A stretch of 64,000 nucleotides of DNA, taken from the NCBI GenBank assembly GCA_030390025.1, contig CM059431.1, forward strand, positions 120,964,001 through 121,028,000. Direction: 5' to 3'. Positions 1 through 64,000 of the stretch are shown piece by piece (position 1 is the first letter of the stretch; the number at the start of each line of letters is the position of its first letter). This DNA comes from Squalus acanthias. Taxonomy: Eukaryota. The notes beneath the pieces are model-generated. The model made no database searches, was not told where the DNA came from, and saw only the letters and a list, made by a program, of their open reading frames with translations. The translations under genes and the position numbers were made by a program.

Positions 1-659
1 TTGGTAAGGCTCCATCTATTTTCTGCACAGTTCTTTCATTTCCCCCACCCTGGCCAAACCAACTGCGGCCAAGGCAGCGGGCAGGCAAATTTCATCCCAA
101 CATTTTCCCAACCTTTGCCCAATCTTTTGCCAATGCCTCTCTGGACCAACTGCTTGAATGTACGGGGTCTCTCACATCAGGTTTGGAAATGTCCAACCTT
201 TTGTCACACTAACAGGGTTACAATTAGGAACTCGATAACATGAGGGAAGGTTGGCAGAAGCTCATTTCCCACAATTTTCTGAGACCGCAGTTGCATTCTA
301 GTACATGAAACCACAGTTCTGTCTTTCATCTCATTTAAATCAAAAGGGAAAAAACATGGCCCAAAATTTGCAGGCGGCAGCATAGCTATGGATCACATCA
401 CCGACCTCTGAAAAGAATACGAACTGACCTTGTGCGAGGCCCCAGACGTAGACTTCTTGTTCGGCGCTGCAGAGTTGTGCGCAGCGTATTACATCAGGGA
501 GGCCAGGAGCGCAGCGTACAGCCTATGTGTAAGTGAAGGCACGCCCACATAATCTGTCAAAACTAAGCCATGCCCACAGAAACTTCTTTCAGTCTCTTGC
601 ATTGAAATTACATTTTAAAAACTTTAAATTAAACTGGTACTTGGACTTATTTCAAATAA

Positions 660-997
660 AGAAAGAAAAGAAAGAAAGACTTGCATTTATATAGCGCCTT
701 TCACGACCACCGGACGTCTCAAAGCGCTTTATAGTCAATGAAGTACTTTTGAAGTGTAGTCACTGTTGTAATGTAGGAAATGCGGCAGCCAATTTGCGCT
801 CAGCAAGCTCCCACAAACAGCAATGTGATAATGACCATATCATTTGTTTTTGCTATGTTGGTTGAAGGATAAATATTGGCCAGGACACCGGGGAGAACTC
901 CCCTACTCTTCTTTGAAATCGTGCCATGAGATCTTTTACGTCCACCTGAGAGAGCAGACAGGGCCTCGGTTTAACGTCTCATCCGAAAGACGGCACT
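660..997 (-). mobile_element. DeuSINE/SacSINE1-like SINE, 5'-truncated
   Basis: The minus strand carries GTGCCGTCTTTCGGATGAGACGTTAAACCGAGG (Deu-domain-like core) and an L2-type tail AAAGGCGCTATATAAATGCAAGTCTTTC. The same sequence recurs at 25.5k, 26.8k, 28.3k and 38.1k. Confidence 0.75.
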
Positions 998-1992
998 CAG
1001 AGTTCTGTTAAAATTATGTAACAAAATACCAGCATGTTGATTTTTGAAATGCAGTATCTGTATAAGGTCATAGCTAAAAAATTCCTGCTAGGTTTTCAGA
1101 AACAAAACATGCTTCGGTGAGAGTGGGTGCAGAAAAGGGGATTATGTATTGTAACATTTGCCAACTACACCAAAAAATAATTGTGTTTTACCACCTACTC
1201 CGTATGAAATTCACGTGCAGCTATGTATAATGAACTTGTCACAATGTCTGCTTTCTCGCACATAGATATTTATATATAGTTCTATAAAATGTGTGGATAT
1301 TTGGTATATGTGCAATAAACGTAATTAAACAGTTCATGTGTACGTTAAAGCGCCCAGTCTGCCACGGCTCCGTATCATTTACAAACAGTATGTGAGATGC
1401 TTGAATATGATAAGGCTTGTTGGTGCAGAATACTAATAAAAGCTGTATGTGTTCAGCACAAGTAGTTTGTTTCTGTGGGTGAGTTTCTGGTAACAGTGTA
1501 ATTTCAATTTTATTTAAACTTACTGAACAATTTGCAGATTTTGCATGTTTTAGGGTAAAAGTAGTATTGCTTACAACTATATCCACTGCTTGCTCTCAAT
1601 GTTCAGTACAAATGAGTTCCTTTAGCAATGAAACAGGCTCCTGCTCCTGCTTTCACTAACCGTAAAATTTTCGCACATAATTGCTGGGCAGTTGGTGGGC
1701 CATTAGCCCAACTCTGTGCCAGCAATGAATAGTTCCTCGTCCATGTGGATCATCTGTCCAGGCGTACCTTGACAGATTGCAAGTTCGGGATTTAGCGCAT
1801 GCGGAAAACCCAAACTTGCGGTCAATTTCAAAGGCGGTATGAGTACGCCGTCATACCCACCGCAAAATCTGCCACCATATTTTTCACCATCGAATTCTGC
1901 ATTTGGAGACAAAGATGTTGGGGCAGGTATTAACAGCCAATTGATGCCCACTCGAAGTTTTTAAGCTGTTCAACTTCGAATATCTCATATAT

Positions 1993-3260
1993 TATGACAA
2001 AGGTAAACTATCCCTCCTCGTCCTTCTTGACTTGTCTGCAGCCTTTGACACGGTTGATCACTCCATCCTTCTCCAACGCCTCTCCACCGTCGTCCAGCTG
2101 GGTGGGACTGCACTCGCCTGGTTCCATTCTTATCTGTCTAATTGTAGCCAGAGAATCACCTGCAACGGCTTCTCTTCCCGCTCCCGTATCGTTACCTCTG
2201 GTGTCCCCTAAGGATCTATCCTTGGCCCCCTCCTATTTCTCATCTACATGCTGCCCCTTGGCGACATCATCCGAAAACACAGTGTCATTTTCCACATGTA
2301 TGCCGACGACACCCAGCTCTACCTCTCTACCACTTCTCTCAACCCCTCCATGGTCTCTAAATTGTCAGACTACTTGTCCGACATCCAGTTCTGGATGAGC
2401 AGAAATGTTCTCCAATTAAATATTGGGAAGACCGAAGCCATTGTTTTCAGTCCCCATCACAAACTCCGTTCCCTAGACAATGACTTCATCCCTCTCCCTA
2501 ACATCTGTCTGAGGCTGAACCACACTGTTCTCAACCTTGGTGTCATATTTGACCCTGAAATTAGCTTCCGACCACATATCCGCAGCATAACTAAGAACGC
2601 CTATTTTCACCTTCGTAACATTGCCTGTCTCTGCCCTTGCCTCAGCTCAGCTGCTGCTGAAATCCTCATCCATGCCTTTGTTACCTCTAGACTTGACTAT
2701 TACAATGCACTCCTGGCTGGCCTCCCACATTCTACCCTACGTAAACTTGAGGTCATCCAAAACTCGGCTGCCCGTGTCCTAACTTGCACCAAGTCCCGTT
2801 CATCCATCACCCCTGTGCTTGCTGACCTACATTGGCTCCCGGTTAAGCAACGTCTTGATTTCAAATTCTCATCCTTGTTTTCAAATCCCTCCATGGCCTC
2901 GGCCCTCCCTATCTCTGTAATCTTCTTCAGCCCCACAACCCCCCGAGATATCTGCGCTCCTCTAATTCTGCCCTCTTGAGCATCCCTGATTATAATCGCT
3001 CAACCATTGGTGGCTGTGCCTTCTGTTGCCTAGGCCTTAAGCTCTGGAATTCCCCTGCCTAAACCTCTCCACCTCTCCACCTCTCTTTCCTCCTTTAAGA
3101 TGCTCCTTAAAACCTACCTCTTTGACCAAGCTTTTGCTCACCTGCCCTAATTTCTCCTTATGTGGCTCGGTGTCAAAGTTTTGTCTTTTAATACTCCTGT
3201 GAAGCACCTTGGGATGTTTTACTACGTTAAAGGCGCTAGATAAATCCAAGTTGTTGTTAT
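1993..3260 (+). mobile_element. L2-clade LINE 3' portion (RT C-terminus plus 3' tail), degenerate
   Basis: ORF 2248-2979 contains [29 protein letters not shown] and LHWLPV. It ends in AAAGGCGCTAGATAAATCCAAGTTGTTGTT. Confidence 0.85.
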
Positions 3261-3583
3261 TAAAACAGCTAATTCCATGGTGGCATGCTTACAGACCGGT
3301 CCCACTACCTGCACTGCATGCAGCTTGTGGCAGTGGGTCATTAGGCCTCAGTGCATATGTTGCTAAGCTTCCAGTCTTATAGGATTAATGATTTTCAAAG
3401 ATTTAAAGGCAGCAGTTTGTGCATTTGCAGGCCTAATTGGCCACTTTACAATTATGTTAATTTATGGAAACTGGCCCCACTCCAGATTCCCTGAGCTGTT
3501 TTGCAGAATAGCTTTTAATTCACTGAGAACTTCTATAAAATGAGTGCGGGGAGGCTTGCAAACTGTTCATTGAAGAACTCCAT

Positions 3584-3766
3584 GGGGCAATTTTGACTTT
3601 GGGTGATAGTGTAAAACCGGCGATATCGATTCAGCCGCCGTTACACATCCCTCCAGATATTCATTTCTATTGATTTCAATGGAAATGAAAATCGGAAGTG
3701 ATATATAATGAGTGGCCAAATTAATATTGCCCATTTACACTATCAGCCAAAGTCAAAATTACCCCC
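3584..3766. mobile_element. Palindromic MITE, Harbinger-type ends
   Basis: Long inverted repeat GGGGCAATTTTGACTTTGGGTGATAGTGTAAA / TTTACACTATCAGCCAAAGTCAAAATTACCCC, flanked by CAT on both sides. Confidence 0.7.
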
Positions 3767-4089
3767 CATCAGTTAAAACTAGATTGCCATAATGTTAAAA
3801 CTTGCAGTTGACTATTGTTTATAACTTGACTAAATATATTTGATTTTTTTTTTTGCCCTTCTGCTTGCTGTTGTTTTTGTTCCATTCATGCTCCTTTTGG
3901 TGCCCACCTCCCACAGCAGCATTCCTGCAGCCACCAGTTTAGCCCTGCAGCTAGCAGCAGTGTTAACCACAGGCATTCCTCTGGGTCTATCAATGACAGC
4001 GTTGGATTCGCAGCTGGATGGGGAATTCTTGCAGAAGGAGGCAAGGCATTCACCCACAGGGGACCGAAGAATTACATCACATGACCCAG

Positions 4090-4345
4090 GCACAACTGCT
4101 TGGGTGTGCTGGAAGAGATCTGCCGAAGCCCTCTACGATTACCAGGGAGTCAGTCACCAAGTTGTGCCACATACTGAAGAGTGACCTTTAGATGACATCC
4201 AGCATAGGGACAGCCCTGTCTGGACTTCTGCCAGTGGCTGAGTTTCCAAAGGTCATTGATGACACCTATGTTACCATCAGGGGACCAAACAGCAACTCTG
4301 TGACATTTACAAATCACAAAGGATTTCATTAAATCAATCTTGAGA
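4090..4345 (+). pseudogene. Decayed Harbinger transposase fragment
   Basis: Translates to VIDDTYVTIRGP...FTNHKGFH*INL, matching the IDCTHV...NRKGFHSLN block of the intact transposases in this window. Confidence 0.55.
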
Positions 4346-4346
4346 T

Positions 4347-4680
4347 GGATTACATAGGATTACATAGGATATACGGCACAGAAACAGGCCATTTGGCCCA
4401 ACCAGTCCATGCCGGCGTTTATGCTCCACACGAGCCTCCTCCCATCTTTCCTCATCTAAATCTATCAGCATAACCCTCTGTTCCCTTCTCCCTCATATGC
4501 TTATCTAGCCTCCCCTTAAATGCATCCATACAATTCGCCTCAACCACTCCCTGTGGTAGCGAGTTCCACATTCTCACCACTTGTTGGGTAAAGAAATTTC
4601 TTCTGAATTCCCTATTGGATTTCTTGGTGACTATCTTATATTGATGGCCTCTAGAAATGCTCTTCGCCACAAGTGGAAAC
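4347..4680 (-). mobile_element. CR1 LINE 3' end; continues at 8984-9726 after the Harbinger insertion
   Basis: RRNFFTQQVVRMWNSLP motif and an (ATCCTATGTA)n-type tail. The sequence joins 8984 seamlessly when 4684-8980 and one CTT copy are removed. Confidence 0.8.
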
Positions 4681-5177
4681 CTTGGGCTGGATTTTCATAG
4701 GGCCGTTGAGGCGGGATTGGAGGCGTGTGGGGGGTTAAAATTGCAGAAACTGGCGGGCGGGCCCAAACCCGCCTTCATCCCTCTTCCACGCAATTTTGAT
4801 GAAATCGTGTCTACTGGTCCCATCTCCATCCCGCCTCCAAGAGGCGGGAGAGACCGTTAATGCCCTTAAGAAGCCCTAAATTGGCTCTGTAATGCCATTT
4901 TGATAGTTATTTGCTAGTTTAACCCTTTTCCCACGTGAAGCACGCCTGATCTGAAACACGCTGGTGAAACCTGGTGGGAGCACAAGTGGATTGCTGACTA
5001 TCAGCTGCAGCTCAACCATTAAATAGGAGATTTGATCAGCCATCATTTGCAGGTGGCAGGACTTTGTTGTCACAGGTCTGGGGGAACTTTTAGAAGGCAT
5101 AACCACAGCTATGGAAGTTTTGAGCCTGACACCCATCTCCAGTGTGACCTCCTGGGAAACCCCTCTCGCCACCTTCA

Positions 5178-6470
5178 TTGAGCGCTTCCTCAACTGAGGC
5201 ATATACCAGAAGCATGGAAGCCATTTATTTCCTTCCCTTCTGGGCATCAGATGAGGACGAACACCAGCCGCGGCACCAGCAGAACCATGAACAACAGCAG
5301 CACCAACAGCAGCAGCAACAACAGGAGCGCCAAGCTGCTGCTCACCCGCCTGAAGCTGCACAGGCCAGAAGGGGCCAGCGCATGGCAGGCCGTCGGCGCA
5401 GGAGATACCGCCCAAACAGGGTCTACAGACACAGGGTCAGCTACCTCAACATGTCTGAGCAGCAGTACCAAAGCCGGCTCCGACTTTCGCGAGAGGTTGT
5501 GGGTGACATCTGCGCAATGCTGCAACAAGACCTGGAGCCCAGAGGACCAGGTGGACACCCCTTACCAGTGGCCGGCAAAGTCACCACCGCACTCAACTTT
5601 TTTGCCTCAGGCTCATTCCAGGGATCAGCAGCAGACATCAGCGGCATCTCCCAGGCGGCCGCGCACACCTGCATCACGCAGGTAACCGATGCCCTCTTTG
5701 CCATCACGCACAATCACATCCATTTCACCAAGGATCAAGCAAGTGTCACGGCGCGTGCAGTTGGATTAGCTAATCTGGCAGGCTTTCCAAGGGTACAGGG
5801 CGTCGTTGACTGCACACATGTGGCCCTTAAGGTACCCCATCGCAATCCAGGTATTTTTGTCAACCGCAAGGGCTTCCACTCCCTCAACGTTCAGCTAGTG
5901 TGTGACCACAAGAAGGAAGTTTTGCATGTTTGTGCCAAGTACCCTGGCAGTTGCCATGACTCCTTTATACTGCGCCAGTCTAGTGTGCCTCCGCTATTCA
6001 GTCCACCAGACCAACTTAACGGATGGCTACTTGGAGACAAGGGCTGTCCCCTGAAGACATGGCTAATGATGCCGTTGAGGAGCCCATCCAACGCAGCTGA
6101 GGAGAGCTACAACTCCAGCCACATTTCCACCAGAGCCATAATCGATCAAACCATCGGTATGCTGAAGATGCGCTTCAGATGCCTGGATAGATCAGGTGGA
6201 GCCCTGCAATACTCAGCTGCCAGGGTCTCCAGAATCGTCGTGGTTTGCTGTGCACTTCACAAAATGGCACAGCGTCGTGGCTTGCAGATGTCGGAGCACA
6301 AAGTGGCTCCTCACATATCCTCCTCAGATAAGGAGGAGGAGGAGGTGGAGGAGGAGGAGGAGAGAGAGAACGAACATCTTGCAGAGGCCCATCAACCAGC
6401 GGCAGCATTACGCGAGACCATATCTGCCCGGAATGCAAGGAACACACTCATGTTGGCCAGATTTGCTTAG
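5178..6470 (+). CDS. Harbinger (HARBI1-like, DDE_Tnp_4) transposase; first ATG at 5214
   Basis: Motifs [40 protein letters not shown] and [17 protein letters not shown]-terminal poly-Q and C-terminal acidic tract. Confidence 0.9.
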
Positions 6471-6727
6471 CCTAGACAATCAAGCACTTTTGCCTCACAG
6501 CTTCTTACCAGAGCTTCGACAATGGCCAAGAACCAGTGGATCCCTAACAATTTGACCACCATACTGACAATTGCCAGTTATCCTAAAGCCTCATTGTGGA
6601 AGTCCCATTAGCGAAATGACAGAGGCCACAACTGCAGCAGTAGCCATCAGAGTTTTTATTTACACTTAACATCTGATGGCTTTTTTACATTAAACATCAA
6701 ATTTCACCCAAGTGACTACCCTTGTGA

Positions 6728-8701
6728 CTATTTGTGCAGTATCTTTCTCTTACGCGTGCTCCTACGTGGTGCTTCCCCTGTGGCTTCAGCAGAGGTGGAG
6801 GCCCCCTGCTCAGTTTGTTGTTGCTCCTGTCTCGACACCTTTGGCGGGTGTCCTCTGGGGTTGCGAACCTGTGAGGGCTCGCCAACAGTCTGCTGCTCCT
6901 GCGGCTGTGCAGGGGTTGAGACGCCGATCTCAGTTGGGTGCAGACTCTGACCGAGGACTTGTCAGTGGCATGGAAGTGTGAGCGCTTGGAGAGGAGCCCC
7001 CACCTCCTTGTTCTCTGCCACTATCACCCCTCTCATGGGTCAGGTCCACCTCAGCGCTTGCAAGTGGATTGAGAGCACCTTGCTGCACATCAGGGGGGCC
7101 ATGGGGACCCGTATCTGCACTGGAAGTCCGACTCAGAAGGACTTCCATGAAGGTATGGTTTCTGTGTTCAATAGATGACCATCGCTCCAACAGAGATGTC
7201 ATTCTATTCTGAACACTCACCATGTTTTCTGCACTCTGGCGACTTATCTCCTCCATGGCCGCAGCCATCCTCTCGTCTACTGTAGCCATCCTTTCGATGG
7301 AGGTTGCCATCATTTGCACGGAGGTTGCCATCCTTTCCGTGGTGATGTGTTCATGCGCCAATGACTCCACAAAGGCTCTGCTCATGTTCGCAATGGACTC
7401 CTCCATTCGCTCCACACTCTCAGCGATGCTGGAGACAAAACCTGCCAGAGACTCCTGCATCTGTTCCTGGAGTTCCAGCACTGCTGATCTTGTGGATGGA
7501 CCCAGAGGCAGAGGGTCGACATGCAGCTGAGCCGAGCTATCAGAGTCCTGCACCCTCCGACTAGGACTCTCCACTGTGGTCCCTGTCTCCACCATCTGCT
7601 GATGCTCACTTGTGAGCTGTGATACACCAGGTGACAACACTACTCGATGTCCGAGGGTCCCACCGAGGTGTGAGTCTCTGCGCTGGTGCTGGGTGCGCTG
7701 AATTCTGATGACGCTGTGCCCTCAGAGGTTGCAGCTTCCTCTGAGGAGTCTGGAGCTCAGGCTCTTCCTCCTGGCTAGTGGGGACGGGTGCTTGCGATGG
7801 TCCTGTGGGGGAGTAAAGGAAAGAGTCAGAGATGTGATGCCAAGGTTACATGCACATTGCATATTGCAGATGATCATAAATCCATCTGTTAGAGCTTCAG
7901 ATTCATTATCAGCGACTCATGCAATGTCAATGAGACAGATGGAACACTCTTCTGTCACCAGCTTGCTGTGATGCACCCGTCTGTCCGTCCCCCACTTGCG
8001 TATCGTCCTCCACTCCCATGATCTCCAGAACCGCATCCTCTCAGGGGGTGAGCTGGGCTAATGAAGGTGGCCCTCCTCCTGTCTTGGCTCTTTCCCTTTT
8101 ATTGTGAGATCTCTTTTCCTGCAATGAGGGAGACAAGTGGAGTTTGAGTGAGATTGAAGGAGTGAGTGTAGAGAATCCATAGCATAGATGCTTAGAAGGA
8201 GACAAAGATGGAGTGAGGTGGCAAGACCAAGGGCCCTCCCTGTGTGTTGTAAGTTGTTTTCATAGCATGACAGTGATAGGGAGTGTGAGGGCTGCATAGT
8301 CAAATAGTAAGATGAATATGACCATAGAGGGAGAGGGAATGGGTAAGGGTGCATGGATGTCAGTGTCAAGTGGAATATGGAGGAAGAGGTTGCTAAAGCT
8401 GAGTGCTGGTGAGGAGAGGCAATGGGGATCAGATTGAGGGTGAAGGGAAAGTCATACTCACTTTTGCAGTGCGTAGAAGGTCATGAAACCTCTTCCTGCA
8501 CTGAAGCCAGTTTCTGCGGGTTATGGACAAAGAGTTGACCTCCTGGGCGACCTGGATCCACACAGCCTTGGTCTGCTGGGGAGGCTTCTTCCTCCCTGAG
8601 GAAGGGAAGAGCACCCCTTCGTTGGCTCTTGCTCCCTCCACCACAGCTTGCAGGGCAACGTCATCAAACTTGGGAGCAGACCTGGGTCTTTGGCTGGCCA
8701 T
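6728..8701 (-). pseudogene. Harbinger Myb/SANT-like (trihelix) DNA-binding gene, 3 exons, disrupted
   Basis: Exon 1 reads MASQRPRSAPKF...W...R.WLQCRKRFHDL, with donor GTGAGT at 8461. The acceptor CAG precedes 8118, and exon 2 (KTGGGPP) has an in-frame TGA at 8041-8043. Exon 3 is coiled-coil (ORF 6930-7640) with frameshifts. Confidence 0.75.
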
Positions 8702-8983
8702 TCCTCCTGCAGTTGCCTCTAAGATACTAGTCCAAAAAGTTGGCAGTCTGCAGAAGAAGCAAGGCTTGTTGCAGACCTTAAATGCAACAGCAATGATGAC
8801 GTCATCGGAGGCGACTTTCAGACTGGAATAACTCATTGGCCATGGGTTCCCACACGTTGGAACTCAATTGGCCAATTCAGTTAAAATCGCATCATTCTCC
8901 CACATCGATCTAGATTCGGGTGGGCAAAACGAAAAGCGGATAACACGACCCCAACCCGCCCCAGTATCAAAATCCAACCCCTT

Positions 8984-9726
8984 CTCTCTGTATCCACTCT
9001 ATCAAAAAATTTCATAATTTTAAAGACCTCTATTAGGTCACCTCTCAGCCTTCTTTTTTCAAGAGAAAAAAGACCCAGACTGCTCATCCTTTCTTGATAT
9101 GTCTGCCCTCGTATTTCTGGTATCATCCTTGTAAATCTTCTCTGCACCCTCTCCAGTGCCTCTATATCCTTTTTATAATATGGCGACCAGAACTGTACAC
9201 AGTACTCTAAGTGTGGTCTAGCCAAGGTTCGATACAAGTTTAGCATAACTTCCCTACTTTTCAATTCTATCCCCCTAGAAATAAACCCTAGTGCTTGGTT
9301 TCCTTTTTTTATGGCCTTGCTAACCTGTGTTGCAACTTTTAGTGATTTGTGTATTTGTGCTCTTAGATCCCTTTGTTCCTCTACCCCACCTAGACTCGCA
9401 CCCTCCAAGTGATAAGTGACCTCCCTATTCTTCCTACTAAAATGTAATACCTCACATTTATCTGTGTTGAACTTCATTTGCCAATTATATGCCGATTCTA
9501 CAAGTTTATTAATGTCCTCCTGTAATTTGTTGCAGCCGTCCTCAGTATTGACTCACCCCCCCAATTTGGTGTCATCCGCAAATTTAGAAATTGTGTTTTC
9601 AATTCCTAGGTCTAAATTGTTAATGTAAATTGTGAACAGCGGTGGTCCCAGCACTGATCCTTGTGGAACACCACTACCCACCTTCTGCCACTGTGAATAG
9701 CTACCCTTTACTCCGACTCTGCTTTC
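8984..9726 (-). mobile_element. CR1 LINE RT fragment, 5'-truncated
   Basis: Motifs FADDTK, MKFNTDKCEVLHF, RPHLEYCVQFWSP and RLRGDLIEVFK. Confidence 0.9.
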
Positions 9727-9744
9727 ATAGTTTCGGAAAACCAG

Positions 9745-11105
9745 ACTGAATAATGATTAAGGACGTGGTAAAAGGGCACTTAGAAAATAATAATAGGATT
9801 GGGCAGAGTCAACACAGATTTATGAAAGGGAAATTGTGTTTGACAAATCTGTTAGAGTTTTTTGAGGTTGTAACTAGCAGAATAGTAAAGGGGGAACCAG
9901 TGGATGTGGTGTATTTGGATTTTCAGAAGGCATTCGATAAGGTGCCACACAAGAGGTTATTAAACAAAATTAGGGCTCATGGGACTAGGGGTAATATACT
10001 AGCATGGATCGAGGATTAGTTAACGGACAGAAAACAGAGAGTAGGAATAAACGGGTCATTTTTGGGTTGGCAGGCTGTAACTAGTGGGGTACCACAAGGA
10101 TCAGTGCTTGGGCCTCAGCTATTCACAATCTATATCAATGATTTTGATGAGGGGACCAAATGTAATAAATCCAAGTTTGCTGATGATACAAAGCTGGGTG
10201 GGAATGTAAGTTGTGAGGAGGATGCAAAGAGGCTTCAAGGGGATATAGACAGGCTAAGTGACTGGGCAAGAACATTGCAAATGAAATATAATGTGGAGAA
10301 ATATGAAGTTATCCACTTTGGTAGGAAAAATAGAAAAGCAGAGTATTTTTAAATGGTGAGAGATTGGAAAATGTTGGTGTTCAGAGGGACCTGGGTGTCC
10401 TTGTACATGAATCACTGAAAGTTAACATGCAGGTACAGCAAGCAATTAGGAAAGCAAATGGTATGTTGGCCTTTATTACAAGAGGATTTGAGTATAAGAG
10501 TAAAGATGTCTTACTGCAATTATATAGGGCCCTGATGAGACCACACCTGGAGTATTGTGTACAGTTTTGGTCTCCTTACCTAAGGAAGGATATACTTGCT
10601 ATAGAGGGAGTGCAACAAAGGTTCACCAGACTGATTCCTGGGGTGAGAGGGTTGTCCTATGAGGAGAGATTGAGTAGCCTGGGCCTATATTCTCTAGAGT
10701 TTAGAAGAATGAGAGGTGATCTCATTGAAACATACAAAATTCTTACAGGGCTTGACAGGGTAGATGCAGGGAGGATGTTTCCCCTGGCTCGGGAGTCTAG
10801 AACCAGGGGTCACAGTCTCAGAATAAGGGGTCGGCCATTTAGGACTGAGATGAGGAGAAATTTCTTCACTCAGAGGGTGGTGAATCTTTGGAATTCTCTA
10901 CTCCAGAGGGCTGTGGATGCTCAGTTGTTGAGTATATTCAAGACAGAGATTAATAGATTTTTGAATATTAAAAGAATCAAGGGATATGGGGATAGTGCAG
11001 GAAAGTGGAGATAAGGCAGAAGATCAGCCATGATCTTATTGAATGGTGGAGCAGGCTCGAAGGGCCAAATGGCCAACTCCTGCTCCTATTTCTTAGGTTC
11101 TTATG
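9745..11105 (+). mobile_element. CR1 LINE, 5'-truncated, ORF2 with stops
   Basis: Motifs [29 protein letters not shown] and RNFFTQRVVNLWN; TTCTTA(G/T)G-type 3' tail. Confidence 0.9.
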
Positions 11106-12367
11106 AAAGTGACTTTTCAAGATACCCCAGGAGCATCTATGATGGTTTCATCTTGAAAAAATCCTCACTGCCATTTCTCTTTAATGGAGCAGGACAAATG
11201 GACAGATGAATGCTGGGGAATCAAGGATACTCCTTTGCTGCTCTGGCTAATAAGAACGGTCTGGACAGAAAATGCAATGAGGCTCATGCTCTCCATCCAA
11301 ATTCTGGTGAGCAAACTATTGAATGCTGAAGCAGCATTTCCAATGGCTGGACAGATCAAATGGGGACATACTCCGAGGCCAGAAGAAGCCAAGGTAATTA
11401 CTTGAACTGATAATTTTCTGCAGATTTCTTTTGGGCCAGGAGGGCCAAGAGTGCATCCCCACCCCCACAAGGAGTTCTTGGGCCTCCCCAACCCTGGTCT
11501 TGCCTCTCCCTGCAACACTAACTTCATGCCGGGTTTCCTTCCCTTGGGTCCCCGGCATCCCCGGACTCCCCTCCTAATTGCTGCTCCTGTCCGTCGGCCC
11601 TGACGTCACTCCCGCTGGTTTAGGGCAGGAGACAATGCTGCAGTATTTAAATGAGGCCTGGGAGCTAAAATTGTCCTGCCTCAAGTTGAAATCTCCGCGG
11701 GGGTTTCCCTGCTGGCCTGCAACCCGCCCACCCTGAGTTAAAATCAACCCTTTAGAGTTGCAATTCAGTTCACGATGCTCTGCGGGCTCCCAAAACCCTC
11801 TTGCATGTCTGCACAGATGTCAGAGCAGCCCTGCTGTATGTTTTTCAACATTCCATGCAGGGAGTTCTAAAGATTCTAAAAGGACGGCATTAAAAGCTTC
11901 TGCTGATTAATGAGTGCAGCTCAGTATGCAGACCTTGTAAGGTCCAATATCCATTGTTCCTGCAGCAGCTGCCCACCTAGCCCTATCTTTCCCTGCCTCC
12001 TGTTGATGCTCATCCACTTGCACTTGCTCCACCTCAGTAATGCTCGATGCTTCATCCTGAGATCCCTCCTGACTCCCACTATCTAATTCCCCCAAAGTAG
12101 TTGTCGCTGTTAAGTAGCTGACCTCAAAAATCTGTTTGATTCAGCCTTCCACTCAACACTTGGGTACACTTGGGAGCACCGGGAGTGTGGGCCTGATTCT
12201 AAATTGATTCTAAAATGTACTATCACAGTTTCACTCACAAGGCTGCTTCATGCTGCTTCACCAACAATTCCATGGGACTTCCACTGTATTGTATCATGTT
12301 TAGGGAAAGATAATGCAGTCTCAGAACAGCTCCGGGGGTGCTCCATGTGTCTGTACCTAAAGGAGCT

Positions 12368-15225
12368 GACAATCAGGAAGGACAGGCAGGAAGGAAGGGG
12401 AGGGGGGGTGGCTATGTTAATAAGGGAAGGAATCACTGTAATACAGATAAATGATACTGGGTCAAAAGATCAGGATAATGAAACAGTTTGGGTAGAGATT
12501 AGGAATAATAAGGGGAAAAAAACACTGGTGGGCATAGTATATAGGCTTCCTAATAGTTGCAACTCTGTTGGAAGAAGTATTAATCAGGAAATAGTTGGGG
12601 CATGTAATAAGGGAACAGCTATAATTATGGGGGATTTTAACTATCATATTAACTGGACAAATCAAATTGGGCAGGGCAGCCTTGAGGAAGAGTTTATTGA
12701 GTATCTTAGGGATGGATTTCTTGAGCAGTATGTAACTGATCCTACAAGGGGGCAAGCAACCTTGGACCTGGTACTGTGTAATGAGTCTGGATTAATTCAT
12801 AATGTCCTAGTTAAGGATCCCCTTGGAATGAGTGACCATAACATGGTTGAATTCCATATCCAATTAGAGGGTGAGAAGGTTGGTTCTCAAACAAGCATAC
12901 TGAGCTTGAATAAAGGAGACTATGATGGCATGAGAGCAGAATTGATTAAAGTGGACTGGGAAAATAGATTAAAGGGTAAGACGGTACATGAGCAGTGGTG
13001 TTCATTCAAGGAGTTATTTTACAACTTTCAAAATAAATATATTCCACTGAGGAAAAAAGGGTGTAAAAGAAATGACAGCCATCCATGGCTAATAAAGAAA
13101 TTAAAGAAAGTATCCAACTAAAAACAAGGACATATAAGGTAGCCAAAGTTAGTGGGAGGATAGAAGATTGGGAAGTCTTCAAAAGACAACAAAAAGTAAC
13201 TAAAGGATTGATTAAGAAAGGGAAAATAGACTATGAAAATAAATTAGCAAAAAATATAAAAACAGATAGCAAGAGTTTCTATAGTTATATAAAAAGAAAA
13301 AGGGTGGTTAAGGCAAACGTAGGTCCCTTGGAGGATGAGACCGGGAAATTAATGGTGGGAAACATGGAGATGGCAAAAATGCTGAACAAATATTTTGTTT
13401 CAGTCTTTATGGTAGAGGACACTAAGAATATCCCAACACTGGACAAACAGGGGGCTCTAGTGGGGGAGGAGCTAAATACGATTAAAATTACTAAGGAATT
13501 GGTACTCAGTAAAATAATGGGACTCAAGGCAGATAAATCCCCTGAACCTGATGGCTTACATCCTAGGGTCTTGAGGGAAGTGGCAGTAGGAATTGTGGAT
13601 GCTTTGGCAATAATTTTCCAAAACTCCCTGAACTCAGCAAAGGTCCCGGCAGATTGGAAAACTGCTAATGTAACACCCTTATTTAAAAAGGGTTGTAGGC
13701 AGAAGGCTGGGAAATATAGACCAGTTAGCCTAACATCTGTGGTGGGTAAAATTTTGGAGTCTATTATTAAGGAGACAGTAATGGAACATTTAGATAAACA
13801 TAATTTCATAGGACAAAGTCAGCATGGCTTTATGAAGGGGAAGTCATGTCTGACAAATTTGCTCGAGTTCTTTGCGGACATAACGTATAGGGTGGATAAA
13901 GAGGAACCAGTGGATGTAGTGTATTTAGACATCCAGAAGGCATTCGACAAGGTGCCACATAAAAGATTATTACTTAAGATAAAAAATCACTGGATTGGGG
14001 GTAATATTCTGGCATGGGTGGAGGATTGGTTATCTAACAGGAAGCAGAGAGTTGGGATAAATGGTTCATTCTCGGACTGGCAACCAGTAGCCAGTGGTGT
14101 TCCGCAGGGGTCGGTGCTGGGTCCCCAACTCTTTACAATCTATATTAATGATTTGGAGGAGGGGACCGAGTGTAACATATCAAAGTTTGCAGATGATACA
14201 AAGATGGGAGGGAAAGTAGAGAGTGAGGAGGACGTAAAAAACCTACAAGGGGATATAGACAGGCTGGGTGAGTGGGCAGAGATTTGGCAGATGCAATACA
14301 ATATTGGAAAATGTGAGGTTATGCACTTTGGCAGGAAAAATCAGAGAGCAAGTTATTATCTTAATGGCGAGAAACTGGAAAGTACTGCAGTACAAAGGGA
14401 TCTGGGGGTCTTGGTGCAAGAAAATCAAAAAGTTAGTATGCAGGTGCAGCAGGTGATCAAGAAAGCCAATGGAATGTTGGCTTTTATTGCTAGGGGGATA
14501 GAATATAAAAACAGGGAGGTATTGCTGCAGTTGTATAGGGTATTGGTGAGACCGCACCTGGAGTACTGCATACAGTTTTGGTGTCCATACTTAAGAAAAG
14601 ACATACTTGCTCTCGAGGCAGTACAAAGAAGGTACACTCGGTTAATTCCGGGGATGAGGGAGTGGACATACGAGGAGAGGTTGAGTAGATTGGGACTCTA
14701 CTCATTGGAGTTCAGAAGAATGAGAGGCGATCTTATTGAAACATATAAGATTGTGAAGGGGCTTGATCGGGTGGACGCGGTGAGGATGTTCCCAATGATG
14801 GGTGAAACTAGAACTAGGGGACATAATCTTAGAATAAGGGGCTCCTCTTTGAAAACTGAGATGAGGAGAAACTTTTTCACTCAGAGGGTAGTAGGTCTGT
14901 GGAATTTGCTACCCCAGGAAGCTGTGGAAGCTACTTCATTAAATAAATTTAAAACAGAAATAGACCGTTTCCTAGAAGTAAAGGGAATCAGGGGTTACAG
15001 GGAGCGGGCTGGAAATTGGACATGAGTTTGAGTTCGGATCGGTCAAGGCCCTGTGGGTGGCGGAGCGGGCCCAGGGACCGAGTGGCCTGGTCCTTCTCCT
15101 GCTTCTTGTGTTCTTTAGAGTTGAGGTTGGATCAGATCAGCCATGATCTCATTGAATGGCGGAGCAGGCTCGAGGGGCCGATTGGTCTACTCCTGCTCAT
15201 ATTTCTTATGTTCTTATGTTCTTAT
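12368..15225 (+). mobile_element. CR1 LINE with near-complete ORF2 (APE endonuclease plus RT); one frameshift at about 13091
   Basis: APE motifs GGGVA, MGDFN and SDH in 12204-13121. RT in 13085-15025 (646 aa) with GVPQGS and FADD. (TTCTTATG)n tail. Confidence 0.92.
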
Positions 15226-17489
15226 CCCCCCCCCATCATTTTACACCACTCCCATGAGATCAGTGGGTGGGATTTCCTGCAGTAGCTGCATGTAAACAGC
15301 TCCTGGTGCCTACGATTTGGAGCGGCCTTTAGGGGATTGGGCAAAGAGGATACCGCTGAACAAAATCAGTCATCAAAGGCCCAGCAATTCAAGGAAATGT
15401 AGGCTGGATTGTGCTAGTGCAAGGTCAGGGAATCCAAGGAAAAAGAATATTGGCCCGTTACTTCAGTGCCCATTGTTAAAGAGCACTGTGTGTTGTTCAG
15501 GACTTGATCCTCATTCAAATATATTCTGGACTCTTAACGTGACTCATGCAGAGCTTATAGCAATTTTGGCATGCACTGGGGAATGTGGAGAGCATCAGAG
15601 GCATGGTTGACCATCGGCTTCAGCACAACAGGCATTGGCTATCCTATTATCAGCACTATTGTGTGTTCCTTTGTAGAATGTTCCTATCATTACAAAACAG
15701 TCAGTCCTCTGACTCAGCATGAACAATGTCACAGGAGTTGTAAATAAAACAAAGTATCTCTTGGTGATTTTAAGACAAAAGTCCAATTTTGACCTTGGCT
15801 TTTATGCTTTAAGAGGTCATCTGATCTATTTGTATGGATTACTGCCTTATAGCACACTGAGAAATAGACAGTAACCTCTATATACCTGTCGTTTACCCAC
15901 ACTCTTATTCACTAACATTCAGCATTCATTTTCCAGGAAAATGGTGAACAAGTATTTTGTTAGAAAGCCTCTATATCCTTTTCTTACAGCTGAAATCTCT
16001 AAAGATCTTTAATTTTACCCAATTACTTAAAGGGGTGCAGATAATACAAACATCATGGTTCTACAGAGATTTTAGCTGACACATTAAACTTGCTTTGATG
16101 TAACCTATACATTTCCTACTGCCAGGTTCAGATTAATGCTGCTCAAAATTTGCAATGTAGAAGCCAATATTTATATTTATTATAGTCTGTTTGAGTGAGA
16201 TGGCCTGATTTAGTTCATAAAACATAAAAACAGAGTAACATAAAACAGTACCATTGCATAAAGAATTAGTGAGGCAATACTTGGGAGCAAACAGGAAATA
16301 TAACTTCAATCAGAAACCAACGGCAACTGTGTGGCCATGTCTATCTTTAACTTTTCCATGGAAACTCTTGTAAATCTGGCTGCTGTCATGAAAATCTAAA
16401 TAAAAGGTGGGCCACTGGAGGAAAACCACTTGCTCAAGTGGAGCTAAGTGCACAAAAGACACGGCCTTTCAGGTATTACATGGCAGTTTGAAGATTAATG
16501 TTACATATTGAAGCACAGGCCACCCATTCAGCATTTTGTTTGCTTAGCAGAGGTCATGTTTGACCTGCTGTAATACCTGTGTTGACCCAGGAAGCTATGG
16601 GCTGGATTTTGCCGGCGCTCAGAGGTCAGGTTTGGAGGCAGGTCAGCTGTCAAAATAGCAAAGATTGACAGCGGGTAGAAAACCCGCTGTCAACCTGCCT
16701 CCACGTGAGTCTCCCAGTTGTCGGATCTGTCTGCACAGAACAGTCTCGACACCAAACGGCGGGAGAGACAACTTAGATCATTAAATGGCTTGTTAACAGC
16801 CAATTTAATGCTATTTTGAGCCAACCGTCCAATTTTACGTGCTCCCCCATGGGTTACCCGCTGCTCGGGCAACATACCAGCTCACCGTGTCGTGATTTGA
16901 GTCTGCTTTGATTTATCTGATTACCTGACAGCTGCAGATGTGGTATAAAGTTGGTTACTGCATTTGTAAGACATATAGGGGGAAAAATTCAGTTGGTTGC
17001 GCCTCCCGTTAGCGCCTTAAGAGGGCGCTAATGGGGCGCAATGCAACTAGCGCCTGGGCGCAGCGATGTTTGCGCCGCTCGCGAAATTAACTGGACATTT
17101 TGCGGTGGCGCTAAACTTTACCGCCGCGATCTCCTGCGCACGCAGATCTTGACGTCATACGAGGGTGCAACGCCCTTGTGGCGCCCCGGAGCGGAAATTG
17201 AGTGGCGCCCCCATCCTTTCCGCCTGGCGCAACCAACGACCGGAAGACTGGAACGCTCCCAGTCGCTGTGGGGCTGGGGGGGCGCTATTTAAAGGGGGCC
17301 TCTTCCTGTCTTTCTCTGTGGTTGACATTTTTGCACCACTCGTTCTGAGAGAGAGAGAGAGAGATTCGGAGAGAGAGAAACTGAGACTTCTGCATTGAGT
17401 CAACGCTGTGTGAGGTAGTTTTGGCTACTGATCATAACTTTGCAGGTACTTTGGTTTTTGGCCTTCATAACTTTGATTGCCAAGAGACT

Positions 17490-18651
17490 GTGGGGGCTGC
17501 ACTGATTGGGGGCGTCGTCCTGCACCACCAGAATCGGAGGACACAGAGACGCAGAGAGAGAGTGGCAATCATGGCCAGATTGAGGAGGGCCAACAGGCCT
17601 CTGTACAGGAGACCTTACCCTCCCAGGGTATATCGCCAACAATTCACATATATTAACATGTCTGAGGAGCAGTGTTTCCGAAGGCTGCGCTTCAGCAAGG
17701 AGGTGGTCACTGAGCTCTGCCACCTGCTGCAGCCAGATCTGCAGCCTCAACTGAGGTCCAGGATGTCTCTGTCGGTGGCAGTGAAGATCACAGTGGCTCT
17801 GAACTTTTATGCCACTGGCTCATTTCAAGCTGCTACTGGGGGACATCGCCAATATCTCCCAGTTCGCGGTGCATTGCTGCATCCGTCAGGTCACAAATGC
17901 CCTCTTTAAAAGGAGACGAGAGTACATCTCTTTCCCCATGACCCCAGAAAAGCAGCAAGAACGCGCAATGGGCTTTGCTAGGATAGCGGGCTTCCCCATG
18001 GTGCAGGGCGCCATTGACTGCACGCATGTGGCTTTGCGTGCTCCGCATGAGAATGCCGAGGATTTCCGCAACAGAAAGGGGTTCCCTTCCTTGAACGTTC
18101 AGTTGGTCTGTGACCACAGACAGCTGATACTCGCTGTCAATGCCCACTATCCTGGCAGCTGCCACGATGCATTCATCCTGCGCCAGACTACTGTGGCAGA
18201 ACTTTTCCAGGCACCGCATCAACCAGTTGGTTGGCTTCTTGGGGACAAGGGATATCCACTGAGCACCTGGCTGATGACACCGCTCCGTACGCCCAACACC
18301 CCTGCTGAGCTGCGGTACAACGAGAGCCATCAAGCTACCAGGAACATCGTTGAGCACACAATCGGCGTGCTCAAGCAACGGTTCCGCTGTCTCGACCATT
18401 CTGGAGGAGCCCTGCAGTACTCGCCTGAGCGAGTTTCCCACTTCGTAGTTGTGTGCTGCATGCTGCATAACCTGGCAATCCTCAGGACCCAGCCAATGCC
18501 ACCAGGCCTTGGAGCACCACCAGAGGAGGAGGAGGAAGAGGAGGAGGAAGAGGAGGAGGATGATCATCAGCAGCACCAAGGCGGGAGGGAGGCCTACAAT
18601 GTAGAAACTGGAAGGGCCGTCCGTCAACGGCTGATAGCAAGCCGCTTCTAG
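17490..18651 (+). pseudogene. Harbinger transposase with a single +1 frameshift in the G5 run at 17838-17842; start uncertain
   Basis: ORFs 17421-17909 and 17809-18651 join at ATG.DI. Intact GAIDCTHV, CHDAFIL, LLGDKGY and IVEHTIG (DDE triad). Confidence 0.85.
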
Positions 18652-18950
18652 GCCCCTGCTGAGGAAATGGCTTCTGCCATTGAGAACAACATGAATGAAA
18701 CCAACCCGCAACCCCTAAGCCGGCCAAGGCACCAATGATTCCAAAGACCAAACATGTATATTTTGAATACAAAAACTTATTTATTTCACAAACTCTGTGT
18801 GTGTCATTTCCTCATGACAAACTAATAGAAAGAAACACAAAAACACAGTCATTAACATAACTGGTTCTCATAACCTGGAGATAATGTTCAAAAGTTTGAC
18901 CACGAACCTTAGCCTTTAATAAAAAAATGACCAACATTTTGTCACCGCTC

Positions 18951-20823
18951 CTACTTTTTGCCCTTCGAGGGTGATCTCCTTCCCTTGCGCACTTCCCCCC
19001 TTCCCACCCTACTGCTCCTCCGTAATGGGACCTCAGTGGCTGCAGCAAGGCTGGTGGAAGGCTGCTGATTGTCAGAACCTGAGACTGCAGATGCCCTTGA
19101 AGGACAGCCTCGACCAGCTCTGGGCCTGGAGGGCCCGGCTGCAGACTGCACCAACTCTGCATGGGCGGCAGCAGTCTGTCCTACAGGCGGTGGCAAGTGC
19201 AGTGGAGAAGTGACAGTGGTGGCAGCAGGAATGCTGTCATCTTGAGAGAGGACAGCAACTCCCTGCTCGAACGACACACTGGCACTCCCACGGGGCAGCA
19301 CCTCAGCATCCGGAGCAATCTGCTGGAGCACAGATTGCTGGCCTGCTGCGGTGCGGTGAGAGCCCTGGGGAAATGTATACAAACCATCGAGGTTGGCAGC
19401 AGTCAGTGCTTGCGTGACCTCAATCTGAGTCTGCATGACAGCAGTCAGAGATGGGATCACGGCAGCCAGTGACTGAATTGCAGCACTAAGCTTTAGTGTG
19501 GCATCCGCCTGTGCTACAGCGAAGTGCTCCACACTCCTTGCCAGTGATTCAATGCATTCGAGCACCCTTCCCACTGCACCCATGAGCTCAGTGTGCATGT
19601 CCACCACCTGGGTGTTCATTTCAGCGATGAGCCGCTCCTCCTCTGCGTCCAGTGCAGTAGGAGTCGCTGGCATACTCTCCCTCGGGGGAGAAGGCCCCCG
19701 TTCTTCCGTACCCCCATGGCGTTGCTGCAGCCCGCTGGGTCCTGGAGCTTCACCCTCATCAGACCCTTCCCCCCTGCTCCCCTCCAGGGACGGCGTGTTC
19801 CCAGTGTGGGCATGGGCTTCCTCGGGAGAGGGTGGCACTGATGCTCCGCCTTCATCTTGCTCCTCGGCTGCAGCTTCACTCCCACTGGCAGCTTGAAGGC
19901 CCGTCTCCTCAGCTGGTGAATCACCATCTGAAAGCAGGGAGGTACAAGAGTGGCTTTAGCGTGAGGACAGGGTGGCAGTAAGGGAGGGATAAGTGCAGCG
20001 ATTTAGTAAGTTGGATTGAAAGTGTCAAAGGCTGGTGTTGTGAGGGACAAGTGGAAGGACAGAGGACAAAAAGGTGATGACCTTACCATTGCTGTCCAGA
20101 ACGGGGTCGGCGTCTCCAGTGGCGACGGGACTGATCACCCGGCTTGCCACAATCCTGTGGACACGCGCCTCAAGATCGCTGAGGGGTTGCAGCTGAGGCC
20201 GCCCTCCACCCGTCCGTTGGTGCTGTTTCCTATTATGAGATAGCTTGGCCTGCAAGAAAAAGGACGGCGTCTGAGTAAATATACAGCCATGGACTTGCCT
20301 GATGTGCCTACCATAGGTGAATAGCCCTTACTGTATGCAGCCATGGACTTGCCTGATGTGCCTCCCATAGGTGAATGGCCCTCACTGTATGCAGCCATGG
20401 TCTTGCCTGATGTGCCTCCCATATGTGAATGGCCCTTACTGTATGCAAAGTGTGGAATGTGCGTGTGTGTTTCATGAGAGGGCCATAGGTGTTGGATGAG
20501 TGTTGTGCATTGGGGTTTTAAGACCCTCTGGCCATAGAGTGAGGTTGAGATGGAGGGATGGAGAGGTATTGAAAAAAAGGCACTCACCCTGACGATCCGA
20601 GTGAGGTCGTTGAACTTTTTTCGACATTGTATATGGGTCCTGGGCACCATGCTCCTGGAGGAGACGCTCTGAGCCACCTCCCTCCACACTCTTCTGTACA
20701 CGCGCGGCAAAGGCCTCCTGCCACTCTCAGGGAAGAGTATAGATCTTCTGCGTCCACCACGCCAACCAGAGCCTCCAAGGCCCGCTCACTGAAGCGCTGA
20801 GCTTGTTCTCTCACCCTCTCCAT
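18951..20823 (-). pseudogene. Harbinger Myb/SANT-like gene, 3 exons, one frameshift near 20753
   Basis: MERVREQAQRFS...W.EVA...RTHIQCRKKFNDL; GTGAGT donor at about 20587; exon 2 AKLSHNRKQHQRTGGGRP; exon 3 acidic/coiled-coil ending RRSSR...KGKK. Confidence 0.8.
20284..20445. repeat. 54-bp tandem repeat x3 in intron 1 of the Myb-like gene
   Basis: Units CAGCCATGGACTTGCCTGATGTGCCT...ACTGTATG start at 20284, 20338 and 20392. Confidence 0.9.
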
Positions 20824-21187
20824 AGTCCTTGGCTGGAAGATTTAGGCACAGATCTCTCCAGGCCGAGATTCAAGGCTCCAATGAGCAGGGTGTGGCTGGA
20901 GAGCAAGATCGAACCTCCCCTTTAAGAACTGTCCAGCGCCAGTGTGTCTCTGTTCCATCGCTAACTGACAGCACCTGCGCAGCACCCGCGCTCTGAGTTA
21001 GCGCCTCGCTCCTCGGCCTTTTGCGCCTTAAGACAGGTGTGTAGCGCCTGATTTAGCGCTCCAATCACCTCCAGGGGCGATAAAAGTCAAGTTTGCAGTC
21101 GGTGGCGATAATTAGCGCCAGGCGCTAATCTTTGCGCCCGGCCGATAATTGCGGTCCAAATGGGGCGATACTGAATTTCTCCCCATA

Positions 21188-22720
21188 GGGGGCTAAATTT
21201 GGTTGATTTGCGCCTCCCGTTAGAGCCCTAAGAGGGCGCTAACGGGGCGCAAATCAACTAGTGCCTGGGCGCGGCGCTGCTAACGCTTCCCGTGTAATTC
21301 AGTGGGTGGTTAGCGGCGGCGCTAACCGTTAGCGCCGCCGCCGATGACGTCATCACCATGCGCAGCACCCCGCTCGCGCCCTGGCTATAATATTGGGTGG
21401 CGCCCCCCCAACTTACCGCCAGACGCTATGTCCACCGCGGTCAGGGGGGCCTACCTGCAGCCGGGACGGCGCTAGTTAAAGGGGAGGTGGCGGGTGGCCA
21501 TTTTTGTTGCTGGCCTCCTGCCAGCACCTGCCCCCGTTGCTGTCCCCGGCCCCTGTGAAGCCCCCCCGCAGGGTGCCGGCTGCTCTCCGTGAGCCCGGCA
21601 CTCCTCTTGAGTGCCGGGCTCATTTGCCGGCATTCCCGATCCCTGGTGGCCCAGCTGGGCGCCGGGATGCAATTCGCCAGGCCTCTCCTCTTAAATAAGT
21701 GGAGGACGGCCTGCAGTACCGCGGCACGTAGCGCCACGATATTGACTCACTGCGCTCCCAGAGGGATGCAGTGTGCTTCCAGTAGTGCCCCTCCTCCCAC
21801 TCGGGGCACTACCTTGGAAAATCAGCCGCAGCGGCGCTAACTTTTTCGGGGCGCTAAAATTAGCACCCATTGGAACAACCTCTTTCACCATTCACGGATT
21901 TGCTTCTGTCATCTCTCTGTCGCCTGCCATCTATTACATCAGAATGGGTACGGTTTATACTCTCTCACCTTGGTCCTCAGAATCTGACCACGATCAGCCC
22001 CAACACCAGCAGCACCAGGCACACCAGCAGCACCAACAACAACACCAACCTTTTCCACCATCACCTCATGCTGCACAGGACACAGGACATCAGCACCCGA
22101 CCACATTGCTGCCTGAGACGCCAAGGATGGCCTCACCATGGCCACATTTACTTCACTTGATGCTGTACACCCTAGCTGCCACCTGATGTGCCAGGTTGGC
22201 ATCACCCCACACAAAACCATAAAGCATCCCCACAATGCCCAAGCCATTCCTTTCACACTCATGACCATTGAGGGGGGTACCGTTATGTCTCACCATTCAC
22301 TGCAACTCACTAAGCCACTTCCGAAGGTGCACACTAATCTGTCCAATAACGCAAAGTGTTGAAAATAAAGATTTCAATGTTTGACAGCACATTAACAGAA
22401 ACATCACATGAACATTGGCTAAAGCACACAAGTGCCTACCCTTGTGTGTTGTTAGCTGGTATGATTGGACTAGGATGAGCGTGAGTGTGAGGGGTAGCTA
22501 ATGAGATGGGGAAGTGATAATGTAGACAGAGAGGGATGGGTGGAGGTGCAAGGTAAGCTGGTGTGAGTAAGGATGTGCAGGAATAGGGTAGGGAAGGCAG
22601 AGTGATGGGGATGTAATGAGAGGCACAGCAGGATGAGGTTGAGTGTGGCTTTACAGTAATGTTTTGTGATCTACTGAGATCATTAAAACGTTTGCGCCAC
22701 TGCAGAGGAATTCATCCCCA
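21188..22720 (+). mobile_element. Internally deleted Harbinger-related element abutting Harbinger 2; right end approximate
   Basis: The 5' end GGGGGCTAAATTTGG...TGCGCCTCCCGTTAG resembles that of 16978. It has a Q/H-rich transposase-like N-terminus (about 21940-22100) and a QWRKRFNDL remnant on the minus strand near 22680. Confidence 0.6.
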
Positions 22721-24572
22721 CCCCCCACCCCCCACCACTGTTGACTGACATTTACTTGAAACAGTGCCACAAAATGCTAATGTGACCTTTATTTGAATAG
22801 TTTGGTCGTGGTGGACTCAAAATGTCTTTGAGCTCATAATGGTTTGTTAGATTTGCAGCCCTCTGTGCTCTGTGAGCCTTTGAGGTAAATTCGACAAGTT
22901 AACTTGCTTGACATGGAGCCTTACTCAATGTAATGGCAGCTTAGACAATCAGGCACAGAGGTCAGCACACCCAATTCATGCTCCTCCTGATCTTCTTGTC
23001 ATTAAAATTAATAGCAGGAAAATTGGGAGGGCTGTGAATTGGATTCACTGCCGATTTTCCAAACTGCATCCTGTTGCGTAAGGATTTGTGTCAGGAGTAA
23101 TAACTCATAAAACTTACCCCTGCATCTCTTGATAATCTCTGATCCAGTAAAACCATGGCTCCAGGGACAAACACAGCTTACTGAGATTTATTACTTTCCT
23201 TCTTTGGAGGATGAGTCATCCTTTGTAAAAGGAATATTCTGTTTTATTTCTTCTATTTCTTAGGTTGAGCACCTTCCAAATTGACAAGATTAGTGGCTGT
23301 TCCCAGGCTTTAAGCTGAGGTCATTGTGAATCCAGACTCGAGGAGATGTCTGTCAGTGGCCCAGGGTGCTCCTTACTCCAATTGCCCTCATTCCTGTGAA
23401 ACTGAGTGCAAGGAGGAGTCCAGATATGGACCACACCTCTCAGTGATGAAATGTGTTGGGCTATTGGGCCTCCTAGAGTCTAGATATAGGAGCAAAGCTG
23501 CTCCTGTCCCGTACACAATCAGAAAATTTAGGCTATATTGTCACTTCTGCATCAGTTCAAAGCTGTTTTACCCTGCTTGGGCTTGAGACCATACTTAACA
23601 CTGCATGCAGTATAACTCCAGTGCTGTGTCAAATTGGGTTTCAAAAGTTTCAAGGAATCCTATGGAGCTCTGAGGCAGTTCACAAATTTAAACAAAGACT
23701 TTGAAATGTTTTGAGAGCCTTATTCCTGTCCGGCAGGGAACAGACCAATGTATACAAACACACACACAGTTCTTTCATGGTGGCAGGAGTGTAATTCAAA
23801 GCAACAGGTATTAAACAACAACTACTTGCATTTATACAGCGCCTTTAAAAAAGTAAAATATCCCAAGGTGCTTCATAGGAGCATAATCAGACAAACAATT
23901 GACATGATATCAGTAGTCTTGCTGGTTGTTGAAACATTCTCTGTAGCTAGTGCAGTATTACTGCAACCTTAGTGAGCAATCATTTTCAAAATTCTAACCC
24001 ACGTTTACACAGATCCTGCTTTCCAATCAAAAACACTGTTTTTACTGCAAAAACTAAAGCAAAATTAATTTATCTGCTGTTGTCTTTGATATTACTACCC
24101 GGTGCGCTCTGTCAATATTATAATTGCGCCTGCAGTTTTGACAAGAGAAATTTCAGCTAGGAATGCAGAAACTACAGATGGTACTGATTGTTTTTTTTTT
24201 AATTCATTCTCGGGATATGGGGGTTGATGGCATTTATTGCTCATCCCTAGTTGACCTCAGAAGGTGGTGGTAGGCCTTCTTCTTGAACTGTTGCAGTATT
24301 TTTTGTAGCCTTTCAAGGCCACTTCAGAGGACTGTTAATAGTCAACCACTTTTTGTGATCTCTTAAAATCCTTATATCCACCATTGTATGATTTATTTTT
24401 TTCCTGTAATTTTCATGCAGCTTAATGTAAAGGAAGTCACTTTTTAAAACCCTTTGCCAGAATCAAACAATATAGAATGGTTTAGATGTAAGATAAGTCT
24501 ACCATGCCCCAGTAATTGTTCTTCATTCTAAATTCAGAAGAGCACCTTTTAATACATTTGTCTGAAATCATT

Positions 24573-25306
24573 GGGCCAGAATTTGCTGCCAAAATTACGA
24601 CGCGTTTAATGCCGTTCTAAATGTTTAAATCAGCCAGCATTGTGGCGTGGAAGAAATACCTTTTTAATTGCGAATTGCCACAAGTTGCTGGACGAATTGT
24701 GCCACTCGCGGTTAGCCTCACAAGAGCGGCATCTCACCGTTAACTCCCGGTGAGTTTCAAAAATTGTTGCATTTGCGCATTAATTGGCAATTAAATTCGC
24801 CGCAGAAAGTTAAGGCTGCTACTTAACAGCGTAAGTACCTTTTTAATGATGAGATTTATGTTCGTGCAATGCCACTCCACCTCTCCAGCCCAGATAGGAA
24901 ACAATTGAAACTGTGGTGTGTCATTCCTACAGGTAGTAAATTGTTGTTAGAGATTTTTTAAATGTAAAGTAAATTTTTTTCTTACTTTTCCTTTCCGTCT
25001 CTTTTTTTCTCTCTCTCAGTCCAATCTTTCTTTCTCCCTCTTTATTTTTCTTTCTGTACCTGATTTGACTCTAATTCACGCTATTATTTCCTTTTCCAAT
25101 GATTCTCTGTTTCTTTCTCAATCCTTAAATCTCATTGGTTAAGGAGATAGACTGTTGGTCCCATCATATAACAAGTTCCCAGATGCCCCATTGTCCTTGT
25201 CACACTGTTATTAACTCGCACTTCCAGCAACTTGCAGCGCAAAAAGTTTTCGAGCTGAAGGGGGAGGGGAAAAGTTTAACGGGGCACACCCAGCAAATTC
25301 TGGGCC
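24573..25306. mobile_element. Harbinger-type MITE
   Basis: TIRs GGGCCAGAATTTGCTG / CAGCAAATTCTGGGCC. Confidence 0.7.
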
Positions 25307-25504
25307 AATATTTCACCAATCCATACAGACCAATGGTCAGTGTTTCAATATGTTAGTCAACACTTCAACTAAAATGTCAGCTTGCTATCATTCCACAAAA
25401 TACAAATTCACTGGGATTAGTGGTTGCCAGTATCAACCAATCCAATCAGTTGAAAGACAGGATTGGATACTATTAAAACCAATTAGAGTTTGAGACGAGA
25501 GTAA

Positions 25505-25825
25505 AAAGAAAGGAAAGACTTGCATTTATATAGTGGCTTTCACGACCTCAGGATGTCCAAAGCACTTTACAACCAATGAAGTACTTTGGAATTATAGTCA
25601 TTGTAGTAATGTAGGAAAGCGCAGCAGCCAATTTGCACACAGCAAGCTCCCGCAAACAGCAATGTGATAATGACCAGATCATTTCTTTGTTTTAGTCAAG
25701 TTGATTGAGGGATAAATATTGGCCGGGACACTGGGGAGGACTCCCCTGTTCTTCTTCGAAATAGTGCCAATGGATCTTTTACGTCCACCTGAGAGAGCAG
25801 ACATCTAACATCTCATCCGAAAGAC
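25505..25825 (-). mobile_element. DeuSINE-like SINE, partial
   Basis: Homologous to 660-997. Confidence 0.75.
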
Positions 25826-39270: not shown

Positions 39271-40865
39271 TGTAAGGGATTCTCTCCTGACCCTGCGTGT
39301 CTCGTAGCCTGTGAGATTCACGCGGCTCTGTGCAGCCTGTATGTCAGTGCGGGTCTAGGCCTGGTCTCCAGCCAGTCTGGGAACACTAGACACCCCTGTG
39401 AGTGGTTCGAATCACTCTCCCTTACGGTTCTAGACACTGGACTTAGATGCGAGAGCAGTAATGGAGATAAAACTCATGTAGACTTGGTTTGAACGGTACG
39501 AAATGGAAAATCTTTATTGCATGATACTTAAAATTATGAAATACATGTCATATGCACAGATTAATGACAGTACAATCTTACAAACAGTTATAATCACTCT
39601 TAGGGAAACGAGGAACGAACGGCACAACGTAAATAGGGCACACATTACAAATATCCTTAATCTTTAACCCTCCCCTATCAATAGCTATCCTAAACTAGCT
39701 GCGTAGGATCCCGAGACTCATGCTCACCACTCGTAATAACTCGGAGAAATCCCGAATAGCTGATCGGATGTTTTTCACCGCAGCACCCACGTGTTGGTCA
39801 GGAGATCTCCTGGTCCCACTTGTTTACTGCTTTTGCTGCTCGGTCAGTCGGCTGGACCGTCCGCTGTAGTGAAGACCTCTGTTGGTTGGATACAAGGTAT
39901 GGTGGAGCACCGTTGTCAATATCGCTGATACGATGTGTTTGCACAGTCCAGTTATCATCGATGCAATATGTCTTGTTAAAGAAGAAAACTTCCTGTCGAG
40001 AAGACTTGGCTGATCGACCTACAGGCGCGGTCGGGATCTACTGACCGTGGCGATGGATAAGGTCTTCTTCTCTTCTCCTCTCATCTCATCTCATCTCATC
40101 TCATCCCGGGCCTTCGGTTCCGCTGCCAGCTACCAACATAGGTCTTTGCAACAGTCTTTTACACAGGAGCAGCCACGATGATAACAGCAACAAGCGGCAA
40201 GAGTCAAGAACACGAGGCAAGAGCAAGAGCAAGAGGCCAGAGAGCGAATGGACGGTTTGGGGCCTGCAATTATAGTGCACAGTTCTTCCGTTTCCCGCCC
40301 AACTACAATGTCCATTCTTTTGTTTACGGTTTGGCGCCCAAAATGTCCTGTATGGGTGATCTCCGTCCTTAATGGGTTTCGGGGCTACTCATGAATGTTT
40401 GAGTACCTGCTAATATTTCTCCCATTGTTAAATCGGTCGGTGTTCCCCCTGGAGGGGTTTGGGGCTTCCAAGTGTCCTGTATAACTACCTGCTAACGGCT
40501 CTCTCATCGTAGAGCCGTTGGGAGTTTACATATTAATGTCCTTTGGATGGGCCCTTGATGGCTTTCCTTTGTACCTGGGAGACCGATCCCAGTATCGATG
40601 TTTATACTGTAAACCCATAATGTCCTGTGTATTGTCTTCACTGTGCTGAATCGTTATCGATCCTGCAAAAATGTTTATTGGAACGCCATCTTGTCTGCCT
40701 GCTGAAAAGTCTAGAATGTTCTGTCACGAGGTGCGGCGGCCATTTTACAGGCTGCTTGTGTCCAATTTAAACCTGACAGCATTCCGCTGAAATAAAAGCT
40801 GTTTTGAACGAAACTTTGTGTTTTCTCCTCATTAAAATGAAATCGCGATAATTGCGAATTCTACA
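39271..40865 (-). repeat. 3' LTR
   Basis: TGTAAGGG...TTCTACA on the plus strand. It matches 46925-48519 with no difference noticed by eye, and the ORF track reports identical ORFs at a constant offset. Confidence 0.95.
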
Positions 40866-40877
40866 GTCCCTCCTGTT
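40866..40877 (-). other. Polypurine tract (AACAGGAGGGAC)
   Basis: Purine-rich run immediately 5' of the 3' LTR on the minus strand. Confidence 0.75.
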
Positions 40878-41289
40878 GATGCGAATAACTCCGCTTATCG
40901 TATCAAAAATCTCAGTGGTGAGCAATCTTATCTCGATTTCACTCCGAATCCAGTAAATTAATCCCATAAATTTTAACTTCACTAGGGTCTCTGTGTCGTC
41001 CTCATTTCCCAAGAAAAATCACACTTTATATCACCATAGGCATCATTTGCCCTTAAACTTACACCACTTGTTTTCCTTCCCGGCGTAACCAGGCCGATAC
41101 CTCACGCATCACCTGTATATTTGTCTTTTATTCAAGGGAAGGAAAAACAAAACCCAAAAACCAAACAATCAACACCATCACCAAAATAAACAAATCCCAA
41201 CTCTTAAACATGTCGAGTTTCCAACGTATTTACAATGAGTACAAACTTCCGCGGCGCACGTGGCGAGCGGGAGTGACGCCATTTTCCCA

Positions 41290-43641
41290 TTACACTGCGC
41301 TCTCATCGTGCACGCGCACGTAACGTTCTCGCCACTCTCCCGTGTTCTCATGCTTGGTGAGGCGCTTGTCTCTTTTACAATGTATGAACAAAAGGTATAC
41401 TACAATAAACACTTGACAGACGACTAAAATGTGGGAGGCTATTCTGACCCATGAGGGCACTTCAATATTCGTGAACAGATTCCACCACGGTGGAACCACT
41501 ATGTCCAAAATGTCTGTACCTATCTCGACGGTTTTCTGTTCTAATGTATAGAAATGCTTTTGTGACACCGCGACGGCTTTCAGAAGTTTGGTTAAATGCT
41601 CAGGGAGAGGGGGAATGAGGTACCCAAAATGCGCGACAAATCGCTGCAAGTCGGTGAAATTCTCTTTTACTGTGAGATGAACAGTGGATGGTTCAGGGAT
41701 TGGGATAATTCGCTGTTGTGCTACTTGAACTTCAGCCCTGGGTTTAAAACAGAAACTGCTGTCACTCACCGGACACCGGCTACGGTTTCCATGCTGGTAG
41801 TGTTGCGCTGCAGTGGTAACACAATATGTTCCACCCCCGATGTATGCTACCTGCGGAGGCACATGATCTTGTGCCATTGCCTCCATGGTGCAATTCATGG
41901 ACTTGGCGCCAGCCGTTCTGAACCCGCACTGTGGTGTTAAAAAGGCATTCAAGTGCTGGGGGCACAGTATTATGTGTGCTCCCCTGCCACGACAACCAGA
42001 GAGATCTGTACCTGTCATCGTTTGCTCCCAGCGGATGACGTAAGGTGGAACTGCTGCATAACGAATGTGGGCTCCCCCCTGAATGACACCAATGTTCTCT
42101 ACCCGATACACCGGGGCGGGCTTTGCTGTGTTGCCCAAAACCGGCATGCGTAATACTATTCCCATAATAGTATGGTTTGAACGTCCGCAGTCCACGGGGA
42201 CTGGGTAAGCTTCTGAAGCTAGCCTGAGCTGGCACGGACTTAATGCGTTCTGAAAAGGGTGGAGCGCCCGCAGGTGTTTGTTACTTATCCAGGACGGGAC
42301 CAAACCTTGTTTTAAATCCTCCAAATTACTGCGGCCCTCGCCCAGTAACCACGCCCCGTAAAGCACGCACACCTCGTTCTGCGCAGCTTGATCGGATGCA
42401 TTCCGATCTTCCCTGATCAGGGCATTTACCGTACGCGCATGTTTCTCCAGCTCTGCTATAATTTCCTTTAAGTGTAGTGTCATGGCTTGGTCCTCGTGCA
42501 GACCTGACCCTACCACTTTATTCTCGTCTGTAAGAATATCCTTTAACTGTGTTTTTAAACCATTAATCTGGGTCTGCAGCTCCACACTGTCTAGAGCGTT
42601 GACCACAGATGTCCCTGTATTAAAGGCAGTGAACGCATCGTTCACCAAACCCCTTCTTTGCCTCCCTACTTGGTCCAAAACTTCCTGCGGTGCGGTGTAT
42701 AAACTTGTCTTATCAATTTCTGCAAAATCAAACTCGTAAAATTGCCTGAACATCTTGGTCAACAGGACCTGGTACAACTGTTCCGTCTTTTTGGGGCACC
42801 ACTCTGGTAACCGTACCTCAGTGAGATTTAAAATCACCGAGGCCACCGCGTAATGTACCCCCTGAAATAGTATCTGGTCTGTGGGGACCAGTACCAAACC
42901 GTTCCCGGGTCCCTTACTAGTTTTAGGGCACCCTTCTTCCTCAGTTAGAACTACCGGGATCGTGGGCGGGGCTTTGCGTGGGCGCGTAATGAGCTCAGTG
43001 GCATTTACTGGGATCGGAGAGTATGGGGCTCCGCACCCCCTGGTGCTCGCATCCCACCTCATCCCCTGTCCGTTATCCTGCCACTGATTAATAAAGAATA
43101 TGGAGATGCCTTTGGGGCAAACGTACTTTGACCCCCACATACAAACATAAATTCCCTCATCCGGTTCCCACCATTTGTCCCAACAGACTTTCACTTGTCC
43201 GTCTGTCCCCGTAATTGTCCGATGGGTATTATTACCCAGTCGCTCCCACTCAACCGAAGAGTTCCTCATAGTTTTGCTCAGCTTTCGCAGCCACCACCAT
43301 CGGCTCAATGGGACATTCCCACTGCAGGTCAAACAAATCCGTTTGCCGACGGTGACGCTGATCCTGGGTGCGATGATCCGTACTTTGGGGCACATTAAAG
43401 AAGTCTCTTTATAGGCGAACCCCGATGTGCTGGAATACTCCGTTGAGTTCGTTCCCAGCCATCCTGGCCACCTTCCCTTGTGGAAATAGGTGCTGGTCCC
43501 TTCTGCCTTCCGTCTCCCGGTCCCATCCACCGCGATGGGGGCCGTGTCCCCGGAACATCCAAACACCACGACATCCTTGGTGAGGCCCCGATAGGCCAAT
43601 CCACATCCGATTGCCACGAGCAAAACTAGAAGTCGTTCCAT
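41290..43641 (-). CDS. env: Envelope / class I fusion glycoprotein (783 aa), F-protein-like, with an N-terminal Ig-like domain
   Basis: Signal peptide MERLLVLLVAIGCGLA; Ig-like LTC...W...DEGIYVC; furin site RQRR (aa 327-330) followed by a fusion-peptide-like segment and heptads; Cys-rich region; W-rich juxtamembrane segment; TM ILVVCQVFIVVYLLFI; short tail; several NxS/T sequons. Confidence 0.88.
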   Translation of the reverse strand: MERLLVLLVAIGCGLAYRGLTKDVVVFGCSGDTAPIAVDGTGRRKAEGTSTYFHKGRWPGWLGTNSTEYSSTSGFAYKETSLMCPKVRIIAPRISVTVGKRICLTCSGNVPLSRWWWLRKLSKTMRNSSVEWERLGNNTHRTITGTDGQVKVCWDKWWEPDEGIYVCMWGSKYVCPKGISIFFINQWQDNGQGMRWDASTRGCGAPYSPIPVNATELITRPRKAPPTIPVVLTEEEGCPKTSKGPGNGLVLVPTDQILFQGVHYAVASVILNLTEVRLPEWCPKKTEQLYQVLLTKMFRQFYEFDFAEIDKTSLYTAPQEVLDQVGRQRRGLVNDAFTAFNTGTSVVNALDSVELQTQINGLKTQLKDILTDENKVVGSGLHEDQAMTLHLKEIIAELEKHARTVNALIREDRNASDQAAQNEVCVLYGAWLLGEGRSNLEDLKQGLVPSWISNKHLRALHPFQNALSPCQLRLASEAYPVPVDCGRSNHTIMGIVLRMPVLGNTAKPAPVYRVENIGVIQGGAHIRYAAVPPYVIRWEQTMTGTDLSGCRGRGAHIILCPQHLNAFLTPQCGFRTAGAKSMNCTMEAMAQDHVPPQVAYIGGGTYCVTTAAQHYQHGNRSRCPVSDSSFCFKPRAEVQVAQQRIIPIPEPSTVHLTVKENFTDLQRFVAHFGYLIPPLPEHLTKLLKAVAVSQKHFYTLEQKTVEIGTDILDIVVPPWWNLFTNIEVPSWVRIASHILVVCQVFIVVYLLFIHCKRDKRLTKHENTGEWRERYVRVHDESAV

Positions 43642-43925
43642 CCTTCCTTGGTTCCTGTGATCAGATAGAATGAGGTAGCCAGCCTCGCAAAAAGTCTCTG
43701 GCTTTTGTGAAGGGTGAGCGGGTCCCCTGACCTCGCCTCACGTAAACTTCAACGTTTGCTAAATAGACTTCCTCTAAACCTAGCCTTAAAACTCCCATCA
43801 TTTTGTCGTTATCTGTTAAAAACACTACAAACTTAACCTTATTAAAACTACTTAAAACCTTAAACTAAAACTTAAAACCTTAAACTAATAACTTTACAAT
43901 GCCGCCCGTTCTCAGGGCGGCCCCT

Positions 43926-44828
43926 TTAAATCCTGAGAAGGCTGCTGCGAGCTCTTCCCGACGGTGGGAGGGCACTGACCCTTCCCTCTGATCTGCCGCA
44001 GCCTGTTGCTGCGCTGACCCTTTCCTCTGATCTGCCGCAGCCTGTTACTGCTTCGATGTGGCCTGTCTCTACCCGGGTTATCTTAACCTGAAACTTACGC
44101 CCTGGGGCAGTCTGTGGACCTGACCACATCCTCCTGGGCTGGGGTACTCTGCTTGACCTACGGGGAGTTGCTATGGGCGGGGGCTCCGTGACGGACGGAC
44201 CGGGTTCCGAGACCTCCAACGGGATGACCTGGGGTTCCATCACAGTCGCCAGCTCCGCCTCCGCTGACTCCGCCTCCCTAACCTCGGGGCTGGCAGTTCG
44301 TGGCCCCGCCCTGCTCGGCCCAGCAGGCGGCCCTTCACTCGTGAACTCTGCCTCCCCTGAGGACTGGACGTTCAAAGCGGGCGGCCACACCTCTGGGAAC
44401 CACATTGGTACTCCCTGTGCTCCTATGGCGGCTGGCCCTGCCTCCTCTAGCTCCTCCCTCCTGTTGTCGGGACCTGCAGCTTGTGTGTCCACCCCGTGTG
44501 GATCTCTACCTATCGGCCCCAATCCTCCCAGACCGTTCCTCCGGAACCACCCGTCATCATCACTATGCTCATCTGCACTATCCTCATCTGACCAGGGTAC
44601 CCTGGGGTCCTCGTCATCTAACCCCCAACTCCAGAAAAACGCTGCATGATCGTCCGGGATGTCCCTTCCCCTGATGCAAGCTGCTACGCCTGCCTGTGTG
44701 CCTTGTGGTCCTACCTGGGGCTGTGTCTTCCCCACTCGCAGGTCTGGCCCCTCCCTTAAGACAGGCCACCGCCCCTGCTTGTTTCTGTGAAATCTCACCT
44801 GCTGGAGGCTGCAGATTTCTATCCTGTT
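43926..44828 (-). CDS. Acidic/proline-rich ORF of unknown function between gag and env; no ATG at its 5' end
   Basis: Stop-free frame 44828-43926 containing WSWGLDDEDPRVPWSDEDSADEHSDDDGW, RRSSR and a 13-aa duplicated unit TGCGRSE.RVSA. Confidence 0.45.
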   Translation of the reverse strand, partial: NRIEICSLQQVRFHRNKQGRWPVLREGPDLRVGKTQPQVGPQGTQAGVAACIRGRDIPDDHAAFFWSWGLDDEDPRVPWSDEDSADEHSDDDGWFRRNGLGGLGPIGRDPHGVDTQAAGPDNRREELEEAGPAAIGAQGVPMWFPEVWPPALNVQSSGEAEFTSEGPPAGPSRAGPRTASPEVREAESAEAELATVMEPQVIPLEVSEPGPSVTEPPPIATPRRSSRVPQPRRMWSGPQTAPGRKFQVKITRVETGHIEAVTGCGRSEERVSAATGCGRSEGRVSALPPSGRARSSLLRI

Positions 44829-45108
44829 TTAAATCCTCATACTCCCTGCTCCTGGCTACCCTGTAGGCTGTTTTTATCTCTCTAAGCTGCCCTTCTAGCC
44901 TGAGCACGTCTAACTTTCCCATTGCTCGGGCATTCTCCTCCCGCAGGGCCTGCTCTCTAAGCTGCCCTTCCAGCCCATCTATTTTCTCTATTAAGCGGGC
45001 GTTCTCCTCCCGCAAGGCCTGCTCTTTTAACCTGGCCTCCTCACCGCAGACCCCCTCCTGTGCGTGTCTTTTAAAAGGACACAGGTAGGCAGGCTGCGTG
45101 GGCTCTAG
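44614..45108 (-). CDS. In-frame post-gag extension (164 aa, coiled-coil), putative readthrough product
   Basis: Codon walking shows the frame of ORF 44614-45015 stays open back to the gag TGA (45109-45111). The context is CAA TGA CTA G. EQALREENAR...LEGQLR occurs twice. Confidence 0.6.
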   Translation of the reverse strand, partial: LEPTQPAYLCPFKRHAQEGVCGEEARLKEQALREENARLIEKIDGLEGQLREQALREENARAMGKLDVLRLEGQLREIKTAYRVARSREYEDLKQDRNLQPPAGEISQKQAGAVACLKGGARPASGEDTAPGRTTRHTGRRSSLHQGKGHPGRSCSVFLELGVR

Positions 45109-46920
45109 TCATTGGGTACTATTAGACGGTCCTGCGGCACCTACGGGGCCGGTTGCGACCGCCACCTGTCCACGCGCATTCAAAACCATCTTGCGCATGA
45201 CTCCTAACACTGCTTCGAGGTCTTCGGGAGAGGTGGGTGCCTTTGCTTCCTTAGCCGGGACAGGCGCCTGGGTTCGGACCGCGGGATTTTTATCCTTGGA
45301 ATCCTTCCAAGGGTTCCTGCAGTGCTTGCGCCAGTGCCCTGTCTTCCCACACCCGTAACAGGCATTACTTGCCTGTGGGGCGCGATTACCCTCCTGATGC
45401 CACTCTCTTTGAGTCGGGGCTGCGGGTCGTACCTCATGTACTCTTCCCTTAAAGGGACGTGTCGTCATACCCCTTATGTTACGGTAACCCAACGTAAGTC
45501 GATTCAAGACCGACTCTTCCGTAAGGTTGAGGTCATTGGGATCGAACCAGGCTTTTGCCTGCTCTCTAACGGCTGGTAAACTGTTGGCTATTATGCACCT
45601 AAGCCAATGAATTAAAGCGGCGCCTTCCACATCTTCGCGTTCGGGCGCACCTAGACAGCTGCGCTCATATACTGGCCACAGCCTGTCGGCAAAAACCTTC
45701 GGGGGTTCTCCCTCCATCTGCACTGTCTGTCCCACTCTAGCAAACGGACCTCCGTCGTTCGCTCCCACTACTTCTAGGACCTCATTTTTCAATTCCTCAT
45801 AACTTTTATTACCCCTCTTGCTATCGCCTGAGAGACACTGAAGGACCGAGCTATCTAACGAGAACAGCAGCATTTTTGCTGTCTCCCCATCATCGCAGCC
45901 GTTGATGGCTGCGGCTTGCTCAACTTCCCTAAAATGTACGGAAGGGTCGTCTATCTCGGTCAGCTTCCTTACGTGGTTTATCATGGCCCTCAGCTGATGT
46001 GAACTGTGAGGCAACACCAGCTGTCCGAGGAGATCCCCCGGTTCTTCCCCACCGTTTCTGCTTGGGCCCCTTTTAATACCCGTTACTGGATACAACGATC
46101 CCTTTTCTACCTCCTTTTCAACGGGCTCTTTTGCTTCTTCCGTTGCTTCCTCCCTAACCCAGGTTTCTGAATAGCTGGGTGGCGCGGAGGGCGCAGTGGC
46201 TACTACTTCTTCTGCTTTACTTGGTGGGGAATTTCTAAATCTCTCATTTACTAGCGGCTGGCGTGCCGACGGATTAATAAGGCACACCATGCCGTTCGCA
46301 TTATTCACGGCCTTTTTGAGGCTCTCTATCTCTTTTTCGCAGGCGCTATGGTCGGCTCCCTGAAACTTATCCTCAAGGGCCAACTTATACGCCGACCTAA
46401 CCCCCATTAAGCTCTCTTCTTGAGTTCTTATCTGGGCAGCTTGACGGTTACATCTTTCCTTCATCCTACTCTCGTTTAATTTTGCTTCAGTGATCTGGCA
46501 CTCGAGATACTCTACCCTTGTTTTAAGGTAACTGGAGACTTCCTGGCTTTCCTGGCGTAACTCATGTAAACTCTTAATGAGCGCCTCCCCTCCAGAAACC
46601 TTCTCCTCCATTTCCTCCTCTAACTGCTTGATTCGAGCGGTTAGCGCTGTATTGGTCTGGTTTGAAATCTGAACCTGCCTTTTGTAGCACATAAGCCAGA
46701 CTGCTTTCTCAACTGCCTTTTTATGCTCCTTACTATCAGTCCACCTTTCAGCTGCCTCTAGTGGGCTCTTATCCGCTAACAATTCGCTTATCCACTTTTT
46801 CGTTAGATTAACCTTTCCAAATACGTAATCCGCTATCTTTTCCTGCATCACATTTCGTACAGTCATTCCAAAATCTAACACACTACCCTCTCGCTGCCAG
46901 TGTCCTGCCGCGGTCGCCAT
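45109..46920 (-). CDS. gag: Gag polyprotein (603 aa)
   Basis: N-terminal coiled coil, PSAPPSY late-domain motif, capsid-like helical region and CX2CX4HX4C knuckle CYGCGKTGHWRKHC; located directly after the 5' LTR/PBS. Confidence 0.88.
   Translation of the reverse strand: MATAAGHWQREGSVLDFGMTVRNVMQEKIADYVFGKVNLTKKWISELLADKSPLEAAERWTDSKEHKKAVEKAVWLMCYKRQVQISNQTNTALTARIKQLEEEMEEKVSGGEALIKSLHELRQESQEVSSYLKTRVEYLECQITEAKLNESRMKERCNRQAAQIRTQEESLMGVRSAYKLALEDKFQGADHSACEKEIESLKKAVNNANGMVCLINPSARQPLVNERFRNSPPSKAEEVVATAPSAPPSYSETWVREEATEEAKEPVEKEVEKGSLYPVTGIKRGPSRNGGEEPGDLLGQLVLPHSSHQLRAMINHVRKLTEIDDPSVHFREVEQAAAINGCDDGETAKMLLFSLDSSVLQCLSGDSKRGNKSYEELKNEVLEVVGANDGGPFARVGQTVQMEGEPPKVFADRLWPVYERSCLGAPEREDVEGAALIHWLRCIIANSLPAVREQAKAWFDPNDLNLTEESVLNRLTLGYRNIRGMTTRPFKGRVHEVRPAAPTQREWHQEGNRAPQASNACYGCGKTGHWRKHCRNPWKDSKDKNPAVRTQAPVPAKEAKAPTSPEDLEAVLGVMRKMVLNARGQVAVATGPVGAAGPSNSTQ
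46902..46919 (-). other. Primer binding site, tRNA-Arg(TCG)-type
   Basis: The minus strand reads TGGCGACCGCGGCAGGAC, complementary to ...GTCCTGCCGCGGTCGCCA, which I recall as the vertebrate tRNA-Arg-TCG 3' end. It lies 5 nt from the LTR. Confidence 0.85.
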
Positions 46921-46924
46921 TTTC

Positions 46925-48519
46925 TGTAAGGGATTCTCTCCTGACCCTGCGTGTCTCGTAGCCTGTGAGATTCACGCGGCTCTGTGCAGCCTGTATGTCA
47001 GTGCGGGTCTAGGCCTGGTCTCCAGCCAGTCTGGGAACACTAGACACCCCTGTGAGTGGTTCGAATCACTCTCCCTTACGGTTCTAGACACTGGACTTAG
47101 ATGCGAGAGCAGTAATGGAGATAAAACTCATGTAGACTTGGTTTGAACGGTACGAAATGGAAAATCTTTATTGCATGATACTTAAAATTATGAAATACAT
47201 GTCATATGCACAGATTAATGACAGTACAATCTTACAAACAGTTATAATCACTCTTAGGGAAACGAGGAACGAACGGCACAACGTAAATAGGGCACACATT
47301 ACAAATATCCTTAATCTTTAACCCTCCCCTATCAATAGCTATCCTAAACTAGCTGCGTAGGATCCCGAGACTCATGCTCACCACTCGTAATAACTCGGAG
47401 AAATCCCGAATAGCTGATCGGATGTTTTTCACCGCAGCACCCACGTGTTGGTCAGGAGATCTCCTGGTCCCACTTGTTTACTGCTTTTGCTGCTCGGTCA
47501 GTCGGCTGGACCGTCCGCTGTAGTGAAGACCTCTGTTGGTTGGATACAAGGTATGGTGGAGCACCGTTGTCAATATCGCTGATACGATGTGTTTGCACAG
47601 TCCAGTTATCATCGATGCAATATGTCTTGTTAAAGAAGAAAACTTCCTGTCGAGAAGACTTGGCTGATCGACCTACAGGCGCGGTCGGGATCTACTGACC
47701 GTGGCGATGGATAAGGTCTTCTTCTCTTCTCCTCTCATCTCATCTCATCTCATCTCATCCCGGGCCTTCGGTTCCGCTGCCAGCTACCAACATAGGTCTT
47801 TGCAACAGTCTTTTACACAGGAGCAGCCACGATGATAACAGCAACAAGCGGCAAGAGTCAAGAACACGAGGCAAGAGCAAGAGCAAGAGGCCAGAGAGCG
47901 AATGGACGGTTTGGGGCCTGCAATTATAGTGCACAGTTCTTCCGTTTCCCGCCCAACTACAATGTCCATTCTTTTGTTTACGGTTTGGCGCCCAAAATGT
48001 CCTGTATGGGTGATCTCCGTCCTTAATGGGTTTCGGGGCTACTCATGAATGTTTGAGTACCTGCTAATATTTCTCCCATTGTTAAATCGGTCGGTGTTCC
48101 CCCTGGAGGGGTTTGGGGCTTCCAAGTGTCCTGTATAACTACCTGCTAACGGCTCTCTCATCGTAGAGCCGTTGGGAGTTTACATATTAATGTCCTTTGG
48201 ATGGGCCCTTGATGGCTTTCCTTTGTACCTGGGAGACCGATCCCAGTATCGATGTTTATACTGTAAACCCATAATGTCCTGTGTATTGTCTTCACTGTGC
48301 TGAATCGTTATCGATCCTGCAAAAATGTTTATTGGAACGCCATCTTGTCTGCCTGCTGAAAAGTCTAGAATGTTCTGTCACGAGGTGCGGCGGCCATTTT
48401 ACAGGCTGCTTGTGTCCAATTTAAACCTGACAGCATTCCGCTGAAATAAAAGCTGTTTTGAACGAAACTTTGTGTTTTCTCCTCATTAAAATGAAATCGC
48501 GATAATTGCGAATTCTACA
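46925..48519 (-). repeat. 5' LTR (TATA-like 47923-47928, splice donor 47381, AATAAA 47167-47172)
   Basis: Direct repeat of 39271-40865, followed by the PBS on the minus strand. Confidence 0.95.
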
Positions 48520-50350
48520 GGAGCCAATCAGAGAAGGGAATCTCCCTTCATACATTTGACAGGAAAACCTGTCAAATATATGAATGGAAATCACCCCCAA
48601 AACATAATAAAACTTTAAATACATTTTTTTAAAAATCACATTTTTAAAATGACTTTAAATTACATAAATTAAGTATTTTAAACAAAAGTTTTATTTTTGG
48701 AAAAAAATAATTTAAGTTTTTAACGGGGCTAAAAATAAACTTACCTTTCTTTAAAGTATTTTTATATGATAAATCAGTGGAAACATTGTTTTTTTACTTT
48801 TTTCAACTCTTATCCTGGTAAAAGCAAGCCTTACACCTGCTTTTACCAGGCGCAAGAATTGTAAATGTTTTCTGCGGGCGGAGGGTCTCCAAAAAACAGA
48901 ACTCTCCCCCCGCAGAGGCCCTGCTCCAGGGCAGCCGAAGGATCTGTCAAGAGCTTTCTTGACAGATTGGAAATGCCGGTTTCCAGCGCATGCGCAGTGC
49001 ATGCCTAAAACCGGCATTTCCGTTGGCCCTACGGGTGAGTACACAGCGCGTACACACCCGTAGGGAACGGAATTTCTGCCTCAGTATTATGTAGGGATGG
49101 CTCTTGAATCGCTTTAGACATGGGCAGGGATTTAACTCAGAGGCGGGGAAGGAGCAGGGCAGCTGAATTACGGTCAGGAAACCCGGGAGAATGAGTTTCC
49201 CTCAGGCTCTGCCGAATTTAACGGCAGGGCCTTGGAACACTTTCTTTTCTCTGTTGGCACCAGGCCACAGCCGGGGAGCAGAGAGGAGGGAGGGAGGGTT
49301 CGGAGGCCGGAGGGGAGTCGGGGGCCGGGGATCAGAGATCAGAGGCCGAGGGTGGAGGCTGGAGATCGGAGGCCGAGGGTGGAGGCTGGTGATCGGAGGC
49401 CGGATGGGGGTCGGGGGCCGGGGATCGGAGATCGGAGGCCTCGGGGGTGATGTCAGAGGCTGGGGCTGGGGGGGGGGGGAGGAGATCGGAGGCCTCATGG
49501 GGGAGATTGGAAGGGTCGCGGGGTGGTGGTGTCTGAGCGCGGTGGGGTGGGCGAGTCAGGTACGCTAGATGCAGCAGGTAAGTGGAAAGGGACTTACCTC
49601 CCGTATCCAACAGTCCTCGTCTTCCTTTCGTTGCCGGGCTCCCCAAGGCCAGGGAAACCCGGCCACCCAGACTTAAATCTAAAATGGTGTTTCGAAAAGA
49701 GGCACGCAGCCTCATTATAATATTTAAATGGTCAACCCGCCTCCTGGGAACGGGTTGGCCCCCCGGCCCCCCATCTCGCCTTCGTTCAAGCCAAAAGTTG
49801 GAAGCGTGTTGGGATCGGGATTCAGATTTCTAACACTGTAACTTCCCACCTGACCCCCACGCACCCATACATAGTACAAACCTTAGGCATGAAACCATTT
49901 CACTATCGCTCTCTTACTCGGGAGAAACGAAGAGCCCGGCTGCAAAGTTTGGAATTATCTGTGCAGAATGTGCAAGCAGAGCAGGTGTTTATTTTTCCTC
50001 ACTGAAACTGGGCTGTCATGGACCATTGGGGAGTGACTCGATGTGTGTGGTTTAGTTATTTTAACCCATTTCACACTAAATTGCTCATAATTTCAACATA
50101 AATTGGCAATATCACTCATGGCTGGGTTGGGAAATCGAAACATTTACAGATTAGAGGGAGCTGCTGACGCTGACCATGAGTGCTAAAAAATGGAAAGGAG
50201 TTCCCTTCTCCCATCCTGATATCCCTGACCTTGAAAAGCACAAAACAAAACAGATACAAAGGCCGCAATTATAACGATTTCCACGCTCCCCACCCCCACT
50301 GGTGGCAGAGGGTTGGACACGGGGGGATTGGAGTTGGGGTTAAAACATCA

Positions 50351-51055
50351 GGGGGGAAAAATTGGGTAGCACCCATTTTGGGGCGCTAAACTCGCCGGTG
50401 CGCTAATTTTAGTGCCCCGAAAAAATTAGTGCCTCTCCCCCGTAAATTCAGTAGTAGTGCCCCAAGAAGGAGGTGAAGCACTACTGGAAGCCCTCCACCT
50501 CCTTCTTGGGGTGCTACTACTCAATGTCGCGGCGCTATGTACCGCCGCATCATTGCAGGCCTTCTCCCCTAATTAAAGGGGAGGGGCCTAGCGCTGTGCG
50601 CACCGGGGCTCTGCTGGACTACCGGGGAGCGGGGTGCCGTGGAAACAGCCCGGCACTCAAGAGGAGTGCGGGGCTGAGCGATCGCGGCCGGCTCCCCGCA
50701 TACAAATGTTAATGGTGGACAGGTGCTGGCAGTCGGCCAAAATAATAATGGCCGCCCGACAACTACCCTTTAAGTAGCGCTGCCACCCGCTACCGCTGCT
50801 GCAAAACCGCCCCCTGATCCTGTCGGTCCCATCGCCCAGCGATAGTTCAGGGGGCGCAAGAGAATTTGCGGACAGGGCGCAAATGGGGTGCAGTGCACGA
50901 CGATGGCGTCATCATTGCCGGCGCAGCGGAGCGGGGCGCTACCGGCTACCGCTAACTTCCCGCTGAATTTCACGGGAGTCGTTAGCGGCACCGCACCCGG
51001 GTGCTAGGGCATTTGCGCCCCGTTCGAGAGGTGCAAAGCAACCCAATTTCTTCCC
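50351..51055. mobile_element. Harbinger-derived MITE, nested in another MITE (about 50261-51406)
   Basis: TIRs GGGGGGAAAAATTGGGT / ACCCAATTTCTTCCC and TSD TCA; internal similarity to 21188-21870. Confidence 0.72.
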
Positions 51056-51530
51056 TCAGGATCGAGCAACCCGATCCCATTCCCGCCCCTATTAACTGGA
51101 AGTGAGGGGGAGGCCTGAGCTGTCGGCTGGCCGGCAGCTGATCTAGGCAGGAGCCCCCGACTCCCAAAGGTAAGCGATAAAGCTTTGCTTTTGTAACACT
51201 CCTTGTCGGCCAGAAGGAGCAGGAGTCCTCCTCCGCCCCCGCCCCCCACCACCCCCTCCCATTCCCCCTCACTCCCAGGCCTCACAAGGAAGCCTTCAGC
51301 CTCCACCAACCACGATCTCTGCCCGGGGCCTTTTGCTCCCCTGGGGTTCTTCAGCCGATTTCAGCGTCCTCCGCATCCTTCCCGCCTCCCCGTTAATGTC
51401 AGGGCCAAAAACTCCGCAGCAGCTCATAGCTAGACACACAATAACATAGCAGAATTCGCTTTTTTTTCTGAACTATGTATATATTGTTGATAAATTATTG
51501 TACCTGTTTCAAACAGTCCAGTAATATATT

Positions 51531-52257
51531 GGGCCAAAAAATGATCCCGCTGCGCGAGAGTACGCACTGCGTACTCTCGCGTATTCTCTCTCCAATTGCC
51601 GGTTTTCTGCATGCCCTGCGCATGCGCTGAAAACCGGCACTTGGTCTTTGGAAAAGGGGGCGGTTCCTCGGTGCATCGCGTGCGCGCTACAGGCTGCGCG
51701 CACGCTATGCACTTAGTGCTTTGGACGCGCAGGTAAGGACGGAAGATTTTAGAAATGGAAAAAGGAGGAGTAAGACCCACTTTTAACAAGGTAAGTAGTG
51801 AATTAAGTATTTTTTTGAATTTTTTTTTTTAGAGACTTTAAAGACAGGTAAGTTTATTTTTATAACTTTTTAAAAGATTTTAAATTTTTTCAAAAATTTA
51901 ATTTTTTATTTAAAATGGTTAATTTATTTAACTATACTTATTTTATTAATGTGATGGTTTTTTTTTTATTTAATTGAGGTTTAGCTGTTATTTTGGGGGT
52001 GTGTAAGATTCATAGCTTTCACAGCACGTATGTGAAACTTATGAATGGAAGATGGTGTGCTGCCATTGGCTCTAACTGAGTCACGTGATCCCACAGCTCG
52101 CACGAATTCACTACGCCGGTGGGATACGCAAGCACTGCCCAGCTGATGTCTGGAACATCAAGTTCGTGCGAGCTGGATCTGAAAAAGCCAACGCGGAGTG
52201 AGAGATCGCGCCTGCTCCTTACCCCCGCGGGAACAGAGCGAGATCAATTTCTGGGCC
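51531..52257. mobile_element. Harbinger-type MITE
   Basis: TIRs GGGCCAAAAAATGATC / GATCAATTTCTGGGCC and TSD ATT. Confidence 0.7.
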
Positions 52258-55200
52258 ATTGTTTCGGACTTCTGCCTCCAGGCACTGTTATGCCTATTCT
52301 ATTTCATACCACCAAACAAACATCAAACACAAATTTTCATCCATTTGGTGATTACTTTAGCACTAATGTCCTTGAATAACATATGGGCACCATGGAGGAA
52401 ATAGTCGTATATGGCACAAAGGCTATTTGTTTACCACAATCAAAAATCAAGAATCAAAAATCTTATACATATTTATTTTTATTTATTTGCTATTTATGCA
52501 TGGCGAACACACCAATCCTTTGTGGAATATTGTGTATCACCTTAAAGACATCAAGATAATTTGCAGAGTCAGGCCCTTCACTGCAAAAGAAATGTATTGC
52601 ACCAGATGCAGAAAGGGACAGTAATACCTTAATTTATATCATGTGTGGCAAAATACATTTGGACAAGAAACATGAGAAGTCATTTTTGCTGGAATATAGA
52701 TCTTGGTCAATTTTTAAAATATATTTTATTTTCTGCACATCCTTGGCCTTTTCTGATTCAGGGTGAGGCACTATTCTGCTCTCGGGCTTCTGCCAATGCC
52801 ACCCATGAGTTGGTTTCTGGCAGGTGAGTCAGCCATGAAGGTGACTCAGCCTCTTTCTATCTTCCCTCGTCTCCCGTGGGAAGTAAATAATCTCCACTTC
52901 CACATCCCTTGCCAGCTCCTCAACAGGCAAGATTTTAAAACGTGACATGTGACAGACATAAGCCAATTTTCTATCACTGTTAGATACAGTCTGCTGGACT
53001 GCCAGCATATTTATCATCATGATACCTGGTGGAAACAGTTTATAATGATTACAAGGATGAATTGCGATGCTTCATTGATAGAAATAATTCTTGTAAGTAA
53101 ATGTGCGCTAAGAGAGAAGTTTAACATGGAAGATTTGTTTCAGTTTACTAATTAGACCAGTTTCATCAGTGTGACAGTGCTGTTATCAGGGTTCATAATA
53201 TACTTTGCACACACTGATTCCTTACTCTGCTACTTTAGCAGATGCATTAACCCATTTAACATAAGGGTGTTAACACCAGTAAAAGTATTGGAAAGAGGAA
53301 TTTCAGATAAAAGTTTGTAACATTTCTGTTATTTTCAAGGTCATAATGATAAAAGCATGTACTTGCATCACTTTCTATTTTGGCTTTTCATACATTTTCT
53401 TAATAATTAGTAATTCTAGCATACTGTAATCGTACTCGTTCCATCAGCATCCTGTCATTATTTCCAAATGAAATAGTCAACAGCATAATGACTGAAAAGC
53501 AAGATAGGTTATTGGATTCCAGCTTTTGATTATTATTAACTTCTTACGGAGCTACTTAAAAATGATTGCTTTGTAACACATGAGCCTTTCTAAATATATT
53601 AAAAGAAAAATCTAAATGAAGTTGGATTTTCTTCTCACTGGGTATCGAAATGTTATGGCACAGATAATAATGGAATAAGATTTACAATTCCACCATGTCA
53701 TATTATGTCTCAGTTTTGAAAAGATCAATTATATTACATAACTGGCCTTAACATAACAAGTGTATATGTGATTTCTGTAATAAGTACTGCAATAAAAATA
53801 TACATAGAAATGAATAGCTGATTAAAATGAATCACAAGGGTTCCCGATTCAGAGTGAAGTTAAAGCATTACAACACTGTCCTTTCTACAACACTCTTCTG
53901 TCTCACTATCTCAAATCCTATTTTTCCCTTTCTCTTTTAATTATATTTTATTACTATTTAATTCAGGTAAGTTTTCCATTTCTAGCCCAACGAGTAACTT
54001 TAACCTTACTCACCGGACGGGGAACCCGGTGGAACGTTTTCACAAGCACATTGGAAATATTTGGTACGTTAATATTTGGAAGCAATAGATCATACCATAT
54101 GCATATCTTTATATCTCTATTATATAGTTGTGTGATATAACATAGGAGTTTGTTCCAAAGCTCTAGCATGCCAGAGTTTCAAAATCACAGTAAATATTGC
54201 TATGTAAACCTGTTGCTCGTTTAAACCTAGCAATATACGATGAATTTAACCTTATATGTAACAGTACATGGCTGGCAGTTTTTCTTCAAAGAAAACAAGT
54301 GCACTATTAGGAAAATAAAGAATAGCAGAATGTCCCATTGATTCACCATCTGTAAGAATGGAATTTAAGAATTCCATTACAGCATTGCACTTTTCACTTC
54401 TACTATAAGCTTAAGTATTGATGTGTAAACCTTTTGGCTGATTGTAGTAGTTCATCCTTGCCCAGTTTAGCCTTTCCTTCCCTTAGCTATTATAAGTAGT
54501 GCTTTACATTGTATGCCACAGCCACCAAAATGAAATGCTGGTGACATTTTGTGCCTTGTGATAAGGATGGTTTGCGAAGCCAAGAACAAAATGAATATGT
54601 TGACTCTCCAAGCAGATAACTTAGTTCAGGCATATAATTAATGTTCACAGAAATAATAAACCTGTGTTTATTTTAGCAAGTAATCCAGAATGATCAAGCA
54701 ACACCCTACATGCAAAACCAAATCGATCGCTGCTGAGCTAGCTGATCCCAGGCTACATTTGGCCTGAGTGTCCCTGTGCGAGGGAGGAGAACATCAGTCA
54801 GGCTTCCAGTTCCTGGCCTTTGCTAGAAAATGCTCAGATATGGATGTCTATTGAGAATGGAATTGGCTCAACTGCAATACATGCCATGATAAAGTAGCTT
54901 GCCAATACTCTGCCCAGGCGTGCACTGAACATTGGCCACTTTGGTAAGGACCAACAACCAATCAGCAAAGAGTCAATGCCATCAGGAGGGAAGGACGGTT
55001 GGGGAGAATATTAAAGGAAAAAGAAGGAAGAAAAATTGCTTCCCAGAAACAACAATGAGGGCCAACTACAACCTACATATTCAACAGATGCTGCCCAAGC
55101 TAAGTGCAGTATTCTGCACAAAAGCAAAATACACAGATGCTGGATATCTGAAATAAAAACAGAAAATGTTGGAAATACTCAGCAGGTCAGGCAGCATCTG

Positions 55201-55270
55201 TGGAGAGAGAAACAGAGTTGATGTTTCAAGAAAAAATGGGGGCAGAGGTTATGATCTGAAATTGTTGAAC

Positions 55271-56964
55271 TGTAAGGGGTTGTGTGTGTCGTGCTTGTAT
55301 CGCAGGCGGTGCTGGTGTGGGGTTAGGCCTTCGTTGCCTAATACTATTGCTTGCTCTGGTCTCCGGCCAGCCTTGTTGCAATAAGCACCTGTGAGTGGTT
55401 CGACCCACTCGCCCTTACGGTTCTGACACTGGACTTAGGTGCGAGAGCAGTAATGCAGAGAAAAACTCAAATAGACCCGGTTGAATAGTACGAAATGGAA
55501 ATCTTTATTGCATAGCGTCCAAGATCATGAAGTACATGTCATAGGCACAAATTAACGATAGTACAAGTATACATACATTCATAAAGCTTGGTCTATGGTA
55601 ATGAAGAACGCACGGCACATCGTAAAAAGGGGGACACATTATACTTTATCCTTAATAAAACCACCCTCCCTTATCAATACCTACACTACATCTAGATTTG
55701 TAGGATCGGGAAACATGCTCACCACTCGTGATACTTCGGAGAATTTTAAAGTGAGGCGCTCGGCTCGTTTCGCTGCAGCGCCTGACTGTCACGTGTTTGG
55801 AGGGGTCTCTGTACCCCACTTTTTTATCTTCGCTGATGCTACAAGCAGGCTGGGCTCCCCGTTGTCATGAAGAACTCGACAGTGCTCGGACCCGGCTGTA
55901 GAACTCAAAGAAAAGTCTTCCTGGACCGACACCAGTTGCCGGTAGAATTCAAAGAAGAGTCTTCCTGTATCGACACCAGTTGTCGATAAAATTCGAGGAA
56001 GAGTCTATTACCAGTTCGTGCAGTAACTGATAGAATTCGTATAAATTCGGCGCGGTCGGGGTTTACTGACCGCGGCGGCACGTGGATTCTTCTTCTTCTC
56101 TTCTCATCTCGTCTCGTCTCGTCTCTTCGGGTCTTCGGGTCCAAAACACCGTTTACCGACACTCGGGATGATGCACCCGGCTACTCGCCCTTCGTCGAGG
56201 CGGCTCGTTCCGATTGAGCTCCACCAACATTCGAATAACCGTCCAGTGCGGCTAAAAGTCCAGAGTCAACAGTCCAGAGAAACAAGAGCACGAATCAAGC
56301 GAATAAGGGTCGAATCAAGAGCATCAGCCGAGATAAGAGAATAAGCCCCCGATGGACATTTGTTGTCTATAGTTATAGTGCTGTGTTCCCTTATCTCCTG
56401 CTCAAATCTTAATGTTTGTCCTTTGTGAAATATTGGCGCTCAAAACTCCCAGCATGGGGTGATTCTTGTCTTTAACGGGTTTCGGTAGCACCTGAGACTG
56501 GCCGACTACCCGTTAATGATTTCCCCATTGTCGAACCGGCTAGGAGCCTCCCTGGCTGGGTTTTGGGGGCCCCCGAATACTTGTTCAATCACCCGAGAAT
56601 GGCTCTCTCATTGTAGAGCCGTGGGGGTATTTGCGTATTGATGTGTCTGGATGGGCCTTCGATTGCCCAGTACAATGGTCCTTACTTGTGCATGGAAAAC
56701 GATTCCAGCACTCATATCTTTTGCTATTGTCACAAATGCAAACAGGTTGCATCCTGTCTTTATCAGTGTTTATCGAAAATGTTTATTCGAACGCCATCTT
56801 GTCTGCCCACTGTACTTCTAGAAACTTCTGCCACGATGCGCGGTGGCCATTTTACAGGCTTCTGTGTCTTGTTTAATCATGACAGCATTTTGTTTAAATA
56901 AACTGATCAAACGAATCTGCTTCTATCTCGTTATTTCGAATCGCGATAATTGCGAAACTTTACA
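55271..56964 (-). mobile_element. Solo LTR (1694 bp) of a family related to 39271-48519
   Basis: TGTAAGGG...TTTACA with TSD GAAC (55267-70, 56965-68). Shares many colinear blocks with the 1595-bp LTR. Confidence 0.92.
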
Positions 56965-57263
56965 GAACTCAATGTTGAGTCCAGAAGGCTGTAAAGTGCC
57001 TAATCGAAAGATGAGGTGCTGTTCCTCGAATTTCTTCGGACAGCAGGTGTTGATTCTGCCATTCCCATTTACACCTCTTCTAGACCCATCTTTTGTTTCT
57101 TTACTTGTCCCATTACCATCTCCTTTTGCCTTGCATCCCTTTTGTCACTTAATCTCTCCTGCCTTCCACCCTGCCACAGACCTTCCCTTTTATTCTTTCC
57201 TCCCATCCCCCCTTTCCTTGCCTCTATACCTGCTTAAAACCTGTTAGATCTGTACCGTTTTCC

Positions 57264-57300
57264 AGTTCTGATGAAAGGTCATCGACCTGAAACATTAACT
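57264..57300 (+). ncRNA. Minimal hammerhead ribozyme motif (Penelope type), probably mutated
   Basis: AGTT CTGATGA AAGGTC-ATC-GACCT GAAA CATT AACT. Confidence 0.6.
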
Positions 57301-59414
57301 CTGTTTCTCTTTCCACAGATGCTGCCTGACCTGCTGAGTATTTCCAGCATTTTTTGTTTTTATTGCAGTATTCTGTTGGTTGTTTGCATGGTGTATGTGC
57401 CCCATCAATTACTCCAGCTGTTTTCAGTGGGCCACATTGTTGTTCAGATCTCATGGAGTTGCTTTGAAGCCGCATGGCTGAGAGGTATTCTGCTGAATAT
57501 AATTTGAACATGGGAATCATTGCACAGAAGATTTTAAGTGTTCCTTGATGGACAACCGTACATACTTAGGGAGCACATTGCTATTCCTATCCAAACCTCC
57601 CCAAGTTGTTTCACTGTCTAAGTGAATTACGTTGTTATGTGCCTGTGTCAACAGAATTAAAAATAACTGTCATAGTGTACAAAATCTAGGTTGTAATTAT
57701 CTTGGCTAACACTGAGGAATACATGTTCTTTCCCAAATTCATTCTGAAAGGTTCAAATGTCAGGAGACACAGACTGAAAATTAGGAAAACAATTTAAATG
57801 TAACCTCATTACTCAAAGGAGTAACTGAGTTTAATAAGTTAGCAGGGAAGTCCATTGGAGTGGATGCTCAAAAGGCAATTAGAAATGTATTAATGGAGAG
57901 ACGGGATGAAAGAATATGGTGAGAAGGGAGGAAAGTGGGGTTGATATATCCAAAAGGGACAGGATTGTTGGGCTTAATGTTCTTTTCCCATTCTTATAAA
58001 TTCTTATGTTCCTAACCCAAGAAAAATATTGTAAATGTAAAAAGAAAAGTTTTTTTGCAACTGAGAAACATTGCTAAGCGATACTTGCTCATTCTTTGCC
58101 TCCTTTGTATAGTGAAATCCTTGGATAGAATTTACTGCATAATGTGCTATTAACCTAGAGCCTGAGCAAACACCATCTTTGCTTGTCGAACCATCGATAA
58201 TCAAACTCTGCAAATCTTGGTTTGAAGGCAGTCCATTGGATGACATCATTAGAAACTGGCGCATTGAAAGATGTTGTCGCACAGCTGTGTACACATAGTG
58301 CACAAGCACACAGAATGAGAATATGTGGATTGGCAGTGGAGTTGCCCTTTTGAAAGGCGACAGTATAAACAGGGTCAAGCCATTGAGTACATCTTTTTCA
58401 GAATGGGTTTAAGCATAGAATTAGGTCAGGAGGAGCCAGTATTAATGACCTCAGTGTTCTCAAAAGTGAAAATAATGCAGTATTATAAACAGATGTACTA
58501 TTGATACAGACTTCAAACTATTAGACGTAATGCATATCTGACTGTCATAGAGTTATAGAGTTATACAGCACAGAAAGTATTTAATATAGATATTCTATGT
58601 ACTTATCTTTGAAGATTTACATATATCATGCAATTTTGTTTAACAGTCTCATATATTTCCTTTAACACTTTAACACTTTCCTGTCTTACATCACACTACT
58701 TCCATCAAACTTGTCTGTGCAGCCCCCATTGGCGGCCAAGCCTTCAGCTGTTTAGACTCAAATCTCTGGGTCCCGGATATTAACAGGGGTGGGTTACGTG
58801 CAGGGGATGGGGAGAGGTTTTAACTCCACAGCATGCGTCTTTTCTCCTTGACAGGTTGCATACCCGGAAGTCCTAATTGACAGGCTTGGGTTCCAGTCGG
58901 GTGGGTAGGACTTCGGAACAGGCCGCAGGCCGCAGGAGCAGGTAGATCCATTCCACGACCCGGGGGGGTTCCGATCCCCAACCCCGGGTGTCTTTTAATG
59001 GGAGGGGTCTGATTGGGGGGGAGCTTGTGGGGCCGGTTAAATCAGGTTAAATCGGAGGCTGCCAGCCTCATTAAAATAGTTAATTTTCCAACCCGCCTCC
59101 TGGGAGTGGGATGGCTGCCCGCCCTTGACCCACCTCTGTTAAACCCGGAAGTGGACAGGCTAGAGGCGGGTTGTGGTCGGGCTTGAGATTATTAAAATTT
59201 TAACATCTGACCCAAAACCAAACCCAGCCATTTTGGGGATTAAAATTCACCCCTGGGCTTCCCTCTCGAAACTTCTCCACCTCTCCACCTCTCTCTCTCT
59301 CCCCTTTAAGACGCTCCTTAAAATTTACCTCTTTAAGCAAGTTTTCAGTTATCTGTCCGAAAATCTCTTTCTTTGGCTCAGTGTCAATTTTTGTCAGATT
59401 ACGCTCCTGATAGG

Positions 59415-61560
59415 AGGACCTTCTCCTCCTTTGAGCATCTCACCTTGTTCCACTCCTCTCGACTCTCTTTTAAAATCCTTGTTCTCTATCGCCCACCCAA
59501 GTCCCATGCCTCTTTCTCCACCCACATCACCCTTCTCCCTCCCAACCCTACTTCCTCTTTTGTCTGCCCCATGGAAAAAAACACCCTCAATTCACTTACA
59601 GTGGCGCTTTCAATTGCCCAACTGTCTAGCTTTTGGCCCTCCATTCATCATAACATTTCTGCAGCTCAATCTGCTCAATCACAACCTCGCCTCCACCTTT
59701 GAAGCCCTTGTCCCGAGTAAAACCATGACTCTCTCTCTCACCCTGGTCGACCCCCCTGGTACAGCCCTCATCTCCTCTCCTTTATTTCCAAGAGACGCAG
59801 ACTTCAATGTTGATGATGGACAACTGGTTTAGTCATTCATCGCCAGATCTGGCTCGACCACATAAAGCACTATCGGGTCCTGCTCTCCTATGCCAAAAAC
59901 TGCTCACTATTTCAGGATCATTCTGGAATGCAGAGATAAACCTCCTCTTCTCCACTACAAATCATCTTCTTAAACCCCTCTCTCTTGCCCCATCCACCCA
60001 AACCTCCAACAACAAGTTTGAGGAGCTTGTGGATTTCTTTGTCACTAAGACTGAGACCATCAATTCAGCTGCCTCTGCCACTTCCCCGAGCCCACAATGC
60101 CAAGGATCCCCCCTGCCCTAGTCCTGAACTCGCATCTTTCTCTAGTTTCTCTCCTATCTCCCCTCATGCCCTCCCCAAGCTCTTCTTGTCCCTGAGACAC
60201 ACCTCCTGCTCCCTCAGCCCTATTCCCACCAAACTGCTGATCACCCAACTTCTCTTCCTGGTCCCCAAGTTAGCTGATATTATTAACGGTTCCCTCTCCT
60301 CAGATACACTCCCCCTCTCCTTCAGATCTACCGTCATCACCCCACTCTTTGAAAAACCCACCCTTGACTCCTCTGTCCTTGCAAATACCATCCCATCTCC
60401 AACCTGCCTTTCCTCGCCAAATTCCATGAATGTGTTGTCGCCTCCCAAATATGTGCCCATCTTTCTCGCAACTCCATGTTTGAACCTCACCAATCAGGTT
60501 TCTGCCCCTGCCACAGCACTGAAACTGCCCTTACCATAGTCACGAATTACATCCTTTGTGACTTTGACCGTGATAAACTATCCGTCCTCATCCTTCTCAA
60601 CCTGTCTGCAGCTTTTTAGATGGTTGACCAGACCATCCTCCTCCAACATCTCTCCTCCGTTTTCCAGCTGGGTGGGACTGCCCTCACCTGGTTCCATTCC
60701 TATCTATCCAGTGATAGCCGAAGAATCACCTGCAATGGCTTCTCTTCCCATTCCTGCACCGTTACCTGTGGAACAATGTTCCCTGTAATTTTTTTGGCAC
60801 CGCGCAACCCTTAAAGGGGCTGCAAGGGCCATTCAAAATACCACACATGCGCAGGTTTTTCTCATTGGAAAGCCGGCTGCGCAGGGTCACTGGAGCTTAC
60901 AGGGAACATTGCTCTGGCGTCCCCCAAGGACCTGCACTTGGCCCCCTCCTATTTCTCATCTACATGCTGCAACTCAACGACAGCATCCGAAAACACAATG
61001 ACAGGTTCCACATGTATGCTGATTACACCATCACTACCTCACCATCCCTCTCTCAAGCCCTCCACTTCCTCTGATTTATCACACTGCTTGTGCAACATCC
61101 AGTATTGGATGAGCAGAAATTTCCTCCAATTAAATATTGGGAAGACCAAAGCCATTGACTTCCGTCCCCGCCACAAACTCTATTCCCTAGCCACTGACTC
61201 CATCCCTCTCCATGGCAACCTTCTGAGGCTGAAGCACACTGTTTGAAACCTTTGCATCCTACTTGACCCTGAGTTGAGCTTCCTACCCCACAGTCTCTCC
61301 AGCACCAAGACTCCCTAATTCCACCTCAGTAACATCGCCCGTCTCTGCCCTGCCTCAGCTCATCTGCTGCTGAACCCCTTATCCAAGCCTTTGTTACCTC
61401 TAGACTCGACTATTCCAATGCTGTCCTGGCTGGCCATCCATCTTTCACCCTTCGTAAACTTGAGCTCATCAAAAACTCTGCTTCCTGTATCCTAGCTCAC
61501 CAAGTCCCGTTCACCATCACCCCTGTGCTCGCTGGCTTACATTGGCTCCCGGTCCAGAAA
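59415..61560 (+). mobile_element. Decayed L2 LINE, same family as 1993-3260
   Basis: [22 protein letters not shown] and [14 protein letters not shown]; many frameshifts. Confidence 0.8.
60774..60911. mobile_element. Small hAT-type MITE inside the L2
   Basis: Perfect 15-bp TIR CAATGTTCCCTGTAA / TTACAGGGAACATTG; degenerate 8-bp flanks CTGTGGAA / CTCTGGCG. Confidence 0.7.
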
Positions 61561-62426
61561 CGAGTAATCAAAGTCACTGATTTACAGTTTCCATGCTTAT
61601 GTGTACATAAAGCATGAAATTTAAGCCCGAAAATGTCACTACTAATCCTAAAATACTCTGAAATAAACTGGAATTTTACGTATTCAATCATCACACATCA
61701 GTGACCCTGACAATGTAAGTAAGGACTTAGGAAAACAATCCTAAATGACTAGTCAGAAGAACGTAAGCTTTTCCGCCCCAGAATATGAGTTTCCCCAGGT
61801 TGTACTTGATTCTCTTCTTGAGAACTTGACTTTGTAATTAATGATCATTCCTCTGAAAATCTGTGAGGATAGCTGTAATATGCTCTCCCCACTCCACTAA
61901 CCATCTGAGGATAGAAGCATTAGGTAACTTGGGCAGAATGAGGGAATAAAACAGAATGAGTGTTTTCACCAAGTTGTTCTGCTGCTTGAGGCGTGCTGGG
62001 GTGGAACTCACACCCATTGTCCCACCCTCGGCGTGAACCTGACCCATATTCCTAGCTTCGCGATCATTTGACTTGCGGGACGGTCTCCAAGTGGGGACTC
62101 CACCACACAGAGGAATCCTATCACTGCTAAGCAGGAAACTCAGCAGTCCTGCAGCTGGAAGTAGTCGACTTTAAAAGGAGCAGTAGTGTCGCAGAGATTT
62201 TGCTTGTCAGCAGTGGCGCTAAAGGCTCTCCATGAGCCTTCGGACAATTCCACATCGGTATGGAGGCAGATGAGAGGGAGAAGTGGGTGCGACAGGCTCT
62301 CTCCCTCCAGCACGGCCAACAATGGGATTCACGCTGCTACCCTGACAAACACCACCATGCCTTCTCTGCTGGTTCCCCGCCTCCACCCAATCCGTAGCCA
62401 TATACATCTGGTGGGCTGTCCAATTG

Positions 62427-63771
62427 TTTTTTTTTTATTCGTTTATGGGATCTGGGCGTCGCTGGCAAGGCCAGCAGTTATTGCCCATCCCTAGTTGCCC
62501 TTGAGAAGGTGGTGGTGAGTAGCCTACTTGAACCGCTGCAGTCCGTGTGGTGATGGTACTCCCACAGTGCTGTTAGGGAGGGAGTTCCAGGATTCTGACC
62601 CAGCGACGATGAAGGATTGACGATATACTTCTAAGTCAGGATGGTATGTGACTTGGAGGGGAACTTGGAGGTGGTGGTGATCCCATGCGCCTGCTGTCCT
62701 TGTCCTTCTGGGTGGAAGAGGGCGCGGGTTTGGGAGGTGCTGCCGAAGAAGCCTTGGCGAGTTGCCGCAGTGCTTCTTGTCGATGGTACACACTGCAGCC
62801 ACGGTACGCCGGTGGTGGAGGGAGTGAATGTTTAAGGTGGTGGATGGGGTGCCAATCAAGCGGGCTGCTTTGTCCTGGATGGTGTTGAGCTTCTTGAGTG
62901 TTGTTGGAGCTGCACTCAACCAGGCAAGTGGAGAGTATTCCATCACACTCCTTACTTGTGCCTTGTAGATGGTGGAAAGGCTTTGGGGAGTCAGGAAGTG
63001 AGACACTCGCCGCAGAATACCTAGCCTCTGACCTGCTCTTGTTGCCACAGTATTGATGTGGCTGGTCCAGTTAAGTTTCTGGTCAATGGTGACCCCCAGG
63101 ATGTTGATAGTGGGGGATTCGGCGATGGTAATGCCATTGAATATCAAGGGGAGGTGGTTAGACTCTCGCTTGTTGGAGATAGTCATTGCCTGGCACTTCT
63201 GTGGCGTGAATGTTACCTGCCACTTATCAGCCCAAGCCTAAACGTCGTCCAGGTCTTGTTGCATGCGGGCATGGACTGCTTCATTATCTGTGGAGTTGTG
63301 AATGGCGCTGAATACTGTGCAGTCATCAGCGAACATCCCCATTTCTGACGTTATGTTGGAGGGAATGTCATTGATGAAGCAGCTGAAGATGGTTGGGCCT
63401 AGGACAGTGCCCTGAGGAACTCCTGCAGCGATGTCCTGGGGCTGTGATGATTGACCTTCAACCATCTTCCTTTGTGCTAGGTATGACTCGAGCCAGTGGA
63501 GCGTTTTCCCCCTGATTCCCATGGACTTCAGTTTTACTCGGACTCCTTGATACCAGACTCGGTTAAATGCTGCCTTGATGTCAAGGGTAGTCACTCTCAC
63601 CTCACCTCTGGAATTCAGCTCCTTTGTCCATGTTTGGACCTAGGCTGTAATGAGGTCGGGAGCCAAGTGGTCTTGGCGGAACCCAAACTGGGCATCAGTG
63701 AGCAGGTTATTGGTGAGTAAGTGCCGCTTGATAGCACTGTCGATGACACCTTCCATCACTTTGCAGATGAT
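62427..63771 (-). mobile_element. CR1-clade LINE, 5'-truncated
   Basis: Motifs LDIKAAFNRV, GVPQGTVLGP, MFADDC and YKAQVRSVMEY; A-rich tail. Confidence 0.85.
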
Positions 63772-63890
63772 TTTCCTGCTAGGGGATCAAGCAGTAGGTC
63801 CTGCCCTCTATTTCCCTTCATTTCCTGCTGCTACACTGCTCATTTTTGTCATCCACTTGTGTTTTTTTAATCTTGCTTGCTTATCACCAA

Positions 63891-64000
63891 ACATAGAAAC
63901 ATAGAAACATAGAAAACTTGGAGCAGGAGTAGGCCATTCGGCTCTTCGAGCCTGCTCCGCCATTCAATATGATCATGGCTGATCCTCTATCTCAATACCA
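63891..64000 (-). mobile_element. CR1 3' end, runs off the window
   Basis: (ACATAGAA)3 tail on the plus strand and a GATCAGCCATGATC motif on the minus strand. Confidence 0.75.

Follow-up and report, generated by a model that had tools for sequence, protein, structure and literature searches.

A pol-swapped endogenous retrovirus with gag and env intact in Squalus acanthias, very probably mobilised in trans by a complete sister provirus

Introduction

Helper/parasite pairs of endogenous retroviruses (ERVs) are already known, and those described include the D and C types of ERVK[2-1-LTR] in cattle, ETn/MusD, IAP I-delta-1/IAP and recKoRV/KoRV-A (PMC10924933). As far as that account describes them, each pair consists of two morphs of one clade with common LTRs in one genome; the centre of the defective morph is swapped for unrelated sequence, the flanks with parts of gag and env are conserved, and the defective morphs are mobilised in trans and reach high copy number. 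D-type elements are without functional genes, and ETn and recKoRV keep no more than portions of gag and env or pol (PMC10924933). In the chicken EAV-HP (ev/J) proviruses the whole pol is absent and the LTRs are kept together with gag and env sequence; parts of gag and env are missing too, and the proviruses are alpharetrovirus-like with a conventional retroviral Env (PMC3554524). Lokiretroviruses are retrovirus-like elements of vertebrates. Next to gag they have a pol with protease, RT, tether plus RNase H and integrase, and their Env, which resembles the F proteins of paramyxoviruses and pneumoviruses, contains a furin-type site, a fusion peptide, a coiled coil and a TM segment; some of them carry an extra coiled-coil (SMC-like) gene (PMC7947760, PMC9040795).

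Here we describe a provirus found in a 64-kb window (the whole stretch of DNA that was analysed) of Squalus acanthias, which is very probably a non-autonomous, pol-swapped morph of a young ERV, mobilised in trans by a complete sister provirus. It resembles the bovine, ETn/MusD, IAP and recKoRV pairs in that two morphs of one clade share their LTRs in one genome, and in its swapped centre between conserved flanks with gag and env; the mobilisation in trans described for those pairs (PMC10924933) is what we infer for the shark. Unlike the D-type, ETn and recKoRV elements, the shark morph has complete gag and env with few non-synonymous differences, and where ETn and the bovine D-type are gene-less it keeps its own ORFs, gag being open in 9/9 and env in 6/9 of the sampled copies. 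The swapped-in piece, in contrast to those of the cattle, mouse and koala pairs, was not traced to an older retroelement. The EAV-HP proviruses are alike in the loss of pol beside kept LTRs, gag and env sequence, but the account in PMC3554524 describes no swapped-in segment, whereas the shark morph has one. With lokiretroviruses the shark family shares the pol domain set and an F-protein-like Env fold; the shark fold comes from a model and its env gives no detectable PF00523 match, so that the likeness is at fold level only. Cartilaginous fishes are not among the hosts given in the main texts of PMC7947760 and PMC9040795, and the shark family resides in such a fish.

Structure of the provirus

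The provirus lies on the minus strand of the window; the original prediction for this locus gave no strand. The 3′ LTR (39271..40865) and the 5′ LTR (46925..48519), each of 1,595 bp, are identical at 1,595/1,595 positions; the exact run extends over 1,596 bases, after which 70 of the following 100 positions are mismatched. In the element's sense the LTRs start with TG and end with CA, and they are bordered by a 4-bp TSD, GGAG on the plus strand, at 39267..39270 next to the 3′ LTR and 48520..48523 next to the 5′ LTR. The 18-nt PBS (46902..46919, minus strand) follows the 5′ LTR at a distance of 5 nt and overlaps the gag ORF at its first ATG. The genome contains a tRNA-Arg(TCG) gene to whose 3′ end plus CCA the PBS is complementary at 18/18 bases. 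We read a short purine-rich, PPT-like tract of putative function (40867..40877, minus strand) next to the 3′ LTR, on its upstream side. The provirus is therefore of the retrovirus type in its TG..CA LTRs, short TSD, tRNA-complementary PBS and purine tract, and also in its genes, a gag with a CCHC knuckle and an env with a signal-peptide-like N-terminus and a TM segment.

The gag ORF (46920..45109, minus strand) encodes 603 aa without interruption and ends in a UGA stop. In the protein, the coiled coil is N-terminal, a PPSY motif is found at aa 247, and a CCHC zinc knuckle spans aa 521-534. No Pfam match was obtained for gag; its identity is based on the CCHC motif, with weak matches to nucleocapsid chains, and on a likeness in language-model features to retrotransposon Gag/PEG10 clusters, with which it shared 175 features at a score of 0.93. 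The env ORF (41290..43641, minus strand) encodes 783 aa, also uninterrupted.

The original prediction had proposed, from the letters of this stretch, an identical pair of 1,595-bp LTRs, a 4-bp TSD, a PBS, a PPT, uninterrupted gag and env of these lengths about 1.5 kb apart, and the absence of pol motifs between them. All of this was borne out, the PPT in part: there is a purine-rich tract by the 3′ LTR, and it is a short one only. The reading of the pol-less state as a clean deletion had to be replaced, as described below.

The replaced pol region

The interval between gag and env is 1,467 bp. Protease, RT, RNase H and integrase were all absent by Pfam from gag, env and the interval ORFs tested, the HMM searches returning zero pol domains, and the sole match was a sub-threshold Rab11-FIP3 coiled coil (17.3 bits against a cut-off of 31.9). 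Rather than a simple gap, the interval contains a foreign segment of about 344 bp that is specific to the pol-less form (44733..45076, minus strand; segment X), and behind it the pol reading frame resumes for its final 1.09 kb. Segment X stands in place of 3,685 bp of pol comprising protease, RT, RNase H and integrase. The retained 3′ tail of pol (43926..44732, minus strand) equals about 256 aa at the end of the full-length pol ORF; it corresponds to the part downstream of the integrase SH3-like domain and contains no known domain. Around the gag stop, a transition zone (45077..45119, minus strand) aligns to the full-length form with 8 fixed differences and includes the 5′ arm of a predicted hairpin, 9-10 nt downstream of the UGA. 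The hairpin was predicted in both morphs with weak z-scores (−1.6 and −0.4); as a read-through signal it was not convincingly better than shuffled sequence and was rejected.

The ORF in frame after the gag UGA has 164 aa in the window copy (44614..45108, minus strand), where it ends early owing to a one-base length difference, private to this copy, close to the right junction. Elsewhere it reaches 386 aa, with X fused to the pol tail, in 5/9 pol-less copies, and 375 aa in a sixth; the in-frame right junction of X and pol tail has 230 exact matches in the assembly. The predicted product of segment X is a coiled coil, and the segment contains an internal imperfect repeat. Among 5 copies its pN/pS was 1.03.

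Neither blastn-short nor tblastx brought up any similarity between segment X and the full-length element. In a collection of 5.8 billion proteins, the protein of X had no homologue in either of the two length classes covered, 90-287 aa and 288-2,000 aa, nor was one found by language-model features in a protein atlas (best score 0.86). BLASTP against the element's own Gag gave a weak alignment to the N-terminal coiled coil (E 0.68), which may be taken as a lead and nothing further. Within its own genome, the best 40 of 1,598 candidates were scored and all were copies of the element on many contigs, with 99-100% identity; a diverged source could be hidden among the others.

The envelope protein

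Env begins with a signal-peptide-like N-terminus, which belongs to a poorly modelled N-terminal region (aa 1-233). It carries an RQRR furin-type site (aa 327-330; window 42652-42663, minus strand), a predicted F-protein-like core (aa 245-660; window 41662-42909, minus strand) and a transmembrane segment (aa 734-756; window 41374-41442, minus strand). The structural model had a mean pLDDT of 57.6 and was confident over aa 234-310 and 400-650. In Foldseek the core matched F ectodomains, with hPIV3 F (1ztm) at E 7e-12; in VIA-align it reached Z 12.0 and an rmsd of 5.5 Å over 291 residues against post-fusion Nipah F, and the top 50 entries of the structure search were all F proteins. Env is thus predicted to fold like the fusion protein F of paramyxoviruses.

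Sequence comparison did not reveal this relation. No match to PF00523 (fusion glycoprotein F0) was found for env at E up to 0.1, or for 27 aligned relatives at E up to 0.01, one of which gave a weak Baculo_F match (E 0.0011); against the PDB sequences, phmmer with env gave nothing significant, and a profile of the 27 sequences gave nothing below E 0.1. The shark Env shares with paramyxovirus and pneumovirus F proteins the predicted core fold and the order of cleavage site, hydrophobic peptide, long helix and membrane anchor. However, the sequence identity is 7-16%, the shark protein has an extra N-terminal region of about 230 aa, its gene sits in a retrovirus, and the element is without a separate attachment-protein gene. 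Detectable relatives of this Env were found in sharks, a skate and frogs.

Full-length sister provirus and copy number

LTR matches 97-100% identical to the window LTRs fell into two spacing classes. ORF status, TSDs and pN/pS were taken from a small sample of 16 copies, nine pol-less and seven full-length, drawn from the best LTR matches. Between the two morphs, identity is 98-99.6% in leader/gag and in pol-tail/env. All 7/7 full-length copies contain an open pol frame of 1,495-1,500 aa directly after the gag UGA, and all seven also carry gag and env between the same LTRs. The helper is thus an ordinary complete provirus, and the copies sampled gave no sign of the pol-only partner of a bipartite system that the original prediction had envisaged as possible. 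In the one copy scanned, the full-length pol comprised protease, RT, tether plus RNase H, integrase and SH3-like domains; the closest solved structures were those of Ty3, MLV/XMRV RT-RNase H, foamy-virus PR-RT and PFV integrase. All four combinations of morph and allele occurred at 35/51 informative sites in pol-tail/env and 7/21 in leader/gag, and among the sampled copies there was no fixed difference between the morphs downstream of the swap; these patterns show alleles shuffled between the pol-less and full-length morphs.

In the 3.7-Gb assembly, a 33-mer over the left junction of gag and X in the pol-less form had 1,041 matches at up to 1 mismatch, and its reversed control had 0; the intact gag/pol junction of full-length gag-pol-env copies had 2,056. 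The pol-less morph is therefore the minority in the shark, whereas 85% in cattle are D-type (PMC10924933). The junction matches are spread over all large contigs listed. The LTR-end/PBS 34-mer of the window copy had 674 matches, so the two junction counts span several LTR subtypes and do not represent one homogeneous burst.

The ERV family is very young. LTR pairs had 0 mismatches in 7/12 cases and 1-6 in the remainder, and two full-length copies carry an env that agrees with the window env at all 2,352 nt (100%). Seven of the nine pol-less copies have their own matching 4-bp TSD, with distinct sequences and flanks; of the other two, one is within a tandem array and one was not resolved. Such an array, of the form LTR-internal-LTR-internal with PBS and gag after a third LTR, is found in contig C3541, and markers lie about 7.7-7.8 kb apart on C430, C21 and C1. 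The presence of some copies in tandem arrays means that a share of the copy number was generated at the DNA level. The C1 copy contains an extra 754 bp. This piece was considered as an intermediate form and rejected, since an unrelated repeat, about 755 bp long and of very high copy number, is nested in the element there.

In four independent public runs, under four organism codes, contigs extend across the pol-less-specific segment and over at least one of its junctions, and near-identical sequence specific to this form is present in runs under six organism codes. Among the public runs that contain the stretch, none is recorded as RNA, and the contigs of these four runs, two of them guessed to be RNA, showed no splice joint.

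Constraint on gag and env

The pN/pS of gag was 0.25-0.28 (15/16 copies) and that of env was 0.05 overall (12/16 copies) and likewise 0.05 among the pol-less copies alone, copies with indels being left out of both counts. Polymorphisms shared in env comprised 16 synonymous and 1 non-synonymous, and singletons 8 and 6, respectively. Summed over pairs of pol-less copies, env differences were 161 synonymous and 28 non-synonymous. Comparison across copies, as suggested in the original prediction, thus found both genes open in most copies, with few non-synonymous differences. In 3/9 pol-less copies env is truncated; two env frameshifts seen in pol-less copies occur 1 and 2 times genome-wide and so have not spread. 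Because the morphs recombine and share one env gene pool, the signal of selection on env is not assignable to the pol-less morph itself.

Origin of the pol-less morph

Most defective proviruses arise by deletion after integration, and this gives some prior plausibility to a single provirus that lost pol in this way, or to a gag-env interval collapsed by the assembler. Both are next to impossible here, as the junction matches number 1,041 with differing TSDs and flanks, foreign sequence and no simple gap occupies the replaced site, and contigs of independent runs bridge the junctions. The original prediction had itself named a single copy, an assembly collapse and hidden pol domains as findings that would speak against it; we found many copies, bridged junctions and HMM searches that returned no pol domain. 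It is very improbable that the morph owes its numbers chiefly to events at the DNA level (tandem amplification, segmental duplication, or gene conversion of full-length copies) and less to trans-complemented reverse transcription. The arrays in C3541 and the regular marker spacing on three other contigs are in its favour, and gene conversion could also yield the combinations of morph and allele, but the seven sampled copies with their own TSDs are solitary and on different contigs, matches occur on all large contigs listed, and identical LTR pairs are a signature of reverse transcription.

Segment X might be a captured host gene fragment expressed as a functional Gag-X read-through fusion, as in gag-onc viruses. 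Its frame with both gag (after the UGA) and the pol tail in the copies with 386 or 375 aa, the 230 junction matches and the hairpin predicted in both morphs would agree with such transduction, yet no homologue of X was found in the protein searches or by language-model features, pN/pS near 1 among five copies gives no sign of coding constraint, and the hairpin z-scores are weak; we consider it very improbable. A more serious alternative, still an unlikely one, is that gag and env are intact merely through youth and have no role in spread, Gag and Env always coming from the helper. LTR pairs differing by 0-6 bases, renewal of env and gag alleles through recombination with the helper, and the env genes already truncated in three copies all fit with it. 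Against it, synonymous changes prevail among the env differences of pol-less copies, the neighbouring segment X has no synonymous bias, and the env frameshifts checked have not spread. In addition, ETn and the bovine D-type, which need nothing of their own, lost their ORFs (PMC10924933).

We thus favour a pol-swapped morph mobilised in trans. In one ancestral event, 3.7 kb of pol, reaching from protease up to and including the integrase SH3-like domain, would have given way to about 344 bp of unrelated sequence, while LTRs, PBS, gag, pol 3′ tail, env and PPT were kept. The RNA of the morph would be transcribed from its own LTR and packaged, often along with the complete gag-pol-env RNA of the sister, whose Pol would then reverse-transcribe and integrate the pol-less RNA; Gag and Env could be supplied by either genome. 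Without protease, RT and integrase of its own, the morph must have obtained Pol in trans, and on this point the original prediction agrees well with the 1,041 junction matches and the distinct TSDs and flanks of 7/9 copies. Co-packaging, an env-dependent, infection-type copying cycle and present-day activity are what we infer from this picture.

A bolder reading, which we regard as doubtful, would make the pol-less morph more than a stowaway, namely a second genome segment, acting in its own interest, of an infectious retrovirus with an F-type env. It would then have kept gag and env because its own Gag and Env give it a larger share of the particles, either by cis-preferential packaging or by a higher output of structural proteins from a shorter genome, and it would travel with its helper between hosts. 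Such travel would explain the near-identical sequence under six organism codes. If true, this would be a nascent bipartite retrovirus or a parasite-of-parasite drive, still active.

Significance

Pairing of helper and parasite, and the central swap for unrelated sequence, have been described before (PMC10924933). New and unusual here is a helper-dependent parasite morph with gag and env intact. F-type retroviral envelopes have so far come from lokiretroviruses, in host groups that, as given in PMC7947760 and PMC9040795, are without cartilaginous fishes. The parasites of mouse, koala and cattle shed genes, whereas the shark morph lost the enzymes only and exists beside about twice as many complete helpers, with near-identity among all copies. 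This apparently ongoing invasion of the germline may therefore allow testing which functions are needed in cis and which can be borrowed, whether env-dependent reinfection drives copy number, and whether defective morphs damp or drive the expansion of an ERV.

Structure of the window copy

The provirus at window positions 39271..48519 is bounded by LTRs at 39271-40865 and 46925-48519, which proved identical over the whole 1,595 bp when aligned; the exact LTR-LTR run reaches 1,596 bases and is followed by mismatches at 70 of the next 100 positions. The LTRs begin with TG and end with CA when read on the minus strand, and the element is therefore oriented on that strand. The target-site duplication GGAG (plus strand) is present on both sides. 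Gag (46920..45109, minus strand, 603 aa) and env (43641..41290, minus strand, 783 aa) are both open. All 18 bases of the PBS, which lies 5 bases past the 5' LTR, are complementary to the 3' end plus CCA of a tRNA-Arg(TCG), the matching gene of which is from the same genome and contains an intron. A short purine-rich tract adjoins the 3' LTR. Pfam detected none of the pol domains (protease, RT, RNase H, integrase) in gag or env, nor in the ORFs of the 1,467 bp between them; the sole match was a coiled-coil below threshold. Thus the identical LTRs, 4-bp TSD, PBS, PPT, open gag and env and missing pol domains of the original prediction were all borne out by sequence and Pfam.

At 46902-46920 the PBS and the first ATG of gag overlap, and the open frame continues upstream into the LTR (620 aa between stops), which leaves hardly any leader ahead of gag.

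Intron-containing tRNA-Arg(TCG) genes (locus L046:1500-1591 and 95 further matches, on contigs C26, C247, C394, C603, C3245 and C3390) form long tandem arrays, repeating every ~1.6 kb, which may be a tRNA-derived satellite. The T-arm is degenerate in most members; those looking intact match the provirus PBS. Just outside the element, a G-rich repetitive stretch (49191-49715), glycine/arginine-coding and open on both strands, looks like a tandem repeat. Several long stop-to-stop ORFs at 2212-20785 and 59164-63237, including 13076-15025 (649 aa), 5148-6470 (440 aa) and 12114-13121 (335 aa), all plus strand, may be parts of other mobile elements.

Two morphs in the genome

A search of the 3.7-Gb assembly with the LTR listed 41 matches (the best 40 of 3,798 first-look candidates were scored), 40 of them full-length with 97-100% identity. 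Among the matches listed, the spacing of LTR pairs formed two classes, ~7.6 kb (short form, without pol) and ~10.97 kb (long form). An 8.4-kb spacing on contig C1 was rejected as a separate class, being a short-form copy with a nested, unrelated repeat of ~755 bp. Seven long and eight short or intermediate elements were retrieved for comparison.

The long form is 98-99.6% identical to the window copy in leader and gag, and likewise from 1.09 kb upstream of env through env to the 3' end. It carries 3,685 bp at the site of 344 bp in the window copy (44733-45076, minus strand), and these 344 bp showed no similarity to the long form. These additional bases make up a pol frame 1,495-1,500 aa long, which follows the gag UGA directly and in frame and is open in all seven long copies; the one scanned contained protease, RT, tether plus RNase H, integrase zinc-binding and core, and SH3-like domains. 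Pol-bearing elements with the same LTR were thus found, and a pol-only partner, suggested originally, was unsupported: the proposed helper is an ordinary complete provirus.

The ~755-bp repeat inside the pol-less copy (L038:4117-4870, from C1) has a very high copy number, with 5,598 first-look candidates on many other contigs. The best 40 of these were 99-100% identical, some as adjacent inverted pairs (e.g. C6:82629955-82631475). This repeat is apparently a further mobile element, very young and very abundant, that has inserted into a provirus.

Copy number and independent insertion

Allowing at most one mismatch, the left-junction 33-mer of the short form had 1,041 matches (485 + 556) and the long-form 33-mer at the equivalent position 2,056 (1,036 + 1,020), with 0 for each reversed control. 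All 40 scored matches were at 99-100% identity for a 344-bp probe from the foreign segment and at 100% for a 344-bp pol probe. The 34-mer spanning the LTR-end/PBS boundary of the window copy had 674 matches with at most one mismatch, which indicates that both morphs occur on several LTR subtypes.

Matching 4-bp duplications, differing between copies and set in unrelated flanks, were found in seven of nine short copies sampled; of the other two, one lies in a tandem array and one is without a resolved duplication. The duplications were unique in all six long copies checked. LTR pairs had no mismatch in 7/12 cases and 1-6 in the remainder. Contigs of four public runs (four organism codes) covered the short-form-specific stretch and bridged its junctions, and in one of these the long form is also seen, diverging at the right junction.

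The missing pol might be explained by a one-off deletion in this copy, or by assembly collapse of the gag-env interval; both are excluded by the genome-wide junction counts, the distinct duplications and flanks, and the contigs of the independent runs. Helper dependence of the short form, with its own particle and entry genes (gag and env) retained, is well supported by the genome-wide sequence evidence, as originally predicted.

Head-to-tail arrays (LTR-internal-LTR-internal) of both morphs were observed on C3541 (locus L041), C430, C21, C1:143657918-143673391 and C3:117088301-117099619, their period being ~7.7-7.8 kb (pol-less) or ~11.0 kb (full-length). At least half of the 31-mers sampled from the pol-less-specific stretch (window 44400-45300) were present in runs of six organism codes (A-F), and four of the six had contigs, matching at 99% or more, that bridge the junctions. 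The morph either is shared by close relatives or has moved between hosts.

Constraint on gag and env

Gag was open in 15/16 copies (short 9/9, long 6/7). Env was open and ungapped in 12/16 (short 6/9, long 6/7), the remaining long copy having indels. Pairwise Nei-Gojobori pN/pS, calculated from ungapped copies (gag 15/16, env 12/16), was 0.05 for env over all pairs, 0.05 for short-short and 0.04 for long-long pairs; the gag values were 0.28, 0.25 and 0.08. Env polymorphisms common to at least two copies were 16 synonymous and 1 non-synonymous, and singletons 8 and 6. The env frameshifts from two short copies occurred 1 and 2 times genome-wide. This env pattern would be expected if the copies descend from templates with a working env, that is, through an infection-type cycle.

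All four morph-by-allele combinations were present at 35/51 informative sites downstream of the swap and 7/21 upstream; downstream there was no fixed difference between the morphs, and two long copies carry exactly the env of the window copy. Because sequence is exchanged freely, the constraint on env could not be credited to the short morph alone. Co-packaging of two RNAs with template switching would produce such shuffling of alleles; ectopic gene conversion is an alternative source.

The swapped-in segment

The right boundary of the swap is sharp. The left is not: the sequence around the gag stop can be aligned to the long form for 42 bases, with 8 fixed differences, and beyond these similarity is lost. 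In 5/9 short copies gag read-through, the foreign segment and the retained pol tail share one frame, yielding an ORF of 386 aa, and a sixth has a read-through ORF of 375 aa. Among the others, the frame is broken by the nested repeat or by a deletion, and in the window copy it ends at 164 aa owing to a private length change of one base close to the right junction. The window copy's right-junction 33-mer is unique in the genome, whereas the in-frame variants have 230 exact matches.

The pN/pS of the segment was 1.03 (five copies; 14 synonymous and 48 non-synonymous, summed over pairs), and no homologue was found by searches of protein collections or by a language-model feature search. We therefore do not think that it encodes a selected protein. 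A long hairpin, from 9-10 nt past the UGA, was predicted in both morphs and is formed by different sequences, with energies not clearly better than those of shuffles (z = -1.6 and -0.4); this is a weak hint that a read-through signal is retained in the short morph.

Virus type and comparison with known systems

The solved structures nearest to the long-form pol were those of Ty3, MLV/XMRV RT-RNase H, foamy-virus PR-RT and PFV integrase; HIV RT was distant. Gag contains a PPSY motif and one CCHC knuckle and was placed beside retrotransposon Gag/PEG10 clusters by language-model search.

No Pfam family was found for Env. Among 1.84 billion representatives it had 49 relatives at E ≤0.001, the closest overall being a skate protein (74-75% identity); the sources of ten looked up included four sharks and three frogs, and none of those with source names has a known function. 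The AlphaFold model (27 sequences; mean pLDDT 57.6) was confident at aa 234-310 and 400-650 and resembled paramyxovirus F proteins (Foldseek E 7e-12 to hPIV3 F; VIA-align Z 12.0, rmsd 5.5 A over 291 residues, to post-fusion Nipah F, spanning aa 245-660). Downstream of an RQRR site (aa 327-330), the chain continues through a hydrophobic stretch into a 59-residue helix, then another helix and finally a membrane anchor. Outside this F-like core, aa 1-233 (window 42943-43641) were poorly modelled and weakly similar to Ig V-type domains (JAM, antibody light chains; E ~1), and a bamboo-shark relative is labelled 'Ig-like domain-containing protein' in UniRef. This N-terminal third may be a built-in receptor-binding module.

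In its predicted fold, Env resembles that described for lokiretroviruses in the available text of PMC7947760 and PMC9040795, but it does not match PF00523, the sequence criterion for that group; cartilaginous fishes are absent from the hosts given in that text. Full-text literature searches, limited in coverage, returned nothing relevant on such an element in sharks or elasmobranchs.

The available part of a cattle study (PMC10924933) deals with an ERV clade that has both a competent and a defective morph. In bovine C/D, MusD/ETn and KoRV-A/recKoRV, a central segment was swapped for an old retroelement piece with the flanks conserved, and the defective morph is termed a parasite of a parasite. 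As far as these pairs are described there, the shark pair matches them in every structural respect tested; unlike theirs, its defective morph lacks the enzymes only, gag and env both being complete. Chicken EAV-HP, in the available text of PMC3554524, is also without pol, but has lost parts of gag and env too. The shark pair represents a variant form of this known helper/parasite type, in an unusually clean, apparently recent state.

Follow-up and report, generated by a model that had tools for sequence, protein, structure and literature searches.

A retrovirus of the shark Squalus acanthias encodes an Env with a probable N-terminal V-type immunoglobulin module ahead of a predicted F/lokiretrovirus-type fusion core

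Structure of the retroelement and of its env gene

The window analysed here, a 64,000-nucleotide stretch of the Squalus acanthias genome (GCA_030390025.1 CM059431.1:120964001-121028000), contains at positions 39271-48519, on the minus strand, an LTR retrovirus copy that has lost most of its pol gene and belongs to a very young, high-copy family of this cartilaginous fish. Its main features are the following:

46925..48519, minus strand: 5' LTR of 1595 bp (TG...CA), detected as a direct repeat, with the target-site duplication CTCC at 48520-48523
45109..46920, minus strand: gag-like ORF of 603 aa, with a coiled coil at the N-terminus and a single CCHC knuckle (ORF, Pfam)
43926..44798, minus strand: pol remnant consisting of a low-complexity C-terminal tail, the remainder of pol being deleted (comparison with full-length copies)
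41290..43641, minus strand: env ORF of 783 aa plus stop (ORF read; 49 relatives at E<=0.001)
39271..40865, minus strand: 3' LTR, identical to the 5' LTR, with the target-site duplication CTCC at 39267-39270 and a polypurine tract just upstream

The target-site duplication is 4 bp long (CTCC) on both flanks, and a primer-binding-site-like TGG... sequence is located 5 nt past the 5' LTR. The gag-like ORF, a 290-aa ORF and env lie between the LTRs, and pol is absent, the 290-aa ORF being the low-complexity C-terminal tail of that gene. Other copies in the same genome contain about 3.7 kb of extra sequence, and in one full-length copy pol is open over at least 1287 aa and encodes a protease, an RT and an RNase H 'tether' of the Ty3 type, together with a further RNase H and an integrase with H2C2, rve and SH3 parts. 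The full-length pol has thus a dual RNase H (RT_RNaseH_2 at E 1.6e-21 and RNase_H at E 1.6e-19). When compared with solved structures, pol was about equally far from Ty3 (E 2.8e-71), MLV RT (4e-70) and foamy PR-RT (1e-63), and the closest solved structure for the integrase was that of PFV (E 2.9e-33). The gag-filler-pol-tail junction of the window recurs in 12 of the 30 loci examined, indicating that the pol-deleted form has itself multiplied, presumably by using proteins provided in trans. Scans of the window for Rfam families and tRNAs gave nothing.

When the 3.7 Gb genome was searched with two Env queries, aa 17-240 and aa 500-740, at least 150 matches were obtained for each (6073 and 9301 first-look candidates, respectively). 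The best 150 matches per query all encode 100% identical protein, most of them within an 815-codon open frame. The family is intact, extremely young and present in at least hundreds of copies. Near-identical env sequences were also found in contigs of public runs labelled with other coded organisms; the 14 contigs in question are of guessed or unknown type, with none listed as RNA and no splice joint seen in them. A search of the shark's own genome with the Ig segment was dominated by thousands of ERV copies.

The env product can be divided into the following parts:

43594..43641, minus strand: probable signal peptide, aa 1-16, with a hydrophobic run L4-A16, as read from the sequence
43390..43593, minus strand: N-terminal sub-region, aa 17-84, with a RWPGWLG-NST-YSS pattern conserved in the skate/shark subgroup only (pLDDT below 50 in both models described below)
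43084..43389, minus strand: predicted Ig V-like domain, aa 85-186, with C106, W116/117 and D161xGxYxC167 (motif, profiles, models)
42931..43083, minus strand: post-Ig stretch and Pro-rich linker, aa 187-237, confined to the window's subgroup (Pro content)
42652..42930, minus strand: F2-like part, aa 238-330, from a family-wide CPxxxxGPxxGL start to a furin-like RQRR end (family alignment, sequence)
41293..42651, minus strand: F1-like fusion subunit, aa 331-783 (ESM features, Cys pattern, sequence; weak foamy virus gp130 match)

About 220 extra residues precede the fusion core. Within this N-terminal part, Cys and Trp residues are found at C84, C103, C106, W115-117, W132, C153, W154, W157, W158, C167, W169 and C175; positions 43132-43389 (minus strand) correspond exactly to aa 85-170, and two N-glycosylation sites (N127 and N137) are located inside the Ig V-like domain. 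The stretch from aa 205 to 238 contains 7 Pro in 34 residues (21%), in agreement with the Pro-rich linker that an earlier note, made from the sequence of the window, had described past the Ig segment.

The features of the core (aa 238 onward) suggest that it is probably of the F/lokiretrovirus type. In all full-length family members the core starts at the conserved CPxxxxGPxxGL motif (aa 238 in the window's Env), and the furin-like RQRR at aa 327-330 (positions 42652-42663) sets the end of the F2-like part, which is 93 aa long and is followed by an F1-like part of ca. 450 aa. The distance from the core start to the furin site is too short to accommodate a receptor-binding domain as an insertion. 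The F1-like subunit begins with a fusion-peptide-like sequence at G331, contains heptad regions as well as a Cys-rich beta region, and ends in a 27-aa tail; a hydropathy script found strongly hydrophobic 19-mers only at aa 730-757, and the transmembrane segment (TM) is placed at about aa 732-756 (positions 41374-41448). The order and sizes of these parts fit those of F0 (F2-furin-fusion peptide-HRA-beta domains-HRB-TM, from the sequence and a heptad/hydropathy script), and the conserved Cys pattern is consistent with F. As a lead only, an ESM feature search with aa 238-740 gave Baculo_F and Fusion_gly (PF00523) clusters a score of 0.91, the number of shared features being 193-206 of 256. On the other hand, no match to the Pfam families Fusion_gly (PF00523), Baculo_F or foamy Env was obtained at E<=10 in the 40 family members scanned. 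The F-like core proposed in the earlier note is thus sustained by its proportions and ESM features, not by Pfam. A single weak profile match to foamy virus gp130 (E 0.017) was lost with a cleaner alignment, and Pfam identified no gamma-type Env domain in the protein.

A candidate Ig V-type domain at the Env N-terminus

Env aa 85-186 most likely form a V-type Ig domain with a canonical C106-C167 disulfide, and we consider an Ig fold for this segment highly probable. The two Cys residues are 61 residues apart, within the 55-75 expected for the Cys pair of Ig strands B and F; W116/W117 lie in the interval of 10-15 residues past the first Cys where the strand-C Trp is expected, and D161-E-G-I-Y-V-C167 reproduces the D-x-G-x-Y-x-C signature of strands E-F. 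In the alignment of Env segments, the C106/C167 columns match the Cys pair in three of four distant Env modules, and W116/W117 occupy the strand-C Trp column of all 7 other segments. The V/I-type Ig signature reported in the earlier note was therefore confirmed at each of these residues.

Single-sequence evidence for an Ig domain in the window's Env was marginal. Pfam Ig_3 matched the whole Env with E 0.43 and 11.6 bits, and the segment alone with E 0.012 and 16.5 bits, for a gathering cut-off of 30 bits; Ig_3 was matched by 6 of the 8 aligned Env segments, none of them above the Pfam Ig-family threshold. The Pfam scan suggested in the earlier note thus pointed to an Ig family, with a score below its cut-off. 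Against PDB sequences, the best match of the segment had an E value of 0.069, and nearly all of the 77 weak matches were Ig V domains, with alignments to kappa V domains (VL) and JAM-A running along the full domain length.

Two profiles were compared with solved structures and host sequences. A profile of the window's subgroup, built from 4 skate and shark sequences with 53-72% identity, matched the CRTAM IgV domain (E 0.0071) over the whole domain and without large gaps, and 6 of its 8 matches were IgSF proteins. An all-types profile, built from eight aligned N-terminal segments representing all Env lineages, in which the Cys/Trp/Cys columns coincide, matched JAML (E 8.3e-8), and IgSF proteins were found nearly throughout the best 60 of its 1190 matches at E<=10. 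Comparison by hhalign of the all-types profile with 8 host V-set exons, a selection among the best-scoring results of a Pfam V-set search rather than a survey, resulted in a probability of 72.5% (E 3.3e-5, 80 columns). The corresponding probabilities for the subgroup profile were 0.9% with the host exons and 1.3% with the other Env Ig types. Altogether, the solved Ig domains nearest to the Env module were those of JAML, JAM-A, CRTAM, pIgR and CD8, which are cell-adhesion or immune V domains.

AF2 models were generated for Env aa 17-240, one without alignment (mean pLDDT 36) and one with a 9-row alignment (mean pLDDT 43, pTM 0.44), both being low-confidence models. The 9-row model has strands at aa 93-96, 101-107, 115-121, 141-146, 149-155, 161-170 and 180-189 (block pLDDT 53-71) which, at this low confidence, fall at the positions expected for Ig strands A', B, C, D, E, F and G. 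Neither model gave a Foldseek match at E<=0.001. In the unbiased fold search V domains were retrieved almost exclusively, and the alignment-free model led to mixed sandwiches.

The possibility that the signature corresponds to domain II of the F fold was also considered. It was rejected on two grounds: domain II of F and of foamy Env is a C-terminal element, and lokiretrovirus Envs, judged from six N-termini, possess the core without the Ig segment.

Distribution, conservation and possible role of the module

An exhaustive search identified 49 Env relatives at E<=0.001. Thirty of the 49 were looked up; the named ones come from sharks, a skate, coelacanth and frogs, and none of these is from a teleost. 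A profile of 11 full-length Envs reached only close shark and skate sequences and no farther relatives, and a search of IMG/VR for Env relatives gave none. Sequences with 47-72% identity, from Rhinoraja, Pristiophorus, Rhincodon and others, share the Ig type of the window. Ig-profile scores of 1e-12 to 1e-24 were obtained for full-length relatives of Chiloscyllium, Scyliorhinus, Pelodytes, Mantella, Lithobates and Rana-like origin, and one Env relative is automatically named 'Ig-like domain-containing protein' in UniRef. In the shark (Chiloscyllium, Scyliorhinus) and frog Envs the Ig-type segment is located N-terminal of the core, from which it is separated by a short linker only.

The pairwise match between the window's Ig and that of Chiloscyllium is limited to 22 residues (E 0.009), and no pairwise match was obtained with the Ig types of frog Envs. 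Two frog Envs that belong to separate, long-branched clades of the core tree can be aligned colinearly over both the Ig module and the core; in a third frog Env type the core can be aligned and the module cannot. The core tree places the window's clade as sister (100/100) to a Mustelus/Pristiophorus clade whose Env N-terminus is Cys-rich and non-Ig-like, and Ig-type modules are found at the same position in all other deep Env clades but one. The occurrence of the module at the same place in distant shark and frog Envs suggests that it is old and position-conserved; it appears to exist in at least four sequence types and to have been replaced at least once. On the question raised in the earlier note, whether related Envs carry or swap the domain, the relatives show at least four Ig types at one position and a Cys-rich module in one clade. 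The module may derive from one ancient acquisition or from several. As a separate observation, the genome of S. acanthias also carries an older, decayed Env lineage of the Cys-rich N-terminus kind.

The earlier note had also described the domain as captured and had proposed a search for the nearest host IgSF protein. An Ig-profile search over longer proteins returned Env relatives only, with no host IgSF donor at E<=0.01. Together with the Ig-type modules of deep shark and frog relatives, this result speaks against capture as a recent event.

Selection on Env was analysed in 30 loci picked on aa 500-740 for intact protein, so that aa 1-499 constitute the unselected part. In aa 1-499 there were 84 distinct synonymous and 22 distinct non-synonymous changes, with pS 0.061, pN 0.0020 and a ratio of 0.034 (summed Nei-Gojobori counts). 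The Ig stretch (aa 85-175) had 15 synonymous and 4 non-synonymous changes, with N109D, R126K and D147N as amino-acid changes. Calculated in the same way, pN/pS was 0.026 in the Ig domain and 0.017 in the core; all these ratios are non-independent estimates, since pairs share ancestry and loci were picked for intact protein, and the silent excess is very large. Also in the public-run contigs, 12 of the 14 best-supported env differences were synonymous. The differences among Env copies being almost exclusively silent, the protein is under functional selection, and Env, including the Ig segment, has been kept by selection during diversification of the lineage. This pattern fits spread by reinfection better than intracellular copying (these modes of spread are treated in the available part of PMC10435555). 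The data indicate that the Ig domain matters and say nothing on its role.

A receptor-binding or immune-modulating role of the module, as suggested in the earlier note, is plausible from its sequence, and we infer receptor binding as its best-supported function. In the reading that we favor, with a probability of about 0.6, the protein would be a class I fusogen with the build of a paramyxovirus F or a lokiretrovirus Env, comprising F2-like part, furin site, fusion peptide and long F1-like subunit, to which a V-type Ig module has been added at the N-terminus as the attachment or receptor-binding domain of the Env itself. The Pro-rich linker would join the module to the first strand of the fusion core; after furin cleavage the module would stay on the particle via the F2-like piece, and its engagement would trigger an F-like refolding. 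In this way the module would carry out in cis the job performed in trans by paramyxovirus HN/H/G.

Other explanations have to be weighed against this reading. A real Ig fold could have a job other than entry, either as an immune-modulating or adhesion module (e.g., a mimic of a host V-type receptor engaging a host ligand) or as a cap shielding or stabilizing the prefusion trimer. The adhesion and immune V domains found as nearest solved structures would agree with such a role, as would the strong selection, the module showing no sign of evolving faster than the core at the protein level; in addition, the N-terminus of F-type proteins is at the domain II end (available part of PMC11468914), so that the module need not be apical. 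However, the type of module varies or is replaced between Env lineages while the core is still alignable, as is usual for receptor-binding parts, and Env contains no other receptor-binding candidate, given that the F2-like part has only 93 aa. We consider this explanation unlikely, while still a realistic one. It is rather improbable that the segment is not Ig at all, i.e., that the motif sits on another beta-rich or Cys-knotted domain whose resemblance to Ig is convergent or due to chance. Such a view could invoke the marginal outcome of every test on the window's subgroup alone, the low confidence of the AF2 models, and the extra Cys (C84, C103, C153, C175) and five extra Trp of the subgroup, unusual for Ig domains. 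It would leave unexplained the canonical motif spacing, the VL and CRTAM alignments spanning the full domain without large gaps, the predicted strands at the expected A' to G places, and a fold search that retrieves V domains almost exclusively.

Recent capture of the Ig domain from a host gene in the element's own lineage is, in our opinion, very improbable. The capture of SIRP by alpha-like Envs provides a precedent, and the short match to one shark type, along with none to frog types, would make independent captures possible. Nevertheless, the same Ig type is shared with Rhinoraja, Pristiophorus, Rhincodon and others at the identities given above, the profile detected no host IgSF protein, and all other deep clades but one bear Ig-type modules at the same place. 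Returning to the receptor-binding reading, a more elaborate version would combine several proposals: an undescribed Env class with a lokiretrovirus/F-type core and a V-type Ig receptor-binding module, a retrovirus infectious now or very recently in skates, and a module derived from a host JAML/JAM/CRTAM-like V-type receptor that, by mimicry, would use the natural cell-surface ligand of that receptor as entry receptor. Taken jointly, these proposals have long odds against them.

Novelty and comparison with known Env systems

F-type fusogens are usually seen as requiring either a separate attachment protein, as in paramyxoviruses, or an inserted receptor-binding domain, as in foamy viruses. If our reading is correct, this fusogen class would also have solved attachment by modular domain addition, Ig-type receptor-binding modules would have arisen on two unrelated retroviral Env classes, and the module would have been swapped between lineages. 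The earlier note knew of no Ig architecture in a retroelement Env. This claim did not hold, since gamma-type and alpha-like Envs have Ig-type N-terminal domains (available part of bioRxiv 10.1101/2024.03.17.585361). Ig-type N-terminal receptor-binding domains being already known on those Envs, only the combination with an F-type core would be new: the domain is a documented part of gamma/alpha-type Envs, and in the accessible portions of the sources it is not reported on an F/lokiretrovirus-type core. Our literature search found no report of this combination, and immunoglobulin is mentioned neither in two lokiretrovirus papers nor in an eLife paper on F-type Envs of invertebrate retroelements; J Virol 2023 work on endogenous foamy viruses of cartilaginous fish, outside this scope, may describe these elements. 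Being intact, extremely young, under strong purifying selection and represented by at least hundreds of copies, the family offers a practical system to find the receptor of a basal-vertebrate retrovirus and to study cell entry by lokiretrovirus-type Envs.

As described by Wang and Han (Mol Biol Evol 2021; PMC7947760), the lokiretrovirus Env combines a signal peptide, an R-x-K/R-R site and a fusion peptide with a long subunit on the TM side and the TM itself. The window's Env has the same set of parts (signal peptide, R-x-K/R-R-like site, fusion peptide, TM), and, by eye, both share the core start GPxSG[IL] and later the motifs Y[KR]..N[IV]G..AHI..PP and C..CP..CG[LF] (available part of the PMC7947760 supplement). 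Further similarities are the pol of the full-length copy, with the same Pfam set (RT, tether-type RNase H, RNase H, Integrase_H2C2 and rve), an Env unlike the gamma type, and overlapping hosts (frogs and coelacanth). In contrast, the six lokiretrovirus Env N-termini seen in that part of the supplement (Bsp, Aro, Oja, Xla, Xtr and Rca, of 24 consensus sequences) pass directly from signal peptide to core (...PGPxxGI...), without the 150-220 aa Ig-bearing extension that the window's Env has. Also, lokiretrovirus Envs match PF00523 at E 2.2e-7 (PMC7947760), whereas 0 of 40 members of the window's family do. Lokiretroviruses were found in 0 of 3 orectolobiform sharks (PMC7947760).

In its proportions the Env matches paramyxovirus and pneumovirus F, with an F2-like part of about 93 aa, a furin site, a fusion peptide, an F1-like part of about 450 aa, a Cys-rich beta region and a heptad pre-TM region. 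Paramyxovirus F depends on a separate attachment protein, whereas the window's Env carries an appended N-terminal module. The coronavirus spike combines, within a single polypeptide, an F-related fusion core with receptor-binding domains on the N-terminal side of it, and its N-terminal domains are other than Ig V-type. According to the available part of PMC11468914, the spike is related to F by homology, domain II of F and foamy Env has a C-terminal Ig-superfamily fold, and the receptor-binding domain of foamy Env is an insertion within domain III. The module of the window's Env, N-terminally appended, differs in position from the latter and is a different element from the C-terminal domain II of F.

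In MLV/FeLV-type (gamma-type) Envs the standard N-terminal domain is a receptor-binding domain with a modified IgV fold, and a canonical SIRP-derived IgV domain has been described in alpha-like ERV Envs (both in the available part of bioRxiv 10.1101/2024.03.17.585361). To the extent covered there, the SIRP-like domain differs from the window's module in having a clear host donor, with none found for the latter, and resembles it in the canonical B-F disulfide proposed here. Gamma/alpha-type Envs likewise have an independently folding N-terminal Ig V-type module, exchangeable between Env lineages, placed there on SU-TM cores and in the window's Env on what is probably an F/lokiretrovirus-type core.

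Copy number and the pol-less form of the retrovirus

The analysis of the Squalus acanthias genome to which the window belongs revealed at least 150 scored copies, 100% identical, for each of two segments of Env, aa 17-240 and aa 500-740, with 6073 and 9301 first-look candidates, respectively. The majority of the scored Env copies in this genome sit in an open frame of 815 codons, and the two LTRs of the window copy are identical. The retrovirus family appears to be of extremely recent origin and of very large size.

The following features were located in the window:

46907-46924, minus strand: primer-binding-site-like stretch containing the first ATG of gag (46920)
44733-45076, minus strand: 344-nt filler replacing pol, which is absent from the window copy
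43926-44798, minus strand: C-terminal tail of pol, retained in the pol-deleted window copy
12345-15025, plus strand: LINE with endonuclease and reverse transcriptase ORFs
5214-6470 and 17809-18651, plus strand: two ORFs for PIF/Harbinger-type DDE transposases

The filler of the window copy had no match within a full-length copy of the retrovirus. The junction around it, as present in the window copy, was common to 12 of the 30 loci compared (L001-L030), indicating that a gag-env derivative without pol has been amplified, presumably in trans.

Gag start and pol tail

The primer-binding-site-like sequence TGGCGACC... begins 5 nt past the 5′ LTR and encloses the first gag ATG; the true start of gag may be a later Met. 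In full-length copies (L031:6039-9899), the integrase SH3 domain of pol is followed by a long C-terminal tail that is of low complexity, acidic and rich in Pro, and for which no family match was found.

Related Env sequences

Between 52 and 73% of the env 31-mers were present in 14 public sequencing runs (X1-X14; 7 studies, 6 coded organism labels), and some env pieces in these runs showed 0-3 differences over 200-1000 nt. Thus, env is near-identical under several organism labels, which need not be separate species.

Fragments of the Env family were also observed in public shark gene models (P0002, P0003, P0010 and P0038), joined there to Niban-like, zinc-finger ZFP2-like, cadherin and F-box genes of the host. 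These fusions are probably annotation chimeras.

The same S. acanthias genome also carries a second, older Env lineage (L072:179-1000, plus strand, and 66 listed places), with stop codons in many copies. Its N-terminal part is Cys-rich and showed no Ig motif, and its core shares 43-47% identity with the Env of Mustelus.

Follow-up and report, generated by a model that had tools for sequence, protein, structure and literature searches.

Retroviral readthrough junctions and deleted elements

When a single in-frame stop codon parts gag from pol and no start codon precedes the protease, readthrough of the stop is the expected route to Pol, as is well established in retroviral biology. Gammaretroviruses, epsilonretroviruses, SnRV, SSSV, ZFERV, RMEV and XtERV-S all have gag and pol in one frame with one stop between them. 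UGA is the stop in SSSV (UGAAGA), ZFERV (UGACGA) and RMEV (UGAAGU) (PMC13517186), and XtERV-S also has a TGA junction (PMC8278194). The elements described here share the single-frame, single-stop arrangement with these systems but differ from them in their alphavirus-type UGA-CUA or UGA-CUG context. The open-access text of a 2026 review, which lists UAG and three other UGA contexts, gives neither UGA-CUA nor UGA-CUG for any retrovirus and contains no match for lokiretrovirus; according to the same text, UGACUAG alone, without structure, supports at least about 1.3% readthrough (PMC13517186).

The mouse IAP 1-delta-1 element is likewise non-autonomous, internally deleted and very successful, and its in-frame gag–pol remnant gives a fusion reported to act in cis (PMC6466679). 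By analogy, it may be regarded as the closest functional counterpart of the element described here. The two differ in that the IAP 1-delta-1 fusion constitutively replaces Gag, whereas here the full Gag is kept, the remnant lies behind a putatively leaky stop and env is kept as well. Bhikhari elements, which are non-autonomous relatives of lokiretroviruses, encode Gag only (10.1101/2024.03.25.586437), whereas the present element keeps env and a Pol remnant.

Layout of the pol-less element

The window, a stretch of 64,000 nucleotides of the Squalus acanthias genome (contig CM059431.1, positions 120,964,001 to 121,028,000), contains on its minus strand a young, non-autonomous endogenous retrovirus from which pol has been deleted and for which helpers are present in the genome. 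It is flanked by a 4-bp target site duplication (48520..48523 and 39267-39270). The 5' LTR (46925..48519) is 1595 bp long, runs from TG to CA and is identical to the 3' LTR (39271..40865), in which AATAAA near 39518 is the likely poly(A) signal. A primer-binding-site-like 18-mer starting with TGG (46902..46919) lies 5 nt past the LTR and overlaps the gag ATG, and a purine-rich, polypurine-tract-like stretch (40866..40878) precedes the 3' LTR. The gag gene (45109..46920) encodes 603 amino acids with a coiled-coil-like N-terminus, a capsid-like part and a CCHC zinc knuckle. The closest named Gag is a skate protein (51%), zf-CCHC is detected on Gag homologues, and the capsid look-alikes Retrotrans_gag and Ty3 capsid (score 0.95) are a lead only. 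The env gene (41290..43641) encodes 783 amino acids with a weakly matching Ig-like N-terminus (E 0.99), an RQRR cleavage site, a fusion-protein-like ectodomain and a transmembrane segment. All rows listed by Foldseek for the Env model (pLDDT 67.7, pTM 0.43) are F proteins of paramyxo- or pneumoviruses, with a best E of 5e-11; PF00523 has no match in Env by sequence, and the sole result of an atlas search with Env is an unnamed cluster (0.84). No enzyme domain was found in the element.

Further features were seen in and around the element. Taken together, TATA near 48260 and AATAAA near 47172 would give an R region about 1 kb long, and the likely env splice donor at 47381 lies inside the LTR. 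Copies spaced by about 7.7 kb (pol-less) or 12.4 kb (pol-bearing) on contigs C1, C3, C4 and C3716 suggest tandem proviruses. A solo LTR of a related family (55271-56964, minus strand; 84-93% in matched blocks) is enclosed by an 81-nt inverted repeat (arms at 55148-55228 and 57288-57368). Other mobile elements at 12114-15025 (+), 2212-2979 (+), 5148-6470 (+) and 20135-20785 (-) contain LINE endonuclease and reverse transcriptase (RT), an RT fragment, a DDE_Tnp_4 transposase and a Myb/SANT-like ORF.

The stop at the end of gag

The minus strand from 45114 to 45100 reads CAA TGA CTA GAG CCC. The TGA at 45111-45109 ends the 603-codon gag, which starts with the ATG at 46920, and TGA CTAG (45105..45111, minus strand) is a type II readthrough context, which precedes the protease in pol-bearing relatives. 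As described in the initial annotation, the frame then runs on for another 164 codons and closes with the TGA at 44616-44614, so that the predicted fusion of this copy has 603+1+164 = 768 residues. The first in-frame Met past the stop is codon 63 (copy L002), consistent with an ORF track that displays the 3' part alone.

CTAG directly after a stop has a chance of about 0.004 given the composition of the element; the real evidence for the stop context is its conservation rather than these odds. The exact 30-nt context has 591 genomic matches, and when the hexamer is left free in the pattern, TGACTA is present in 97 of the 100 matches listed out of a total of 527. A search with the junction region reduced 3140 candidates to 40 scored matches and 30 loci, window included, and all 30 have TGA CTAG. 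The frame is open for 356-399 codons past the stop in 29 of the 29 other copies, most commonly for 386, and thus both the context and the open frame that had been pointed out in the window are conserved in its family. Among 90 loci in all, 87 have an assignable junction (L043, L058 and L072 were dropped), and every one of these has a TGA stop with C at +4, followed as CTA in 64, CTG in 21 and CGA in 2. Of the two type II hexamers, UGACUA and UGACGG, the first is therefore found at 64 of the 87 loci, that of the window included, whereas 13 loci of a pol-less family of intermediate distance, hereafter the mid family, carry UGA-CUG rather than the canonical UGA-CUA. These 87 loci fall into about five related groups and so represent few independent events.

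The 164-codon length is private to the window copy. Its frame departs from the family frame at about codon 128 past the stop, and the remainder of the product lies in an overlapping 300-codon ORF (43926-44828). At the break, the sequence of this copy is unique in the genome, compared with 197 occurrences of the form present in L002. Single-base indels are common in single copies (six per 1500 nt of gag in 30 copies), so an assembly error at the break is possible. The fusion of about 768 residues that was originally predicted thus applies to the frameshifted window copy alone, which would yield a truncated, frameshifted product without the short motif described below; the family form is about 990 residues long.

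The same junction in pol-bearing relatives

Two distant Gag proteins used as queries gave 60 further loci, 57 of them with an assignable junction. Past the stop, 30 of the 57 run in frame into a full protease with DTG, 13 into an ORF like that of the window and 14 into a differently deleted Pol. A search with the junction pattern gave 15 loci, 14 of which run into the protease with the same first codons, and the Gag proteins of several of these relatives are 78-83% identical to that of the window. Gag of the pol-bearing relatives in this genome is 41-82% identical. In these relatives gag and pol share one frame parted by a single stop, and TGA-CT(A/G) lies directly in frame with protease, RT, RNase H and integrase; Pfam identifies protease, RT, an RNase H-like tether, RNase H and integrase in the frame past the stop, and there is no Met between the gag stop and the protease. 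The position of the stop in frame with the protease suggests that it is very likely a Gag–Pol readthrough site. The site in the window would thus very likely be the ancestral Gag–Pol junction with a probably leaky UGA-CU(A/G) stop. In agreement with this, the proposal that an ancestral Gag–Pol recoding site had been retained, and with it the expectation that autonomous relatives would have TGA-CTAG followed by protease, is borne out in the form TGA-CT(A/G) plus in-frame protease. A pattern for a pol-bearing copy with the exact tail start of the window family matched no genomic place, and no relatives of this Pol were found among viral contigs.

Placement among known retroviruses

The element is probably SnRV-like and not a lokiretrovirus, judging from the Pol of its relatives. 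In a by-eye comparison over 47 positions of the RT core, a pol-bearing relative agrees with SnRV at 36 and with Loki-Aro at 25. A quick RT tree of 66 of 115 candidates, built without labelled SnRV or other references, places it together with Pol proteins of coelacanth and amphibians and away from class I and Gypsy (SH-aLRT 88). The best matches among solved RT structures are of MLV type, followed by foamy virus, with Ty3 lower. SnRV-like endogenous retroviruses occur in the elephant shark and the coelacanth (PMC4422223; PMC4977317). The likeness to these, including elephant shark CmiERV lineage I, lies in the RT core; the window group differs from them in its stop context and its pol-less families, and SnRV itself has UAGGGC.

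A lokiretrovirus identity, which was the first reading, was dropped on the by-eye comparison of RT and of Pol layout. A paramyxovirus-F-like Env has been described for lokiretroviruses (PMC7947760), and the window group resembles them in its F-like Env with an RxxR site, in the coiled-coil N-terminus of Gag and in that its nearest Pol matches are named NYNRIN-like; the dual RNase H is shared too, but it is common to all retroviruses and hence not diagnostic. The RT of Loki-Aro has TPFG, whereas the relatives of the window group have the retroviral LPQG, and the long protease–RT segment of Loki Pol is absent from these relatives, in which the order is PR-RT-tether-RNase H-IN. The occurrence of an F-like Env together with an SnRV-like RT raises the possibility that such Env proteins extend beyond lokiretroviruses.

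In the supplement of a lokiretrovirus paper, 4 of at least 17 TGACTAG places, in a count that misses motifs split over lines, lie at the end of gag in frame with a protease motif as judged by eye, and two of the four match Pol entries of Loki-Ofa and Loki-Cne (PMC7947760). The main text of that paper, as far as available, has no mention of readthrough, frameshift or stop codon, nor has the main text of PMC9040795. The same supplement labels a Loki 'smc' gene as joined to gag, which may be the Gag coiled coil (PMC7947760).

Origin of the ORF behind the stop

The ORF behind the stop, which had been called a non-Pol ORF, is largely a remnant of Pol, from which all enzymes have been deleted. About 280 of its 386 codons in the family form derive from Pol, namely the first 12 codons and the tail that follows integrase. 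Comparison with pol-bearing relatives identifies Pol codons 1-12, the spacer before the protease, as retained (45073..45108, minus strand). Next comes a coiled-coil insert (44824..45072, minus strand; limits approximate) with a 69-nt internal repeat, derived from the N-terminal region of Gag. It matches an ENA Gag with E 1e-12, and the insert of a sister family is 51% identical to Gag of the far family described below (tblastn and translations). The last part is the low-complexity C-terminal tail of Pol (43926..44751, minus strand), which is split over two frames in the window copy. In pol-bearing relatives this tail follows the C-terminal domain of integrase and is in frame with integrase in several copies, and the ORF shares its last residues and its stop with Pol of the closest relatives. 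The residues RI right before this stop also recur in distant families. A captured unrelated gene was considered and dropped, the direct comparison with relatives accounting for the ORF. No homologue of the 386-residue product was found among 7996 candidates of similar length, and no Pfam family scored above cut-off in the ORF.

The tail carries a short motif, RRSxRxPQPRxxW (44124..44162, minus strand; RRSxRxPQ(P/Q)RxxW when all five groups are considered), which is present in all five families and lies outside the readthrough frame in the window copy. It is found in 30 of 30, 12 of 13 and 10 of 14 pol-less loci and in 13 of 16 and 7 of 14 pol-bearing stretches. Three to four of its 13 residues differ between a window-family copy and the nearest relatives, and outside the motif the tails are only 25-40% alike between families.

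The window family and the mid family share the insert, which is 85% identical between them compared with 65% for Gag, suggesting a single deletion that was spread by recombination. In the far pol-less family (14 loci), pieces of protease, RNase H and integrase are fused to the tail in a single open frame of up to 410 codons, with 4-5 deletion junctions that each, by eye, fall in the original protein frame. There are thus two independent deletions, not three. One deleted copy of the far family (L105:1770-4781, oriented) has a sense codon at the junction and a 1004-codon Gag–remnant ORF.

Selection on the frame and on the amino acids

The reading frame past the stop is kept, whereas its amino acids are near-neutral except for the one short motif. 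In the three pol-less groups (57 loci), all 11 shared indels past the stop are multiples of three, compared with 22 of 48 indels confined to single copies (Fisher p 0.0013) and with 5 of the 25 shared ones in the non-coding sequence downstream of the ORF. Shared stops in the ORF number 1 against 12.1 expected in the same groups (Poisson 7e-5). This stop signal is mostly that of the far family, and in the window family alone there are 0 shared stops against 1.2 expected, or 0 against 3.0 with all variants (p 0.049). Among variants in at least two copies, and with ambiguous codon pairs excluded (up to 660 in one set), pN/pS past the stop is 1.41, 0.77 and 0.67, compared with 0.11, 0.27 and 0.17 in gag, 0.09-0.17 in protease–RT and 0.41-0.86 in other reading frames. 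Relative to the nearest pol-bearing relatives, the tail has omega values of 0.89 and 1.17 (two of three comparisons, the third having no anchor), compared with 0.35 for gag and 0.11-0.13 for env. Pol-bearing copies show just as much relaxation in the tail (0.78-0.96, compared with 0.04-0.18 for integrase, with 6 of 30 stretches left out as unanchored or shifted by insertions), and so the neutrality of the tail does not separate a protein from no protein. For the insert, pN/pS is 0.98 within the window family, and 12 synonymous and 13 non-synonymous changes over 78 codons give an omega of 0.39 between the two pol-less groups.

The kept stop and the open remnant suggest that translation of these Pol and Gag leftovers may still matter. 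It is improbable that they are passive leftovers, in which the deletions kept the frame by chance, the families are young and recombination with helpers refreshes the tail. Such an origin agrees with the near-neutral change of amino acids, with the weak stop statistics in the window's own family and with pol-less tails that are nearest to different pol-bearing subfamilies (dS 0.10-0.23), which points to recombination. Nevertheless, in-frame junctions and insert or linker indels of 69 and 24 nt are exclusive to pol-less copies, the 4-5 far-family junctions each preserve the protein frame by eye, non-coding controls freely accept frameshifting lengths, and a dS of 0.22 from the nearest helper is time enough for stops to arise. 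Tail indels of the far family could, however, have come from pol-bearing copies by recombination, which counts against a selected function in the pol-less copies.

RNA structure, splicing and possible translation of the remnant

For type II readthrough at UGACUA, an extended stem-loop downstream of the stop is a conditional feature. A hairpin is predicted in the window copy (45044..45104, minus strand), starting about 8 nt into the readthrough site. Six strands were folded, L105 being ignored as not at a junction, and the z scores of the 147-nt fold are -3.0 for the window, -2.7 for L091 and 0.4, 1.1 and -1.6 for others. Thus, of the stimulatory stem that had been suggested, a predicted structure is present in the window copy, but it is not conserved across families. 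In a 7-bp helix all 189 cells are paired and every change is one-sided, alignments of 27 and 13 sequences contain no two-sided changes in stem pairs, and a conserved RNA stem was dropped for want of covariation support. Neither a pseudoknot nor a conserved stem was found downstream of the stop, and there is no Rfam match within the element.

A likely env intron (43655..47381, minus strand, GT..AG) has its donor in the 5' LTR and its acceptor just before the env ATG. Its splice joint was seen in one contig from one of four runs, with 23 nt on the short side and with RNA status guessed. None of the data sets that contain the element is registered as RNA; contigs from six runs whose RNA status is likewise a guess span it, which speaks neither for nor against expression. 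Each of the four runs also has contigs that join 39266 to 48520 without the element, with 4 shared letters, and reflect either an empty allele or a repeated target sequence.

These data bear on the idea that the leaky stop is incidental and that the ORF is made separately, through splicing or by initiation at an internal AUG, as an accessory protein comparable to those of snakehead retrovirus. The in-frame Met at codon 63 and the likely splice donor in the LTR would allow this, and in snakehead retrovirus splicing is complex and accessory ORFs are present (PMC12193657). In every group, however, the open frame already begins directly at the stop, before the first Met. A simple scan of this stretch revealed no acceptor-like site, and the sole canonical splice joint seen leads to env, in contigs that show presence and not absence. 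Separate production is very improbable. At 43820-43925 (minus strand) a hairpin-like purine-rich stretch spans the tail stop and is followed by a long U-rich tract, past which lie a possible second acceptor and ATG ATG.

It is also conceivable, though rather unlikely, that translation alone counts, in that rare ribosomes passing over the first 1.2 kb past the gag stop strip decay factors, terminate at the former stop of Pol and shield the RNA from nonsense-mediated decay, the protein being a by-product. Such protection predicts an open frame with near-neutral amino acids, as observed, and agrees with a filler that is wholly different between the two deletions and with the U-rich stretch past the tail stop. 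In mammalian cells, readthrough below 1% can be enough to dislodge UPF1 and to inhibit decay (PMC9661723). On the other hand, the inferred 3' untranslated part would be shortened only from about 5.6 to 4.4 kb, the motif persists across families, and omega of the insert between families is 0.39.

Possible role of the fusion protein

The identity of the junction, the anatomy of the ORF, the conservation of its frame and the relaxation of its amino-acid sequence are direct observations. A role that may be proposed for them, with a probability of about one half, is that the leaky stop gives a minor Gag fusion of about 990 residues whose packaged tail and motif help its own RNA in cis while enzymes are supplied in trans. 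Ribosomes would pass the UGA at a few percent to produce Gag followed by the first 12 codons of Pol, the Gag-derived coiled coil and the C-terminal tail of Pol. The fusion would enter particles through its Gag part, the flexible tail with its short basic motif would aid the RNA that encodes it, as in IAP 1-delta-1, and the enzymes would come from pol-bearing relatives.

Implications for retroviral readthrough

A broader proposal, tentative and at somewhat less than even odds, is that alphavirus-type UGA-CUA readthrough is the Gag–Pol mechanism of two deep lineages, the SnRV-like group and some lokiretroviruses, and that the post-integrase tail is a module needed in cis and kept twice by pol-less parasites. 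If this is true, retroviruses would gain a structure-light readthrough context of the alphavirus type, and there would be a hint at how lokiretroviruses make Pol. The proposal also draws attention to the post-integrase tail, an unstudied module. With hundreds of young copies, two independent deletions and natural frameshift copies, these families provide a ready test system, in which it may be asked whether selection maintains retroviral readthrough for the protein it makes or for protection of the RNA from decay.
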